A stretch of 58,633 bases of DNA from an uncultured Gammaproteobacteria bacterium (lineage in GTDB: Bacteria > Patescibacteriota > Patescibacteriia > UBA2196 > GWA2-42-15): NCBI GenBank assembly GCA_964573135.1, contig CAZNIO010000008.1, forward strand, positions 1 to 58,633. The letters run 5' to 3'. Within the stretch, counting starts at the first letter, position 1. Each line of letters starts with the position of its first letter. The notes beneath the pieces are model-generated. The model was given only the letters and a program-made list of their open reading frames with translations, was not told the DNA's origin and did no database searches. Made by a program: the position numbers and the translations under genes. Below are positions 1-58,633 of this stretch, one piece after another.

Positions 1-60
1 ATTTTGAGTGAGAAACACGGGGAGAGTTTAGGCTCATCTTGTATGAGACAAGACTAATAT

Positions 61-89
61 TTGCCAACTTATAAAAAAACCTTTAAAAT
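61..89 (+). promoter_or_regulatory. sigma70-type promoter of the yjjX-rel unit
   Basis: TTGCCA (61-66), 17 nt, TAAAAT (84-89); ATG at 99 only 9 nt after the -10 box. Confidence 0.6.
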
Positions 90-98
90 TAAAACGCT

Positions 99-632
99 AT
101 GAAAATCAACATTGCTACAAAAAACCCAATAAAAGTCAAAGCCGTTCAGGAAGTAATCAAAAACTACCCAATGCTCACGCGAGCAAAAGTAGTTAAATAT
201 AAGGCCAGCTCTCAAGTTCAAGAACAACCCAAATCACTCAGAGAAACGGTCAGGGGCGCTAAAAATCGTGCCAAAAATGCATTCCATAACTGTAACTACA
301 GCATTGGACTTGAATCCGGGCTCATTAAAATACCAGACACCAAAAGTGGGTATATGGATACTACAGTTTGCGTTATCTATGATGGTATTCAATTTCACCT
401 TGGCCTCTCTTCTTGTTTTGAATACCCGACCAAGGCAACACGTCTCGTCTTTGAAAAAGGAGTTGACATGAACAAGGCCTTACATCTTCTTAAACTAACC
501 AAAAACAAAAAATTGGGTAGCGCCAAAGGAGCCATCGGTCTTTTAACCAAAAATCGACTTACACGAAAAGAATACACAAAACAAGCCATTGTCACCGCTT
601 TAATCCATTTAGAAAACCCCAAACTTTATTAA
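99..632 (+). CDS. yjjX: Inosine/xanthosine triphosphatase (non-canonical purine NTP phosphatase)
   Basis: N-terminal IATKNPIKVKAV, EQPKSLRETVRGAKNRA, IGLESG, GAIGLLTKNRLTRKEY are characteristic of the NTPase I/T family. Confidence 0.88.
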   Translation: MKINIATKNPIKVKAVQEVIKNYPMLTRAKVVKYKASSQVQEQPKSLRETVRGAKNRAKNAFHNCNYSIGLESGLIKIPDTKSGYMDTTVCVIYDGIQFHLGLSSCFEYPTKATRLVFEKGVDMNKALHLLKLTKNKKLGSAKGAIGLLTKNRLTRKEYTKQAIVTALIHLENPKLY

Positions 633-637
633 CCACT

Positions 638-2107
638 ATGACCATAGAAAGAATTCTCGAACTCATCAAAACAAAACATCCAGAAACCGATTTAACTATG
701 ATCGAGCTGGCTTTTGAATTTGCCAAAGAGGCTCATAAAGACCAAAAAAGACAAAGTGGGGAAGAATATTTACAGCACCCTTTAGAAACTGCATATAAAC
801 TAGCACAGATGGATATCGACATACCCACCGTCATCGCCGGCCTCTTACATGATGTTCCCGAAGAAACAAGCTTCACCCTAGAAGACATCAAAAAAGATTT
901 TGGCAAAGAAATAGCTGGATTAGTTGAAGGCATTACTAAAGTTGGTACAATTAAATACCGTGGTCTCGAACGATACGCCGAAAATTTACGTAAAATGTTT
1001 GTAGCCATGGCTGAAGATGTACGGGTCATCTTTATCAAATTTGCCGACCGCATTCACAACCTAAAAACCCTCTATTCCCTGCGACCAGTCAAACAACAAC
1101 GTATTGCCAAGGAATCATTAGAAATTTATGCTCCTATTGCTAATCGCTTAGGAATGTCTGAGCTCCAAAATGAATTAGAAGATTTGGCTTTCCCCTATGT
1201 TTATCCAGAAGAATATAAGTGGTTAAGAAAAATATCAGAAAAAAAATATGAAGAGCGTAGACGTGAAGCAGAAAAAACTATCAAACAAGTAAAACGCAAA
1301 TTGTTTGATATTGATATTAAACCTTTAAACCTTTATGGACGCGCAAAACGATATTACTCACTCTATAATAAACTTCTCCGCAAAGACATGGATATCGACA
1401 GAATATATGATCTAGTTGCTCTGCGTATTATAGTTCAAAATACAGATGAGTGCTATCGCGTACTTGGCGCCATTCATTCATTTTGGAAACCAGTTTCTGG
1501 CCGAGTCAAAGACTATATCGCCCAACCAAAACCAAATGGATATCAATCACTCCATACCACTGTCTACTGTGATGACAAAATAGTTGAATTTCAAATTAGA
1601 ACCAAAAAAATGGACGAGGAAGCCGAGTGGGGTATTGCCGCACACTGGGTATTTAAATCACGCAGTGGCAACAAAATTACTAAGATCCCCATAGATTCCA
1701 AAAAACTAAAATGGATTAAAGAACTACTTGATAACAAAGAAGAAACTGGTGAAGCCGAGGAGTACTTAGAAAAACTTAAAATAGATTTTTTCAAACACCA
1801 CATATTCGTCTTTACCCCAAAAGGAGACGTTCTTGATTTACCAGAAAATGCTACTCCAGTGGATTTTGCCTATCATATTCATACATATATCGGCGATCAT
1901 GTCGTGGGTGCTAAAATTAATAATAAAATGTCAGGCCTCTCCACTCCCCTAAAAAATGGTGATATGGTTGAAATTCTTATTGATAAAAAAAGAGCCAAGC
2001 CCTCTAAAGAATGGCTAAATATCGTCCAAACCCACTTAGCTAAAGAAAAAATAAAACAAAGCTTCCGTAAAAAAGAAAGCTTCAATTTATTTAAGGTTTT
2101 CCGTTAA
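638..2107 (+). CDS. rel: RelA/SpoT (p)ppGpp synthetase/hydrolase with HD, SYNTH and TGS domains; no C-terminal ACT domain
   Basis: RQSGEEY, LLHDVPEET, KFADRIHN; GRAK, DLVALRII, RVKDYIAQPKPNGYQSLHT, EFQIRT, AEWGIAAH; TGS motif VFTPKG...TPVDFAYHIHT. Confidence 0.95.
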   Translation: MTIERILELIKTKHPETDLTMIELAFEFAKEAHKDQKRQSGEEYLQHPLETAYKLAQMDIDIPTVIAGLLHDVPEETSFTLEDIKKDFGKEIAGLVEGITKVGTIKYRGLERYAENLRKMFVAMAEDVRVIFIKFADRIHNLKTLYSLRPVKQQRIAKESLEIYAPIANRLGMSELQNELEDLAFPYVYPEEYKWLRKISEKKYEERRREAEKTIKQVKRKLFDIDIKPLNLYGRAKRYYSLYNKLLRKDMDIDRIYDLVALRIIVQNTDECYRVLGAIHSFWKPVSGRVKDYIAQPKPNGYQSLHTTVYCDDKIVEFQIRTKKMDEEAEWGIAAHWVFKSRSGNKITKIPIDSKKLKWIKELLDNKEETGEAEEYLEKLKIDFFKHHIFVFTPKGDVLDLPENATPVDFAYHIHTYIGDHVVGAKINNKMSGLSTPLKNGDMVEILIDKKRAKPSKEWLNIVQTHLAKEKIKQSFRKKESFNLFKVFR

Positions 2108-2113
2108 ATCTAA

Positions 2114-3031
2114 CTACAATATATTTTCTACAATATTTCGCAATTCTTCATCTGAGTAATATTCAATCTCCACTACTCCGCCCTGTTGCCCACGCTTGCG
2201 AATAAAAACCTTAGTACCCAGAATCCCTTGCATTCTATTCTCCCAGTCTAGAATCTGGGGATCTTTTTTAATTATACGTGTATGTGGCTTAATCTTTATC
2301 TGCTTAACCTCTCGCTCTACATCCTTAACCGTCAAATCACTCGTCTTCATTTTATTTAATACATTCTTTTGCTCTTCTGGAGAAATACCAAGCAACAGCT
2401 TGGCCTGGCCCTCTGAAATCTTACCAGATGCTATCTCCATTTGTACTTCACTTGGTAAATTTAAAAGACGTAAAGTATTATTTAGTGTGCTTCGAGCTAC
2501 GCTAAGTCGCTTAGCCGCTTCCTCTTGAGTTAAATTAAAATTATCAAGCAATCTCTTGTACCCCCCTGCTTTTTCAATTGGATTTAAATCTTCTCTTTGC
2601 AAATTTTCAATTAAAGATAATTCTAATTTCTCTAAATCTCTAGCAGTTCGAACAATCACCGGAACTGATTTTAACGATAAATCCAAAGAAGCACGTAGTC
2701 TTCTCTCACCTGCAACCAATTCATACTTGCCACCCATGGTTTGCGTAACAACTAAGGGCTGCAAAATACCATGTTCTTTAATCGAATTCTTCAAGTTTTC
2801 AAGCTCTCTTTCGCGAAAAGTCTTTCTCGGCTGATAGGGATTGGCTTGAATCTGCCTTGGTGAGACATGTAAAATCTGGTTAGACACCCTAGTCTTTGAT
2901 TTTGGAAAATAACTAGCGCTTGAAACAGGCCCCCTCGCCTGGCCAGCCTTTTGTTCTTTATTCGGAATAAGCGAACTCAATCCTCTTCCCAATGTTTTGC
3001 TATTCTGCTGGTTATATAATGGATGATTCAT
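2114..3031 (-). CDS. parB: Chromosome partitioning protein ParB/Spo0J
   Basis: LGRGLSSLIP, NPYQPRK, GILQPLVV, LVAGERRLRA, ENLQREDLNPIE; directly downstream of parA. Confidence 0.96.
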   Translation of the reverse strand: MNHPLYNQQNSKTLGRGLSSLIPNKEQKAGQARGPVSSASYFPKSKTRVSNQILHVSPRQIQANPYQPRKTFRERELENLKNSIKEHGILQPLVVTQTMGGKYELVAGERRLRASLDLSLKSVPVIVRTARDLEKLELSLIENLQREDLNPIEKAGGYKRLLDNFNLTQEEAAKRLSVARSTLNNTLRLLNLPSEVQMEIASGKISEGQAKLLLGISPEEQKNVLNKMKTSDLTVKDVEREVKQIKIKPHTRIIKKDPQILDWENRMQGILGTKVFIRKRGQQGGVVEIEYYSDEELRNIVENIL

Positions 3032-3040
3032 ATATAAAAA

Positions 3041-3805
3041 TTAATTTTCTAAGCTAACTATTTCTCGGGCCAATTTATTATACGCTCGCGCTCCTTTTGA
3101 TTTACGATCATAATGTAAAATAGATCTACCATAAGATGGCGCTTCAGCTAAACGAATATTTCTTGGAATAACTGTACGAAAAATTCTATTAGGAAAATAT
3201 CGATAAAGCTCATCAAATACTTCACCAGTTAATTTATGCTTATCATCATACATTGTCATCAATGCTCCAAGTATTTTTAAATTTGGTTTTATATTCTCCT
3301 TAATCAAATTAATTGTATTAATTAGCTGACCCAGTCCTTCCAGGGCATAATATTCACACTGTACTGGAATTAAAATCTCTTCTGCCGCCACCAGCCCGTT
3401 AATAGTCAAAAGCCCCAATGAAGGAGGTGAGTCTATTATAATATAGTCATACTCATTTTTGACTTCTCCCAAAATATTATGCAACTTAAATTCTCGGTCA
3501 TCATGAGGCACTAATTCGATATTCGCCGCCGCTAAATTTTGATTAGCTGGTGCCAATTTTAACCCATCATGAACTGTTGGACATATTATATCCCGCAAAG
3601 TATGTGGTCCGGTCATCACTTCATACAATCCATGTAAAAGATTACCATGATCCACTCCAAGCCCAGAAGAGGCATTGGCTTGCGGGTCTAAATCCACTAG
3701 TAAAACCGACTTACCATGATGTGCTAAATAAGTCGCCAAATTAACGGCTGTCGTAGTTTTACCAACTCCACCCTTTTGATTAACAATAGAAATAATTCTT
3801 GCCAT
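3041..3805 (-). CDS. parA: Chromosome partitioning ATPase ParA/Soj (start moved from 3847 to the ATG at 3805)
   Basis: Deviant Walker A QKGGVGKTT, DLDPQAN, DSPPSLG, IPRNIRLAEAPSYG; a promoter lies within the longer ORF extension. Confidence 0.96.
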   Translation of the reverse strand: MARIISIVNQKGGVGKTTTAVNLATYLAHHGKSVLLVDLDPQANASSGLGVDHGNLLHGLYEVMTGPHTLRDIICPTVHDGLKLAPANQNLAAANIELVPHDDREFKLHNILGEVKNEYDYIIIDSPPSLGLLTINGLVAAEEILIPVQCEYYALEGLGQLINTINLIKENIKPNLKILGALMTMYDDKHKLTGEVFDELYRYFPNRIFRTVIPRNIRLAEAPSYGRSILHYDRKSKGARAYNKLAREIVSLEN

Positions 3806-3811
3806 ACATTC

Positions 3812-3840
3812 AAAATACCATAAACTCAATAAAAATTCAA
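3812..3840 (-). promoter_or_regulatory. Promoter of parAB, predicted leaderless
   Basis: Minus strand TTGAAT, 17 nt, TG-n-TATTTT, then 6 nt to the ATG at 3805. Confidence 0.5.
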
Positions 3841-3842
3841 AA

Positions 3843-3863
3843 GGCACCTCAATATGAGGTGCC
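3843..3863 (-). terminator. Intrinsic terminator downstream of rnc
   Basis: 9-bp stem GGCACCTCA/TGAGGTGCC with a 3-nt loop, followed by TTTT on the minus strand. Confidence 0.65.
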
Positions 3864-3885
3864 CTATATTTAACCCAATAAATTA

Positions 3886-4578
3886 CTAAAATTTCTTCGA
3901 CTCCATGGCATTATGTGCTGCACTCATCTGCGCTTCCTGCTTAGATGTGCCTTCTCCTTGAGCTACCATTTCATCATCTAAATAAATACCCACTACAAAT
4001 TTCCTATTATGATCAGGCCCACTTTCGTCTAGCACTCTATAATTGGGTGTAATCCCTACTTTCTCCTGAGCTAGTTCTTGAAAATTAGATTTGGGATCCA
4101 CATACAACTTGTTTTCTATAATTTCAGATAACTTGATCAATAAAATTTTAGCAATAAATTTGGAAGATATTTCAAAACCTTGATCAAGATAAATTGCTCC
4201 AATCAATGCCTCTGTAGTATTGGCCAAAATATATCCACGAGCCTTAGGATTAGTATCTTTTGCTTCTCCACGAGATAAATATAAATAATCATACAATCCT
4301 AATTCTTCAGCTATAACTGACAACATCTTTGAATTGACAAGTGCCGCTCTCCAGTTAGTCAACTCACCTTCTGGATTCGGATAGTTTAAATACAGATAAT
4401 CCGTAACTACAAGTTCTAAAACCGCATCTCCTAAAAATTCAAGCCTCTCATTGTGCCCTAATTCAAAACTCGAATGCTCATTAATATATGATCTATGCAC
4501 CATGGCTTCTTTAAGCAGCTTTTCATCTTTAAAAGTAATATCAATTACTTTTTCGAGTTCCTTTAAATCTTTTGGCAT
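3886..4578 (-). CDS. rnc: Ribonuclease III
   Basis: HNERLEFLGDAVL signature, EALIGAIYLDQG, dsRBD DPKSNFQELAQ...GPDH; SD-like AGGAG upstream. Confidence 0.97.
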   Translation of the reverse strand: MPKDLKELEKVIDITFKDEKLLKEAMVHRSYINEHSSFELGHNERLEFLGDAVLELVVTDYLYLNYPNPEGELTNWRAALVNSKMLSVIAEELGLYDYLYLSRGEAKDTNPKARGYILANTTEALIGAIYLDQGFEISSKFIAKILLIKLSEIIENKLYVDPKSNFQELAQEKVGITPNYRVLDESGPDHNRKFVVGIYLDDEMVAQGEGTSKQEAQMSAAHNAMESKKF

Positions 4579-4703
4579 AAAAAATCTCTCCTGAACATAT
4601 CTCCCCTCATTATATTATCCTTGAGTCAATCTAAGTCCAAAACATAAACTAACTACAGAATAAATTATATTAAAATACATTCATTAATTTATATAATATT
4701 CTA

Positions 4704-5171
4704 TTATTCTCCTTTAGCTTGCTCTTTGTATTTCTCTGGCGTAATCACGTCATTCTCATCTGCTTCAACATCACGAAATATAGCTCCCAAAACTCCATTT
4801 ACAAATCTTCCCGAAGAATCGCCCCCAAAGGTTTTAGCAATTTCAATACTCTCATTAATGGCCACTTTCGGAGGAACTTCTTTTAGAAACAATAATTCAT
4901 AAATGCCCAATCTCAAAATATTCCTATCAATCACCGTAATTTTCTCAATTGGCCATTCTGGAGCATATTTCACAATACTCTTATCAATTTCAGCCATCTG
5001 TTTAGCCACTCCACGCACTAAACTCTCAACAAATGCCACATCTTCAAGACCTGGTGCAAAATCATGCAAATTTCTCTCAATAACTTCTGTTAATTTTTGA
5101 GATCGATTATTAAAATCCCATTCAAAAAGAACCTGCATGGCAATTGTTCGAGCTAAATGACGATTAGACAT
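4704..5171 (-). CDS. nusB: Transcription antitermination factor NusB
   Basis: [49 protein letters not shown]. Confidence 0.96.
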
Positions 5172-5184
5172 AAAAATTTACTAA

Positions 5185-5412
5185 TTATTTATTCTTCTTT
5201 TCTTCTCTTTTCTTTTGCTTTCTAAACTTCTTTGGAATCCTTACTTTAATAACTTGGTTACCCTTGTATGTTCCGCAAAATAAACAAGCACGATGTGATT
5301 GCACCGGTTTCTTGCACTTTGGACAAGGCTTTAACGTCGGCGTAGTTGCTTTAATGGCCGCTCGTCTTGTTCTTTGTCTTGCCTTAGTGTGTTTTTGTGT
5401 TGGTGTAGACAT
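5185..5412 (-). CDS. rpmF: 50S ribosomal protein L32, zinc-ribbon type with a basic tail
   Basis: PTQKHTKARQRTRR, CPKC...HRACLFCGTY. Confidence 0.92.
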   Translation of the reverse strand: MSTPTQKHTKARQRTRRAAIKATTPTLKPCPKCKKPVQSHRACLFCGTYKGNQVIKVRIPKKFRKQKKREEKKNK

Positions 5413-5427
5413 AATTTAAAATAATCT

Positions 5428-6003
5428 TTATTTAATAATTTTATCAATTATCCCGTATTTTTTAGCCTCATCTGCAGTCATAAAATAATCACGGTCAGTA
5501 TCTTTCTCGATTTTAGCCAAATTCTGACCAGTATGTTTAGCTAATATCTTATTTAACTTCTCCTTAGTTTTCAAAATATGCTCTGCTCTTATCTTGACAT
5601 CTGTTGCTTGGCCTTCAGCTCCACCCATGACTTGATGCAGCATAATTTCTGAATTGGGCAAAGCAAATCTTTTCCCCTTGGCCCCGGCCGCTAAAAGTAT
5701 TGCCCCCATGCTACTCGCCATACCAATACAAATTGTCGTCACATCTGAACTAATATATTGCATTGTATCATACACCGCCATACCGGCCGTTACCGATCCC
5801 CCAGGGGAATTTATATATAATTTTATGTCCTTCTCTTTATTCTGTGATTCTAAAAATAGTAACTGAGCAATAATTGTATTTGCTAAATTATCATTAATCG
5901 GGTCGCCTAAAAATATAATTCTCTCTTTTAAAAGACGAGAATAAATATCATAGGCTCTTTCCCCATGATGACTCTTTTCAATTACTGTCGGTATTAAAAA
6001 CAT
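5428..6003 (-). CDS. clpP: ATP-dependent Clp protease proteolytic subunit
   Basis: [31 protein letters not shown] (catalytic Ser), MLHQ (His), DTDRD. Confidence 0.97.
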
Positions 6004-6097
6004 ATAGAATAACTTCTAATTTTATAATAAAAATCCCAAAATATCTTCGATTTATTCACCAACTACCACTTGCGCCTTAAACACTTTATTTTTATAC

Positions 6098-7798
6098 TCA
6101 AAGCCCCGCCCCTTGATCTGTCTCAAATTTTCCACCGTCTTTTACATCCTTCTCTTCCCCAAACACTCCATCAACAACACGTATAACAGGCTTCTTTAGT
6201 GAAACAACATGATTCTCATATTTCAACCCCTTACCACTATAAATAATCTTTCCTTGCTCATTTTTAAAACCTGGCACACGCTCAATCTCATATACCCCCT
6301 TATCTAATCCAGCTAAATCTTCAACTCCTCCCGTAAACTCAATAAACTCAAAATCATATTTTTTAGCCTCTTCAGGCTCTAATTCCATAATATTAATATG
6401 CTCTTTGCGGGATAATTTATTAAATTCTTCATCACCCCACATTTCATTCAAATATTGATTAGCGCTATCCACCGCCTCTTTCAGCTCATCCATCTCTAAT
6501 TGAGAAACAAAACCTTTTTCTTTAAGTGCGTCACTTAACTTACTTTTCTTTCTATTACAAACGCTCACTCTATTACCCAAAAGCCCGTTGCTAAGAGAGT
6601 CCGCCCACTCTTTATTATATTCTGCCTTAAACTTCCTGCCAATATCACCAAAACCATCCATAATACTTTCAACAGACTGACTTATCTTTTCAATCTCTCG
6701 TTTGGCCTGTTCCAGATCCTCATCTCCTAATTTTGTTTCTTGTATTGTCGCTTCTCTTTCATTCTTTTTCTCTTCTGCTTTCTGTTTTGCTCTTATTTCG
6801 TTTTCATAAAGTTTATCTAATTTTGACAATTCTTCGGTTTGCACAGCTAAAGTAGGAGAAAAATCACTATTAAGCTTTGCCCCGACCGTTACCGATACTG
6901 GCCCCTCTTCAACAATTTTATGGTCCAAAAATTTGTATTTTGCGCGAATCTCTTTCTCTAAAAAATTATTTCCCAATAATTCCTTACTTTTATCATCCAA
7001 GACACCATTGAATTTATCCAGCTCAGTCTTATGTATGCTTCTCGTTTTATCACTTATCAACAACTTGTTAAGAAAATCCCTGCAATCTCGTATGGCCGCT
7101 CCAGCCGAATCATATTTATTCATACTTTCCAGCATCTCATCCATCTCCTTTCGGAAAAAAAGATTAAAATCCTTCTCTGCAAATATTTCTCTTAGTGATA
7201 TAACTGCTTCTCTCCAAATCTCTCTCGTTTTACTTTCACCCTTATTGGCCTCAAGTTTATATTCAGTGTTCACCTCTGTATCAACAAAATTATCATCAAC
7301 TTGCGTCGCCATCTCTTCACTCTTCCCACCACCTGCAATTTGTTCATTTAAATATAAAATTGCCTGCTCAAATTCCCGCTGGCTCATATTTGGAGCATTT
7401 GTTAACGCTTTATTGATCAAAGTTGAACCAACTTCATCGCTTATCTTTTCTTGACTCACATAACCTTCGTCTAACTCAATATTATGAATACTTGTTGCAT
7501 CTATAATCTGTTGCCTAAGCGCTTCAAAGTTTTCTGCCTCTTTCTTTCTATTTAAATATGAAATTACATACTCAAAGCTTTCTTGATCTGATATTTGACT
7601 GGCCATTATTTTTTGAATTAGCAATATTGCCTTGTTGGCATCCAAGCCATCGTTTGTCATATGATTTTCATCAATCTCAAATCCAGTTACTTGCGCTTTC
7701 TTTAAGATCATTGCCTTGCTCATTGCTAAATTATCTACCTTTTCTTTGTCAGGATGCTTGTCTACTTGATCCTGTCCTGGTTTATTAAATTCAGACAT
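6098..7798 (-). CDS. Hypothetical acidic, largely helical/coiled-coil protein (566 aa)
   Basis: Long uninterrupted ORF co-oriented with nrnA; no family recognised. Confidence 0.7.
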   Translation of the reverse strand: MSEFNKPGQDQVDKHPDKEKVDNLAMSKAMILKKAQVTGFEIDENHMTNDGLDANKAILLIQKIMASQISDQESFEYVISYLNRKKEAENFEALRQQIIDATSIHNIELDEGYVSQEKISDEVGSTLINKALTNAPNMSQREFEQAILYLNEQIAGGGKSEEMATQVDDNFVDTEVNTEYKLEANKGESKTREIWREAVISLREIFAEKDFNLFFRKEMDEMLESMNKYDSAGAAIRDCRDFLNKLLISDKTRSIHKTELDKFNGVLDDKSKELLGNNFLEKEIRAKYKFLDHKIVEEGPVSVTVGAKLNSDFSPTLAVQTEELSKLDKLYENEIRAKQKAEEKKNEREATIQETKLGDEDLEQAKREIEKISQSVESIMDGFGDIGRKFKAEYNKEWADSLSNGLLGNRVSVCNRKKSKLSDALKEKGFVSQLEMDELKEAVDSANQYLNEMWGDEEFNKLSRKEHINIMELEPEEAKKYDFEFIEFTGGVEDLAGLDKGVYEIERVPGFKNEQGKIIYSGKGLKYENHVVSLKKPVIRVVDGVFGEEKDVKDGGKFETDQGAGL

Positions 7799-7815
7799 AT
7801 TATTTTAAGATCTAT

Positions 7816-8814
7816 TTATACGACTTTCCAATATTCCCCTATTTTCTCTAATCTTCCTTTAACAAGAAAGCCAGCCGATTTAGTGTGACCCCCTCCCCCA
7901 AATAGCTGAGCCAGTTTTAGCACATTTGCCTCTTCTTCAATTCCCCGTAAACTCACCTTAACTTGATTTCCATCTTTTTCCTTAAGCACCATGGCCATTT
8001 TTACCCCATCCAAACTGTTAAAAAAATTAGAAATCCCATCAGTAGCATTCTCTTCACTCTTACCAATATCACTCTCAAGAACCACACTATAAGCTATATT
8101 CAGTTTATCATTTTTCTGTAATCTTGATAATACCTTGCTCCACACGCGCAAACTCTCTTCTGTCTTATCTTGATAAACTTTTTTTATAATATAATTATAC
8201 TTGCCACTCTTACCAATTAAGTCAGCCGCAATTTCTAAAGATTCCGCATTTGTGGCTTGATTGGTAAAATTAGAAGTATCCGTTAAAATTCCAAGCAGCA
8301 TCCCCGTAGCTACCTCACTTGTCATCCGAGCACCCGTTAATTTAAACAGTTTGTAAATCATGACACTTGTTGAGGAACTCTTTGGCTCAATCAAATTAAA
8401 TTCTCCATACTCTTCATTCCCCTCATGATGGTCAATCGTTACTAATTTAACTTTATCAATTTGTGTCAAAACTTTAATTGAAAAACCAGTATAACCAAGG
8501 CTTGAACAATCAATTACTATAACTAAATCAAAACTCTCTCGCAACAACTCATCTTCACTAGACACCATCCTGCAGGCATTTCGTAAAAATAAAAAATTAT
8601 CAGGTACACCATCTCTTGAAAAAGCTGTGTATCTTTTATCCCGTGAGTTCAAAAACTCCATCAAAGCTGACAGAGATCCAATGGCGTCACCATCAGGAGA
8701 TTGGTGAGTTGCGATTAATATATTTTGAGCTTGATCAATATATTCTTCAACTCGTTTATACTTATTCTTTTGGTCTATTGGTATTTGCATATCATACCAA
8801 TCTAACATCGACAT
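7816..8814 (-). CDS. nrnA: DHH/DHHA1 phosphoesterase, NrnA-like nanoRNase/pAp phosphatase
   Basis: THQSPDGDAIGS, VIDC, IDHH, GILTDT, SLRG, GGGH; exact start (8814, 8808 or 8790) uncertain. Confidence 0.85.
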   Translation of the reverse strand: MSMLDWYDMQIPIDQKNKYKRVEEYIDQAQNILIATHQSPDGDAIGSLSALMEFLNSRDKRYTAFSRDGVPDNFLFLRNACRMVSSEDELLRESFDLVIVIDCSSLGYTGFSIKVLTQIDKVKLVTIDHHEGNEEYGEFNLIEPKSSSTSVMIYKLFKLTGARMTSEVATGMLLGILTDTSNFTNQATNAESLEIAADLIGKSGKYNYIIKKVYQDKTEESLRVWSKVLSRLQKNDKLNIAYSVVLESDIGKSEENATDGISNFFNSLDGVKMAMVLKEKDGNQVKVSLRGIEEEANVLKLAQLFGGGGHTKSAGFLVKGRLEKIGEYWKVV

Positions 8815-8835
8815 ATCAATATGTCAACATATTCA

Positions 8836-10830
8836 CTACGAACGACTCTCTTCTTCTTTATAAAACTCAATAACATCTCCTTTCTCTACCCTATTTTTCC
8901 CTTCAATTTTTACACCACACTGCTGACCCTCTGCCACCTCTTTAACTTTTTCTTTACCTGCCTCAAGCGCTGTTACCTGAGCTTCACCAAGTATCTCTTC
9001 TTTTCGCATCAATCGACACACAACATCGTTGATTGCCTGACCATGTATTACCTCGCCTCCAATAATTTGTGCATCCTTTTCTGTTCTAAAAACCTCAAGC
9101 ACTTTGAGTTTACCAACTAATACTTGTATGGTTTTTCTACCAATTAACTTATCTCTCTCTTCTTTAACAAAATCAAGCAATTCATAAATAATACTATATA
9201 ATTTAATCTCTACTCCTCGAGCCACGGCCAACTTACTTGCCTCAGAAGATACTTTCACATTAAAACCAATCAAAAACGAACCTTGGCTCTTGGCCTGCTC
9301 AACATCCTTTTCTGTAATATTACCCAAACCCTGCTTAACAATAGCTACATCCACATCACCTTCAGTTATTTTTTCCAGACTCTCTTCAATGGCTTCCACT
9401 GAACCGAGTACATCAGCTTTAAGTATAATACTCATTTTTGGTTTATCTTCCTTATCTTCATCATCTCCTTGCTCTAAATTGTACACCACTTTAGTTGCTC
9501 TACCTCCGTAATCTTTAACTCCCATGCGTACAGCTTGTTTAATTTTCTTTTTATCATCAAAAGCCTCCAGCATATCTCCAACTTGTGGTACGCTCTTTAA
9601 GCCAACCAATCGCACTGGAGTTGAAGGTAAAGCTTCACGAACAGCTTCTCCCTTCCAATCTTTCATCATGCGTACCTTACTAACCAATTTCCCAACTTGC
9701 ACATAATCTCGAACTCGCAACGTTCCACTTTGTACAAGCACTGTAGCCACAGGACCTTCTCCCTTATCTACATGTGATTCAATAATGGTTCCAACTGCTC
9801 GTTCATCAGCTTTTGCCACAATATCTTCTTTATGCAAATCAGCCACTAAAAATAAAGTATCCAATAACTCTGGGATATTAGTCTTGTCTTTAGCAGATAT
9901 CTCAACACATATTGTTTTACCTCCCCAATCTTCAGGATTCAAATCAATATTAGCCAACTCGGTTTTTATCTTATCAATATTAGCATCTGGCTTATCTATC
10001 TTATTTATCGCCACAATGAACGGCAAGCCGGCTTGCCTAATATGTGAAACTGCTTCAATAGTTTGTGGCTGTACACCATCATCTGCCGCTACTACTAATA
10101 TAGCTATATCAGCGACTTGTGCACCACGTGACCTCATAGCAGAAAAAGCTTCATGCCCAGGAGTATCAATAAAAGTTAGTAATCTATCATCTTTCTTAGC
10201 TTGATAAGCACCAATATGCTGAGTAATACCACCCGCTTCCCCATCCACAATATTAGTTTCTCTAACTGCATCTAGTAATTTAGTTTTTCCATGATCCACA
10301 TGACCCATAACTACTACAACCGGTGGACGCGCACTTCCTCCTTTTTTACTTTCTTCCAAAATTTTCTGAAGCTTATCATCTTTATCTTCCCCAACCTTCT
10401 CCTCTGACAATTCAACTTTAAAACCCATGTCTTCTGTAATAATTGAAGCTGTTTCAAAATCTATATCCTGATTTAAAGAAGCCATTACTCCATTACGCAT
10501 CAACTCCATAACCAAATTAGTTACTGGAACTTCCATACGTCGAGCTAGTTCTTTAACAACAATCTTTTGAGGTATCTTAATTACTTTAAATTCCTTTTCT
10601 TCTTTTTGATCCTTATCAATAAATACTTTCTCATCTCGACTAGCTTTGGGTTTTTCATCCAAGTATTCCTCTCTAATCTTCGAGTTAGATAATTTCTCTA
10701 AAATATCACGTGCCATCTTAGAATCTACTTTTATGGCTCTTACACCAATATCAAAACCAAGTTGTGGCATAACTTCCCGCAACTTGTTTGGAGTAATTTT
10801 TAACTTTCTGGCCAACTCTGTTACATTCAT
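8836..10830 (-). CDS. infB: Translation initiation factor IF-2
   Basis: RPPVVVVMGHVDHGKT, GGITQHIGA, DTPGHEAF, NKID; N-terminal IF2_N repeats. Confidence 0.98.
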   Translation of the reverse strand: MNVTELARKLKITPNKLREVMPQLGFDIGVRAIKVDSKMARDILEKLSNSKIREEYLDEKPKASRDEKVFIDKDQKEEKEFKVIKIPQKIVVKELARRMEVPVTNLVMELMRNGVMASLNQDIDFETASIITEDMGFKVELSEEKVGEDKDDKLQKILEESKKGGSARPPVVVVMGHVDHGKTKLLDAVRETNIVDGEAGGITQHIGAYQAKKDDRLLTFIDTPGHEAFSAMRSRGAQVADIAILVVAADDGVQPQTIEAVSHIRQAGLPFIVAINKIDKPDANIDKIKTELANIDLNPEDWGGKTICVEISAKDKTNIPELLDTLFLVADLHKEDIVAKADERAVGTIIESHVDKGEGPVATVLVQSGTLRVRDYVQVGKLVSKVRMMKDWKGEAVREALPSTPVRLVGLKSVPQVGDMLEAFDDKKKIKQAVRMGVKDYGGRATKVVYNLEQGDDEDKEDKPKMSIILKADVLGSVEAIEESLEKITEGDVDVAIVKQGLGNITEKDVEQAKSQGSFLIGFNVKVSSEASKLAVARGVEIKLYSIIYELLDFVKEERDKLIGRKTIQVLVGKLKVLEVFRTEKDAQIIGGEVIHGQAINDVVCRLMRKEEILGEAQVTALEAGKEKVKEVAEGQQCGVKIEGKNRVEKGDVIEFYKEEESRS

Positions 10831-10839
10831 ATTGCTCTA

Positions 10840-10868
10840 ATAATACTAGAAAATTAGTTATAAGTCAA
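10840..10868 (-). promoter_or_regulatory. Promoter of the infB operon
   Basis: Minus strand TTGACT, 17 nt, TATTAT; 9 nt to the ATG at 10830. Confidence 0.6.
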
Positions 10869-10896
10869 ATAAAAAAGGATATCCCTTAATTTCATC

Positions 10897-10925
10897 TTGA
10901 CACCTTGTTCCCCTTAGTATATATT
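10897..10925 (+). promoter_or_regulatory. Promoter of the divergent DHH-like gene
   Basis: TTGACA, 17 nt, TATATT. Confidence 0.6.
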
Positions 10926-10962
10926 AAACTAATATTTATTTTTTATTCAAATAAACAAAAAG

Positions 10963-12096
10963 ATGGCCTTAGACACAAATCAGCAAATCAACCAGCTCAT
11001 AGCTAAGTCAAAACAAATTCTAATTGCTTCCCCTGCTAAAAATTCGGACGACAGCCTTTGCTCTTGTCTTGCTCTTTTTAAATTATTTGAAAAAATAAAT
11101 AAACCAGCTGATTTAATCACTGAAAATCCCCAAAAAAATAGGCTAGCCTTTTTGCCCCAAAGCGATAGCATTAAATCAAATATTGACTCTCTACAAAAAT
11201 TAACAATTTCTCTAGATATTAAGGATAATAAGATTAATGATTTTAGTTATGACATTACAGATGATAAGCTCAATATTTTCCTCACCCCTCAAAAAACAAA
11301 TCTAACCAAGGATGACATTTCAATTCAGCAAAGTAGCTTTAAGTATGATTTAATTATTACCATTGGTTCACAAGACTTAGAGTCTCTTGGAGGTTTGTAT
11401 CAAAAAAATACAGACTTTTTTTATTCCACTCCTATTATAAACATAGATACATCTCCAAGCAACGAACATTTTGGCCAAATCAATCTAATCGACTTGAGCG
11501 CCTCATCAACCACAGAAATTATCTTTGACCTTATCAATTCAATAAATCCAAAATTCATCGATGAAGATGTAGCTACTCATCTTCTGGCTGGTACCATTAT
11601 TAAAACAAAAAGTTTTAAAGACCCACGCACCACTCCCCGGTCACTGTCCCTCGCCGCTGATCTTATACGACTCGGGGGCAAAAGAGATTTAATTGTCAAT
11701 CATCTATATGGCAATAAAAAACTATCAACCCTAAATCTCTGGGGAAGAGTCCTGGCTCGTCTAAAACAAGATACTCTCTACAAAATGGCCTGGTCAATGA
11801 TCAGTCAAACTGATTTTGAAAGAGCCGGTGCCACTCAAAATGACCTTCAAGGTATTACCGAAGAAATTCTTCTTAATTCTCCCCAAATCGAAACTATCCT
11901 TATACTCTATGAAACTAAATCAGGTCAAATAGCCGCTGAACTGCATACTTCAAAAAACTACGATGCCCTTGAACTTACTCGCGCTTTTGGACCTTTGGGT
12001 AATACATCTAGAGCTGATTTCTACCTTGAAACCGACAAGCTCTTTGAAGCTGAGGAAATGACTGTCAATCAAATAAGAAGTAGGATAAAAATCTAG
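10963..12096 (+). CDS. DHH-fold phosphoesterase-like protein with degenerate catalytic motifs
   Basis: DHH layout recognisable (ILIASP..SDDSLCS, PIINID, NEHFGQINL, SSTTEIIFDL, VATHLLAG), but DHH reads DTS, the GxxxDT motif reads GTIIKT and there is no GGGH. Confidence 0.7.
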   Translation: MALDTNQQINQLIAKSKQILIASPAKNSDDSLCSCLALFKLFEKINKPADLITENPQKNRLAFLPQSDSIKSNIDSLQKLTISLDIKDNKINDFSYDITDDKLNIFLTPQKTNLTKDDISIQQSSFKYDLIITIGSQDLESLGGLYQKNTDFFYSTPIINIDTSPSNEHFGQINLIDLSASSTTEIIFDLINSINPKFIDEDVATHLLAGTIIKTKSFKDPRTTPRSLSLAADLIRLGGKRDLIVNHLYGNKKLSTLNLWGRVLARLKQDTLYKMAWSMISQTDFERAGATQNDLQGITEEILLNSPQIETILILYETKSGQIAAELHTSKNYDALELTRAFGPLGNTSRADFYLETDKLFEAEEMTVNQIRSRIKI

Positions 12097-12169
12097 ATTG
12101 ATCAAATCTAGATTGATTAGTAGTTGAGAATGGTATACAATATATTATATATTGACCATTTTAATTATA

Positions 12170-12198
12170 TTGTCCTTACCAAATATATATGGTAAAAT
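12170..12198 (+). promoter_or_regulatory. Promoter with an overlapping inverted repeat (putative operator), upstream of the HTH/LAGLIDADG-tRNA cassette
   Basis: TTGTCC, 17 nt, TG-n-TAAAAT; TTACCA-N8-TGGTAA (12176-12195) overlies the spacer and -10. Confidence 0.55.
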
Positions 12199-12246
12199 GA
12201 ACTTAGGAGAAATAATAATATAATTACTATCTTAAAGTTCATTTAT

Positions 12247-12921
12247 ATGGCACGCGCAAAAGACCGAGAAAAGGCTCTGTCACTTAGAAAACAGGGCATG
12301 AGTTATAGCCAAATTAAAAAAATAATTGGGGTAGGCAAAGGCACTTTAAGCAACTGGCTTAGAGATCACCCCCTCTCAAAGGAAAGAATCAGGGAGCTCG
12401 TTTACTGTAACGAACAAAGAATAGAGCGCTGCAGGGAAACAAAAAGAAAGAAAAAAGAACAACGATTGCTCAACTATTACAATGAAGAGAAAAAAAATAT
12501 ATTTCCTCTTACAAAACGAGAATTCTATTTGGCTGGACTTGTTCTATACTGGGGAGAAGGGACTAAAAGACACTTAGCTACCCTGGCTGTTACAAATACA
12601 GATCCTGCTGTAATCAAATTCTTTATTATATGGACCATCAAAGCACTGAAATTCCCCAAAGAAAAAATTAAAATGCGCTTACATCTATATACCGACATGG
12701 ATATCAAAAAAGAAACACTCTACTGGTCAAAAACACTGAATATACCCCCAAAACAATTCACCAAGCCATATATCAAGCAAAGTTCAAGTGAAAGAATAAA
12801 TTATAAAGGCAGATTTGGTCATGGAACTTGTGTAGCCCAAATAGGGAATGCGAGGACAACTGAAAAAATTTTAATGGCCCTAAAAGCCATTGCAGACAAA
12901 TATAACGAGGAGCGCCTGTAG
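12247..12921 (+). CDS. N-terminal helix-turn-helix plus single-motif LAGLIDADG-like domain protein
   Basis: HTH-like ALSLRKQGMSYSQIKKIIGVGKGTLSNWL; LAGLIDADG-like FYLAGLVLYWGEG, then LAVTNTDPAVIKFF and YWSKTLNIP; stop codon lies inside the tRNA-Ile. Confidence 0.65.
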   Translation: MARAKDREKALSLRKQGMSYSQIKKIIGVGKGTLSNWLRDHPLSKERIRELVYCNEQRIERCRETKRKKKEQRLLNYYNEEKKNIFPLTKREFYLAGLVLYWGEGTKRHLATLAVTNTDPAVIKFFIIWTIKALKFPKEKIKMRLHLYTDMDIKKETLYWSKTLNIPPKQFTKPYIKQSSSERINYKGRFGHGTCVAQIGNARTTEKILMALKAIADKYNEERL

Positions 12922-12987
12922 CTCAGGGGTTAGAGCACCTGACTTATAATCAGGTTGTCGATGGTTCAAATCCATCCAGGCGCACCA
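12912..12987 (+). tRNA. tRNA-Ile (anticodon UAU), CCA encoded
   Basis: Acceptor GCGCCTG/CAGGCGC, D stem GCTC/GAGC, anticodon arm CCTGA-CT TAT AA-TCAGG, T arm GATGG-TTCAAAT-CCATC, discriminator A plus CCA; 76 nt. Confidence 0.92.
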
Positions 12988-12988
12988 G

Positions 12989-13078
12989 GGACGCATAGCT
13001 CAGTTGGTTAGAGTGCTTGCTCGACACGCAAGAGGGTTTAAAAGGTACAGTGTACCTTTTAAACGGTTCAAATCCATT
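12989..13078 (+). pseudogene. Disrupted tRNA-Val(GAC)-like gene with a 29-nt hairpin in the variable region and no 3' acceptor strand
   Basis: GGACGCA-TA-GCTC-AGTTGGTTA-GAGT, CTTGC-TC GAC AC-GCAAG, hairpin 13036-13064, GGTTCAAATCC, then a T-run instead of TGCGTCC-CCA. Confidence 0.7.
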
Positions 13079-13089
13079 TTTTTGATATA

Positions 13090-13166
13090 GGGCGGTTAGC
13101 TCAGTTGGTTAGAGCGCGTCGTTGACATCGACGAGGTCATTGGTTCAACTCCAATATCGCCCACCA
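13090..13166 (+). tRNA. tRNA-Val (anticodon GAC), CCA encoded
   Basis: GGGCGGT/ATCGCCC acceptor, CGTCG-TT GAC AT-CGACG, ATTGG-TTCAACT-CCAAT, ACCA; 77 nt. Confidence 0.95.
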
Positions 13167-13208
13167 TCATCAAACTTAATTTATTTATTACTTAATTTAT
13201 TTGTTTCT

Positions 13209-13772
13209 ATGCCTAAACTACCAAAAATCCCATATAAACTATTAGAAAAAAACAACAAGGAAAAAAGTTATTGTATGAATTTATCAGATAAGCTCCGTAT
13301 TCTTGCAAAAACCACTGTAAGTTTTCTAGTACGAGATAATGTGGACACCGCTGAAAAAAACTTTCCAGCCATGGAAAAATTATTCAAACAAATCCAGACA
13401 AAACTCCGCCAAAATCCATATCTTTACAGCGTAACACCAATTAATTATGGACTTGAAGAATATATTGAAGCTCTACTTGTCTGGAGTTATATGAATAATA
13501 AACCAATGCCAACCATTGCTAAGCTCAAAGTTACTCCAGAACTTTACCTTGGTGCTTTGTCTGATATGACAGGCGAACTTGTCCGCTTGGCACGTAAAAA
13601 TGAACAACAAGCTAAAAGTATTCATGACTATGTAGCTCATATATATGCCCTAATTATCCCAGTCTCAATTACCAGAAACTCCAATCTCCGCCACAAACTA
13701 GAAACCATTGGTAATAATTTGAAAAAAATTGAAGGCATAATCTACGATTTGAAACTAAGGGACAAAATTTAA
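13209..13772 (+). CDS. Translin/TRAX (C3PO)-family protein (start moved to 13209 because the longer ORF overlaps tRNA-Val)
   Basis: GLEEYIEA and PELYLGALSDMTGELVRLA match the TRAX catalytic motifs (ExxE and DxxGE) as I recall them; all-helical, 187 aa. Confidence 0.82.
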   Translation: MPKLPKIPYKLLEKNNKEKSYCMNLSDKLRILAKTTVSFLVRDNVDTAEKNFPAMEKLFKQIQTKLRQNPYLYSVTPINYGLEEYIEALLVWSYMNNKPMPTIAKLKVTPELYLGALSDMTGELVRLARKNEQQAKSIHDYVAHIYALIIPVSITRNSNLRHKLETIGNNLKKIEGIIYDLKLRDKI

Positions 13773-13778
13773 TACTTA

Positions 13779-14778
13779 CTGTGAATTACGAAACTCCCAA
13801 AAGAGCTCATAATGATGTAAAATTAAGGTAGTGTATTACTAACTAAAATTCTACACCACTATGAGAGCTTTTGTACCCATGTACAATTCAATCAAAGTTG
13901 TAGTCAATTTCTTTAGTAAACAATTACACTTTGATAAGTACAAATCCAAAACAGGTCGAAAGTTAGCTTTACCAATTGAAGATATCGTATCACTTGCTAT
14001 CTTCAAGCAGAAAAACAACATTGCTACAAAACGTGCTCTTTACAACATATTGAAACCAAATTGCTCATACAAGACACTGGTAGTTAATCTGAATAGATGG
14101 TTTTTCCTGGCAGTAATTATCCTAGTCCTTTTGATGAAGTTAAATAGGAGGAATACTCATTTGGTAAAACACATTGATTCCACTGAACTGCCGGTTTGTT
14201 TATTCAAGAATGCCCATGCTCATAAGACCATGAGAGACTACGCTGAATACAGGAAGAAAGGAAATACCACATTTTATGGGCTCAAACTACACATTATTAC
14301 TGATTTGAAACAAAGATTGTTATCAATTAACTTTACTGGAGCCAAGACGGATGATCGGGCAGTGGTCATTAAAATGGCTGACGATTTAACTGGCATATTC
14401 ATGGCTGATGCAGGGTATATATCAGATAAGTTGTCACGAGAATTCTATCAGGAACATAAGCGTGTGTTACTCGCTAAGCCAAGAAGTAATATGAAAAAGA
14501 TGATGACTCAATTTGAAGAAATGCTTTATCGTACAAGGATGTTAATTGAACTAAACTTTAGAGATTTAAAATTATTCCATGGGCTAGTAACTAGCCTGCC
14601 AAGATCAGTTGGAGGATATTTAGCTAACTATATCTACTCCATACTGGCTTATCAAATTGTTTAAATTGTGAAAAAGAACTTTACTACAATTCTACCTATT
14701 AACAGACAAACTTGAGTAATCAAGGATTATTTTGGTTATCCAAGTTTATTCGTTAAATGTGAGTTTCGTAATTCACAG
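13779..14778 (+). mobile_element. IS982-family insertion sequence, about 1000 bp, complete
   Basis: Perfect 18-bp terminal inverted repeats CTGTGAATTACGAAACTC (13779-13796) and GAGTTTCGTAATTCACAG (14761-14778), flanked by a TACTTA direct repeat (13773-78, 14779-84). Equivalent reading: AC...GT ends with an ACTT duplication. Confidence 0.9.
13861..14664 (+). CDS. IS982-family DDE transposase
   Basis: HIDSTELPVC, FYGLKLHII, FMADAGYIS, RMLIELNFRDLK. Confidence 0.88.
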   Translation: MRAFVPMYNSIKVVVNFFSKQLHFDKYKSKTGRKLALPIEDIVSLAIFKQKNNIATKRALYNILKPNCSYKTLVVNLNRWFFLAVIILVLLMKLNRRNTHLVKHIDSTELPVCLFKNAHAHKTMRDYAEYRKKGNTTFYGLKLHIITDLKQRLLSINFTGAKTDDRAVVIKMADDLTGIFMADAGYISDKLSREFYQEHKRVLLAKPRSNMKKMMTQFEEMLYRTRMLIELNFRDLKLFHGLVTSLPRSVGGYLANYIYSILAYQIV

Positions 14779-14794
14779 TACTTATCTCAGCCAC

Positions 14795-14821
14795 AAAACG
14801 ACTGGTCATCCCAGTCGTTTT
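14795..14821. terminator. Bidirectional intrinsic terminator between the translin/IS side and tsaD
   Basis: AAAACGACTGG-TCATC-CCAGTCGTTTT, 11-bp stem. Confidence 0.75.
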
Positions 14822-14838
14822 TAAATTTTAAAAAATAA

Positions 14839-15852
14839 TTATTCCCCCAACCTCAAATTAGCATTTGTCTTTATTTTCTTCCAATCACTAAATTTCTTAT
14901 TCTTAATCTTGTAATACCCAGCCGCTGCAATCATCGCTGCATTATCCCCTGTCATCTTCATATCAGGCACTAATAATTTAACTTTATCTAATTTGCTACC
15001 AACCTCTTTCTTCAATGAATCCCGTAAATTCTCATTAGCCGCCACTCCCCCTCCAAGAAGTATTGTCTTCACCTTAAACTCTTGAGCCGCTTTAATAGTT
15101 TTATTTACCAAAACCTCAACACATGCTTCTTGAAAAGAAGCACACATATCTTGATTTTTTATTCTTCCCTCTCTCATCTTGTAAAGTACCGCTGTCTTAA
15201 TCCCAGAAAAACTAAAATTATAATCTCCCGAATTAATCATCGGTCTAGGCATTTCAACTTTACTTGCGTTTCCTTTCTTGGCTAGCTTAGAAATCACGGG
15301 CCCACCAGGATAGCCCAAATTCATCATCTTTGCCACCTTATCAAAAGCTTCACCCACTGCATCGTCTTGCGTTTCGCCAATTATCTTGTATTTCAAATAA
15401 CTTTCCAGTAATACTAATTGTGTGTGCCCCCCAGAAACTATCAAAGCCAAAGCAGGAAATTTTAATTTACCTAACTTTCTAGAATTACTCATCTCAGCTG
15501 AGTAAATGTGGCCCTCCAAATGGTTAACTGCCACCATTGGCTTCTCCCACGCATAACTCAAAGTTTTACCTGCCTCTACCCCTACTCGCAAACTAGTAAT
15601 TAATCCCGGTCCATTAGTTAGCGCGATATAGTCAATTTGTTTACCTTTTTTTCCTAATACTTTCTCCAAAACAGGTATCATATACTCCACCTGTTTACGG
15701 GCTGCAACTTCCGGCACAATTCCACCATATTTAGCTTGCAACTGAGATGACGATGAAATTACATCTTTAACCACCTTAAAAACACCGTTTTTAACCTCTA
15801 AAACAGCTACCGCAGTCTCATCACAGCTTGTCTCAATGCCAAGTATGCGCAT
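14839..15852 (-). CDS. tsaD: tRNA N6-adenosine threonylcarbamoyltransferase TsaD (start moved to 15852)
   Basis: MRILGIETSCDETA, GGIVPEVAAR, NHLEGH, VSGGHT, DDAVGEAFDK, GDNAAMI. Confidence 0.97.
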   Translation of the reverse strand: MRILGIETSCDETAVAVLEVKNGVFKVVKDVISSSSQLQAKYGGIVPEVAARKQVEYMIPVLEKVLGKKGKQIDYIALTNGPGLITSLRVGVEAGKTLSYAWEKPMVAVNHLEGHIYSAEMSNSRKLGKLKFPALALIVSGGHTQLVLLESYLKYKIIGETQDDAVGEAFDKVAKMMNLGYPGGPVISKLAKKGNASKVEMPRPMINSGDYNFSFSGIKTAVLYKMREGRIKNQDMCASFQEACVEVLVNKTIKAAQEFKVKTILLGGGVAANENLRDSLKKEVGSKLDKVKLLVPDMKMTGDNAAMIAAAGYYKIKNKKFSDWKKIKTNANLRLGE

Positions 15853-15884
15853 AATACTTAAAAGATAACACAATTCCAATGCAT

Positions 15885-15913
15885 TTGACAAATTCCCTAT
15901 CTTTTGATAGACT
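15885..15913 (+). promoter_or_regulatory. Promoter of the secG-SBP unit; overlaps a divergent tsaD promoter
   Basis: TTGACA, 17 nt, TAGACT on +; TTGTCA, 18 nt, TG-n-TATCTT (15867-15862) on -. Confidence 0.55.
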
Positions 15914-15948
15914 CACACTTAGTACAATATTTCTAATTTACTGTAATT

Positions 15949-16158
15949 ATGGCTCTCAATATAGCCCAAATTATTATCGCTATTTTACTTATTACTACTA
16001 TTTTACTCCAAAACCGAGGTTCAGGCCTTGGTGCCGCTTTTGGTGGCGAAGGCAATGTATACATGGCTAAACGTGGGGCTGAAAAGACCATATTTATCTT
16101 AAGTATCGTTTTTGCCTTCATTTTCTTAGTTATTGGCGCTGTGCGTCTATTCATCTAA
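15949..16158 (+). CDS. secG: Preprotein translocase subunit SecG
   Basis: Two TM helices with ILLQNRGSGLGAAFGG...KRGAEK. Confidence 0.92.
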   Translation: MALNIAQIIIAILLITTILLQNRGSGLGAAFGGEGNVYMAKRGAEKTIFILSIVFAFIFLVIGAVRLFI

Positions 16159-16205
16159 AAAAGGGTATTTAAAATACCCCAGGCCTTCTCTTCCACATTC
16201 TTGAT

Positions 16206-18062
16206 ATGTTTAAAATATCAACGCTTTTGCGTAAAGTCTCAAGCTTATTTAAAAAAACTGACCCATCTCTAAAAAAAGAAAACCCCTCCAAAGGTTTTCC
16301 ATCTTTTAGGCAAATAAAATATTTACCTAAATTCCTTTCTATTAAAGAAAAAATAATCATTCTTTCTGCTTTGATTATTATCATCATCTGCCTTTTATCA
16401 ATCACCTACATTTTCTGGAAAGAAAACTTCATCGACAAACCTGCCTTTGGCGGCACCTACTCTGAAGGTATTGTTGGCTCCCCTCAAAAAATCAATCCAC
16501 TCTACGCTTCAGTTAATGAGGCTGATAGAGATTTAACTCATCTCATCTTTGCTGGCCTTATAAAACAAAACCAGGAACAAGAAATATTGCCCGATCTGGC
16601 CAAAGATTGGTATGTTGATGAAAGCCAAACCAAATATACCTTCACCTTGCGCAACGACATTAAATGGCCCGACGAAAAGCCCTTTAGTGCAGAAGACGTC
16701 ATCTTCACTTTTAATGCCATTCAAAACAAAGACTATCAAAGTCCCTTGCAGTCCACTTGGGAAAACATAACCCTAGAAGCCGTAGATGAATATACCGTAC
16801 AGTTCACCCTACCTAAACCATATAGCGCATTCTTGGAAAACCTGACCGTGGGTATTCTACCCTCTCATCTCTGGCAAGATATCAAAGGAGAAAATGCACC
16901 TCTGGCTCAGCTTAACATCGAACCCATTGGTCTTGGCGCATACAAATTTGAATCATATACCAAAGACAAGCAAGAGCTCCTTAAATCATATACTTTAATT
17001 AGAAATGAAGACTATCATCTTGATTTACCATACATTAAACAAATCACCTTAAAATTCTATCCCAATTTTGAACTAGCCGTTGAAGCTCTCAAGTCAAGGA
17101 GTATTGATGGTTTAAATTTTCTCCCACAAAACTTAAAAAGTTTTCTAGAAAACAGAAAAGACCTAAACTACTACTCTCTTTCTTTACCTCAATACACCGC
17201 TATCTTCTTCAATCAATCAAAAAATGAATTACTTAAAGATATAAATATAAGGAAAGCATTGAGCTTAAGTATTAATAAAGATAAAATCATAGCTACAGCT
17301 CTTGACGGACAAGGCTTAGCCATTGACGGGCCTCTACTACCTGGCTTTCCGGGGTATAATTTAAATCAAGATTCATTTATTCCAGACGTTGATAAAGCAA
17401 AGCAAATATTACAAAATCTGGGTTGGAAGAAAAAAGAAATCATCCCCCAAAAAAACGAAGAAAACAATGAAGCAACCTCAACTGACACTCATATATCTCC
17501 AGAAGTTGATGCCAATGGACTTTCTAAATTCCTCTATAAAAACGATAAAGAACTAACCATTGCTATTACACTCTCAGATCAACCGCAATCAGTAGCCGTA
17601 GCCGAGCTAATCCAAAAATACTGGCAAGCCATTGGTGTTCGCACACATCTCAAAATTTTCGATCCAAAACAAATTCAAAACGATATTATTACTCCAAGGG
17701 AATTTGAAGCTCTACTTTTTGGAGAAATACTAGGTAGCGATAAAGATCTTTACGCCTTCTGGCACTCCAGTCAAGCCGATGAACATGGGCTTAATCTAGC
17801 TAACTATAAATATTCAACGGCCGATCAACTGCTCGAAAAAGCCAAAATAGAAGAGGATTATGACAAGCAAGCAGAGCACTATAAACAATTTCAAGATATT
17901 CTCATACAGCAAATACCCGCCATCTTCCTATATAATCCAAACTACACTTACGTAGTCTCAGATAAAATTAAAGGTATCGATTTGGAGCGGATTATCACTC
18001 CTACCGATCGCCTAATACATATTGAGTCTTGGTATATTCGAACCAAAAAAGGACTCAAATAA
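16206..18062 (+). CDS. Peptide/nickel ABC transporter substrate-binding protein (family 5) with an N-terminal membrane anchor
   Basis: GGTYSEGIVGSPQKINP, LPDLAKDW, YTFTLRNDIKWPD..FSAEDVIFTF, PIGLGAYKF, IRKALSLSINK, PAIFLY. Confidence 0.9.
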   Translation: MFKISTLLRKVSSLFKKTDPSLKKENPSKGFPSFRQIKYLPKFLSIKEKIIILSALIIIIICLLSITYIFWKENFIDKPAFGGTYSEGIVGSPQKINPLYASVNEADRDLTHLIFAGLIKQNQEQEILPDLAKDWYVDESQTKYTFTLRNDIKWPDEKPFSAEDVIFTFNAIQNKDYQSPLQSTWENITLEAVDEYTVQFTLPKPYSAFLENLTVGILPSHLWQDIKGENAPLAQLNIEPIGLGAYKFESYTKDKQELLKSYTLIRNEDYHLDLPYIKQITLKFYPNFELAVEALKSRSIDGLNFLPQNLKSFLENRKDLNYYSLSLPQYTAIFFNQSKNELLKDINIRKALSLSINKDKIIATALDGQGLAIDGPLLPGFPGYNLNQDSFIPDVDKAKQILQNLGWKKKEIIPQKNEENNEATSTDTHISPEVDANGLSKFLYKNDKELTIAITLSDQPQSVAVAELIQKYWQAIGVRTHLKIFDPKQIQNDIITPREFEALLFGEILGSDKDLYAFWHSSQADEHGLNLANYKYSTADQLLEKAKIEEDYDKQAEHYKQFQDILIQQIPAIFLYNPNYTYVVSDKIKGIDLERIITPTDRLIHIESWYIRTKKGLK

Positions 18063-18139
18063 GCTCCGCCCTTCAATCTCCTTACACTATTTTAAATTTC
18101 AAAAATTTAAAATACCTTATCATTCATTACTCTCATCTC

Positions 18140-18223
18140 GCCGATGTGGTGAAACTGGTATACACGCTAGCTTCAGAAGCTAGTGGGAGCAATCCCGTGT
18201 GGGTTCGAGTCCCACCATCGGCA
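18140..18223 (+). tRNA. tRNA-Leu (anticodon CAG), CCA not encoded
   Basis: GCCGATG/CATCGGC acceptor, CTAGC-TT CAG AA-GCTAG, long variable arm, GTGGG-TTCGAGT-CCCAC. Confidence 0.93.
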
Positions 18224-18283
18224 TTGACTCGCTTTCTCTTTTCATTAACTAAATTAATAACTAAATATATTAAATAAATTTTT

Positions 18284-20290
18284 ATGTACAAAAAACCATT
18301 AAAAGGCCCTGCTCCTAGAAATCCTAGACGCAGAACGCCAACTACGCATTCCCCAAATACCAAACGGACAATTTCACGTCCGCAAGTTAGGGCTGCACAA
18401 ACTAACACAAAAATAGCTCCATCACCCTATTCCCGCACTCGTCGCAATCCCATGCTCTCACTCGCAGACTCCAAAAGAAGCCTGCCCCAAAAACCGAAAG
18501 TCAAACCAGCCAGGACAAAACACGCTCCAGCCAGAAAAGTATCCTCTCGACCCAAACCTACTCACATCACACCCGTAAAAACCATGCGTTCTCCCAAGGG
18601 AATCCTACGCATTATCCCTCTTGGCGGCTGCGAAGAAGTTGGACGAAATATGACTCTCTTCGAATATTTCAAACACGGTCAAGAAAAAAACAAGGATATT
18701 ATCATCCTTGATATGGGTTTACAATTCCCAGAAGAAGACATGCCCGGTATTGACTATATCATCCCCAATATTGAATATCTAAAAGGTCAAGAAAAAAATA
18801 TTCGTGCCGTAATCTTTTCTCATGGCCATCTTGATCACATTGGCGCTGCCCCTATTTTACTTGAAAAACTGGGCAACCCTATGATTATCGGCCGTGATCT
18901 AACCATTGAGATGCTACGCCATCGCCAAGAAGACTACAAAAAGGGTACCAGCAAAAACCTAAAAATATCATATATTAAATCCCTCGATGATAAATTTACC
19001 TTTGGTGATATGACCTGTAAATTTTTTGCCGTCGAGCACTCCATTAAGGATGCTGTGGGACTAATTTTAGAGACTCCATCTGGAACAGTTATTCATCCCG
19101 GTGATTGGACCATGGAAGATGATCCACAAGGCAGACCCCTGGTCGACTATTCCCATTTAGCCAACGTTAAAACGCCGACCATACTCATGCTAGAAGCTCT
19201 GGCCGTACAACACAAAGAAGACACTAAAAAAATCACTGAGCGTGAAATGTTCGATAACCTAACGAAAATTATAGATGAGGCACCCGGCAGAATCATCATC
19301 GGTACCTTTGCCTCACAAGTCGAGCGTATCAAACAAATTATTGATATCGCCTCGACTCGTGGCAAAAAAATAGCCCTTGATGGTTTCAGCATGAAAATGC
19401 ATATCGAAATTGCCGAAAAACTAGGTTATATCAAAATCAAAAAAGGTTCTGTCATCAAAATCAATGATATTTCTAAATATGATGAGAAAAAACTGGTTAT
19501 TCTAGCCACTGGTTCTCAAGGCGAAAGCAATGCCGTACTTTCACGTATTGTTAATAGCAATCACAGATACATTACTCTTAAAAAAAGTGATACCATTGTT
19601 TTCTCCTCGTCTGTCATTCCAGGCAACGAACGAACGATTCAAAGACTAAAAGATAATCTATATCGATTATCCGATAATGTAATTCATTCAGACATTATGG
19701 ACGTTCACATTTCTGGCCACGGCAACCAAGGAGATATCATTAAAATGTTGCGCCAAATTCAACCTACCTATTTTATCCCTGTTTACTCCAACCATTACAT
19801 GCTTAAAGAGGCTGCTAAACTTGCCGAACGGCAAGGTTTTATAAAAAGCAACATCTTTGTTCCAGATAATGGATCAGTTCTAGAATTCCCAACTCAAGGC
19901 AAAGCCAAGGTACTCACTAAAAAAGTAAACACTGATTATGTCTTTGTTGATGGGCTTGGTATCGGAGACATTTCGCACCTCGTCCTGCGTGATCGCCGAG
20001 TAATGGCTGAAGACGGTATGATAGTTGTAATATGTACAATCGACAAAAAAACAGGCCAGCTGCTCCACTCCCCTGATCTTATATCTCGTGGTTTTATCTA
20101 TATGAAAGAAAGTAAAAAACTGGTCTCAGACACGCGTTCGAAAGTAAAAACAATACTCAAAAAAACTGACCCAAAAGTTGAAGCCTTCCCTGATTTTATA
20201 AAAAATAAAATCCGCAATGATATTGGACAATTTCTTTTCCAAAAAACAGCAAGGCGACCCATGGTCTTGCCAGTAGTCATACAGGTATAG
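18284..20290 (+). CDS. rnj: Ribonuclease J with a ~105-aa basic low-complexity N-terminal extension
   Basis: IIPLGGCEEVGRNM, SHGHLDHIG, HSIKD, GDW, HISGH, RRPMVLPVV. Confidence 0.95.
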   Translation: MYKKPLKGPAPRNPRRRTPTTHSPNTKRTISRPQVRAAQTNTKIAPSPYSRTRRNPMLSLADSKRSLPQKPKVKPARTKHAPARKVSSRPKPTHITPVKTMRSPKGILRIIPLGGCEEVGRNMTLFEYFKHGQEKNKDIIILDMGLQFPEEDMPGIDYIIPNIEYLKGQEKNIRAVIFSHGHLDHIGAAPILLEKLGNPMIIGRDLTIEMLRHRQEDYKKGTSKNLKISYIKSLDDKFTFGDMTCKFFAVEHSIKDAVGLILETPSGTVIHPGDWTMEDDPQGRPLVDYSHLANVKTPTILMLEALAVQHKEDTKKITEREMFDNLTKIIDEAPGRIIIGTFASQVERIKQIIDIASTRGKKIALDGFSMKMHIEIAEKLGYIKIKKGSVIKINDISKYDEKKLVILATGSQGESNAVLSRIVNSNHRYITLKKSDTIVFSSSVIPGNERTIQRLKDNLYRLSDNVIHSDIMDVHISGHGNQGDIIKMLRQIQPTYFIPVYSNHYMLKEAAKLAERQGFIKSNIFVPDNGSVLEFPTQGKAKVLTKKVNTDYVFVDGLGIGDISHLVLRDRRVMAEDGMIVVICTIDKKTGQLLHSPDLISRGFIYMKESKKLVSDTRSKVKTILKKTDPKVEAFPDFIKNKIRNDIGQFLFQKTARRPMVLPVVIQV

Positions 20291-20295
20291 AAAAA

Positions 20296-20324
20296 TTGAC
20301 CAATTATCTTAAATAGCTTACCAT
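20296..20324 (+). promoter_or_regulatory. Promoter of trpS
   Basis: TTGACC, 17 nt, TACCAT; 8 nt to the ATG at 20333. Confidence 0.55.
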
Positions 20325-20332
20325 TAAATTAT

Positions 20333-21328
20333 ATGGAGCAAGCACAACCTCAAAAAATATTCTCTGGTATCCAGCCAACCGGGGAACTACATATTGGTAA
20401 CTATTTAGGAGCCATCAAGCAATTTGTCGAATTACAACATAAAATAGAGTCCATATTTTGTGTGGTCGATTATCATTCCTTAACAGAAAATTTCGACCCC
20501 AAAATAAAGCAAGAGCAAATCATCAATACAGCTATTGATTACCTGGCCTGTGGTATTGACCCAGATAAGGCCACTCTTTTTGTCCAATCCCATGTCAATG
20601 GACACACCGAACTTGCCTGGATACTAAACTGTATCACTCCAATGGCTGAGCTTGAAAGGATGACGCAATACAAAGATAAATCAAAAAACCAAAAAAGTAA
20701 TATAAATGTGGGTTTATTTGATTATCCTGTACTTATGGCCGCTGATATCTTGCTCTACAAAGCAGACTTAGTTCCCGTTGGCGAAGATCAAACCCAACAT
20801 GTTGAACTTACTAGAATTATTGCTAAAAAATTCAACAATAGGTTCGGTGATACTTTCCCAGAGACAAAAGTAAAACTTAATAAAACCGCCAGAGTTATGT
20901 CACTCCAAGACCCAGCCAAAAAGATGTCAAAATCCCACGGCCCGAAATCATATATTGCCTTGAGTGACTCCCCTGACGTTATAAAAGAAAAAATCAGTAA
21001 GGCCGTTACAGACTCCGGTAGCGCCAAAGACTCAAAAACCAATGGCGGTAAAAACCTACTAGATTTATTTACTATTTTTGTTGACGATGAAAGTATTACC
21101 AAACAATTTGAAAATGATTACCAAAACGGGGAACTGAAATATTCCAAACTAAAACCCATGCTGGCCAATGTCATTGTTCAAGCCCTAAAACCAATCCAGG
21201 AAAAACGTATTGAGCTCAATAAAAATCAAGACCATGTCCTTGAAATCCTAGAGCAAGGCAAAGACAAAGCAGACAAAATCGCCCAAGCTACAGTTAAGGA
21301 AGTTAAAGAAAAAATTGGTTTGATATAA
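20333..21328 (+). CDS. trpS: Tryptophan--tRNA ligase
   Basis: FSGIQPTGELHIGNYLG (HIGH-like), VPVGEDQTQH, KMSKS. Confidence 0.97.
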   Translation: MEQAQPQKIFSGIQPTGELHIGNYLGAIKQFVELQHKIESIFCVVDYHSLTENFDPKIKQEQIINTAIDYLACGIDPDKATLFVQSHVNGHTELAWILNCITPMAELERMTQYKDKSKNQKSNINVGLFDYPVLMAADILLYKADLVPVGEDQTQHVELTRIIAKKFNNRFGDTFPETKVKLNKTARVMSLQDPAKKMSKSHGPKSYIALSDSPDVIKEKISKAVTDSGSAKDSKTNGGKNLLDLFTIFVDDESITKQFENDYQNGELKYSKLKPMLANVIVQALKPIQEKRIELNKNQDHVLEILEQGKDKADKIAQATVKEVKEKIGLI

Positions 21329-21346
21329 ATTTAATATAAAAATAAT

Positions 21347-21868
21347 ATGCCTACTAAAAATAATAAAATTCATTTCATAATCACCGGCGGAACCATCGAT
21401 TCATATTATGACGGAACAAAAGACACAGCGTGCCCCAACGAACAATCAATTGTTCCAAATTATCTCAAACTTATCAAACTTTACGACGAAATCAGCCACA
21501 CAATCGTCTGCCTAAAAGACAGCCGGGAAATCACCTCAAAAGACAGGCAAAAAATATTGAGAGTTATCCAAAACTGCAAGACAAAAAAAATAATAATCAC
21601 CCATGGTACATACACTCTTCCAGACACTGCTAGATATCTCAATGCTCATCTCAAAAATAACAAGAAGACTATTATTTTTGTCTGCTCAATGATCCCGCTG
21701 GTTGGCTTCACTCCTACAGACGCGGGCTTTAATCTTGGTTATGCTTTTGCCAAAGCACAGGAACTGCCAGCCGGCATTTATGTATGTATGAATGGAAAAG
21801 TATTTACCCCCGAAGAAGTTATTAAAATTTTATCAGAGGCAAGATTTAGCTCTATATATACAAAATAG
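21347..21868 (+). CDS. Short single-domain L-asparaginase-like protein
   Basis: TGGTIDS, LKDSREIT, ITHGTYT (canonical HGTDT), DAGFNLGYA, GIYVCMNG. Confidence 0.8.
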   Translation: MPTKNNKIHFIITGGTIDSYYDGTKDTACPNEQSIVPNYLKLIKLYDEISHTIVCLKDSREITSKDRQKILRVIQNCKTKKIIITHGTYTLPDTARYLNAHLKNNKKTIIFVCSMIPLVGFTPTDAGFNLGYAFAKAQELPAGIYVCMNGKVFTPEEVIKILSEARFSSIYTK

Positions 21869-21887
21869 CAATCTACCTATACAACAC

Positions 21888-21924
21888 TTTAAAACCCCAG
21901 TTCAATATGAACTGGGGTTTTAAA
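21888..21924. terminator. Bidirectional terminator / palindromic repeat, copy 1
   Basis: TTTAAAACCCCAGTTCA-ATA-TGAACTGGGGTTTTAAA between convergent genes. Confidence 0.8.
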
Positions 21925-21945
21925 ATACTCTAATATTTTAACTAA

Positions 21946-24369
21946 TTATCTTCCCAGCTCACTAGTTAATCTTTTAAAATCCCTCCCTTTCTCTCTATAA
22001 TCCTTATAATAATCATAACTTGATGCCGCAGGCGACAAAAGAACAGCGCTACCTTGAGAACTATATTTGTAACACGCTCGCACAGTCTCTTCCATGTTCT
22101 TAACATAAATTTTATTCACTCCACTATTTTTAATCCTCTTGCCAATTCTCTCTCCAACATGTGGCCATAAAATAACATTCTTAATTTTGGAACCCATAAT
22201 CTTTCTAGCTAATTTCCTATAATCCAACCCCCTATCCATACCACCTACAATTATTGTCTCCAAATTCTTATCTTTTAAAGCACTAATTGCCTCGATGGTC
22301 GATTCTGGAGTAGTAGATAATACATCATTATAAAACTCAATTCCCTTATATTTACCAACATATTCCAATCTGTGTTCTAAACCCTTAAAACTCTTAATTG
22401 CCTCTTCAGTTTTCTTTTCATTAATTCCAAATAATTTTGCCATCTCAATTACCCCCGAAATATTCTCCAAGTTGTGTTTGCCAATTAATTTTGTTTCACC
22501 TTCGTACTCTCCTCTATATCCCACGCTCTTAACTTTATTGTCCTTAATAAACTTCTCTACCTTCTTATATTTTCTATTACAAACCGCTACTCCCTTATCT
22601 TTTAAATTCAAAACAATATTCATTTTAGCTTTAAAATATTCATTCAAGCTCCCATGATAATCTAAGTGTTCTGGAAAAAATGAAGTAATTAAAGATACAT
22701 CAATTTTCTTTTCTTTCAGAACACTTAGTTGATAGGATGACATTTCGATTACAAAAATTGTGTCTTTATTATCACCCTTCAAATAATCCAAAACTGGACT
22801 TCCAATGTTGCCGGCCAAAACTACTTTTTTGCCGGCTTTTCTTAAAATATGATAAATCAAACTAGCGCTAGTGCTCTTCCCCTTGCTACCAGTCACACCA
22901 ACTATCTTGCCTTGTACTTCACGTAAAAAAATATCTAAATTACTGGTAATATTTAAATCTTGCCTTTTTAATTTTATCCCTGGTGATTTAACCACTACTC
23001 TAAATTTGTCTAAAGACTTTAAATAATTTTTACCTAGATATAATTCTAATTTCTTATCATTCCTCAAAACTTTACCATATTCTCCTTTAAAATCCTTCAA
23101 ATTATTCTTATCAGCCACGCCAATTATCATTTCAGGGTATTTCTTTCTCAAATATTTGTACGTCGACAATCCCTCTCTACCAAATCCTAAAATTAAATAC
23201 TTACTCTTATTGGCCATCTCAATGGCTCTCTTAACTTCCTCAGGTGTTCCCACACACTCAAATGGTTTATGATTCTTAGTACCTAAAAGTTCCTCCAAAT
23301 ACAATTTATATTTCTTATTCTTGGTTATATCTTTACCAAAAATATTAATCAACTCTTCTTTTAATAAATAGGCTCCTAGCATTGTCCAAATAAATACACA
23401 TTTTGGACACTCCCCACACCATTTCTGCTTACTCTCCCCACTTAACTTAAAATTTGCCAAATTACAACTTGAAAAAACTGGAAAATACTTTTTATATTTT
23501 ACAAATTCCTCAACGATTTGCAGCTCATTGAATTTTCTAAGCAAACTATAATACCTAACACTTGGGGTGATAAACTTTTTCAAATAAGCACTAAACATTT
23601 TCTCAAATTCATATGATTTACTCCATTGATGATTAACCATTTGACCCAAATATTTTACATTGCCATAATTGGAACTCTTCTCATTTGATAAAATTATTAA
23701 TCTATACCCATATAAGATACTATTTACCGCACTCAAAAAAGCTATATAAGCCGAAAAAGGTATATGCCCATTATATACTCCTCGTAATTTAAATAAATTT
23801 GACGATAACTCTCTTTTGATTACTCGTAAATCTTTGCCAGCCACCTTAGCCACTTCTCGCGAAATAGCTAAATCACGCAAAGAATAAACATCAAATTGGT
23901 TACTCTGTTTTTTTAACATCTCCATTGCCACGATAGAATCTTTCCCTCCGCCCAAGGGAACTAAACTCCTATTACCCATCTTAACTTTAACTGGCTTAAC
24001 TATATAATCTTTATCATAAGAAAATTTTATCAAACCCCTATAATCAATCTTATTTACATAAAAAAATTCACCCAAACCCTTGGTATATACCTTATTCCAA
24101 AAACTAGCTTGTTCTTTAGTTAATTTATACTCTCCCAAATCAATTACCTTAGGACAATATGTCTTATAATACGAAATACCTGCAATTAAAAATAAATTGA
24201 ACAACGCCTTATCAAATGCCACCTTATTTATTTTACTAAAATTAACCCCTCTCATGGGAAAAACCAACTTTTCCTTAAATTTCAATTTATCCAAAGAATA
24301 CTCAAAAACAGTAACCCCTGTTTTTTGGTTAAAACTATATTTTTCAAATTTAAAAACTTTTTCTATCAT
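21946..24369 (-). CDS. murL-murD2: Fusion of a MurL-like UDP-MurNAc-L-Ala-L-Glu epimerase (aa ~1-385) and a MurD/MurD2 ligase (aa ~388-807)
   Basis: N part: PLGGGKDS, YNGHIPFSA, SNEKSS, VNHQWSKS, WCGECPKC, KPFECVG. C part: LILGFGREG, GVTGSKGKST, EMSSYQL, EHLDYH, GLEHRLE, NDVLSTTPES, LLSPAASS. Confidence 0.8.
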   Translation of the reverse strand: MIEKVFKFEKYSFNQKTGVTVFEYSLDKLKFKEKLVFPMRGVNFSKINKVAFDKALFNLFLIAGISYYKTYCPKVIDLGEYKLTKEQASFWNKVYTKGLGEFFYVNKIDYRGLIKFSYDKDYIVKPVKVKMGNRSLVPLGGGKDSIVAMEMLKKQSNQFDVYSLRDLAISREVAKVAGKDLRVIKRELSSNLFKLRGVYNGHIPFSAYIAFLSAVNSILYGYRLIILSNEKSSNYGNVKYLGQMVNHQWSKSYEFEKMFSAYLKKFITPSVRYYSLLRKFNELQIVEEFVKYKKYFPVFSSCNLANFKLSGESKQKWCGECPKCVFIWTMLGAYLLKEELINIFGKDITKNKKYKLYLEELLGTKNHKPFECVGTPEEVKRAIEMANKSKYLILGFGREGLSTYKYLRKKYPEMIIGVADKNNLKDFKGEYGKVLRNDKKLELYLGKNYLKSLDKFRVVVKSPGIKLKRQDLNITSNLDIFLREVQGKIVGVTGSKGKSTSASLIYHILRKAGKKVVLAGNIGSPVLDYLKGDNKDTIFVIEMSSYQLSVLKEKKIDVSLITSFFPEHLDYHGSLNEYFKAKMNIVLNLKDKGVAVCNRKYKKVEKFIKDNKVKSVGYRGEYEGETKLIGKHNLENISGVIEMAKLFGINEKKTEEAIKSFKGLEHRLEYVGKYKGIEFYNDVLSTTPESTIEAISALKDKNLETIIVGGMDRGLDYRKLARKIMGSKIKNVILWPHVGERIGKRIKNSGVNKIYVKNMEETVRACYKYSSQGSAVLLSPAASSYDYYKDYREKGRDFKRLTSELGR

Positions 24370-24372
24370 AAA

Positions 24373-25794
24373 TTAATCTAAACTTTCAACATTCACCCCA
24401 AAACTCCAATCAACCTCGTTATAACTATGTAACAACTTATTGATGTACCCCTTCAGCTTATCATATTCGTCCTGGGTCTTAGATTCAAACTTTATTGTTA
24501 AATATGGCCCATTTTGTGAATATCGTATAACAAACATTGCGGTTTCCATATCAAGACGTACTCCATCTCCTGCCCTCTCGTCGTCAATCACTTCTGCGTC
24601 CTTCCAATCTCCTTTTAATTTTTTTGCAATTTTACTCATCAGCGCCACCTTCTTATCATCAGGACAACCCACCTTAATTTCAGGACTTGAAATATATTTT
24701 GGCAAGTCGGCCACTGCTTCACTCAAAGTCTGATTAATTCGTGAGAGATAGTCAAGTAAACGTAATGTGGCATAACAACCGTCATCATGGTTATAAAAAT
24801 CAGCAGAAAAGAAAAAGTGACCTGATAATTCACCAATAAAAGGTGCACCCACCTCTTGATTTTTCTTTTTCAAGAAACCATGACCCGTTCTCCATATAAA
24901 TGGCTCTCCACCATACTTCTCTACTGTTTCTTCAACTACTTTGGAACAAAGGGTGTTATACATAATGTTCTCGCCAGGATGACCGTTTAATACATCGATA
25001 GCAAACAAGGCCAACAAAACGTCATTCCAAATAATATTTCCTTTTTCATCAACCACACCAATTCGATCACCATCGCTATCATAAGACAACCCAATATCAG
25101 CTTTAGCCTCTAAAACCTCCCTTGATAATCGCTCAGCTAAAACCAACTCTGTCGGATCTGGTATACCCAACGGAAAGTTGCCATCCAAATCACAATTTTT
25201 TTCAACAACTTCGCAGCCAACACGGCGCAACAAATCAGGTATAATCACCCCAGGGGTTGACTTGGCTGGATCGATTACCACCTTTAACCCCTTTTTGATA
25301 TTAAATCTTTTAATCAAATCATCAAAATAAATATCATTAACGTCCTCCTCTTCACTCTTGCCGGGCTTATCAGCTACAACATAATCTTGCTCTTCAACCA
25401 TATCTACTAATTTTTCCAACTGATCACCGATCATTGCCTCTGAATAATCTTCTGATATCTTAAATCCGTTATATTCTGATGGATTATGTGAAGCCGTAAT
25501 CATAACTGTTCCTACTGTCTTAAAATGATACTGACACCAATAAATATGACCCACTAAACTAAGACCCAAATCTATTACGTCAAGACCAGTAGATAAAATG
25601 CCCTTAACAAAACAGTTTTTAAATTCTTCGCTGGTTAATCTTGCGTCTCGACCAACTATAATCTTATCCATGCCTTTGCGAGACATATATGTCCCATAGG
25701 CTTTACCAAAGTGCTCCATAATCTCAGGCGTTAAATCCTCGCCAGCTACACCCCGAATATCATAACCACGTATTATATGACGATTAATTTTCAT
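24373..25794 (-). CDS. Phosphomannomutase/phosphoglucomutase
   Basis: RGYDIRG, TASHNP, YDSDGDRIG, RTGH, GELSGH, RYSQNGP. Confidence 0.93.
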   Translation of the reverse strand: MKINRHIIRGYDIRGVAGEDLTPEIMEHFGKAYGTYMSRKGMDKIIVGRDARLTSEEFKNCFVKGILSTGLDVIDLGLSLVGHIYWCQYHFKTVGTVMITASHNPSEYNGFKISEDYSEAMIGDQLEKLVDMVEEQDYVVADKPGKSEEEDVNDIYFDDLIKRFNIKKGLKVVIDPAKSTPGVIIPDLLRRVGCEVVEKNCDLDGNFPLGIPDPTELVLAERLSREVLEAKADIGLSYDSDGDRIGVVDEKGNIIWNDVLLALFAIDVLNGHPGENIMYNTLCSKVVEETVEKYGGEPFIWRTGHGFLKKKNQEVGAPFIGELSGHFFFSADFYNHDDGCYATLRLLDYLSRINQTLSEAVADLPKYISSPEIKVGCPDDKKVALMSKIAKKLKGDWKDAEVIDDERAGDGVRLDMETAMFVIRYSQNGPYLTIKFESKTQDEYDKLKGYINKLLHSYNEVDWSFGVNVESLD

Positions 25795-25797
25795 AAC

Positions 25798-27189
25798 TCA
25801 TTTACTTAATTTATAAAAAATATCTTTGCCTTGTTTTATCATTTTTTTAACAATTTTTTTATTATTACCATTGGCTATTATCCGAAAAAGTCCTGGTTCG
25901 GTTTGTGATTCCCTAAAAAACAACCAATTGTATCTATCAAAAAGTATTTTAAACCCGCCTGTCTTACCGGGCACTCTTCTTACATTATACCCCGTATTCT
26001 GAAAATATTTCAATATTTTACCGCCAACCTTATCTCCGCCCTTCTCTTCTATTCTCTCCTCAAAATATTGAGGATAATTATCTAAAATCTCAGATATAGA
26101 TGTCCCTCTTCTTGCAAGTAACGCTAAAATAGCCACAACTGATAATAATCCATCTCTACATTTACTCGGAAGCATTATCAATCCTCCGCAACTCCCCTCT
26201 CCGCCAACCACGCTACCCATTTTTTCCATTTTTACTACAACATTTGTCTCCCCAACATCAACTTCAAAAACTCGAGCTCCATAATACTTAGCAATTTTAT
26301 GTACCAAATGTGAAGTCGGTAAATTAACAACTACTTTTTGTCCCCTCTTTTTTGATGACAAAACACTATCGACTCCAAGTGCCAACATCTCATTGCCAGA
26401 CATAACAGCACCGCGCGGTAAAATAATCTCAACTCGATCAGCATCTCCATCAAGCCCAAAACCAAAATCAGCTTTCTTTGCATCTACTAGCTTACTTAAA
26501 TATTTCAAAGTTTTACTATTTGGAATAACCTTTCGACCATAGACCCCTTCTTTCATATTCACCCCAATTATATCTACATTTAATTTCTTAAATAATTTTT
26601 GAAGCAGGCCAATAACCGGCCCGCCATTTGGATCAGCTATTAATTTAAATTTTTTATCTCTTATTTGTTTAACAGATTTTTTACCAATAATTTTTAAAAC
26701 CTCATTTATATATCTCTTTTCCAAATCTTTCTCTTTTCTAATTAATTTTCCTTTTTTACCCAAAAATCCACTATCAAGTGGCTTGCTAACCTTTCTTATA
26801 ATATTCTCGCTGTCTTTTACATATAAAATAGCTCCATTTTCCCTCAATAGCTTCCACCCATTGTATTCCGGCTCATTATGTGATGCGGTTATAACCACCC
26901 CTCCTTGCGCCTTATACTCACGAACTCCTAACTCAACCACCGGCGTACTGGCCACTCCCACATCAATCACCTCAAAACCAAAATCCAAAAAAACTTCAAT
27001 AAAAACTTTTTGTAAACTCTTAGTTGACTTGCGAGTATCTCCACCAACTACTACTCTAATTTTTTTAAATTTATCAATTAAAAACAAAGAATACACCCGC
27101 GCATACTTTTCCGCCAAACCCTCATCAATCCCGCGACCATAAACTCCACGAATACCAGAAAATGATTCAATTAAATTATTTTTATTCAT
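25798..27189 (-). CDS. Second alpha-D-phosphohexomutase (GlmM/PMM-like)
   Basis: FSGIRG, TASHNE, LDGDADR, VGETNV, GGEGSCGG, RESQTEP. Confidence 0.88.
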   Translation of the reverse strand: MNKNNLIESFSGIRGVYGRGIDEGLAEKYARVYSLFLIDKFKKIRVVVGGDTRKSTKSLQKVFIEVFLDFGFEVIDVGVASTPVVELGVREYKAQGGVVITASHNEPEYNGWKLLRENGAILYVKDSENIIRKVSKPLDSGFLGKKGKLIRKEKDLEKRYINEVLKIIGKKSVKQIRDKKFKLIADPNGGPVIGLLQKLFKKLNVDIIGVNMKEGVYGRKVIPNSKTLKYLSKLVDAKKADFGFGLDGDADRVEIILPRGAVMSGNEMLALGVDSVLSSKKRGQKVVVNLPTSHLVHKIAKYYGARVFEVDVGETNVVVKMEKMGSVVGGEGSCGGLIMLPSKCRDGLLSVVAILALLARRGTSISEILDNYPQYFEERIEEKGGDKVGGKILKYFQNTGYNVRRVPGKTGGFKILFDRYNWLFFRESQTEPGLFRIIANGNNKKIVKKMIKQGKDIFYKLSK

Positions 27190-27701
27190 ATAATATCCTT
27201 ACTATTTAATATCTGTAATATTTTTTCTGTCATCTCCTTCTTATTCTTCTGATAAATCTTCTCAGCTAACTCACTTGCCTCGCCATACGACACCCATTTA
27301 TAATCATCAAATTCACTCTCGCCAATATCCAAATCTGTATTCTCAACTTTAGACATCATAAAAAAATATTTTTTACCCCTCATATAGAATTCCTCTCCTT
27401 CATCTGTCTTTAGTTCTCTTGAATTCTGTTTTTTAGAAGAAAAAATTATCTCATCCTCTCCAATAATCTCTAAATCCTTAGCTCCTTCCATAAAACTACT
27501 TCCTAACTCCTCTCTCATCTCTCGCTTAAACGCTTCTTCTAAAGTCTCGCCATTATCCACTCCCCCTTGCGGCATTTGCCACAAATCATGCTTTCTCTTG
27601 TAAACCATCAAAACTTTATTACCCCTCACAAAAACACCTACAACTTGTGGTCGCAAACCATTTTTTCGTATTTCATCAATTTGCTTTAAGCTTAACTTCA
27701 T
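27186..27701 (-). CDS. NUDIX hydrolase, RppH/Ap4A-hydrolase-like
   Basis: WQMPQGGVDNGETLEEAFKREMREELG Nudix box; 4-nt overlaps with both neighbours. Confidence 0.88.
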   Translation of the reverse strand: MKLSLKQIDEIRKNGLRPQVVGVFVRGNKVLMVYKRKHDLWQMPQGGVDNGETLEEAFKREMREELGSSFMEGAKDLEIIGEDEIIFSSKKQNSRELKTDEGEEFYMRGKKYFFMMSKVENTDLDIGESEFDDYKWVSYGEASELAEKIYQKNKKEMTEKILQILNSKDII

Positions 27702-28399
27702 ATTTTTTTAACCACTGACAATATATTTCTCCCATTCCACCAATGACATTTTTTCTCCCCACATGAATAATAGTTTTCAACTATCTCAAATCCTGCCTGT
27801 TTAAATAATTTTTTCAACTCTCCACAAGTAAACACCCTATAATACAACTCTCCCTTCCTCTGCTTATCTCCCGACTGCCACACAGTCATTAAGTCTCGAA
27901 AACTCTCTCTCGTAATCTCCCTATTCCATACGCTCTTTTTCTGCCCCTTTTGCCATAAATTCCAGTTTGTCATTATTAAATGCCCACCAGGTTTTAATAC
28001 TTTAAAAATATTTACTAATGCTTTCAATCTCAACTCATGACTTGGAATATGATTAAATACAGCGAACATAAATACTTTATCAAATTTATCCATTTCCAAT
28101 TTATCAAGCCCCAGCATATCACCCACTAAAAAATTAGCTTTTTTATTATTCTTCTTGGCTTGATCAATCAAGCTTTGCGAATTATCTAATCCGAAATAAT
28201 AAACTCTAGGTAAAATCTCCAAAAATCTTCCATTGCCACACCCCACATCAAGTACTCTATCATTCTCCTTTACATATTGCTTGACTAGGGTCCTCATTTC
28301 TGGCCATATCCTATTTCGTGTATCAGAAAAATCCTCTGCAATTAAATCATAAGTTTTCCTATTTATCTCCAATATCTTTTGTGCCCGTGTTGCATCCAT
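27698..28399 (-). CDS. Class I SAM-dependent methyltransferase, Trm9/ALKBH8-like (putative tRNA cm5U34 methyltransferase)
   Basis: YDLIAEDFSDTRNRIWP, VLDVGCGNGR, AVFNHIPSHELR, LKPGG..MTNW, YYRVFTCGEL follow the motif order I recall for yeast Trm9. Confidence 0.75.
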   Translation of the reverse strand: MDATRAQKILEINRKTYDLIAEDFSDTRNRIWPEMRTLVKQYVKENDRVLDVGCGNGRFLEILPRVYYFGLDNSQSLIDQAKKNNKKANFLVGDMLGLDKLEMDKFDKVFMFAVFNHIPSHELRLKALVNIFKVLKPGGHLIMTNWNLWQKGQKKSVWNREITRESFRDLMTVWQSGDKQRKGELYYRVFTCGELKKLFKQAGFEIVENYYSCGEKKCHWWNGRNILSVVKKI

Positions 28400-28408
28400 A
28401 TATCTTTA

Positions 28409-28451
28409 AGATTAGCAGGAGCTTTGAAAAATTACAAATTTGGGATATAAT
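28409..28451. promoter_or_regulatory. Overlapping divergent promoters for elp3 and the Trm9-like operon
   Basis: + strand TTGAAA, 16 nt, TATAAT (28446-51); - strand TTGTAA (28437-32), 17 nt, TG-n-TAATCT (28414-09); each -10 box is 9 nt from its ATG. Confidence 0.55.
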
Positions 28452-28460
28452 AAGGAAACT

Positions 28461-30005
28461 ATGGATATTGCACAAAAAATCATCAAATATCTCTTAAAAA
28501 ATCCTCCCCAAACAGAGGCCGATATTCTACGTGCTAAAAGAAAATTCTGCAAAGAATCTAAAACCAAAAATGTACCCCCTAATTCAGATCTACTCAAAAT
28601 CTATCACACAAAAAAAACAAAAAGTATTAAATTAGAAAACCTCTTGCGCAAGCGCGGTATACGCACTCTTTCTGGTATTGCACCCATTGCCGTTTTAACT
28701 AAACCCTATCCTTGCCCCGGCAACTGCGCCTATTGCCCCAAAGAAAAGGACATGCCCACCAGCTATCTTTCTAACGAGCCAGCCGTTATGCGCGCTATTC
28801 TCTGTAAATTCAATCCATACAAACAAGTCCAGATGCGCTTAAAAGCCCTGCAAAGCAATGGTCATAATATAGATAAACTTGAACTCATTGTCATGGGTGG
28901 CACGTGGTCATATTTAAAAGAAAAATATCAAACCTGGTATATCAAAGAATGCTTTCGTGCAGCCAATGACTTTCCTAAAATCATTAAATCTTCTAAAACA
29001 AATTTAGCCTACGAGCAAAAAAGAAACGAGAAAACAAAAAATAGGATAGTTGGACTAACCCTAGAAACCCGACCTGACTACATAAATGAAGAAGAATTAG
29101 AAAAAATGAGAAACTTTGGCTGCACTAGAATTGAAATTGGTATCCAGCATATTGATGATAAGATATTAAAACTAAACAAGCGTGGACATACAGTAGAGCA
29201 GACAATAAAAGCCACCAGCCTTATGCGTAACTACGGTTTTAAAATAACTTATCACATTATGCCTAATCTTCCAGGATCTACTCCATCTAAAGACTTGGCA
29301 ATGTGCAAAAAAATATTCACAAACCCCAATTTTCAACCAGATCAAATCAAGCTCTATCCTTGCGTAGTCGCTAAGGGCTCGCTCCTCTATCGCTGGTGGA
29401 AACAAGGCAAATGGAAAAGCTATTCCACTAAAACCCTGATTAATTTACTTATTAATATAAAATCAATAACACCTCCTTGGGTAAGAATTATCAGGGTCAT
29501 CAGAGACATCCCAGAAGAATCAATTATTGACGGAAATAAAATAACTAATTTAAGACAAACCGTTCAATCTATAATGAGAGAAAGAGAAATTGTCTGCCAA
29601 TGTATTAGATGCCGTGAAGCCGGCCATCAAAACCATGCGGAAAAATACAAACCATATCCACAATCCCGTACATACAAAACCATCGACGGAACTGAAATAT
29701 TCTTAAGCTTTGAATCAAAAAATAAAGAGGTACTTTTTGCTTTTTGTCGTCTTTGTTTACCGAAAAATAGCAACACAGCCCTCATCCGCGAACTACACAC
29801 ATACGGCCAAATGACCGCCTTGGGTCAAAAAGGAACTGTTCAACACAGAGGCATGGGCAAAAAACTTCTGCAAACCGCCGAAAAAATAACTAAACAAAAA
29901 AAATACACCGCTCTATCAATTATCTCAGGTATTGGCGTACGTGATTACTATCGCAAACTTGGCTACCAGCTACAAAATACGTATATGCTTAAAAAGTTGA
30001 AATAA
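28461..30005 (+). CDS. elp3: Elp3 tRNA uridine(34) acetyltransferase, radical SAM plus GNAT (start moved to the ATG at 28461)
   Basis: CPGNCAYC (CxxxCxxC), MGGTW, LETRPD, RIEIGIQ, HIMPNLP, PDQIKLYP, RVIRDIP, CQCIRCRE, RELHTYG, QHRGMG, ISGIGVRDYYRKLGY. Confidence 0.93.
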   Translation: MDIAQKIIKYLLKNPPQTEADILRAKRKFCKESKTKNVPPNSDLLKIYHTKKTKSIKLENLLRKRGIRTLSGIAPIAVLTKPYPCPGNCAYCPKEKDMPTSYLSNEPAVMRAILCKFNPYKQVQMRLKALQSNGHNIDKLELIVMGGTWSYLKEKYQTWYIKECFRAANDFPKIIKSSKTNLAYEQKRNEKTKNRIVGLTLETRPDYINEEELEKMRNFGCTRIEIGIQHIDDKILKLNKRGHTVEQTIKATSLMRNYGFKITYHIMPNLPGSTPSKDLAMCKKIFTNPNFQPDQIKLYPCVVAKGSLLYRWWKQGKWKSYSTKTLINLLINIKSITPPWVRIIRVIRDIPEESIIDGNKITNLRQTVQSIMREREIVCQCIRCREAGHQNHAEKYKPYPQSRTYKTIDGTEIFLSFESKNKEVLFAFCRLCLPKNSNTALIRELHTYGQMTALGQKGTVQHRGMGKKLLQTAEKITKQKKYTALSIISGIGVRDYYRKLGYQLQNTYMLKKLK

Positions 30006-30053
30006 CCACTTAATTTTGGTAATATAACCATATAATTAATCAATATAAAATAT

Positions 30054-30653
30054 ATGCAAAAGCCCAATTATAAAAAAATTACTAACCTAATTTTTGAACT
30101 TAACCAACTCAAGCGCCAACGCCACACTGGCTTTAATTTCGTGGGTGTCAAAAATCCACATTCAATCGCCGAACATGCCTTGCGTGCCGCTCAAATCGGA
30201 TATATCCTGGCAGTACTTGAAGAAGCCAATCCTGAAAAAACAGCCAGCATGCTCATCATCCACGATAATGGCGAAGTCAGAGTTGGTGATCAAAATAAAA
30301 TAGCAGCACGCTATTTTTCAACCAAAAAAGCAGAAAAAAAAGCCTTTGAAGACCAAATAAAAAATTTGGGACAAGAAATAGAAAAAAAGTGGCAGAAATA
30401 CTTTGATGAATTTGAGCAAAGAAATACCAAGGAAGGTCTCATCGCTAAAGACGCCGACTGGCTAGAGACAGCTTTTCAGGCCAAAGAATACCAGGATTTA
30501 GGCTATCCGGCAGTTGGGGATTGGATAGATAATGTAGAAAAAGCTCTTGAAACCGAAAGTGCTAAAAAAATCATAAAAGAAATGAAAAAAACCGGGTTTA
30601 CCGACTGGTGGCAAGGACTCAAAAAAATGACTTATAAAAAACTATATAACTAA
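30054..30653 (+). CDS. HD-domain phosphohydrolase, YfbR-like 5'-nucleotidase family
   Basis: LKRQRHTG, HSIAEHALR, IIHDNGE, KDADWLE. Confidence 0.82.
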   Translation: MQKPNYKKITNLIFELNQLKRQRHTGFNFVGVKNPHSIAEHALRAAQIGYILAVLEEANPEKTASMLIIHDNGEVRVGDQNKIAARYFSTKKAEKKAFEDQIKNLGQEIEKKWQKYFDEFEQRNTKEGLIAKDADWLETAFQAKEYQDLGYPAVGDWIDNVEKALETESAKKIIKEMKKTGFTDWWQGLKKMTYKKLYN

Positions 30654-30710
30654 TATGCTATAATCTAAAAAATTAAATCTACTTCTTATACATTTAATTT
30701 TTTTAAATAC

Positions 30711-32018
30711 ATGAATACTCAAAAAAACCTAGAAAACCTAAAAGACAATGATCCGGAAATTTTTAATGCTATCCAAGGCGAAGAAAAAAGAGAACAACTT
30801 GGCATTGAACTCATTCCTTCTGAAAACTACACCTATCCTGAGGTCTTCGCCGCCAATGGCTCTATTTTAACCAATAAATATTCTGAAGGGTATCCAGGCA
30901 AAAGATACTATGGCGGTCAAGAATTCACAAATATTGTAGAATCCCTAGCTATCGAACGAGCCAAAAAAGTCTTCAAATGTGATCATGCCAACGTTCAACC
31001 ACTTTCCGGCTCACCGATGAACCAGGCAGTCTATTTAGCCCTCTGTAAACCAGGCGATACTATTCTTGGCATGGACCTCTCACACGGAGGTCATCTAACT
31101 CATGGCGCTCCAGTTTCCCATATGGGTAAACTTTTTAATTTTGTCAGGTATAAAACAGACCCAGATAATAAAGGAAAAATAGATTTTGATCAACTTCTAA
31201 AACTTGCTAAAAAATATAAGCCCAAAATCGTCCTCTGCGGCTATACCTCATACCCTAGGGATTATGACTATACTGACTTCAAAAAAGTAGCTGATGAAGT
31301 CGGAGCATATACTATGGCCGATATCGCCCATATTGGTGGCCTAGTCGCTGCTGGTGCAATGAGAAATCCCTTTGACTACGGTTTTGATATAGTCACTACA
31401 ACTACTCATAAAACACTGCGCGGACCACGCGCAGGCTTAGTACTTTCCAACGGTAAGGTTGGTAATCCCTTCAAGGAAGTTGAATTAACCAAAGAAAATT
31501 TACCCACCATTCTTGACAGATCAGTCTTCCCTGGACTTCAAGGAGGGCCACACATGCATACTATTGCTGCCATTGCTATAACTCTTAAAAAAGCTATGCA
31601 ACCCGATTTCAAAGAATACGCTAATCAAGTGCTTAAAAACGCCAAAGTTCTGGCTAAAACCCTCATGGATAAAGGGGCTAAGCTTGTCACAGATGGCACC
31701 GATAACCACATGCTAGTTTTAAATACACTTGCCAGCTTTAATATAAATGGCAAAGTAGCTGAAGAAATTCTTGAAACAACTGGTGTTACAGTTAATAAAC
31801 AAATCATACCAGACGATCCCAATCCACCATACAAGCCATCAGGCATTCGTTTGGGCACACCAGCCGCCACTACTCGTGGCATGCAAGAAGATGATATGCA
31901 AAAAATAGGTAGCTGGATAATCCAAGCACTCAAAAACCATCAAGACAAATCAAAACTAACAGAATTAAAAACAGAAGTCGAAAACTTCTGTAAACAATTC
32001 CCAGTCCCTGGAATATAG
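30711..32018 (+). CDS. glyA: Serine hydroxymethyltransferase
   Basis: LIPSENY, NKYSEGYPGKRYYGG, HGGHLTHG, TTTTHKTLRGPR, PGLQGGPH, SGIRLGTP. Confidence 0.98.
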   Translation: MNTQKNLENLKDNDPEIFNAIQGEEKREQLGIELIPSENYTYPEVFAANGSILTNKYSEGYPGKRYYGGQEFTNIVESLAIERAKKVFKCDHANVQPLSGSPMNQAVYLALCKPGDTILGMDLSHGGHLTHGAPVSHMGKLFNFVRYKTDPDNKGKIDFDQLLKLAKKYKPKIVLCGYTSYPRDYDYTDFKKVADEVGAYTMADIAHIGGLVAAGAMRNPFDYGFDIVTTTTHKTLRGPRAGLVLSNGKVGNPFKEVELTKENLPTILDRSVFPGLQGGPHMHTIAAIAITLKKAMQPDFKEYANQVLKNAKVLAKTLMDKGAKLVTDGTDNHMLVLNTLASFNINGKVAEEILETTGVTVNKQIIPDDPNPPYKPSGIRLGTPAATTRGMQEDDMQKIGSWIIQALKNHQDKSKLTELKTEVENFCKQFPVPGI

Positions 32019-32033
32019 CCAAAATCCAATTTT

Positions 32034-32060
32034 AAAACCCCAGACTATCAGTCTGGGGTT
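32034..32060. terminator. Bidirectional terminator / palindromic repeat, copy 2 (variant)
   Basis: AAAACCCCAGACT-ATC-AGTCTGGGGTT followed by CTTTT. Confidence 0.75.
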
Positions 32061-32078
32061 CTTTTAATTCTACAAAAA

Positions 32079-33101
32079 CTAGATCAATCCAAACAATTTA
32101 CCCAGAAACAACACATAAAATAAGAGATATAAAAGGCCTTCCCAAATATGAATCTTTTTTGACAAAGAGGTCACAATAAAAAGAAAAGTAGCTATTACCA
32201 TTGCCGGTACAGCCAGAGTAATGGTTGCCTCATCAATTACCAAAGTTTTAATCAACCCCGGCACGCCAATAACTAGCAATAAGTTAAAAACGTTAGATCC
32301 AAATATATTGCCAATAGCAATTTCAGCCTTGCCCTGCCTAGCTGCCTTTACTGACACCAAAAGTTCCGGCAAAGACGTACCAATGGCCACCGCTGATATA
32401 GCTATTATTCCAGCTGAAATATCTAAAATTTGTGATATTTCAATAACTGATTCTATCAAATATTTTGACCCAAGAAACAGGCCAATCATTCCCGCCAAAA
32501 GAACCATCAAATCTACTCCTGATATTTTAGGTCTTTTAACTTTTACTCTACCCTTAACTTTCTTAGCCACATGCTCCTTAATCTTCTTATCATCCACGCC
32601 CGATAAAATATCTGGCAAGTCCCCAATATGATGAATATCTGCATCCTCTTCCTCTTTGTGCTGCATGGTATAGAAAAGATATATTACATAAGCGACTAGA
32701 AGCACTATAGCTTCTGCAAAAGTGACTTGTCTATCAATTAAAATACTCAAAGCCAAACAGGTTGATATGGCCAAAAGAGGCAAATCAAGATCTATCAAAT
32801 TCTTAGCAACAACTAACTTTCTTCCCACCACCGCAGCCACTCCCACCACTAAAAAAATATTAGCCACATTCGAACCAACAGCATTAGCAACCACGATCTC
32901 AGTAGCCCCCTCCCAAACTGCCATCAAACCTGATATTAACTCAGGAAAAGAAGTTCCCATGCCAACAATGGTCACTCCTACAATAAAAGGAGAAATTCCT
33001 AATGCTAAACCAATCTTCTCAGCTTTTTCCAATAACCAATCAGACGATTTAACCATTAACGCCAAAGAAACGATAAAAACTATAACCCAAAATATCATCA
33101 T
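32079..33101 (-). CDS. Calcium/sodium antiporter (CaCA/YrbG family)
   Basis: Two alpha repeats GTSFPEL...GSNVAN and GTSLPEL...GSNVFN; multiple TM helices. Confidence 0.92.
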   Translation of the reverse strand: MMIFWVIVFIVSLALMVKSSDWLLEKAEKIGLALGISPFIVGVTIVGMGTSFPELISGLMAVWEGATEIVVANAVGSNVANIFLVVGVAAVVGRKLVVAKNLIDLDLPLLAISTCLALSILIDRQVTFAEAIVLLVAYVIYLFYTMQHKEEEDADIHHIGDLPDILSGVDDKKIKEHVAKKVKGRVKVKRPKISGVDLMVLLAGMIGLFLGSKYLIESVIEISQILDISAGIIAISAVAIGTSLPELLVSVKAARQGKAEIAIGNIFGSNVFNLLLVIGVPGLIKTLVIDEATITLAVPAMVIATFLFIVTSLSKKIHIWEGLLYLLFYVLFLGKLFGLI

Positions 33102-33155
33102 AAAAATTAATTATTTAATCAATTTAATTTTAACATTTCTAAAAAAATAAATAAA

Positions 33156-33947
33156 CTAATCAATTGGCAAATCCGCAGGCTCCTCTGTGGCCTCTCTTTG
33201 ACTCAATGATTCATTAATTGAATTTAACCTGTCATCATTGCGTGGGGTAACTATAACTTGACTCTCCTCTCTCTTATCCTCTTCACCGCCACGTTCACGC
33301 GCTTCTAAACCATGGGGAACAACCCGCACAGATTTAAAATTAGTTTTTTCAACTATTTTCTTTTCTTTTCCCTTGTCTTTATCTTTCTTTAATATAGAAT
33401 AACGCTCTCGCATACCGCTCCCAGAATCGTCTTTTTTATCCCCCTTAATTAACCCACCCAGCATTCTATCATCCTTCAAATAATCACTCGCTTTTTTGGG
33501 TCTAGTTTTAATCTTAGCTTCTTTTGTCTTTTTCGATTGCTTAATAACAGGGGCTTCTTTCTTTGCGCTACTTGTCATCGCCTTTATAATACGCTTAAAT
33601 TCACTTTTGTCAGTTGATGTTATCTCCCCCTTATTAACCATTGCCTTAAACTTAACAAATGCTTTTGCTTGTCCTCTATTAGATACCTTGTCCGCCCCAG
33701 ACGACATTGCCCGCAATATGGGATCCATCACCTCTTGAAACTTAGCTAAATCCTTTTTAGAAAGATATGATTTGCCTTTTCTCCTATGAGCATAAAGTGC
33801 CGACTTCAAACCTTTCTTTCCTGGCCGAAACCGCCCACCAGTTCCAATTTTATTCAAATCAAAACGCTTTTTTACAGGATCAATTTTAACAGCAGGACTC
33901 TTGGGCGCCACGCTCTTACTACTCGGTTTTGTCGAAAATAAACCCAT
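33156..33947 (-). CDS. Hypothetical basic protein (263 aa)
   Basis: Uninterrupted K-rich ORF filling the gap; no family recognised. Confidence 0.6.
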   Translation of the reverse strand: MGLFSTKPSSKSVAPKSPAVKIDPVKKRFDLNKIGTGGRFRPGKKGLKSALYAHRRKGKSYLSKKDLAKFQEVMDPILRAMSSGADKVSNRGQAKAFVKFKAMVNKGEITSTDKSEFKRIIKAMTSSAKKEAPVIKQSKKTKEAKIKTRPKKASDYLKDDRMLGGLIKGDKKDDSGSGMRERYSILKKDKDKGKEKKIVEKTNFKSVRVVPHGLEARERGGEEDKREESQVIVTPRNDDRLNSINESLSQREATEEPADLPID

Positions 33948-34008
33948 GTTAAAATATAATCAATTAATATAGTAATATTAACATTTCCCTTCTCATGCGT
34001 CTATTAAA

Positions 34009-34037
34009 TTGCCAGATTTACTAAAAAAAGCTACTAT
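34009..34037 (+). promoter_or_regulatory. Promoter of folD
   Basis: TTGCCA, 17 nt, TACTAT; the ORF-track TTG start is the -35 box; ATG at 34048. Confidence 0.55.
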
Positions 34038-34047
34038 ATACACATAT

Positions 34048-34872
34048 ATGCAACAGATCAACGGCAAAAAAATTGCCGACCAAATTTTAAAATCAATCAG
34101 CCACAAAGAGTCAAAAACAAAATTGGCTGTCATTTTAATTGGTAAAAATCCAGCCTCTCGCCTCTACGTTAAAATCAAAGAAGAAAAAGCTAAAAAAATA
34201 GGTATCAATTTTGAAAAACATTTACTGTCAACTGACAGTAAACAAAAATGCATTATTGAATTAATACAGAAGTTAAATACGGACAAGTCAGTCTCAGCCA
34301 TATTAGTCCAACTCCCACTACCAAAACACCTTAACACACATAAAATAATTAAAACCATTCATCCAAATAAAGACGCTGACGGTATTCACCCAAAACATTT
34401 AAAATTACTCAAGCAAGGCAAATTGCCACCAATCTTACCAGCCACAACCGGCGCTATCCTAGAAGCTATCAAATCAACTAAAATAAATCTAAAAAATAAA
34501 TCCGTTGCCATTATCGGCAAAAGCACCATTGTCGGCTTACCCACCTACTATTACCTGAAAAATAAAGTTAAAAAAATTAATATTTATGACTCAAGCACCA
34601 AAAATTTAAAAAATAAAACCAGCCAAGCCGATATCCTTATTGTTGCTATTGGCCAACCTAAATATATAACCGAAGAATACATAAAACAAAACGCTATTGT
34701 CATTGATGTCGGCATTAATAAGGTGGGTAATAAGACCATAGGTGATGTTGACCAAAATAGCGTAGCTAAAAAAGCCAGTTATCTAACTCCAGTACCAGGA
34801 GGAATTGGACCGCTTACTGTCAGTATTCTCCTACAAAATACAATAAAATTAAACTCCTCACCTATTTTATGA
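34048..34872 (+). CDS. folD: Methylenetetrahydrofolate dehydrogenase/cyclohydrolase (start moved to 34048)
   Basis: PASRLYVKIK, ILVQLPLP, KDADG, IGKSTIVGLP, VIDVGIN, TPVPGGIGPLT. Confidence 0.94.
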   Translation: MQQINGKKIADQILKSISHKESKTKLAVILIGKNPASRLYVKIKEEKAKKIGINFEKHLLSTDSKQKCIIELIQKLNTDKSVSAILVQLPLPKHLNTHKIIKTIHPNKDADGIHPKHLKLLKQGKLPPILPATTGAILEAIKSTKINLKNKSVAIIGKSTIVGLPTYYYLKNKVKKINIYDSSTKNLKNKTSQADILIVAIGQPKYITEEYIKQNAIVIDVGINKVGNKTIGDVDQNSVAKKASYLTPVPGGIGPLTVSILLQNTIKLNSSPIL

Positions 34873-34890
34873 TATAATTAACTCAAATAC

Positions 34891-34919
34891 TTGCACTTAA
34901 ATCAAAAAAGTGTTAAACT
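34891..34919 (+). promoter_or_regulatory. Promoter of the ABC exporter
   Basis: TTGCAC, 17 nt, TG-n-TAAACT. Confidence 0.5.
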
Positions 34920-34970
34920 ATTCTAGATAGTTTTTTTATTTTCAATCAAATACAAAAACGAGACAATATT

Positions 34971-36752
34971 GTGTTAAAAAACATGGAAGAACAAGCAATG
35001 CAAATTAATAAAAAATTCTGGAAAAAACTCTGGAATATTCTCAAGCCTTTTCATAAAAGAATAATCTGGCTGGCTTTTGTTATCGGTTTTTTAGAAATTA
35101 CCAGACTAATTAGTCCATATCTTATAAAATTAGTAATAGATCGTATCGCAAATTTTGACCAAGAAAAACTAAAAGAATTACTCGGACTTGTAGCTCTTAT
35201 GTTTGTCACCGACGGATTTGTCAGTATTGTCCACTATTTTAAAGATAAAAAAATATTTGCTTTTCTACTCAACATGGAATACCATCTGCCAATGGTTTTA
35301 CAAAAAAAGCTAGTCTCCTTATCTTTGGGCTATCATGAAAAAGAAAATACTGGCAACAAAATTATAAAAGTACAACGCGGTGTTGATAAATTAGTTGATT
35401 TAATGGTTAACGCCTGCTGGGAATTCTGGCCTACCGTAACTCAAATCATCTTTACTTTTACACTAATGCTCTACTTTAATGTCAAAGTGGCTTTAATCTT
35501 TGCGTTTTTTGTACCACTTTTTATATTCATTACTTACAAAATGAATAAAAACACAAACCCAATGCGTGTTAAAAGGCATGAAAAATACGAAGAGTCATCC
35601 GGTATGCTTGGCCAATCCATTATAAATATATACACTGTTCAATCTTTCGTTCAAGAGCTTCAAGAAACCCGTAAATTCGAAAAAACAAGAAGAGATATTA
35701 AAAAGATTGAAAATAGAGAATGGAAAATCGTTCTAAACTATAACCTATTGCGCAGCTTTGTCATTGATTTCGGCAGGATATGCGTCGTCCTCTATAGTGC
35801 TTATCTCGCATGGCAAGGCAATATTTCTCTTGGTAGTCTAGTTTTCTTTATAGCACTTTCAGAAACCGCATACCATGCACTATTCCGGGTGTCTCGTACC
35901 TATGATCGACTCATTGAAAGCTCAACCGGAGTACAAAGAATTACCAGCTTACTTGGGGAAGAAACTTCTATACCGAACAATCCAACTATAAAATTAAAAG
36001 ATAGATTAAAAGGCAAAATTGAATTTAAAAATGTTTCCTTTTCATACCACCCGAAAAGTAAAACCAAGGCTCTAAAAAATGTTAATATTTGCATTAATCC
36101 AGGTGAACGAATTGCATTAATCGGACCCTCTGGCGGTGGCAAATCAACCATAGTAAAAGTTCTTTACCGTCATTATGATACTACAAAAGGAGAAATATTA
36201 ATTGACGGACAAAGCGTTCGCAACTATGATCTATATGAATATAGATCCAATTTAGCGATTGTTCCACAAGAAGTTGAGGTATTTAATACAAGTATTCGCG
36301 AAAATATAGCCTACGGTAAAGAAAAAGCAAGTCTGTCTGAAATTAAAAAAGCAGCCAAAACAGCCAATGTTGATTTTATAGATAACATGGAAGATGGCTA
36401 TGACACTCTTGTTGGCGAACGCGGGGTGAAACTTTCCGGCGGACAAAAACAAAGAGTTGGTATTGCAAGAGCCGTTCTATCAAATCCTAGCATATTAATT
36501 TTCGATGAGGCTACAAGCAATCTTGATACTCATTCAGAAAAACTCATTCAGTCCTCAATTGAAAATATCTCCAAAAATCAAACCATGATTATCATTGCTC
36601 ATAGATTATCAACCGTGATTAATGCTGATAAAATTTTTGTCATTGATAAAGGGCAGGTCGTAGAGGCGGGTACACATCAAGAACTATTACAAAACAAAGA
36701 TGGTATTTATTCACACTTACTAAAACTTCAAGCAGTTGGTGAATTAAGATAG
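34971..36752 (+). CDS. ABC exporter, fused permease and ATPase (MsbA/Atm1-like)
   Basis: N-terminal TM domain; GPSGGGKST, LSGGQKQR, FDEATS, IAHRLST; start may be 34983 or 34998. Confidence 0.94.
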   Translation: MLKNMEEQAMQINKKFWKKLWNILKPFHKRIIWLAFVIGFLEITRLISPYLIKLVIDRIANFDQEKLKELLGLVALMFVTDGFVSIVHYFKDKKIFAFLLNMEYHLPMVLQKKLVSLSLGYHEKENTGNKIIKVQRGVDKLVDLMVNACWEFWPTVTQIIFTFTLMLYFNVKVALIFAFFVPLFIFITYKMNKNTNPMRVKRHEKYEESSGMLGQSIINIYTVQSFVQELQETRKFEKTRRDIKKIENREWKIVLNYNLLRSFVIDFGRICVVLYSAYLAWQGNISLGSLVFFIALSETAYHALFRVSRTYDRLIESSTGVQRITSLLGEETSIPNNPTIKLKDRLKGKIEFKNVSFSYHPKSKTKALKNVNICINPGERIALIGPSGGGKSTIVKVLYRHYDTTKGEILIDGQSVRNYDLYEYRSNLAIVPQEVEVFNTSIRENIAYGKEKASLSEIKKAAKTANVDFIDNMEDGYDTLVGERGVKLSGGQKQRVGIARAVLSNPSILIFDEATSNLDTHSEKLIQSSIENISKNQTMIIIAHRLSTVINADKIFVIDKGQVVEAGTHQELLQNKDGIYSHLLKLQAVGELR

Positions 36753-36759
36753 TCATAAT

Positions 36760-36792
36760 AAAATCGCTCCGATAATATATCGGAGCGATTTT
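36760..36792. terminator. Bidirectional intrinsic terminator
   Basis: AAAATCGCTCCGAT-AATAT-ATCGGAGCGATTTT, 14-bp stem between convergent genes. Confidence 0.8.
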
Positions 36793-36801
36793 TAATTTAT
36801 A

Positions 36802-37263
36802 TTATTTACTCATTATCCCTTTCATCCAGCTCTGCCATTCTTCACTACCCGAAGAATCATCTTTGTCTTTGTATTCTGCCCAAAAATCCTCCGGAGTTAA
36901 TATCTTTATCCCCTTATACTCCCCTATCTCCCATAAATGACTATCGTTTGAAATAACATAATCTGCGCCTGCCTCCTCAGCACATTCCAAAAATTTATTA
37001 TCATCTTTGTCGTATTTAACAATATCTACTCTCTTAGTTACCACGATAACATCAATATAGCCAAAAAAATTATTGACCAAATCATAATGTTCGTCATCGT
37101 TGACTAATCGGTCTAAAATTAATTTATTTTCTCGTATAATTTTATCAGATGCCACAGCTCGAATATTGCCATTCATCACCTCATCCATAATACGACGAGG
37201 ATAACTAAAATCATCGCGCCAAGCATCTATTAAAATATTTGTATCTATCACTATAGTTAACAT
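36802..37263 (-). CDS. PIN-domain protein (putative toxin, PIN family)
   Basis: IVIDTNILI, DKDDNKFLECA, ADYVISNDSHL, ILTPEDF. Confidence 0.88.
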   Translation of the reverse strand: MLTIVIDTNILIDAWRDDFSYPRRIMDEVMNGNIRAVASDKIIRENKLILDRLVNDDEHYDLVNNFFGYIDVIVVTKRVDIVKYDKDDNKFLECAEEAGADYVISNDSHLWEIGEYKGIKILTPEDFWAEYKDKDDSSGSEEWQSWMKGIMSK

Positions 37264-37266
37264 AAC

Positions 37267-37298
37267 TTGATTTTAACTGAAAATCTGATATTATTCAA
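37267..37298. promoter_or_regulatory. Overlapping divergent promoters for the PIN gene and ychF within a 40-bp gap
   Basis: - strand TTGAAT, 17 nt, TAAAAT, 6 nt, ATG (37263); + strand TTGATT, 16 nt, TATTAT, 9 nt, ATG (37304). Confidence 0.55.
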
Positions 37299-37303
37299 AT
37301 AAT

Positions 37304-38359
37304 ATGAAAATCGGTATTGTCGGCCTACCAAATGTAGGCAAATCAACCCTATTTAAAGCTTTAACTAAAAAAAACGTTGAAGCTTCCAACTATCCATTCT
37401 GCACCATCGATCCCAACGTTGGTATTGTTGAGGTGCCAGATGATAGACTAGAAAAATTAACTAAGATATATAACTCAGAAAAAACTATCGGAGCCATCAT
37501 CGAATTTGTCGATATTGCGGGACTAGTTAAAAACGCTTCTAAAGGGGAAGGGCTAGGTAACAAATTTCTACATCACATACGAGAAGTTGATGCTATTGCT
37601 CATGTTATAAGAAATTTTCATGATGATAACATCACTCACGTTGAAGGAAAAATTGACCCCAAGGATGATCTGTCGACCATTGAAACTGAACTTGCCATGG
37701 CTGATCTAACCACCATAGAAAAAACCCTAAATAAAGTTAAAGATAAAATCAAAGCCAATGATAAACAAGCTCAAAAAATTCAACCAATTCTGGAAAACAT
37801 TAAAAAATCGCTTGATCAAGGGATAAAACCAGATATTTCAAACCTGAGTAAAGATGAATTAAAACTAATTAAGTCACTCAATTTACTGACCTTAAAACCA
37901 GAAATCTATATTGAAAACATTGATGAAAAAAACTTAAACAACACCAAATCATCTATCCCTAACTCAATCCCTATTTGCGCCAAGCTAGAAGCAGATCTCG
38001 CAGACCTATCAACAGAAGAAATAAAAGAATATTTAACTGAGCTTAATATTAAAAAAACTGGCCTCAGCCAATTAATTCTTCAGAGCTACAAATTACTAAA
38101 CCTTATTACGTATTTTACTTCAGGGCCGAAGGAAACACATGCGTGGACAATCACTGGTGGTACTAAGGCCCCGGGAGCTGCCGGTAAAATTCACACTGAT
38201 TTTGAAACCGGTTTTATCCGTGCCGAAATTATAAACTGGCAAAACCTTTTAAATTCAGGCGGTGAAGTCAAAGCCAAAGAAAAAGGACTTATGCAGCTTG
38301 AGGGTAAAGACTATATTATGAAAGACGGCGACGTCGCATTATTCCACTTTAATAAATAA
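37304..38359 (+). CDS. ychF: Redox-regulated ATPase YchF (OBG family)
   Basis: GIVGLPNVGKSTLF, NYPFCTIDPN, DIAGLV..ASKGEGLGNKFL, TGS domain TYFTSGPKE...DYIMKDGD. Confidence 0.97.
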   Translation: MKIGIVGLPNVGKSTLFKALTKKNVEASNYPFCTIDPNVGIVEVPDDRLEKLTKIYNSEKTIGAIIEFVDIAGLVKNASKGEGLGNKFLHHIREVDAIAHVIRNFHDDNITHVEGKIDPKDDLSTIETELAMADLTTIEKTLNKVKDKIKANDKQAQKIQPILENIKKSLDQGIKPDISNLSKDELKLIKSLNLLTLKPEIYIENIDEKNLNNTKSSIPNSIPICAKLEADLADLSTEEIKEYLTELNIKKTGLSQLILQSYKLLNLITYFTSGPKETHAWTITGGTKAPGAAGKIHTDFETGFIRAEIINWQNLLNSGGEVKAKEKGLMQLEGKDYIMKDGDVALFHFNK

Positions 38360-38360
38360 C

Positions 38361-38837
38361 ATGAAAATACAACGCTCTACCAAAAAACACCAGGAATTAT
38401 TTAAGGAGTGGCGGGAAAAAAGCAGAATGGAAGAAACAACTTGTCGCGAAATACGAAACGGTAAACATTTTACAGATCCCAGTATTCTCTCTTACACATT
38501 TTTTGCAAAAGGAATAAAGGAGCCAGCTGGTAAATTCAATTATTCCAACATCAACAAGCGCAATAAATCCTGTGAATGTGGCTATGCTATTAATCCTAAA
38601 TATAAAGGAAGAGGAATCGGGACAAAAATGATTAAATATTGCATTAATTATTTATTTAAAAACTACAATTTTAACAAGATTTACTGCCAAACTGGTTCTT
38701 TTAACAAGCCATCAATAAAAATATTAAAAAATACAGGGTTCCATCGTGATGGCGTACTAAGAGAACACCATGAGCTCGACGGAAAACTATGGAATGACTA
38801 TGTCTATAGCATTCTCCGTTCTGAGTGGAAAAAATAA
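38361..38837 (+). CDS. GNAT N-acetyltransferase (RimJ/RimL family)
   Basis: CECGYAINPKYKGRGIG, NKPSIKILKNTGFHRDGVLR, YVYSILRSEW. Confidence 0.85.
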   Translation: MKIQRSTKKHQELFKEWREKSRMEETTCREIRNGKHFTDPSILSYTFFAKGIKEPAGKFNYSNINKRNKSCECGYAINPKYKGRGIGTKMIKYCINYLFKNYNFNKIYCQTGSFNKPSIKILKNTGFHRDGVLREHHELDGKLWNDYVYSILRSEWKK

Positions 38838-38889
38838 AAAAATGGAATTTATTCTTTTTCTCCATTTTAATAAATAATTTTATTTTTTA

Positions 38890-39486
38890 TTAAACTTCTA
38901 TCTCTCCCTGTCTTAATATTTGGACCTTTCCGCTCTCAACCCTAACAATTGTTGAGGGCTTCTTCATTTTCAACTCCCCAGTATTCAAAATCATGCCAAC
39001 TTTATCATCTAAATTATCTATCTGTTTTTTAATATCTATAACTGAATAACACACACCTTCTCCAGCTAAATTAGCGCTACTTGCAGTCAGCGGTCTACCC
39101 AATTTTTTAGCTAAATTACTTATCAAATTATTAGTTGAAACTCTAACAGCACAATTATCTTGACCCTCAACCAAATACACATCTTTCTTTTGTGCCCCGA
39201 ATCTCGGTTTAAGAACAATTGATAATCCGGGATATTTTTCAGCTAATTCCAATTCACTATCATTTAACTCAAAAAAATTCTGCAACTGGATTAAACTAGC
39301 CACCACTAAGGGCAAAAATTTATCTTTTTGTCTGCCTTTAAGTTCATAAACCTTATCAATGGCTCGCGAATTTGTAGCGTCACAAATAAAGCCATAAGCA
39401 GTTTCAGTTGGTGCAACTAAAACTCCGCCATTCTCTAAAATAGTGACAGCTTGTTTCAATATTTTTCTATCTGTTTCCACCATCAT
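38890..39486 (-). CDS. tsaC: L-threonylcarbamoyladenylate synthase (TsaC/YrdC)
   Basis: APTETAYG, KGRQKDKFLPL, AVRVS, LTASSANLAG, PSTIV. Confidence 0.93.
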   Translation of the reverse strand: MMVETDRKILKQAVTILENGGVLVAPTETAYGFICDATNSRAIDKVYELKGRQKDKFLPLVVASLIQLQNFFELNDSELELAEKYPGLSIVLKPRFGAQKKDVYLVEGQDNCAVRVSTNNLISNLAKKLGRPLTASSANLAGEGVCYSVIDIKKQIDNLDDKVGMILNTGELKMKKPSTIVRVESGKVQILRQGEIEV

Positions 39487-39489
39487 AAA

Positions 39490-40065
39490 TTATTCAACAA
39501 CTTCTACTTTAGTCCCCACTTCCGCCCAATTATATGTAAATTCAGCCGGCCCTACTCCTAAACGAATACAGCCATGTGATACTGGTACACCTAAATGATC
39601 TACACCTTCCTTATACCCATTAGGCCATTCTGGCAACTCATGTATCCCAATACCGACTGAGGGGATAATCACCATCCAATATGGCATCCACAACCCAGCC
39701 ATACGCGACCATGCTCGATCACTCTTCCCATGCACCATAAATTCACCAATTGGCGTCTCCATACCTCTCTTGCCAGTTGATACTAAAAACTCAGCTATAA
39801 CATCAGGTCCTTCATATAGATACATTTTTTGATCAGATAAATCAATCTGAATTTTTCTAAATTCAAACTTAACCTCATTCTCCGGTAAACTGTCTCCCAA
39901 TGCTACCAGTTTATTATCAGGCAAAGTATCAATTACCTGTATATATGATTCAGGCGAATACTGCTTCTCATTCACTCGACCAGCTAAAATAGGCAAAGTT
40001 GCAACAAAAACCGCTATTATAATTAGCGGTATTCCAAAAACCTTAAAAAATACTCGTCTTAGCAT
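39490..40065 (-). CDS. L,D-transpeptidase (YkuD family) with an N-terminal anchor
   Basis: IQIDLSDQKMY, VSTGK...TPIG, GIHE...SHGCIRL (catalytic His and Cys). Confidence 0.9.
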   Translation of the reverse strand: MLRRVFFKVFGIPLIIIAVFVATLPILAGRVNEKQYSPESYIQVIDTLPDNKLVALGDSLPENEVKFEFRKIQIDLSDQKMYLYEGPDVIAEFLVSTGKRGMETPIGEFMVHGKSDRAWSRMAGLWMPYWMVIIPSVGIGIHELPEWPNGYKEGVDHLGVPVSHGCIRLGVGPAEFTYNWAEVGTKVEVVE

Positions 40066-40070
40066 AAACT

Positions 40071-40433
40071 CTATTTATTCCTTTTCTCATTACTCCTATA
40101 ACCTGTGTCCGTTGTCCAAAACAAAAATAGCTTTTCTTTAAACCCTCCCTTTTTATTAAAAGCTCTCTTTCTAGTCGCCTTCAATTCAGCGGCCTTAATC
40201 TTTTTTACTTTTTTAATCTCATCAATCACGTCAAGAACATCTCCTAATTCCTCAATCAATTCTCTCCTCGTTTTAGCCTTCTGCAGAGCCCCTGCTTCCT
40301 CCTCAACTTTCTTTATTAATTCCTTCTCAAACTGTCTGGGGGGCAATTTTCTAGTTGCCGATTTCCCTCCCCAGTCTATAACATTCTGTGGCACTCTATC
40401 CCTAATTAATTTATTATAATAAATCTTCTTCAT
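40071..40433 (-). CDS. MazG-like nucleoside triphosphate pyrophosphohydrolase
   Basis: YNKLIRDRVP, KVEEEA, EELGDVLDVI, KKGGFKEKLFL. Confidence 0.85.
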   Translation of the reverse strand: MKKIYYNKLIRDRVPQNVIDWGGKSATRKLPPRQFEKELIKKVEEEAGALQKAKTRRELIEELGDVLDVIDEIKKVKKIKAAELKATRKRAFNKKGGFKEKLFLFWTTDTGYRSNEKRNK

Positions 40434-40439
40434 AAAAAT

Positions 40440-41393
40440 CTATTTCTCCCTATAAAATTCAGCTGCATTCTCTGGGCTAACTGTATTTATAATAATCCTC
40501 GAACCCATCTCAACTCCTGCCCAAGTAGAACGCCTAGGACAAATTCTAATATAAAAATGTTCATCCTTATCAGTAATTGACTGGTGTAAATACATATTAT
40601 ACTGAATTTTTTCAGAATTCAACTTACTCACAATATGCTTAAGCATTTTAGCCATGGATGTCACTTCTTCTCTGTTTAGTACTGTAATATTATCCAAATG
40701 TTTTTTGGGCATTACCCAAGCTTCATACTGGTAGTTAGAAGCATATGGTGTAAAGGCCACCACATGTTCATCTGACATTATATACCTCTCTCCTTTCTCT
40801 TCCTTTTTAGCCAAATCACAGTAATAGCAATTACCATGCTCTATCCTATATTCTTGAGCCCTGGTCAGTTTATCAACAATATGAGGCGGTGTAAAACCAG
40901 CCGCAAAAATCTGTGAATGAGCATGACGCAATGATGCGCCCGCCTTGCCCCCTTTATTTTTAAATATAAGGATATATTTAATCTTTTCGTCCTTAGATAA
41001 CTCTTGAGTACGGTTAATATATGTTTCCATAATGGCTATCCAATGATCCAAAGGCAAATCTCCTGTTTCCACATGATGATCCGGGGTTTCTATAACCACC
41101 TCCTGATAACCATAGGCCTTTTCATTCTCTGGCGTAACTGCTGGAAAAATATTTTTTATTACCTTTACCTGCCAATCGTCTTTGTCTCCAGCAAAATATA
41201 ATCCAGGAGTGTCTTTTTGATTATCTGGGCAAAAAGCACACGATTGTTTCTCTTTTTCAATTTGCTCTTTACTCATCTCTGGTTTTGCCTTGGTATCTTT
41301 TGGTCTTTTAGCTCGGCCTGGTGCTACAATCACAAAACGATCATGAATCTTATCCTCTCTGACTTCCGCTTTTTTTAATTTTTCTTGTGCCAT
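40440..41393 (-). CDS. galT: GalT/HIT-superfamily nucleotidyltransferase (Gal-1-P uridylyltransferase / ADP-glucose phosphorylase-like)
   Basis: RAKRP, CAFCP, VIKNIFPA, QEVVIETPDH, FKNKG..AGASLRHAHSQI, CYYC. Confidence 0.85.
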   Translation of the reverse strand: MAQEKLKKAEVREDKIHDRFVIVAPGRAKRPKDTKAKPEMSKEQIEKEKQSCAFCPDNQKDTPGLYFAGDKDDWQVKVIKNIFPAVTPENEKAYGYQEVVIETPDHHVETGDLPLDHWIAIMETYINRTQELSKDEKIKYILIFKNKGGKAGASLRHAHSQIFAAGFTPPHIVDKLTRAQEYRIEHGNCYYCDLAKKEEKGERYIMSDEHVVAFTPYASNYQYEAWVMPKKHLDNITVLNREEVTSMAKMLKHIVSKLNSEKIQYNMYLHQSITDKDEHFYIRICPRRSTWAGVEMGSRIIINTVSPENAAEFYREK

Positions 41394-41398
41394 ATATT

Positions 41399-42781
41399 TT
41401 AACTTAATTTTTTATACAATTTTAGATATTCCTTAGCTGAACTCTCCCAAGAAAAATCCTGCTGCATACAACCAGTCACTATACTCTGCCATTTTTTTTG
41501 ATTACCATACACCCCTAAAGTATCCTTAATAGCCTCAACCATCTCTTGCACATCATAATTCTTGAAATTAAACCCCGTTTTTCCTTTTTTAACTGTGTCC
41601 TTCAAACCCCCCGTCTCACGTACCAATGGTACGCTCCCATATTTCATAGCAATTAACTGTCCCAAACCACACGGTTCATACTTTGAGGGCATTAAAAATA
41701 TATCACTTGAAGCATAAATCTGGCTGGCCAAAGGAGCGCTAAATGTTAAATGTGCTTTAAATTTACCTCGATACTTCTTATTCATCTTACCAAAAAACTC
41801 CTCATATTTTTTCTCTCCAGTACCAAGTATAACTAATTGCAAATCCTCACTCATTAATTCATCAAAAACCTTTTCAAGTAATTCAAAACCCTTCTGCCCC
41901 ACCAATCTTGATATCATACTTATTAAAGGAATATTCTCATTTATCTCTAAACCGCTCATCTCTTGTAAATATTTTTTATTATCTACCTTCCCACTCAAAC
42001 TCTTCAAATCATATTTTTTAAAAATATTTTTATCTTTTTTGGGGTTGAATGTATTATAATCAATACCATTCACAATTCCATACAAGTCTTTTTTTCTTAT
42101 ATTGATCTCCTTCTCCATGCCTGCCCCATATTCTTTAGTCAAAATTTCTTTAGCATAAGTTGGACTAACCGTATTCACAATATTACTTTGTAAAATTGCC
42201 TCTTTCATTACATTCACTTTTCTCTCTTTACCCAATCCTGAAAAATCATCTTCTGCTAAACCAAATTTCTCCAAAGTTCCAATCTGTGCACTTCCCTTAT
42301 ATGCCAAATTATGAATTGTATACAGACTCTTAATATTTCCTTTGCTAAAAATATTAGTCATACCCGTATGCCAGTCATTGGCATGTATTACATTTGGATT
42401 CCATTCAAGTATGCTTGGTAGCTGCGCCACTAGATATGAGAATAAGACAAACCTTTCCCTGTTATTTTTATCAAAAATATCTTTAACTCCAAACCATTCC
42501 TTATTATCAATAAAATATATGGGAACTTTTGACCCTGGTAAATATGATCTTAAAATATTTATCTTAATCTTGCTACCGCCATATTCAACAACCTCATTTT
42601 TCTTAACCAATTCAACATCTTTTCTTTTCTTAATTTCCCTATAATACGGCAAAACCACCCGGATATCCGCCCCCAGTTTCATTAATGCTTTAGGCAAACT
42701 ACCCGCCACATCCCCTAATCCCCCCATCTTAAAAAATGGGGCACATTCATATGCGGTAAAGAGTACTTTAATTTTTTTCAT
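41399..42781 (-). CDS. glgA: Glycogen/starch synthase (GT5), copy 2
   Basis: ECAPFFKMGGLGDV, HANDWH, TIHNLAY, NTVSPTYA, SRLVGQKG, PSKYEPCGL. Confidence 0.95.
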   Translation of the reverse strand: MKKIKVLFTAYECAPFFKMGGLGDVAGSLPKALMKLGADIRVVLPYYREIKKRKDVELVKKNEVVEYGGSKIKINILRSYLPGSKVPIYFIDNKEWFGVKDIFDKNNRERFVLFSYLVAQLPSILEWNPNVIHANDWHTGMTNIFSKGNIKSLYTIHNLAYKGSAQIGTLEKFGLAEDDFSGLGKERKVNVMKEAILQSNIVNTVSPTYAKEILTKEYGAGMEKEINIRKKDLYGIVNGIDYNTFNPKKDKNIFKKYDLKSLSGKVDNKKYLQEMSGLEINENIPLISMISRLVGQKGFELLEKVFDELMSEDLQLVILGTGEKKYEEFFGKMNKKYRGKFKAHLTFSAPLASQIYASSDIFLMPSKYEPCGLGQLIAMKYGSVPLVRETGGLKDTVKKGKTGFNFKNYDVQEMVEAIKDTLGVYGNQKKWQSIVTGCMQQDFSWESSAKEYLKLYKKLS

Positions 42782-42789
42782 AAAAAATA

Positions 42790-43704
42790 TTATGATTTTC
42801 TAATACCATATTTAACTATCTTTTTAACAATATTTGCTCCCGCTATTTCTTCAATCGCCAATGAAGGATTACAATTCACTTCAACTATATATAGCTTTCC
42901 TTTCTCATCTTTCATAATATCAACACCGGCATAATCTAACCCCAACATTTTAGAGGCTTTTATGGCCATATCAGTCATTTTTTTCGTTGGATTAATTTTA
43001 GAGCCTTCACCGCCTTTGGAAATATTTGAGCGAAACTCAATACCCCGAGCTTGACGCTTCATGGCTACAATTACCTTATTATCGATAACAATTAAACGAT
43101 AATCCGATGATTTAGAATTTATAAATGGTTGAATTAGAATATTAGAAGGGTCAATTAGTCCACCAGTAAATTCCATAAAAGAAATAAAAGAAATATGTGA
43201 GTCTAACACACTAACATTATAGCCAAGCGATCCCAAATTCCCTTTAACTACTATTCTATTGCTCTTGTTTCTTTTTAATTGTTCGTCAAGAAAAAACTGA
43301 CTATAATTAATACCTGTCGGAATAACAGACAAACCCCCAAGGGCAAGCTTAATCAAACTGTCACGCTTGTTTTTTGCCAAAAAAGCTGATTCCGGTGAAT
43401 TTATAATTTTTATTCCAGCCTGTTTTAAAAAACGGGCAATAGAAAAACGATCATAAGAATCGCCATTGCACAAACTATAGCGTGGAATAATTAGCTTATA
43501 ATTTTTTAAGTCGAGTGGTTTTGTATTATAATATATTTCCAATTTATTTTTTTTAAAAAATACAGAAAATAAATCACTAAAAAGAATCTCGGGAGTATAT
43601 TTTATTTTTTTAATCTCTTCAGCAAAACGCAGGGCTCTTTGGTATTCATCAGAATCTTCATGGCTAAATAAAAGAATTCCTATTTTAGTTTTTTGTTTGT
43701 CCAT
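42790..43704 (-). CDS. RimK-family ATP-grasp ligase
   Basis: IINSPESAFLAKNK, IVVKGNLGSLG, IQPFI, DYRLIVI, FRSNISKGG, AGVDI, VEVNCNP. Confidence 0.85.
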   Translation of the reverse strand: MDKQKTKIGILLFSHEDSDEYQRALRFAEEIKKIKYTPEILFSDLFSVFFKKNKLEIYYNTKPLDLKNYKLIIPRYSLCNGDSYDRFSIARFLKQAGIKIINSPESAFLAKNKRDSLIKLALGGLSVIPTGINYSQFFLDEQLKRNKSNRIVVKGNLGSLGYNVSVLDSHISFISFMEFTGGLIDPSNILIQPFINSKSSDYRLIVIDNKVIVAMKRQARGIEFRSNISKGGEGSKINPTKKMTDMAIKASKMLGLDYAGVDIMKDEKGKLYIVEVNCNPSLAIEEIAGANIVKKIVKYGIRKS

Positions 43705-43719
43705 ACTTATAGTTAATAA

Positions 43720-44625
43720 TTAAATAATTTTTTTTAAATAATTAATCAGATACTCCATCTGAATTTTTCTAATATTAATTCCTTCTTTTACTGGGGCCTC
43801 TACTCCAAAATTACAGCTCCACTCAATCAACTGTATCTTACCTTTTGGAGTTACGAATAGGTCATAACTCATCCAATGAAATTTTTGCTTCTTTGAAATT
43901 TTCAAACAAAAATTTAATGCTTCTTTGGGAACATCCTGAAAATTAGCCGTTGCTCCAGCTGTAATATTATGTTTCCAGCCATTCCCTTCTCTCCAGTACG
44001 CTGCTGCAATTTTATTCCCCACTGTCACCACTCTTAAATCTCTATCTCTGTTAGGAATAAATTTTTGTACATATAAATATTTTTTAGGATTTTCTTCATG
44101 AGGCCGAGAAAAAATACTCTTAATTATTTTATTTAACTCTTTTTTAGACTCAATTTTGAAAACCTCATCTCCTACTGCCCCAAACGAATCTTTTACTATA
44201 CATGGGTACCCAATTTTATCTGCCAACTTTTTTGCCTTCTCTTCTTCAACTGTGATATATGTTGGGATTATAGGCAACTTTAAATATTTAAAAATTTCAT
44301 ATTGCTTGACCTTATCGTTGTATGAATAATACATATTCATATCAGGCAATACCGGTTTTTTAATAAACTTCTCTATAAAATATATTCTATCATGTATTTT
44401 CCTATAATCCTCATACCATGTATCAGCATGCCAAACATATGCGTCCACTTGATTCTTAACTTTGTTAATTCTTGCCGCCCAATCTGGCTTATATAAATCC
44501 AAAACAATAACCTTCACACCAAACTCTTTCAGATATTTGACATACCCTTTCCATGCTGGGAACCAAGCTTGCCCAACCGCAACTGTTAGTCTTTTATTCT
44601 TTTGATTTTTGATAAATTTCTTCAT
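43720..44625 (-). CDS. ATP-grasp ligase (RimK-like, divergent)
   Basis: YNDKVKQY, YPCIVKDSFGAVG..VFKI, YVQKFIP, DLRVVTVG, WKHNITAGA, SYD, IEWS. Confidence 0.75.
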   Translation of the reverse strand: MKKFIKNQKNKRLTVAVGQAWFPAWKGYVKYLKEFGVKVIVLDLYKPDWAARINKVKNQVDAYVWHADTWYEDYRKIHDRIYFIEKFIKKPVLPDMNMYYSYNDKVKQYEIFKYLKLPIIPTYITVEEEKAKKLADKIGYPCIVKDSFGAVGDEVFKIESKKELNKIIKSIFSRPHEENPKKYLYVQKFIPNRDRDLRVVTVGNKIAAAYWREGNGWKHNITAGATANFQDVPKEALNFCLKISKKQKFHWMSYDLFVTPKGKIQLIEWSCNFGVEAPVKEGINIRKIQMEYLINYLKKII

Positions 44626-45751
44626 ACTCTTTCAACATTCTATCAATTATAAAATTTTTCTCAACAAACTTTCGACAATATTTTTTATCAATTTCCTCTA
44701 TTCGATCGTATGCTCTTTTAATTTCTTTCAAACTCCCCTCTTTTACAATAAACCCCGTCTTGCCATTGACTACCAGCTCTTTTAGAGCCCCATTATTGAA
44801 CGATATTACCGGTGTCCCACTAGCCAGAGATTCAATTACAACTCTTCCAAATGCTTCTTTGTACCGAGAGGGCATAATCATGCATTTTGCTTCTCTCAAA
44901 AATTTACTCTTTTGTTTTTCATTTACTGCACCAATATATTTAATAAGCTTATTATCAATATTTTTCTTTACAAAATGTTTATAAAAATATGGGTCATTAA
45001 TATTCCCAGCGATAACTAACGGTATTTTATAAGTTTGACTAAATTTAATTGCGATATCAACCCCTTTATTATACTCTATTCTAGCAACCAGAAGAGCAAC
45101 ATAATCTTTCTTTTTCAGTTCTAATTTATATGGTGCAATATCAATTGAATTATATATCAAACTTGAATCAACATATTTATCGTACTCTCTTTTAATAAAT
45201 TTAGAAACAGAAACGAACTTGCAATTCATTTTTGGTTTTTCGTTTTTTAGATATTTAAGCCATCTTAAAAAATCAGGGCCAAGCATTCCATAATGTCCAT
45301 GAAAACTTACTACCGTCGGCACAGGTGAAAACAAAGCCGGATAAAGAGCCAGGGTATCATGAGTAACAACATGAATTACATCATATTTTCCTGTATACGC
45401 CTTGCTAAAAGCTTGCAAATAATTTTCTATCTTATAATCAAATCTTTTAGACAGCTCTCCAAAAGACATGTTCACCGCTTCTCTCAAACTTCCTGCCTTT
45501 TTTTCTATTTCTTTATAAAAACGATCGTGGGCATGATATATATTTAAGTCATCTTCTGAATTCTTTTCTTTAACGGTCCTGACCCCCTTTTGAAGTTCAG
45601 AATTTTTACTACAGAAAACTGTAACTTGATGACCCCTCTCCGCTAGACCCTTAGACAAAAAATAAACAAAATTACTCATTCCACCTAAATTTGGCACCTT
45701 TATCTGCCAATATGGCTTAAACACAATGGCTATTTTTAATTTTTTCCTCAT
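44594..45751 (-). CDS. Glycosyltransferase family 4
   Basis: GGMSNFV..L..GLAERGHQVTVF, ARIEYNKG, EAFGRVVIESLASGTPVI, GKTGFIV. Confidence 0.9.
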   Translation of the reverse strand: MRKKLKIAIVFKPYWQIKVPNLGGMSNFVYFLSKGLAERGHQVTVFCSKNSELQKGVRTVKEKNSEDDLNIYHAHDRFYKEIEKKAGSLREAVNMSFGELSKRFDYKIENYLQAFSKAYTGKYDVIHVVTHDTLALYPALFSPVPTVVSFHGHYGMLGPDFLRWLKYLKNEKPKMNCKFVSVSKFIKREYDKYVDSSLIYNSIDIAPYKLELKKKDYVALLVARIEYNKGVDIAIKFSQTYKIPLVIAGNINDPYFYKHFVKKNIDNKLIKYIGAVNEKQKSKFLREAKCMIMPSRYKEAFGRVVIESLASGTPVISFNNGALKELVVNGKTGFIVKEGSLKEIKRAYDRIEEIDKKYCRKFVEKNFIIDRMLKEYEEIYQKSKE

Positions 45752-45757
45752 AACTAA

Positions 45758-46783
45758 CTAATTAGTAGCTAACTTTAAATAATCCTTTGACCTCTTTAAT
45801 AGATGCTCTGCAAATCTCCTGTTTATATCATCCTCAAAAATCATAAAATATACCGTACTTTTTAAAGCCGTCCAAGCTTTATATAAATTGATCTTACTCT
45901 GCATTTTTTTCTCAATAACTACTTCTCCAAAATATGATGACAGAAAAGCTTTCTCCATACTGGCATACTGGTTCTCCGTTAAATAACTTCTAGTCATAAA
46001 ATGAAGTTGTTGCAAAAAAGATGCGATATCAAAATATATTGGCGCTAAGCATCCTTCAGAAAAATCAATTAGAGCCACTTGCTTGCTGTTAAATCTATTA
46101 ACAATTACATTTTCTGGATGAAAATCCCCATGAGATAACAAAAACTCATCATCCACGATACTCTTATACACCTTCCTTAAAATCTGATACTGTTTTTTGA
46201 TTTCTTTAACCATCTTAGTTTGTACGTTATATTCTCTCTTAAGCACATCGGTTGGATCAAGATATTCCCATGCCAAGCTATGTTTTTTCAATTTGATTTC
46301 TTGGCCAGGTTTCATCTGATGAAAATTATATAACCCCTGAGCAATCTTTTGTACAATATTCTTATCAATATTATTATTCTTAATATGCTCTAAAAAATTG
46401 TCTCCCGGAATACCTATATAAAAAGCTGACATCAAATCCTCGACATACCACAAGGGCTTAGGTATAACTATCCTGCCCTTGTCAAAACCATTCTTAAAAG
46501 CCAAAACCAAAATCTGATACATCTTTCTTCTACCATGATTCGAAAAGCTCACCGTAAATATCTGGTATCTACGATGTAATCCTTTTTTAGTCTGGAGTGT
46601 CACATTATTCTGTACCACAAAATGAAAAAACACGTCACTCACATGTCTTTTTATGATATATGATTTAACATCCAGAATTTTAACTGCCTGGCTATCAATA
46701 TCTTTTAACCCTTTCTCAAATATCTTCCTAATATATTCCGAGCTGGTAATTAAATCGGGTATTTGTTTCTCTTTTTTGGTCAT
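45758..46783 (-). CDS. APH/choline-kinase-like phosphotransferase
   Basis: IPKPLWY, LYNFH, SHGDFHPENVIV, LIDFSEG, FDIASFL. Confidence 0.78.
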   Translation of the reverse strand: MTKKEKQIPDLITSSEYIRKIFEKGLKDIDSQAVKILDVKSYIIKRHVSDVFFHFVVQNNVTLQTKKGLHRRYQIFTVSFSNHGRRKMYQILVLAFKNGFDKGRIVIPKPLWYVEDLMSAFYIGIPGDNFLEHIKNNNIDKNIVQKIAQGLYNFHQMKPGQEIKLKKHSLAWEYLDPTDVLKREYNVQTKMVKEIKKQYQILRKVYKSIVDDEFLLSHGDFHPENVIVNRFNSKQVALIDFSEGCLAPIYFDIASFLQQLHFMTRSYLTENQYASMEKAFLSSYFGEVVIEKKMQSKINLYKAWTALKSTVYFMIFEDDINRRFAEHLLKRSKDYLKLATN

Positions 46784-46788
46784 TTTTC

Positions 46789-48024
46789 TTAAAATGGTGA
46801 AATTTTCTTTAAAAATTTTAGATGGGTATCCTTATATTTTGTCCAATGCCTTGTCCATATTAATCCATGAATTTCCAAAAAACTCTTCTCCGCCTTTATT
46901 TTCATCTTATAATCAACACCCATCAAAGCTCGCACACTACGCAAAAGCTCAAGTGCCCCCTTCTCCACTTCTTCCGGGCTCCAGGCGGGATCATCAAACA
47001 TTTTAAAGTCTTTACCCGACGCCCACCAAAAAGTACAACTGGCTAAGCCCTTCTCCATATGCAGACGTGAAGCAAAGTGGTTTGGGTCTTTTAAATTATC
47101 ATAATTTAATTTTATAGCTAAGTTAGCCAATTGCCAAAGCTTTTCATGCATCTTGTTTTTTGGATGCTTCCATAAACTATATGCAATTTTATTCTGCAAC
47201 TCCCCTGGGGTTGATTCCCAAGAACAATCTACTAAATCAACCTTTTCTTCTTTTCTCTTCTCTTTAAAAAACTCCGAGATAGTGGCCGTCTTCAATTCCT
47301 TATTCTTCAAAACTTGGTTAAAAATTTCTTCTCTATCCAAGTACTTATGCCCATACAACTCTCCGTCAGTCGCCGTAACCACCACTTCTGGTCGCTTTCC
47401 TTGTTTCAATATCCTTCTAATTTCTTTAGGCACAAAAGTCTTTGATATTTTTCTATTTCGAAAAATTACATTCAGCCCAATATTTTTTATACTATATTTC
47501 TTAGTGTAATTTAGATGATGATTATTAATTTTACCGCCCAAAGCTATTTCATCTAATATAATCCATTCAAAACCCGCTCTTTTAATAGCCCGTGCCACAT
47601 CCTGTGAATAGGCCATCTCTGGCAGATAAAAACCCTTTGGTTTGTAAGCTGATCCAAAATAGTGGCGGTTAATATCATTGTTAACCGCAATTTGCCTCTC
47701 CACTTCTTTAGTTGGCAATAACGGCAACAGCGGGTGAAAGGCCGCTGTGCCCACTAATTCCACTTGACCCGCCTTAACCAAAGAGGAAATGTCCTTGATT
47801 AATTTTGTAAAACCAACTTGATTTAAATACTCAGTTAAGCATCCAGTAATATTTAAAGTAATCTTATGCTTCTTGTTTTGCTTTAAAACTCGAACAATAT
47901 TTGAATAAGATCCTTTGGTGATTTTAACCAGAAGCTCTTTATCAAGGGTTGGTGGTTGATATATGTGCAAAAAATTTATCCAAAGCATATCTTCGGTTTG
48001 TTTATTATTTAATTTATTTACCAT
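46789..48024 (-). CDS. Glycoside hydrolase family 57 (alpha-glucan active)
   Basis: FLHIYQP, VELVGTAAFHPLLPLL, GFYLPEMAY (nucleophile Glu), TDGELYGH (acid/base Asp), CSW. Confidence 0.88.
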   Translation of the reverse strand: MVNKLNNKQTEDMLWINFLHIYQPPTLDKELLVKITKGSYSNIVRVLKQNKKHKITLNITGCLTEYLNQVGFTKLIKDISSLVKAGQVELVGTAAFHPLLPLLPTKEVERQIAVNNDINRHYFGSAYKPKGFYLPEMAYSQDVARAIKRAGFEWIILDEIALGGKINNHHLNYTKKYSIKNIGLNVIFRNRKISKTFVPKEIRRILKQGKRPEVVVTATDGELYGHKYLDREEIFNQVLKNKELKTATISEFFKEKRKEEKVDLVDCSWESTPGELQNKIAYSLWKHPKNKMHEKLWQLANLAIKLNYDNLKDPNHFASRLHMEKGLASCTFWWASGKDFKMFDDPAWSPEEVEKGALELLRSVRALMGVDYKMKIKAEKSFLEIHGLIWTRHWTKYKDTHLKFLKKISPF

Positions 48025-49504
48025 TGCCGTTCTTCCTTTCCTTCCTGAACCTGACTGCTTTTTTAAACAATTTTACATAAAGCTTCGCTGGCAAATTCCA
48101 CGAAAAAGAAATCTGCATTACACGACCGACTAGTTTGTTCCAAGTCTTTTTATCCTTATAATATTCAAGTGCTCGCACAATAGCTCCATAAAGTGACATT
48201 GAGCTATATGTTCTAAACGTAAAACCATTCCCTTGCTTATTATTAAAATCAAAATTCTCCACAGTATCTTTTAAACCTCCAATCGACCGCACAATGGGAA
48301 TACAGCCATAGCGTAAAGCCTTCATCTGATTAATACCACACGGCTCTGTCGTTGACGGCAGTAAAAACAGGTCTCCCCCAGCATACAAGCTTGTCTCATA
48401 TTTGCTATTAAATTTAGTCCACACCAATTTCTTGGGATACTTCTTGGATAGCTTCTTCAACTGTGAAATATATTCTTTGTCGCCATCTCCCATAATAATC
48501 AGCTGTACATCAAAGCGTAATAAAATTTCTAAAGTCTTCAAAATTAAATCAAATCCCTTCTGGTGTGTTATACGTGAAGCCATCACAATTAAGGGCACAT
48601 CATGATTCTGCGTTAAGCCATACTTACGCTGAATAAATAACTTATTAGCCTCTCTATGCCTAGTCTGCTTATATGTATAATTCTTTTTGAGTCCTGGGTC
48701 TGTTTGTGGATTATATTCCTTATGATCGATACCATTCACAATACCAAACAATCTATCTGCTCTATTTTTAAGCAAAATATTTAAACCTTGCCCCTTGCCT
48801 TTCTTCAAAATTTCTTCAGCATAGGTTTCAGAAACTGTGTTAACTGCGTCTGCGTCAATAATCGCCCGCTTAACAAAATTGACTCGCTCAATCCTAGAAC
48901 TATCGAGTAAGGGCAATTTGGACTTCCCGCCATCTCTTTTTTCAGCAGGTATCTCCCACCACGAATGGCCCAACTGAAAAATTAAATTATGAATTGTAAA
49001 AACACACGCTGCTCTTTTTAACACAGAGGAATCTTTAAAATCACGCCGCAAAAAATATGGTATAAGACCAGCCTGCCAATCATGGCACTGGATTACGTCT
49101 GCCTTGAATCTTAAAATAGTTAAAAGTTTTAATGCCGCCAAATCAAACAATATAAACCTAGCATTCTCGTGACTTGAACCGTAAAGATCTTTTCTCCTTG
49201 AAAAATATTTATCACTTTCCACAAAGTATACAGACACCCCCTTAGTCAGCTCTCCTTTCCAATAATTAACCATCGTACTATTTTCTTTATCAATCCCAAT
49301 CTTAACCTTTTCTTTGACCAACTTTAAATTATACTTCTTCTTGTCAATCAATTTGCCATACAAGGGAGTAATACATATTACTTTATGCCCCAATCTATTT
49401 AAAGCGCGGGGCAAACTACGCGCCACATCAGCCAAACCACCCGTTTTAGAAAACGGGTCAATTTCTGATGAAACTGATACTATATTTAAATATTTACTAG
49501 CCAT
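48014..49504 (-). CDS. glgA: Glycogen/starch synthase (GT5), copy 1 (start moved to 49504)
   Basis: SEIDPFSKTGGLADV, CHDWQ, TIHNL, NTVSETYA, SRITHQKG, PSTTEPCG. Confidence 0.95.
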   Translation of the reverse strand: MASKYLNIVSVSSEIDPFSKTGGLADVARSLPRALNRLGHKVICITPLYGKLIDKKKYNLKLVKEKVKIGIDKENSTMVNYWKGELTKGVSVYFVESDKYFSRRKDLYGSSHENARFILFDLAALKLLTILRFKADVIQCHDWQAGLIPYFLRRDFKDSSVLKRAACVFTIHNLIFQLGHSWWEIPAEKRDGGKSKLPLLDSSRIERVNFVKRAIIDADAVNTVSETYAEEILKKGKGQGLNILLKNRADRLFGIVNGIDHKEYNPQTDPGLKKNYTYKQTRHREANKLFIQRKYGLTQNHDVPLIVMASRITHQKGFDLILKTLEILLRFDVQLIIMGDGDKEYISQLKKLSKKYPKKLVWTKFNSKYETSLYAGGDLFLLPSTTEPCGINQMKALRYGCIPIVRSIGGLKDTVENFDFNNKQGNGFTFRTYSSMSLYGAIVRALEYYKDKKTWNKLVGRVMQISFSWNLPAKLYVKLFKKAVRFRKERKNGNGK

Positions 49505-49508
49505 AAAA

Positions 49509-49988
49509 TTAATATTTACAATTTTCGGTCTGTGCACAGGTTATCGCCACGGCCACAGCATCCGCCGCATCATCTTGTTTTATAATCTCCTTCAAACCCA
49601 AAATAACTTTGACCATCTCCTGAACTTGCTTCTTGTCAGCCCTGCCATATGAAGTAACGGCTTGTTTCACCTGCAAGGGCGTAAATTCTCTTATAGGCAA
49701 CTTATACTGCATACCCGTTGCTAAAATCACCCCCCGAGCTTCTCCCACCTTAAGAGCGGTTTTCACATTTTTACAAAAAAACAATTCTTCAACAGAAAGA
49801 ATATCTGGCTTGTGCTTTTCTATTATCTTGCTCAACTCATCACCAATCTTTGCCAATCTCTCTGCATGTAGCACACCCACCTTGGTTGTGATACAACCAT
49901 AATCTACTAGCTGTAACTTTCTCTGCTTATTTTCAATGACACCATAGCCGACAATTGCCACACCAGGGTCTATCCCTAATATTTTCAT
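49509..49988 (-). CDS. ruvC: Crossover junction endodeoxyribonuclease RuvC
   Basis: ILGIDPG, VEELFF, GEARGV, VKQAVTSYGRADKKQV, DDAADA. Confidence 0.96.
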   Translation of the reverse strand: MKILGIDPGVAIVGYGVIENKQRKLQLVDYGCITTKVGVLHAERLAKIGDELSKIIEKHKPDILSVEELFFCKNVKTALKVGEARGVILATGMQYKLPIREFTPLQVKQAVTSYGRADKKQVQEMVKVILGLKEIIKQDDAADAVAVAITCAQTENCKY

Positions 49989-50000
49989 AAATTTCGAATA

Positions 50001-50729
50001 CTATTTTAAATTAGTATAATAATCAGATACATCATCCAGCTCATCTAATACTCCCAAAACCTTAGCTACCTTATCCATAATTTCATCATCTACTTCTTTA
50101 GTTTCCTTAGCAACCATCTCTAAATCTGCCGATTCAATCACTAATCCATTTTCTTCTAAAATTTCCTTAACTGCCTGCAATCCCTCTGGTTTAGTATAGA
50201 TTACTATCTCCTGATCATCTGACAAATTATAATCATCTGCTCCAGATTCAATAATGGTCATTTCAAGTTCTTCTTCTGTTTTCCCATTACCACTTTGTTT
50301 TTTGGCTCGTACTACCCCCCTATTCTGAAATTGCCACAAAACAGAATTCAAATCAGTCATCTGTCCACCATTTTTTTGTAAAGCCGTCTTAACTTCAGTT
50401 ACTGCCCTATTCTTATTATCCGTTAAACACTTAATAACAACAGCAACATTACCAGGCAAAAGCGCTCCATATAATAGCTCTTCAATAACATCCCCTTTCA
50501 GATCTCCCGTCCCTCGCTTGATGGCTCTTTCAATATTATCCTTTGGCATATTGCCAGCCTTTGCCTTTTCTACTGCCAAACGCAATTTAAAATTAGCCTC
50601 CATGTCTCTACCACCCTCTTTAGCAGCTACCGTAATATTATTACCTAATTTAGTAAATAAATTACCTCTTTTGGCATCTGTTACCGCTTTTGCTCGTTTA
50701 ATTGTAGCCCACTTAGAATGTCCAGACAT
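50001..50729 (-). CDS. yebC: YebC/PmpR-family protein
   Basis: MSGHSKWATIKRAK, NMPKDNIERAI, TDNKNR, LDELDDVSDYYTN; yebC-ruvC synteny. Confidence 0.96.
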   Translation of the reverse strand: MSGHSKWATIKRAKAVTDAKRGNLFTKLGNNITVAAKEGGRDMEANFKLRLAVEKAKAGNMPKDNIERAIKRGTGDLKGDVIEELLYGALLPGNVAVVIKCLTDNKNRAVTEVKTALQKNGGQMTDLNSVLWQFQNRGVVRAKKQSGNGKTEEELEMTIIESGADDYNLSDDQEIVIYTKPEGLQAVKEILEENGLVIESADLEMVAKETKEVDDEIMDKVAKVLGVLDELDDVSDYYTNLK

Positions 50730-50846
50730 ATGTTAAAATTAAAACTTAAATAATGTTAATTAATTACTTTCAGTCTATCATTTAACCCCTAAAAAATCAA
50801 GGTAAAAAGCACTAATATGTCCAACTCATACTTATACATAAATTCC

Positions 50847-50875
50847 TTGACAAATTATATGAATTAAGATAGACT
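50847..50875 (+). promoter_or_regulatory. Promoter of rplS
   Basis: TTGACA, 17 nt, TAGACT. Confidence 0.6.
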
Positions 50876-50907
50876 GATACATAATTAACCATTCTTATTA
50901 TAACAAT

Positions 50908-51309
50908 ATGCCACAAGAAAAAACTAACGACAAGGACAAGGACGATCCTAAAAAGGATCATCCCAAAAAAGAAAAAGAAGAAGACACGCTACTCGGATTA
51001 AAATCAGGTATGACAGTTAAGGTACACGAAAAAATAAAAGACATTGATGCCAAAGGGAAAGAAAGAACCAGAGTTCAAATTTTTGAAGGAATTATTTTGG
51101 CGGTTAAAAAAGCCAAAACTCCATCCGGCACTATTCTCGTACGCAAAACGTCACACGCCGGAGTTGGTGTAGAAAAAATATTTCCTATACACTCACCTTT
51201 AATTGATAAAATCGAAGTCATTAAATCAATCAGGTCCCGTCGTGCCAAGCTTTACTTCTTGCGTGACTACAAGAAGCGCCCGAAAACGACACGAGTCAAA
51301 AATTCATAA
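50908..51309 (+). CDS. rplS: 50S ribosomal protein L19 with a charged N-terminal extension
   Basis: GMTVKVHEKI, RVQIFEGIIL, GVGVEKIFPIHSP, RRAKLYFLR. Confidence 0.95.
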   Translation: MPQEKTNDKDKDDPKKDHPKKEKEEDTLLGLKSGMTVKVHEKIKDIDAKGKERTRVQIFEGIILAVKKAKTPSGTILVRKTSHAGVGVEKIFPIHSPLIDKIEVIKSIRSRRAKLYFLRDYKKRPKTTRVKNS

Positions 51310-51316
51310 TAACTTC

Positions 51317-51347
51317 AAAACCCCAGTTCACAATGAACTGGGGTTTT
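51317..51347. terminator. Bidirectional terminator / palindromic repeat, copy 3
   Basis: AAAACCCCAGTTCA-CAA-TGAACTGGGGTTTT; arms identical to copy 1 at 21891-21921. Confidence 0.8.
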
Positions 51348-51371
51348 TAATTTTCTAATATTTTGGTTTAG

Positions 51372-53051
51372 CTAGACAATATATTCTAACTCTTCCAAAT
51401 GTTTCTTTTTCTCCTTTCTATACTCTTTCTTATTTGATCCATAATTTTGGATCAAGTCGCGAATATACCGTCGTCCCAAATACGGGGGCATGACTACATA
51501 GCTTGCTCCAGCCTCATACAATTTTTTGGCCTCTTCGTATTGGTTAGCCACAAAAATCATCGCTCCATTAAAATTCATGCCATCAAAATATCTAATTAAA
51601 TACTTATTAACCTTAAAATCAGGTATAGTCGAAATAACTACTTTTGCCTTTGAATAATCTAAGGTATCTAAAAAAGCAGGATTAGATATATCTCCAAAGA
51701 TAACATTCATACCTCGAGCAGATAATTTTTTCACTAATACAGGATCATAATCAATTGCCAAATATTTATTTCTCTTGCTCTCAAGCACTGACAGTATACC
51801 GCCACCCAAACGATGGCAACCAAACACCAAGGCAGAAACCGCTTCTACTTTCTTGTCCTCCTCTTTCGTCCTTGCTGTTTTTTTCTCAAAAAATACCAAT
51901 ATATTCTCCAGCTTCTTATATATTTTATCGGTATGATAGATAAAATAAGTTGACCCGATTATAGTTATCAGGGCCACTACTGTGGCAAAACCTAAAATCT
52001 CAGGGGATAAGTGCCCCACACTAATTCCCATAATTAAAAGGATTAGAGAAAACTCCGAAATCTGTGCTACCGCCACCCCCGTATAGAACGAGGTCTTTTT
52101 TGTATAACCCTTAATGCCCATTAAAATCATCACAATTAGAGGATTACCAATTAAGACGAACAAAGAAAAAACAATCGCTTCAAAAAGATAACTATTAATC
52201 ATATTAATCTCTAACCGAGATCCCATAACTATGAAAAAAACAATCAAAAAGAAATCCCTCAACGGCCTCACCCGAGAAGAAATCTCTGTCTCGTAAGGTG
52301 ATACCGACAGCATAATACCAGCCAATAGCGCCCCTAGTTCCATAGAAAATCCCAAATAGTTAAAAAGAGCTGCCATAATAAAAGCCAAAGCCAAAGAGCC
52401 TAAAAATAATATCTCTCTATTATGCGCCAATTTAGAATCAATACGTGGCACCAAAAATTTCATACATAAATAAATCGCTGCTCCTACTATTATAAGTTTA
52501 GCTGAAAGCTCAACGCCAATTACCAATATGTTTTCAGACGCTGCATTGCTCACTGAAGCCAAAACTGCCAATACAATCATCGCCACAAAATCTTGTATCA
52601 ATAAAAAACCAACCAATACTCGACCATACAACTTATCTTGATCACCTTTCTCGTGTAATAAACGCAAAATGACAACAGTGGAGCTAAACGTCATCGCCAA
52701 AGCCAAATAAATAGAAGTAACTTGGGCAAAACCAATCGCTCGTGCCACCGCATACCCTATAATTGATGTAAACACAATCTGCCCCAGACCAGCCCAAAAG
52801 GCAACTTTACCAACTTCTTTTAGTGTTTTCGGATTTAAACTCAAGCCCACAATAAATAAAAGTAAAGTAATACCAATTTGAGAAAAAGATTCTAAACTAT
52901 CATGTGTAACCCAAGCCAAAAAAGCCTGACCGGCTATTACACCAGTGATAATATACCCTATTATAAGGGGTTGTTTAAGCCACTTAACAATTAAGGAAAC
53001 CCCAAGTGCTAAGCCTAATACTAATGATAATTCTAAATAGATATCAGTCAT
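51372..53051 (-). CDS. CPA2/Kef-type cation:proton antiporter with a TrkA-N (RCK) domain
   Basis: QPLIIGYIITG, IGITLLLFIVGL, FSSTVV, QDF, FFIVMG, QISEFS; C-terminal GCHRLG, IDYDP, FGD. Confidence 0.9.
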   Translation of the reverse strand: MTDIYLELSLVLGLALGVSLIVKWLKQPLIIGYIITGVIAGQAFLAWVTHDSLESFSQIGITLLLFIVGLSLNPKTLKEVGKVAFWAGLGQIVFTSIIGYAVARAIGFAQVTSIYLALAMTFSSTVVILRLLHEKGDQDKLYGRVLVGFLLIQDFVAMIVLAVLASVSNAASENILVIGVELSAKLIIVGAAIYLCMKFLVPRIDSKLAHNREILFLGSLALAFIMAALFNYLGFSMELGALLAGIMLSVSPYETEISSRVRPLRDFFLIVFFIVMGSRLEINMINSYLFEAIVFSLFVLIGNPLIVMILMGIKGYTKKTSFYTGVAVAQISEFSLILLIMGISVGHLSPEILGFATVVALITIIGSTYFIYHTDKIYKKLENILVFFEKKTARTKEEDKKVEAVSALVFGCHRLGGGILSVLESKRNKYLAIDYDPVLVKKLSARGMNVIFGDISNPAFLDTLDYSKAKVVISTIPDFKVNKYLIRYFDGMNFNGAMIFVANQYEEAKKLYEAGASYVVMPPYLGRRYIRDLIQNYGSNKKEYRKEKKKHLEELEYIV

Positions 53052-53056
53052 AAATT

Positions 53057-53728
53057 CTAAAATTTAAGTGGGTTAAAATTAGTTTTCTCATCATAATAGT
53101 CTTCTCCCTCTTTTTTCTTCAAAAATCTCACCACCCGATACGTCACCGGCGTTAGAACAATCTCTACCCCACATTTAAAAATATAATTTGAAACTATAAT
53201 AACTAAAAGTAAACTCCCTGGTAATATTCCCCAAAAGGCAATAACTACAAATAAAAGAGTATCCAAAAATTGTCCTACCAAAGTTGAGCTAATCGTCCTT
53301 GCCCATAAATGCTTACCTTTAGTTTTGACTTTCATCTTCGCCAGAATGACAGAATTAGAAAATTCCCCTGCCAAATAAGCAATTAAACTGGCTAAAACTA
53401 TTCTTGGAGCCAAGCCAAGTATCTTATCGTACGCATCCTGGAACAGCCAATCAGATGCTGCTGGCAGCTTGCCCACTATAATAATCATAACTGACATTAA
53501 AAAGGCTGAAACAAAACCCAGCCAAATAGCCCTTCTGGCCCGCCTATATCCATATACCTCCGTCAAGATATCCCCAAAAATATATGCCAAAGGGAAAAGC
53601 AGAGTTCCTCCATCAAAAGTAAATCCAAAAAAATTAACGATTTTAGTTGAAGTAATATTAGATATGAGCAGTACTGCCACGAACAAAGCCGTAATCACAT
53701 CTAAATATTTGAATATCTTATCTTTCAT
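53057..53728 (-). CDS. yhhQ: Queuosine precursor transporter (YhhQ/VUT family)
   Basis: LISNITSTK, GGTLLFPLAYIFGDILTEVYG, RIVLASLIAYLAGEF, RTISST.VGQFLDT. Confidence 0.9.
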   Translation of the reverse strand: MKDKIFKYLDVITALFVAVLLISNITSTKIVNFFGFTFDGGTLLFPLAYIFGDILTEVYGYRRARRAIWLGFVSAFLMSVMIIIVGKLPAASDWLFQDAYDKILGLAPRIVLASLIAYLAGEFSNSVILAKMKVKTKGKHLWARTISSTLVGQFLDTLLFVVIAFWGILPGSLLLVIIVSNYIFKCGVEIVLTPVTYRVVRFLKKKEGEDYYDEKTNFNPLKF

Positions 53729-53778
53729 AAATACATTATACCAAAAAACTACTCAAACGAGTAGCTTTAAGATTACTG

Positions 53779-53863
53779 TGGTGCCCAGGGCGGGACTCGA
53801 ACCCGCACTCCCGAAGGAACATGATTTTAAGTCATGCGTGTAAACCAATTCCACCACCTGGGC
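53779..53863 (-). tRNA. tRNA-Leu (anticodon UAA), CCA encoded
   Basis: Minus strand GCCCAGG/CCTGGGC acceptor, CATGA-CT TAA AA-TCATG, long variable arm, GCGGG-TTCGAGT-CCCGC, ACCA. Confidence 0.94.
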
Positions 53864-53883
53864 ATACTATATAACTGATTACA

Positions 53884-54228
53884 TTATTCTAATGTTAATC
53901 CATTTTTTAAATATTGTCTAATCCTATCCTTATCCTCTCTTACTTTACCACCCTTAAAATATATCTCTATAAACTCAACTATACTTTCATCCGAAGAATA
54001 AGCAAAAATTATTCTTAATGTTTGACCTCGAAGACACCGACAAAAAAATCTAGCTTTTATTATTTTCACTTTATTATCACTGTAAAGAATAACAAAATTT
54101 TTATTAGACGACAAGTCTACCTCGGGAAACCTATTTTGAAAATTAATCAAATCCTGCTCAAGCGTCTTATATTTCCTAAACATTTTTTTAAATTCCTTAG
54201 AAAACTCCTTTGTTTTTTTATAATTCAT
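53884..54228 (-). CDS. Putative RelE/HigB-like toxin
   Basis: 114 aa basic; EFSKEFKKMFRKYKTLEQDL, IIKARF, LRIIFAY, IEIYFK follow the RelE/HigB2 pattern; overlaps the upstream antitoxin gene by 11 nt. Confidence 0.6.
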   Translation of the reverse strand: MNYKKTKEFSKEFKKMFRKYKTLEQDLINFQNRFPEVDLSSNKNFVILYSDNKVKIIKARFFCRCLRGQTLRIIFAYSSDESIVEFIEIYFKGGKVREDKDRIRQYLKNGLTLE

Positions 54229-55003
54229 CCTTATGCTCTCTTACGGAATATTTATCATCGCGATAAAACACACTTTCATAATCAATTTTTTCCCCATTAT
54301 CATGTGTTTTCCAAGGAATATCGTTATGGGAATATTCACTTAATTCTTTCGCGCTCTTATTAGATAAACGATCTAATACCCCGTCAATATGCGTAATCTC
54401 TTGGGCTGACAACTTACTTAAATCCGGCTCACGACGGGGCAAATACTTTTTTTGTTCATACTGAAAATATTTGTTGTTGACCTTGGTTACTTCCTTGTCA
54501 CTTTGCATCTGATCAATTATTTTTTTAAATTCAATCGGTGTTGGACCATAACGATTTTTAATATAGGTAGCACCAATCAATTGTTCCTCATATTTTTCAT
54601 AATAATCAAAATCTATAAAATATAATATCTTATACAGCGCTGTTTCACCAATATTTGGCTTAGCGCCAATTTTTTCTAATATATATAATAAAATCTCTTT
54701 AAATTTCTTTAAATTCTTTTGGGGTACACTAACCCTTATTTCTGGCTTTACTGTCTTTTTTACTTCTTTTTCTTTCTCAAAATCAACCTTAATTACCAAA
54801 TTTCTGTCTTGCAATAAATCTTCTAATGTTATACTAAAAATTGAAGCTATTTTTTTAGCTTCTGAAACAGTCAGTTCTCGCTCACCTTTTTCAATTTGTA
54901 TATAAGTAGGGCGTGAAATTCCAAGCTCCTGCGCTAAATATTCCTGTGAAAACCCATTCTTCAAACGCAATTTTTTAATTGTTTGTGCTAATTTATTAAT
55001 CAT
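54218..55003 (-). CDS. XRE-family HTH fused to a Panacea (DUF4065/SocA/GepA) antitoxin domain
   Basis: HTH: IKKLRLKNGFSQEYLAQELGISRPTYIQIEKG. DUF4065: LYKILYFIDF, IGATYIKNRYGPTP, LSEYSHNDIPW. Confidence 0.82.
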   Translation of the reverse strand: MINKLAQTIKKLRLKNGFSQEYLAQELGISRPTYIQIEKGERELTVSEAKKIASIFSITLEDLLQDRNLVIKVDFEKEKEVKKTVKPEIRVSVPQKNLKKFKEILLYILEKIGAKPNIGETALYKILYFIDFDYYEKYEEQLIGATYIKNRYGPTPIEFKKIIDQMQSDKEVTKVNNKYFQYEQKKYLPRREPDLSKLSAQEITHIDGVLDRLSNKSAKELSEYSHNDIPWKTHDNGEKIDYESVFYRDDKYSVREHKDEL

Positions 55004-55033
55004 AAAATGTCCACAATCTTAATTTATATTTAT

Positions 55034-55077
55034 ATTATATAAGTGTAAAGAAATATTGTCAAATATATATGTAAAGA
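55034..55077 (-). promoter_or_regulatory. Perfect-consensus promoter of the TA operon with a repeated motif (possible operator)
   Basis: Minus strand TTGACA (55062-57), 17 nt, TATAAT (55039-34); TGTAAAGA occurs at + 55044-51 and + 55070-77. Confidence 0.7.
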
Positions 55078-55246
55078 TATCTAACAATAAATAACTGCCA
55101 ATAAAAAAATCCCAAATATTTAATAAAATCCGGAATTTTTCAATGATGCCCCATCTCTAATCCTCATAAAGCTCATGTATCTTTCTATCTTCTAATTTTT
55201 TCTAGATATATCCACAGAATTAATTTATGAATTATTTTTGATATTT

Positions 55247-55567
55247 TTAAAAACTTAAAAAATTAGAATTTTTGAAAGCCAATACAATGAGCAAATATAA
55301 GCTAATTAACGTGACTATATATAAGCACACGAAAATCAACCAATACATTTTTACAAATGTTTTATACTCATCAAATTTCTCTTTGAATACCAATTTATTA
55401 AATACTAAGTAAAGCAAGAAGCTTAATGGTAAAATCAAAACAAAATATTTCAAATAATAGCTAAAATCTCCCAGAAATGTTGTAAATAACAACAATAGGA
55501 AAGGTGCTACTATAAAAATAATAACGTATAAAATAAAATAAAAAATGGATTTACTTTTAAATAACAT
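55247..55567 (-). CDS. Small hypothetical membrane protein (about 3 TM helices)
   Basis: 106-aa hydrophobic ORF starting 7 nt after the large lipase gene. Confidence 0.6.
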   Translation of the reverse strand: MLFKSKSIFYFILYVIIFIVAPFLLLLFTTFLGDFSYYLKYFVLILPLSFLLYLVFNKLVFKEKFDEYKTFVKMYWLIFVCLYIVTLISLYLLIVLAFKNSNFLSF

Positions 55568-55574
55568 GTATTTC

Positions 55575-58500
55575 TTAATTAGTTTTTAAATATTCAATAT
55601 CACTTTTAATAATACCATAAACCTCATCGTCTATCCAATTCCTTCTATCATAATGCTTAAGTTGTTTTAAGATAAGACTATATTGTATCTGGATAAATCT
55701 TTGACGAATTTGTTTTAATCTTTCGGTCTTTCTATTAAAGACTTTCTCCACTCTTCTGTCACAATAGGCTTGATCTTTTTTCTTCAAACATTTCTCCATT
55801 TTCAACTCCAATTGCTTTTCTCTTTTCGCTAACTTCTTTTCATGCAAATTAATTTGTTTTTGTATTCTTTGTAACTGCCTTATTAAACTGTTTTTAACGT
55901 GTTTTTTAGTGATTTTACCATCAATATAAAATTGCCTTATCTTCCCTATTAAATCATCTATAGCAATTGGTCTACTAATCACGAACTCTAATTGTTTCAC
56001 CTCCTCAACATTCCCTGCTCTGTCAGTTGTCATATAGTAAAAAACATAATTACCATCCTCATCTAAAATAATTGGCTCTAAATATTCATGCCATATCTGA
56101 TTATCAAAACTATACTCCGTTATCAAGACACCTGAACCACCCTGATCGTCCTCGGCAATTAACTCTATTTCAACATCTGTAATATATTTATCATCTTCAT
56201 TTTTGTCTCCTGAAATATCGATGGTTGTTTCGGGTCTAATTGTATCAGCTGACTCTTCTTGATCAAGAATAGAATCCGGCTCCAATTGGTCTTCGAAAAC
56301 CTGATCACCATCTTGATCAATTCGCATAATGTAACTATCTAGCTCTATTCCAATATTAGTACTCTCGGTTTCAATCGGTATTTGATTGTAATAGACAGTT
56401 TGAGTATATTCTCCCTCTTCTATGTCTTGGATTCTTGCATTAAACTGACCCTGACTTTCCGCCTCGCCCTTAACAGTATAATTTAAGCCATCTGGTAAAA
56501 AAACAAATGTATTACCGTCAATAACATCATATTCAGCGCCTGGAATACCATATTCTATATCTCCGTTTTCATCTGGCCCTAAATGATTGCCACTTTCATC
56601 ATAAACATGTAGGGTCATGGGGCTATGTAAACTTACTTGTGTACCGTTAAATGAACAAATACCATTATCTTGGTTTAAGTCTGAATAGCCGGAAAAATTA
56701 AAATTCTCTTGTTCATTTTGCAAAATAGATATAATTAACTCTTTGACACCATCTGCGCTCGGCATTTCAGCGTGAGCAATATTTTTGAGATAAGCTTTCT
56801 GACTAGAAAACATCGCCTCGGCACTGCCCAAAGGCACGGTGGAATCACCGTTAATATATTTAAGTCCATATTCATATTCTCCAGTTTTTTCCTTATTCAA
56901 CACATAAATTTTACCCAATGTCGCCTGGCCACAACCAATTATATTATATGTATCAATACCATCAAATTGTGGGGTATAACTATCAATAGTATTATGTAGA
57001 TTATCATTAAAGCCAAGTAACAAATCATTCCTGCCGGTGTTCCTCATGAATTCAATTGACTGATCAAAATTCAAATTGCCCTTTAATTGATTATTATCCA
57101 AATCATAAACATCTGCTATATATGAGCCAAGATCCGAATCTCCTTGAGTAAAATATTGTCTGCTGGGGAGAAGTTGGTATATAGAAGGAAAGTTTTGAGA
57201 AATTTGATTAATTCTATCTGAATTTAAAAGAGATATTTTGCCAACATGCAAACCCATATCATCCCCATACTCCAAAATCTTAAATGCCTTTGGTGCGCCT
57301 ATATGTGGCGTAGCAATATCGATGAATTTATTCACAGACTGTGAGCCATATTTGACCATATACCTTTTAGCCACCAACCCTCCCATACTATGCGCGATAA
57401 TATTTACTTTTTGCGCTCCGGTTTGTGCTAAAATTAATCCAATTTCATTTTCCAAATTAGCGACTTCCGGCACCGGCGGATCACCGGCTATCCAGTCAAT
57501 ATCAAGACGCCAATCATAAGGAAAAACAAATAAGCTAACATCTTCGATATACCCCTCAGATTCCAATTCTTCTATTAATCCTTGCCAATATTCCTTAAAT
57601 AATATTTTTCTAATTATATCTGAAGCAAAAATCTCTGCATCTGGATATCCATCCTCTTTTAGCTTTAATACATCTAAATAATCATCACTTTTAGATATAA
57701 GCATTTTATCTAAATTCAACCAAATTTCATCCTTATCTTGATCATCCCGATTTAAATAACTAGCAATTATACCTGGAATAAGAATAACCGGTTCTAATTC
57801 GGACTCATCTGTTCCATTAATCCATCTTGTCTCTGACCAGCCAGTATAATTACCATTCACGTTAGCTCTTGTTTGCCAATAAAAAACTTGGGTTAAAATA
57901 TCTGTAATATTGTATTTAGCTTGTGAGAGAATAATGGGCTCAAGCCAAATATCATTATCTGATGACAAGCGAAGCTGATAATCAGTAGCTCCTGCCACTT
58001 CATCCCAAATTAAATAAGTCTGATAATTATTCCATGTTCCGTTATTGGTAATATTACCGGCCACGTTGAGAAAAAAACCATAATAGTTACTTTGGATAGT
58101 ACCGTTATTAACAATCTCTCCATCAATAGTTAAGGTATAGAAATAGGCACCATAGGGATTCCTATAATTCTGAACTATAGTACCTTGCTCAATATTTACA
58201 GAGCCGTTAAGCGTAGTATTAATAAAATTCTTCTGGCCTGGGCCTTTGAATATAATTTGGTCAGCGGTGATAGTTGCACCGATTTTTTGGTTACCTGGAG
58301 CAAAAATAACTGTGGGAGCAATCACATCACCGGCCACAGAACTATTATCAGCAAAAACCAAGCTACCTTGCCCAACAATTGTACCAGGAAGTTTTATAGT
58401 TTCTAAAATAGTAATGGCTTGCTCCGATGAATTTAAAGTAATTGTTTGGTCATTAAAATCTAAATCATAAAATGAAGGGCTACCTATTATCTCAAAACTT

Positions 58501-58633
58501 TGATCAAATACTACCTCGCTTTCAATAGGGTTAGCAGTAATAATTTGCCTCGATTGATTAGTAATTAAATAAGTCCGGTAATTATTCCATGTTCCGTTAT
58601 TGGTAATATTACCGGCCACGTTGAGAAAAAAAC
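55575..58633 (-). CDS. Large extracellular protein, 5'-partial: repeat region, Fn3-like segment, LCAT/PGAP1-like alpha/beta hydrolase, Ig-like domain, basic helical tail
   Basis: Frame stays open to the window edge; PVILIPGIIAS, FPYDWR, IAHSMGG (GxSxG-type nucleophile), ATPHIGAP, GDSTVP, HAEM; DTIRPETTI...TDRAGNVE. Confidence 0.82.
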   Translation of the reverse strand, partial: FFLNVAGNITNNGTWNNYRTYLITNQSRQIITANPIESEVVFDQSFEIIGSPSFYDLDFNDQTITLNSSEQAITILETIKLPGTIVGQGSLVFADNSSVAGDVIAPTVIFAPGNQKIGATITADQIIFKGPGQKNFINTTLNGSVNIEQGTIVQNYRNPYGAYFYTLTIDGEIVNNGTIQSNYYGFFLNVAGNITNNGTWNNYQTYLIWDEVAGATDYQLRLSSDNDIWLEPIILSQAKYNITDILTQVFYWQTRANVNGNYTGWSETRWINGTDESELEPVILIPGIIASYLNRDDQDKDEIWLNLDKMLISKSDDYLDVLKLKEDGYPDAEIFASDIIRKILFKEYWQGLIEELESEGYIEDVSLFVFPYDWRLDIDWIAGDPPVPEVANLENEIGLILAQTGAQKVNIIAHSMGGLVAKRYMVKYGSQSVNKFIDIATPHIGAPKAFKILEYGDDMGLHVGKISLLNSDRINQISQNFPSIYQLLPSRQYFTQGDSDLGSYIADVYDLDNNQLKGNLNFDQSIEFMRNTGRNDLLLGFNDNLHNTIDSYTPQFDGIDTYNIIGCGQATLGKIYVLNKEKTGEYEYGLKYINGDSTVPLGSAEAMFSSQKAYLKNIAHAEMPSADGVKELIISILQNEQENFNFSGYSDLNQDNGICSFNGTQVSLHSPMTLHVYDESGNHLGPDENGDIEYGIPGAEYDVIDGNTFVFLPDGLNYTVKGEAESQGQFNARIQDIEEGEYTQTVYYNQIPIETESTNIGIELDSYIMRIDQDGDQVFEDQLEPDSILDQEESADTIRPETTIDISGDKNEDDKYITDVEIELIAEDDQGGSGVLITEYSFDNQIWHEYLEPIILDEDGNYVFYYMTTDRAGNVEEVKQLEFVISRPIAIDDLIGKIRQFYIDGKITKKHVKNSLIRQLQRIQKQINLHEKKLAKREKQLELKMEKCLKKKDQAYCDRRVEKVFNRKTERLKQIRQRFIQIQYSLILKQLKHYDRRNWIDDEVYGIIKSDIEYLKTN
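58009..58633. repeat. Intragenic direct repeat, period 555 bp (185 aa)
   Basis: 58024-58078 is identical to 58579-58633 (55 bp); extends to 58009-58078 vs 58564-58633 with 2 mismatches; encodes GFFLNVAGNITNNGTWNNY[QR]TYLI. Confidence 0.9.

Follow-up and report, generated by a model that had tools for sequence, protein, structure and literature searches.

The window, by which we mean the whole 58,633-nt stretch of contig CAZNIO010000008.1 (assembly GCA_964573135.1) that was analysed, comes from a bacterium of the candidate phyla radiation (CPR) and contains a predicted elp3 gene and a predicted Trm9-like methyltransferase gene that lie head to head, 61 bp apart. An earlier reading made without database searches (the sequence-only reading) had described this divergent pair, and the coordinates of the open reading frames (ORFs) confirm its positions and spacing. 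The pair consists of the following features:

27698..28399, minus strand: predicted Trm9-like class I SAM methyltransferase, 233 aa from an ATG start; best PDB match YlTrm9 (5cm2_Z)
28400..28460, no strand: divergent intergenic region, exactly 61 bp
28424..28451, plus strand: promoter-like site TTGAAA-16-TATAAT upstream of elp3, recognised only by its 11/12 match to the consensus
28461..30005, plus strand: elp3, predicted radical-SAM/GNAT tRNA U34 carboxymethylase with a basic N-terminal extension, 514 aa, TIGR01211

The "overlapping promoters" that had been proposed for the gap are only partly supported: there is one strong plus-strand match, but a consensus scan gave no minus-strand match of at least 9/12 inside the 61 bp. 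The region is AT-rich, and promoter-like matches are hardly more frequent in it than expected (19 observed vs 13.3 expected). By our estimates, the gap in 57 related loci with an adjacent Elp3 is mostly below 50 bp, with a median of about 14 bp. The short shared intergenic region probably keeps elp3 and the methyltransferase gene together, and the two are probably co-regulated.

The elp3 gene is complete, with radical SAM domain, zinc site and GNAT domain, as the sequence-only reading had stated. Counted from its ATG, with an in-frame TTG at 28440, it encodes 514 aa, of which residues 8-513 are covered by a match to NCBIfam TIGR01211 (572.3 bits, cutoff 350). The protein also matches the Pfam families Radical_SAM (66 bits) and Radical_SAM_C (79 bits); ELP3_N, at 26 bits, is just under its cutoff of 27, and the GNAT matches, at residues 448-503, are weak and each below cutoff. 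Alignments with MinElp3 (6ia8; E 4e-127) and DmcElp3 (E 3e-124) reach the end of both proteins. All cofactor motifs are present:

28713..28736, plus strand: radical-SAM cluster motif CPGNCAYC (Cx3Cx2C), residues 85-92, read from the sequence
29595..29612, plus strand: three-cysteine zinc motif CQCIRC, residues 379-384, aligned to CRCIRC of MinElp3
29841..29858, plus strand: acetyl-CoA motif QHRGMG of the KAT domain, residues 461-466, read from the sequence

CPGNCAYC aligns with the cluster loop of MinElp3 with a one-residue gap, and the N-terminus is basic, with 19 K/R among the first 75 residues. Bacterial and archaeal Elp3 proteins are reported to conserve the zinc-site cysteines (PMC6367351), and Elp3 proteins of both domains need no further Elongator subunits to act on tRNA (PMC6367351; PMC13315578).

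Pfam and NCBIfam assign the methyltransferase to generic methyltransferase families only, and its best NCBIfam matches (DVU_1556, CpaM and UbiE-like) are all below cutoff. The sequence-only reading had noted Trm9 motifs in this protein and had named grouping with generic Methyltransf_11/25 enzymes as evidence that would count against a Trm9 relationship. All of these motifs are present, similarity to Trm9 is far above chance, and Trm9 is the best solved relative by sequence, profile and fold. In a single-sequence phmmer search of 177,635 PDB sequences, YlTrm9 (5cm2_Z) ranked first (E 1e-15, 60.8 bits), with the runner-up at E 5.8e-10 and 42 bits. A profile of the methyltransferase family, a large one whose members form about 1,900 clusters when grouped at 50% identity, also placed YlTrm9 (5cm2_Z) at the top over its full length (93.7 bits, about 11 bits above PH0226). 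In a Foldseek search with the AF2 model (pLDDT 90.3), which has a two-stranded lid after beta-5 (strands 169-175 and 182-188), YlTrm9 was again the top match, with a target-normalised TM-score of 0.84, ahead of METTL6 and other class I enzymes by a small margin. Against the verified yeast Trm9 (ScTrm9), BLASTP gave 34% identity over 153 aa (E 5e-25), and hhalign aligned the family profile over 208 columns, the whole length (99.7%, E 1e-26). When ScTrm9 was used as the query against a restricted database of 3,286 ORF segments from 92 sources, it matched the methyltransferase gene only, at 36-84 bits; this gene was the sole match in 90/92 sources, and the next match scored 9.7 bits. Among the homologue clusters listed, four (P0036, P0044, P0048 and P0096) carry the IMG label TRM9.

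Similarity to Trm9 extends to catalytic residues beyond the SAM-binding core:

28301..28351, minus strand: N-terminal helix motif YDLIAEDFSDTRNRIWP, residues 17-33 (Y17, F24 and R28 correspond to ScTrm9 Y18, F25 and R29)
28226..28252, minus strand: SAM-binding motif I LDVGCGNGR, residues 50-58, read from the sequence
28040..28057, minus strand: FNHIPS, residues 115-120; H117 corresponds to the catalytic H116 of ScTrm9, and N116 stands in place of H115
27950..27970, minus strand: TNWNLWQ, residues 144-150; W146 corresponds to ScTrm9 W145 and Q150 to Q149
27827..27847, minus strand: lid strand LYYRVFT, residues 185-191; L185 stands in place of ScTrm9 R241, and Y187 corresponds to Y243
27731..27748, minus strand: subclade-specific insertion CHWWNG, which co-varies with the R241-to-L change
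27704..27727, minus strand: C-terminal strand NILSVVKK; N225 probably corresponds to N271 of ScTrm9 (NWWVVAQK), judged by motif and predicted secondary structure

An LKPGG motif lies at residues 135-139. Eight residues of yeast Trm9 are essential by mutagenesis, and the window protein keeps equivalents of seven: R29, D72, H116, W145, W168, Y243 and probably N271. D72, the acidic SAM-ribose ligand with the same number in ScTrm9, and W146 are invariant in 117/117 family members; R28 is conserved in 99%, Y17 in 98%, W174 (ScTrm9 W168) in 95% and H117 in 74%, and the Y187 position is Y in 78% and F in 8%. W145 and W168 of ScTrm9 are the uridine-stacking and neighbour-stacking tryptophans, N271, ahead of the last strand, recognises uracil O2/N3, and R29 forms, with H116, a proposed carboxylate-positioning dyad (PMC4678810). 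The N225 position is N in 107/117 members, an equivalence that is ambiguous, since MAFFT instead paired the HWW insertion with NWW.

Across the family, all eight essential residues, R241 included, are the majority state. The R241 position is R in 68% of members and L or I in 32%, the latter being the window protein's own subclade, and 31/33 of the L-bearing members have the CHWWNG insertion. The R241A variant of yeast Trm9 retains about 1% of wild-type activity. Because it has L185 at the R241 position, we do not classify the window protein as a strict Trm9 orthologue.

Linkage to elp3 in other genomes, a further check named in the sequence-only reading, is widespread throughout the CPR. Elp3 is immediately adjacent and divergent in 57/80 species-level (GTDB-species) genomes with the methyltransferase, lies at most 10 kb away in 66/80 of these loci and is out of reach in 14/80 (10/76 when only loci with at least 2 kb upstream of the methyltransferase are counted). 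In the reverse direction, 7/8 assessable metagenome loci seeded with Elp3 contain the methyltransferase. The pair is as tight in the window subclade as in the R-bearing majority, and it also occurs in one Atribacterota genome and in a locus binned as Pacearchaeota (DPANN; L033). In another locus (L012), the two genes are co-directional and operon-like, so that adjacency is kept and orientation changed. Other neighbours of the pair vary: an HD gene flanks Elp3 in 1/80 loci only (L020), and no NUDIX gene lies beside the pair in the 80 loci. In one lineage, a WecG/TagA glycosyltransferase gene follows the methyltransferase gene (9 loci) or is fused to it (2 fusions), an association that is unexplained by a tRNA role. 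Judged by gene linkage only, the methyltransferase would act on the product of Elp3, in genomes outside CPR as well.

On balance, these comparisons of genes and genomes lead us to favour the interpretation that the Elp3 and Trm9-like pair is a conserved cassette for archaeal/eukaryote-type modification of the wobble uridine (cm5U34 to mcm5U34) in bacteria. Given that the pairing recurs in many related genomes, these bacteria probably make mcm5U, a modification not known to have been reported from bacteria. The wobble pathway proposed in the sequence-only reading is supported, neither of the two computational checks having gone against it. For its label "eukaryote-type", "archaeal/eukaryote-type" is the closer fit: in Sulfolobus the genes for Elp3 and Trm9 are clustered, and Trm9-Trm112 of Haloferax volcanii makes mcm5U (PMC6144793).

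In the pathway that we propose, Elp3 alone, as predicted from orthology, would use its [4Fe-4S]/SAM radical domain and acetyl-CoA-binding KAT domain to place a carboxymethyl group on C5 of U34 of certain tRNAs, yielding cm5U34. As homology, conserved catalytic residues and gene linkage suggest, the Trm9-like methyltransferase would then bind SAM, R28 and H117 (the R29/H116 dyad of ScTrm9) would position the cm5U carboxylate, and methyl transfer would give the methyl ester mcm5U34. The expected substrates are U34 tRNAs for split codon boxes, namely those for Lys, Glu, Gln, Arg and Gly elsewhere in the genome and one in the window:

53779..53863, minus strand: tRNA-Leu(UAA), probably the one plausible U34 substrate that the window encodes

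Leu-UAA bears xm5U-type wobble modifications in bacteria and yeast. The suggestion that decoding by tRNA-Ile(UAU) might also be tuned is unlikely to hold, since a UAU anticodon with Elp3-type xm5U misreads AUG.

It is quite possible that the same pathway takes three genes, the methyltransferase requiring a small zinc-knuckle activator of the Trm112 type whose gene lies in another part of the genome. Yeast Trm9 is insoluble and inactive without Trm112 (PMC4678810), Haloferax Trm9 needs Trm112 in vivo (PMC6144793), and Trm112 homologues are common in bacteria (PMC5372719). The window protein also remains hydrophobic at the beta-3 zipper positions (L91, V92 and F106), and the search of this genome for Trm112 spanned 58 kb only. 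Within that window, a motif scan and tblastn gave no Trm112-like ORF, in agreement with the sequence-only reading, and none of 19 intergenic small ORFs, which by eye include apparent bL32, SecG and bL19, is Trm112-like. Crude searches (a regular expression, and tblastn with a YcaR query) of about 1.3 Mb of flanks at 91 related loci likewise gave no Trm112-like ORF, and no Trm112 fusion was present among six over-long proteins scanned from the 150 best representatives. In addition, at two contact positions of the hydrophobic core, about 80% of the family has a charged or polar residue: K/R accounts for 73% of members at Yl V59, and N, D, E, K or Q for about 80% at Yl F78. In 28% of members, K, Q or R occupies the site at which the L91R substitution breaks up the yeast Trm9-Trm112 complex (PMC4678810). 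These features speak against a need for Trm112, and the methyltransferase may work without it. A broader proposal, which we hold only tentatively, is a self-sufficient module of Patescibacteria and some other uncultured bacteria, Atribacterota among them, in which Elp3 and a Trm112-independent Trm9-like enzyme would make mcm5U34. In these reduced genomes the module would replace MnmEG/MnmC, and its genes would have passed between these bacteria and DPANN or other archaea.

It is improbable, in our view, that the chemistry has diverged, such that the Elp3-linked enzyme of the window subclade takes another Elp3-derived intermediate or yields a product other than mcm5U. The changes in this subclade (R241 to L, H115 to N and the extra HWW hairpin) sit in the substrate pocket, cm5U is turned into other derivatives in archaea, cnm5U among them, no cm5U was detected in Haloferax trm9 mutants, and the WecG-type gene joins the pair in one lineage. 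However, the R28/H117 dyad, Y17, W146, W174, Y187 and, by the probable alignment, N225 are all retained, the subclade is linked to Elp3 as tightly as the R-bearing majority, and no alternative reaction of this fold on xm5U is known. That the protein is a generic small-molecule or envelope methyltransferase, adjacent to elp3 through inherited gene order and not common function, is very unlikely: the generic family assignments, the WecG/TagA fusions and neighbours, and the loci with no Elp3 in reach would fit such an enzyme, but all neighbours other than the pair itself change, and the pairing persists in numerous Patescibacteria lineages, in Atribacterota and in a DPANN bin, adjacency survives a change of orientation, Trm9-specific residues outside the Rossmann core are retained, and ScTrm9 matches this gene alone at each locus.

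Bacteria are the textbook users of MnmEG/MnmC, and mcm5U-type wobble modifications and the Elp3-Trm9 route have been regarded as features of eukaryotes and archaea. According to a 2017 review, bacterial homologues of the Trm112-dependent methyltransferases were not detectable (PMC5372719), and we found no paper in the literature describing a bacterial Trm9. If the family makes mcm5U, the pathway reaches the third domain of life, and the structurally studied bacterial Elp3 proteins gain a downstream partner. For studies of mechanism and structure, the family could also provide a compact Trm9 that possibly needs no Trm112. With two genes, the wobble chemistry of CPR bacteria would become testable, and the pair is relevant to the exchange of genes by CPR bacteria with DPANN archaea. 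Should the self-sufficient module prove real, archaeal/eukaryotic wobble chemistry would be central to translation in a very large bacterial radiation.

The proposed pathway can be compared with several known systems. MnmE-MnmG/MnmC (cmnm5U, mnm5U) serves the same purpose, xm5U34 on split-box tRNAs that read NNA/NNG, but with unrelated enzymes and chemistry (GTPase, FAD, methylene-THF and glycine); neither MnmE nor MnmG is encoded among the 10 largest ORFs of the window. Escherichia coli CmoM is likewise a class I methyltransferase and converts a carboxyl of the U34 side chain to its methyl ester (cmo5U to mcmo5U), but it belongs to another family and another substrate pathway (CmoA/CmoB). CmoM was absent from the best 25 of 40 NCBIfam matches of the window methyltransferase, and CmoB was a weak, sub-threshold match. 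DmcElp3 of Dehalococcoides mccartyi (5L7J), a studied bacterial Elp3, is a stand-alone enzyme with the same domains and zinc site; it lacks the basic N-terminal region (PMC6367351) that the window Elp3 has, and in the literature searched we found no description of a partner methyltransferase for it.

The window methyltransferase shares with the eukaryotic Trm9/ALKBH8 domain (5CM2, Yarrowia lipolytica Trm9-Trm112) a class I SAM fold in which a two-stranded lid follows beta-5, the N-terminal Y..IA..FS.TR...WP helix, equivalents of R29, D72, H116, W145, W168, Y243 and probably N271, and a predicted role downstream of Elp3. In contrast to eukaryotic Trm9, it is bacterial, has 233 aa without the yeast insertion, carries L185 for R241, N116 for H115 and an additional HWWNG hairpin ahead of its final strand, and is encoded in a physical pair with elp3; its family is polar at two Trm112-contact positions, and no Trm112 gene is nearby. 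The archaeal system differs in the in vivo requirement of Haloferax Trm9 for Trm112. It resembles the window pair in combining a stand-alone Elp3 with a Trm9-type methyltransferase encoded by clustered genes, and the window Elp3 itself has an archaeal-type basic N-terminal extension and Cys3 zinc site.

The divergent gene pair in this window is best read as a two-step route to the wobble nucleoside mcm5U34, in which Elp3 would make cm5U34 and the neighboring methyltransferase would esterify the carboxylate of cm5U34 with SAM to give mcm5U34. The evidence consists of homology, conserved catalytic residues, and linkage of the two genes; the two reactions and their product are inferred from it. 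The two genes are:

27698..28399, minus strand, Trm9-like methyltransferase (233 aa)
28461 (ATG)..30005, plus strand, elp3 (514 aa), with an in-frame TTG at 28440

As the sequence-only reading had it, they are transcribed away from each other across a spacer of exactly 61 bp by coordinates, and its description of the Elp3 as complete is borne out by NCBIfam and by reading of the sequence: TIGR01211 matches residues 8-513 at 572 bits (cutoff 350), and the protein has its three motifs, CPGNCAYC for the cluster, CQCIRC for the three-cysteine zinc site, and QHRGMG for acetyl-CoA. Pfam found Radical_SAM and Radical_SAM_C, with ELP3_N slightly below threshold. The best solved relatives are the Elp3 proteins of Methanocaldococcus infernus (E 4e-127) and Dehalococcoides mccartyi (DmcElp3; E 3e-124). 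The cluster motif (window 28713..28736) has the spacing Cx3Cx2C, and the aligned M. infernus motif, CPHGKCIFC, has one residue more between the first two cysteines. DmcElp3 lacks a basic N-terminal extension, whereas the window Elp3 has one, with 19 K/R in 75 residues; in archaeal Elp3, the N-terminal basic region matters for tRNA binding (Lin et al., PMC6367351). Bacterial Elp3 is already known through the DmcElp3 structures, and "numerous bacteria" are said to have Elp3 (PMC13315578).

The assignment of the methyltransferase carries more of the argument. Pfam and NCBIfam returned only generic class I or sub-threshold families, and these libraries cannot decide Trm9 membership because neither contains a Trm9 model. 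The nearest homologues are from Kuenenbacteria and other Patescibacteria. Among all PDB sequences, the top match is Yarrowia lipolytica Trm9 (5CM2 chain Z; E 1e-15, 60.8 bits, residues 25-221), followed by a second match at 42 bits. When a profile of 34 homologues (A1) is used, Trm9 rises to 93.7 bits, and the runner-up, PH0226, reaches 82.4 bits in an alignment confined to the Rossmann core. The top Foldseek match of an AlphaFold2 model (pLDDT 90.3) is again 5CM2_Z (target-normalised TM-score 0.84), with METTL6 and other class I enzymes closely behind. Yeast Trm9 (query sequence identical to NP_013698.1) aligns to A1 with 99.7% probability in hhalign (E 1e-26, 208 columns) and to the window protein by BLASTP with 34% identity over 153 residues (E 5e-25). 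When yeast Trm9 was in turn searched by phmmer against 3,286 ORF segments drawn from 92 sources (the window and 91 related loci), 90 segments matched at 36-84 bits; all 90 are the Elp3-linked methyltransferase, and the next match scored 9.7 bits. Sequence, profile, fold, and reverse search are several independent lines that all favor the likeness to Trm9 first recognized from motifs. IMG gives the label TRM9 to P0036, P0044, P0048, and P0096, four of the homologue clusters listed. PDB 6F5Z, considered as a Haloferax Trm9, was rejected because Foldseek describes it as Hvo_0019, leaving no archaeal Trm9 structure for comparison. The size of the family is about 1,929 clusters (50% identity) in a representative search (E <= 1e-30), whose best 150 matches score 245-310 bits, are mostly full-length, and do not extend to the nearest outgroup.

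In yeast Trm9, alanine mutations at R29, D72, H116, W145, W168, R241, Y243, and N271 abolish or strongly cut activity, and R29 and H116 have been proposed as a dyad positioning the cm5U carboxylate (Létoquart et al., PMC4678810). These positions were compared across 117 family members aligned with yeast and Yarrowia Trm9.

Equivalent residues in yeast Trm9 and the window methyltransferase, with conservation in the family
Yeast R29; window R28; 99%
Yeast D72; window D72; 100%
Yeast H116; window H117; 74%
Yeast W145; window W146; 100%
Yeast W168; window W174; 95%
Yeast Y243; window Y187; 78%
Yeast Y18; window Y17; 98%
Yeast F25; window F24; 99%

N225, in the C-terminal strand NILSVVKK, is N in 107 of the 117 members and is matched to yeast N271 (NWWVVAQK) by motif and predicted secondary structure, the automatic alignment being ambiguous there. 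At the position of yeast R241, 68% of the family have R, but the window protein and its nearest relatives have L or I, a change that goes together with H115 to N and with the insertion of an xHWWNG hairpin. By this comparison, the family as a whole appears to bear the full Trm9 catalytic signature, and the window protein falls in a derived subclade without one important residue. Because R241 is absent from this subclade, we call the window protein Trm9-like and not a strict orthologue.

Trm9 acts with the partner Trm112 in eukaryotes and Haloferax. The earlier observation that the window has no visible Trm112-like gene held in a zinc-knuckle/IP.L regular expression search, in tblastn searches using YcaR of E. 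coli and a consensus sequence, and when each of the 19 intergenic small ORFs was inspected, and such an ORF was likewise absent from the ~1.3 Mb of flanks of related loci, although these searches are crude and of low sensitivity. Mapping the Yarrowia Trm112 interface onto the family gives a mixed picture. In about 80% of the family, two contacts of the hydrophobic core have charged or polar residues: K/R predominates at the V59 position (R48 in the window protein), and N/D/E/K/Q at the F78 position (Y67 in the window protein). At the site where L91R breaks the complex in yeast, 28% of members have K, Q, or R, and in the window protein the beta-3 positions L91 and V92 are still hydrophobic. The pattern would fit a Trm112-free enzyme but is no proof of one; a requirement for a Trm112-type partner is the less probable case, yet one to be taken seriously.

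The two-step Elp3-methyltransferase route also draws on gene linkage, which extends far beyond this window. With one genome taken for each GTDB species, a scan yielded 80 methyltransferase loci, nearly all from Patescibacteria of many named lineages and one from a Pacearchaeota bin; Elp3 was located in them by tblastn using the window Elp3. Elp3 is directly adjacent and divergent in 57 of these, with estimated gaps mostly <50 bp, divergent but farther off in 3, and within 10 kb in another arrangement in 6, including the Gracilibacteria locus L012, where a co-directional Elp3 precedes the methyltransferase. It is out of reach in the remaining 14, 4 of which are missing upstream sequence. Conversely, the methyltransferase is divergently adjacent in 7 of the 8 assessable loci among 9 metagenome loci seeded with the window Elp3, and an Atribacterota (Humimicrobiaceae) genome has the divergent pair with a gap of 33 bp.

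In the 57 divergent pairs, the estimated start-codon spacing has a median of about 14 bp and in several cases approaches zero, so that promoters must sit inside the partner's coding sequence in many genomes. The Pacearchaeota locus (L033, DAOPTN010000030.1), which has both genes and is binned as a DPANN archaeon, is a hint either that the cassette has passed between CPR bacteria and DPANN archaea or that the locus was mis-binned.

The window has four tRNA genes, and two of these, for Leu(UAA) and Ile(UAU), have U34; both had been suggested as tRNAs whose decoding the pair might tune. As a substrate, tRNA-Leu(UAA) is plausible. We rejected tRNA-Ile(UAU) as a special Elp3 target, and it is an unlikely target altogether, because the published cnm5U-modified form binds AUA > AUG > AUU, which argues that a modification of this type would lead to Met codons being misread. 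The tRNA-Ile(UAU) gene (12912..12987, plus strand) is followed by tRNA-Val(GAC) (13090..13166), and this tandem may be a lineage trait, since it recurs in two other CPR loci (L042, 15610..15762; L054, 16659..16811). AUA decoding in bacteria normally relies on tRNA-Ile2(CAU) with lysidine made by TilS, and to our knowledge reports of UAU-anticodon Ile tRNAs are confined to a handful of bacteria, Mycoplasma mobile among them. MnmE and MnmG are absent from the 10 largest ORFs of the window, an observation of little weight.

The surroundings of the pair (IF-2, RNase J, RelA/SpoT, and two GlgA paralogues) are marks of a small bacterial genome. The methyltransferase looks like part of one operon (24373..28399, minus strand) with three further genes:

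27186..27701, minus strand, NUDIX hydrolase with weak RppH-like matches, its start overlapping the methyltransferase stop (ATGA)
25798..27189, minus strand, phosphoglucomutase/phosphomannomutase-like ORF (TASHN motif), overlapped by the NUDIX gene
24373..25794, minus strand, second such ORF

The NUDIX neighbor is not conserved elsewhere (0 of 80 loci), and neighbor clustering found no third gene conserved across the whole family once shadow ORFs in alternative frames were discounted. L020 and L083, the latter an Elp3-seeded locus, have an HD gene beside Elp3.

In 9 of 92 sources, of a Gracilibacteria/Peregrinibacteria-type lineage (L012, 2739..3479; L038, 10756..11475; L047, L048, L086, and L088-L091), the next gene downstream of the methyltransferase encodes a WecG/TagA/CpsF-family glycosyltransferase. 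L012 has Elp3, methyltransferase, and WecG in order on one strand, and two protein clusters (P0216 and P0244) are methyltransferase-WecG fusions; the window lacks this arrangement. The WecG association is the sole observation that a pure tRNA-modification model leaves unaccounted for, and it does not change the main conclusion.

Nor do two other recurrent neighbors. At least 12 of 60 loci (L017, L022, L029, L030, L031, L033, L034, L037, L042, L053, L056, and L058) have a tRNA-Arg(CCG) gene shortly after the methyltransferase, about 30-100 bp away and up to ~470 bp in L053; in L049 and L057, tRNA-Arg(UCG) lies downstream. A C34 tRNA cannot serve as an Elp3 substrate, so proximity to tRNA-Arg(CCG) is possibly plain synteny. 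A GlyA-like serine hydroxymethyltransferase gene follows Elp3 on the same strand in the window (30711..32018, plus strand) and, by clustering with the window ORF, in 25 loci, and a member of a conserved ~285-aa family often comes next. Lineage synteny could explain this, as could a link to one-carbon/SAM supply. Elsewhere in the window, the two GlgA (glycogen synthase) paralogues (41399..42781 and 48014..49537, both minus strand) lie within 7 kb and exceed the TIGR02095 cutoff, and a 566-aa ORF (6098..7798, minus strand) and a 377-aa ORF (10963..12096, plus strand) have no NCBIfam match at E <= 1e-10.

Literature searches on bacterial Trm9, Elp3 in Patescibacteria, and tRNA modification in CPR bacteria turned up no paper on a Trm9-type enzyme from bacteria or on an elp3-methyltransferase pair, and a 2017 review considered bacterial homologues of Trm112-dependent methyltransferases undetectable (PMC5372719). 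We judge the interest for tRNA modification and CPR biology to be moderate to high, tempered because the whole case is built on sequence inference and because automated KO annotation already calls some members TRM9. The Elp3-Trm9 route is known in Eukarya and Archaea, esterification to mcm5U34 has been demonstrated for Haloferax volcanii, and clustering of the Elp3 and Trm9 genes in Sulfolobus was noted by Grosjean (PMC6144793). Relative to these systems, what would be new here is a known pathway logic in another domain of life, encoded in a compact divergent cassette, with a lid residue altered in the window's subclade and possibly without Trm112.
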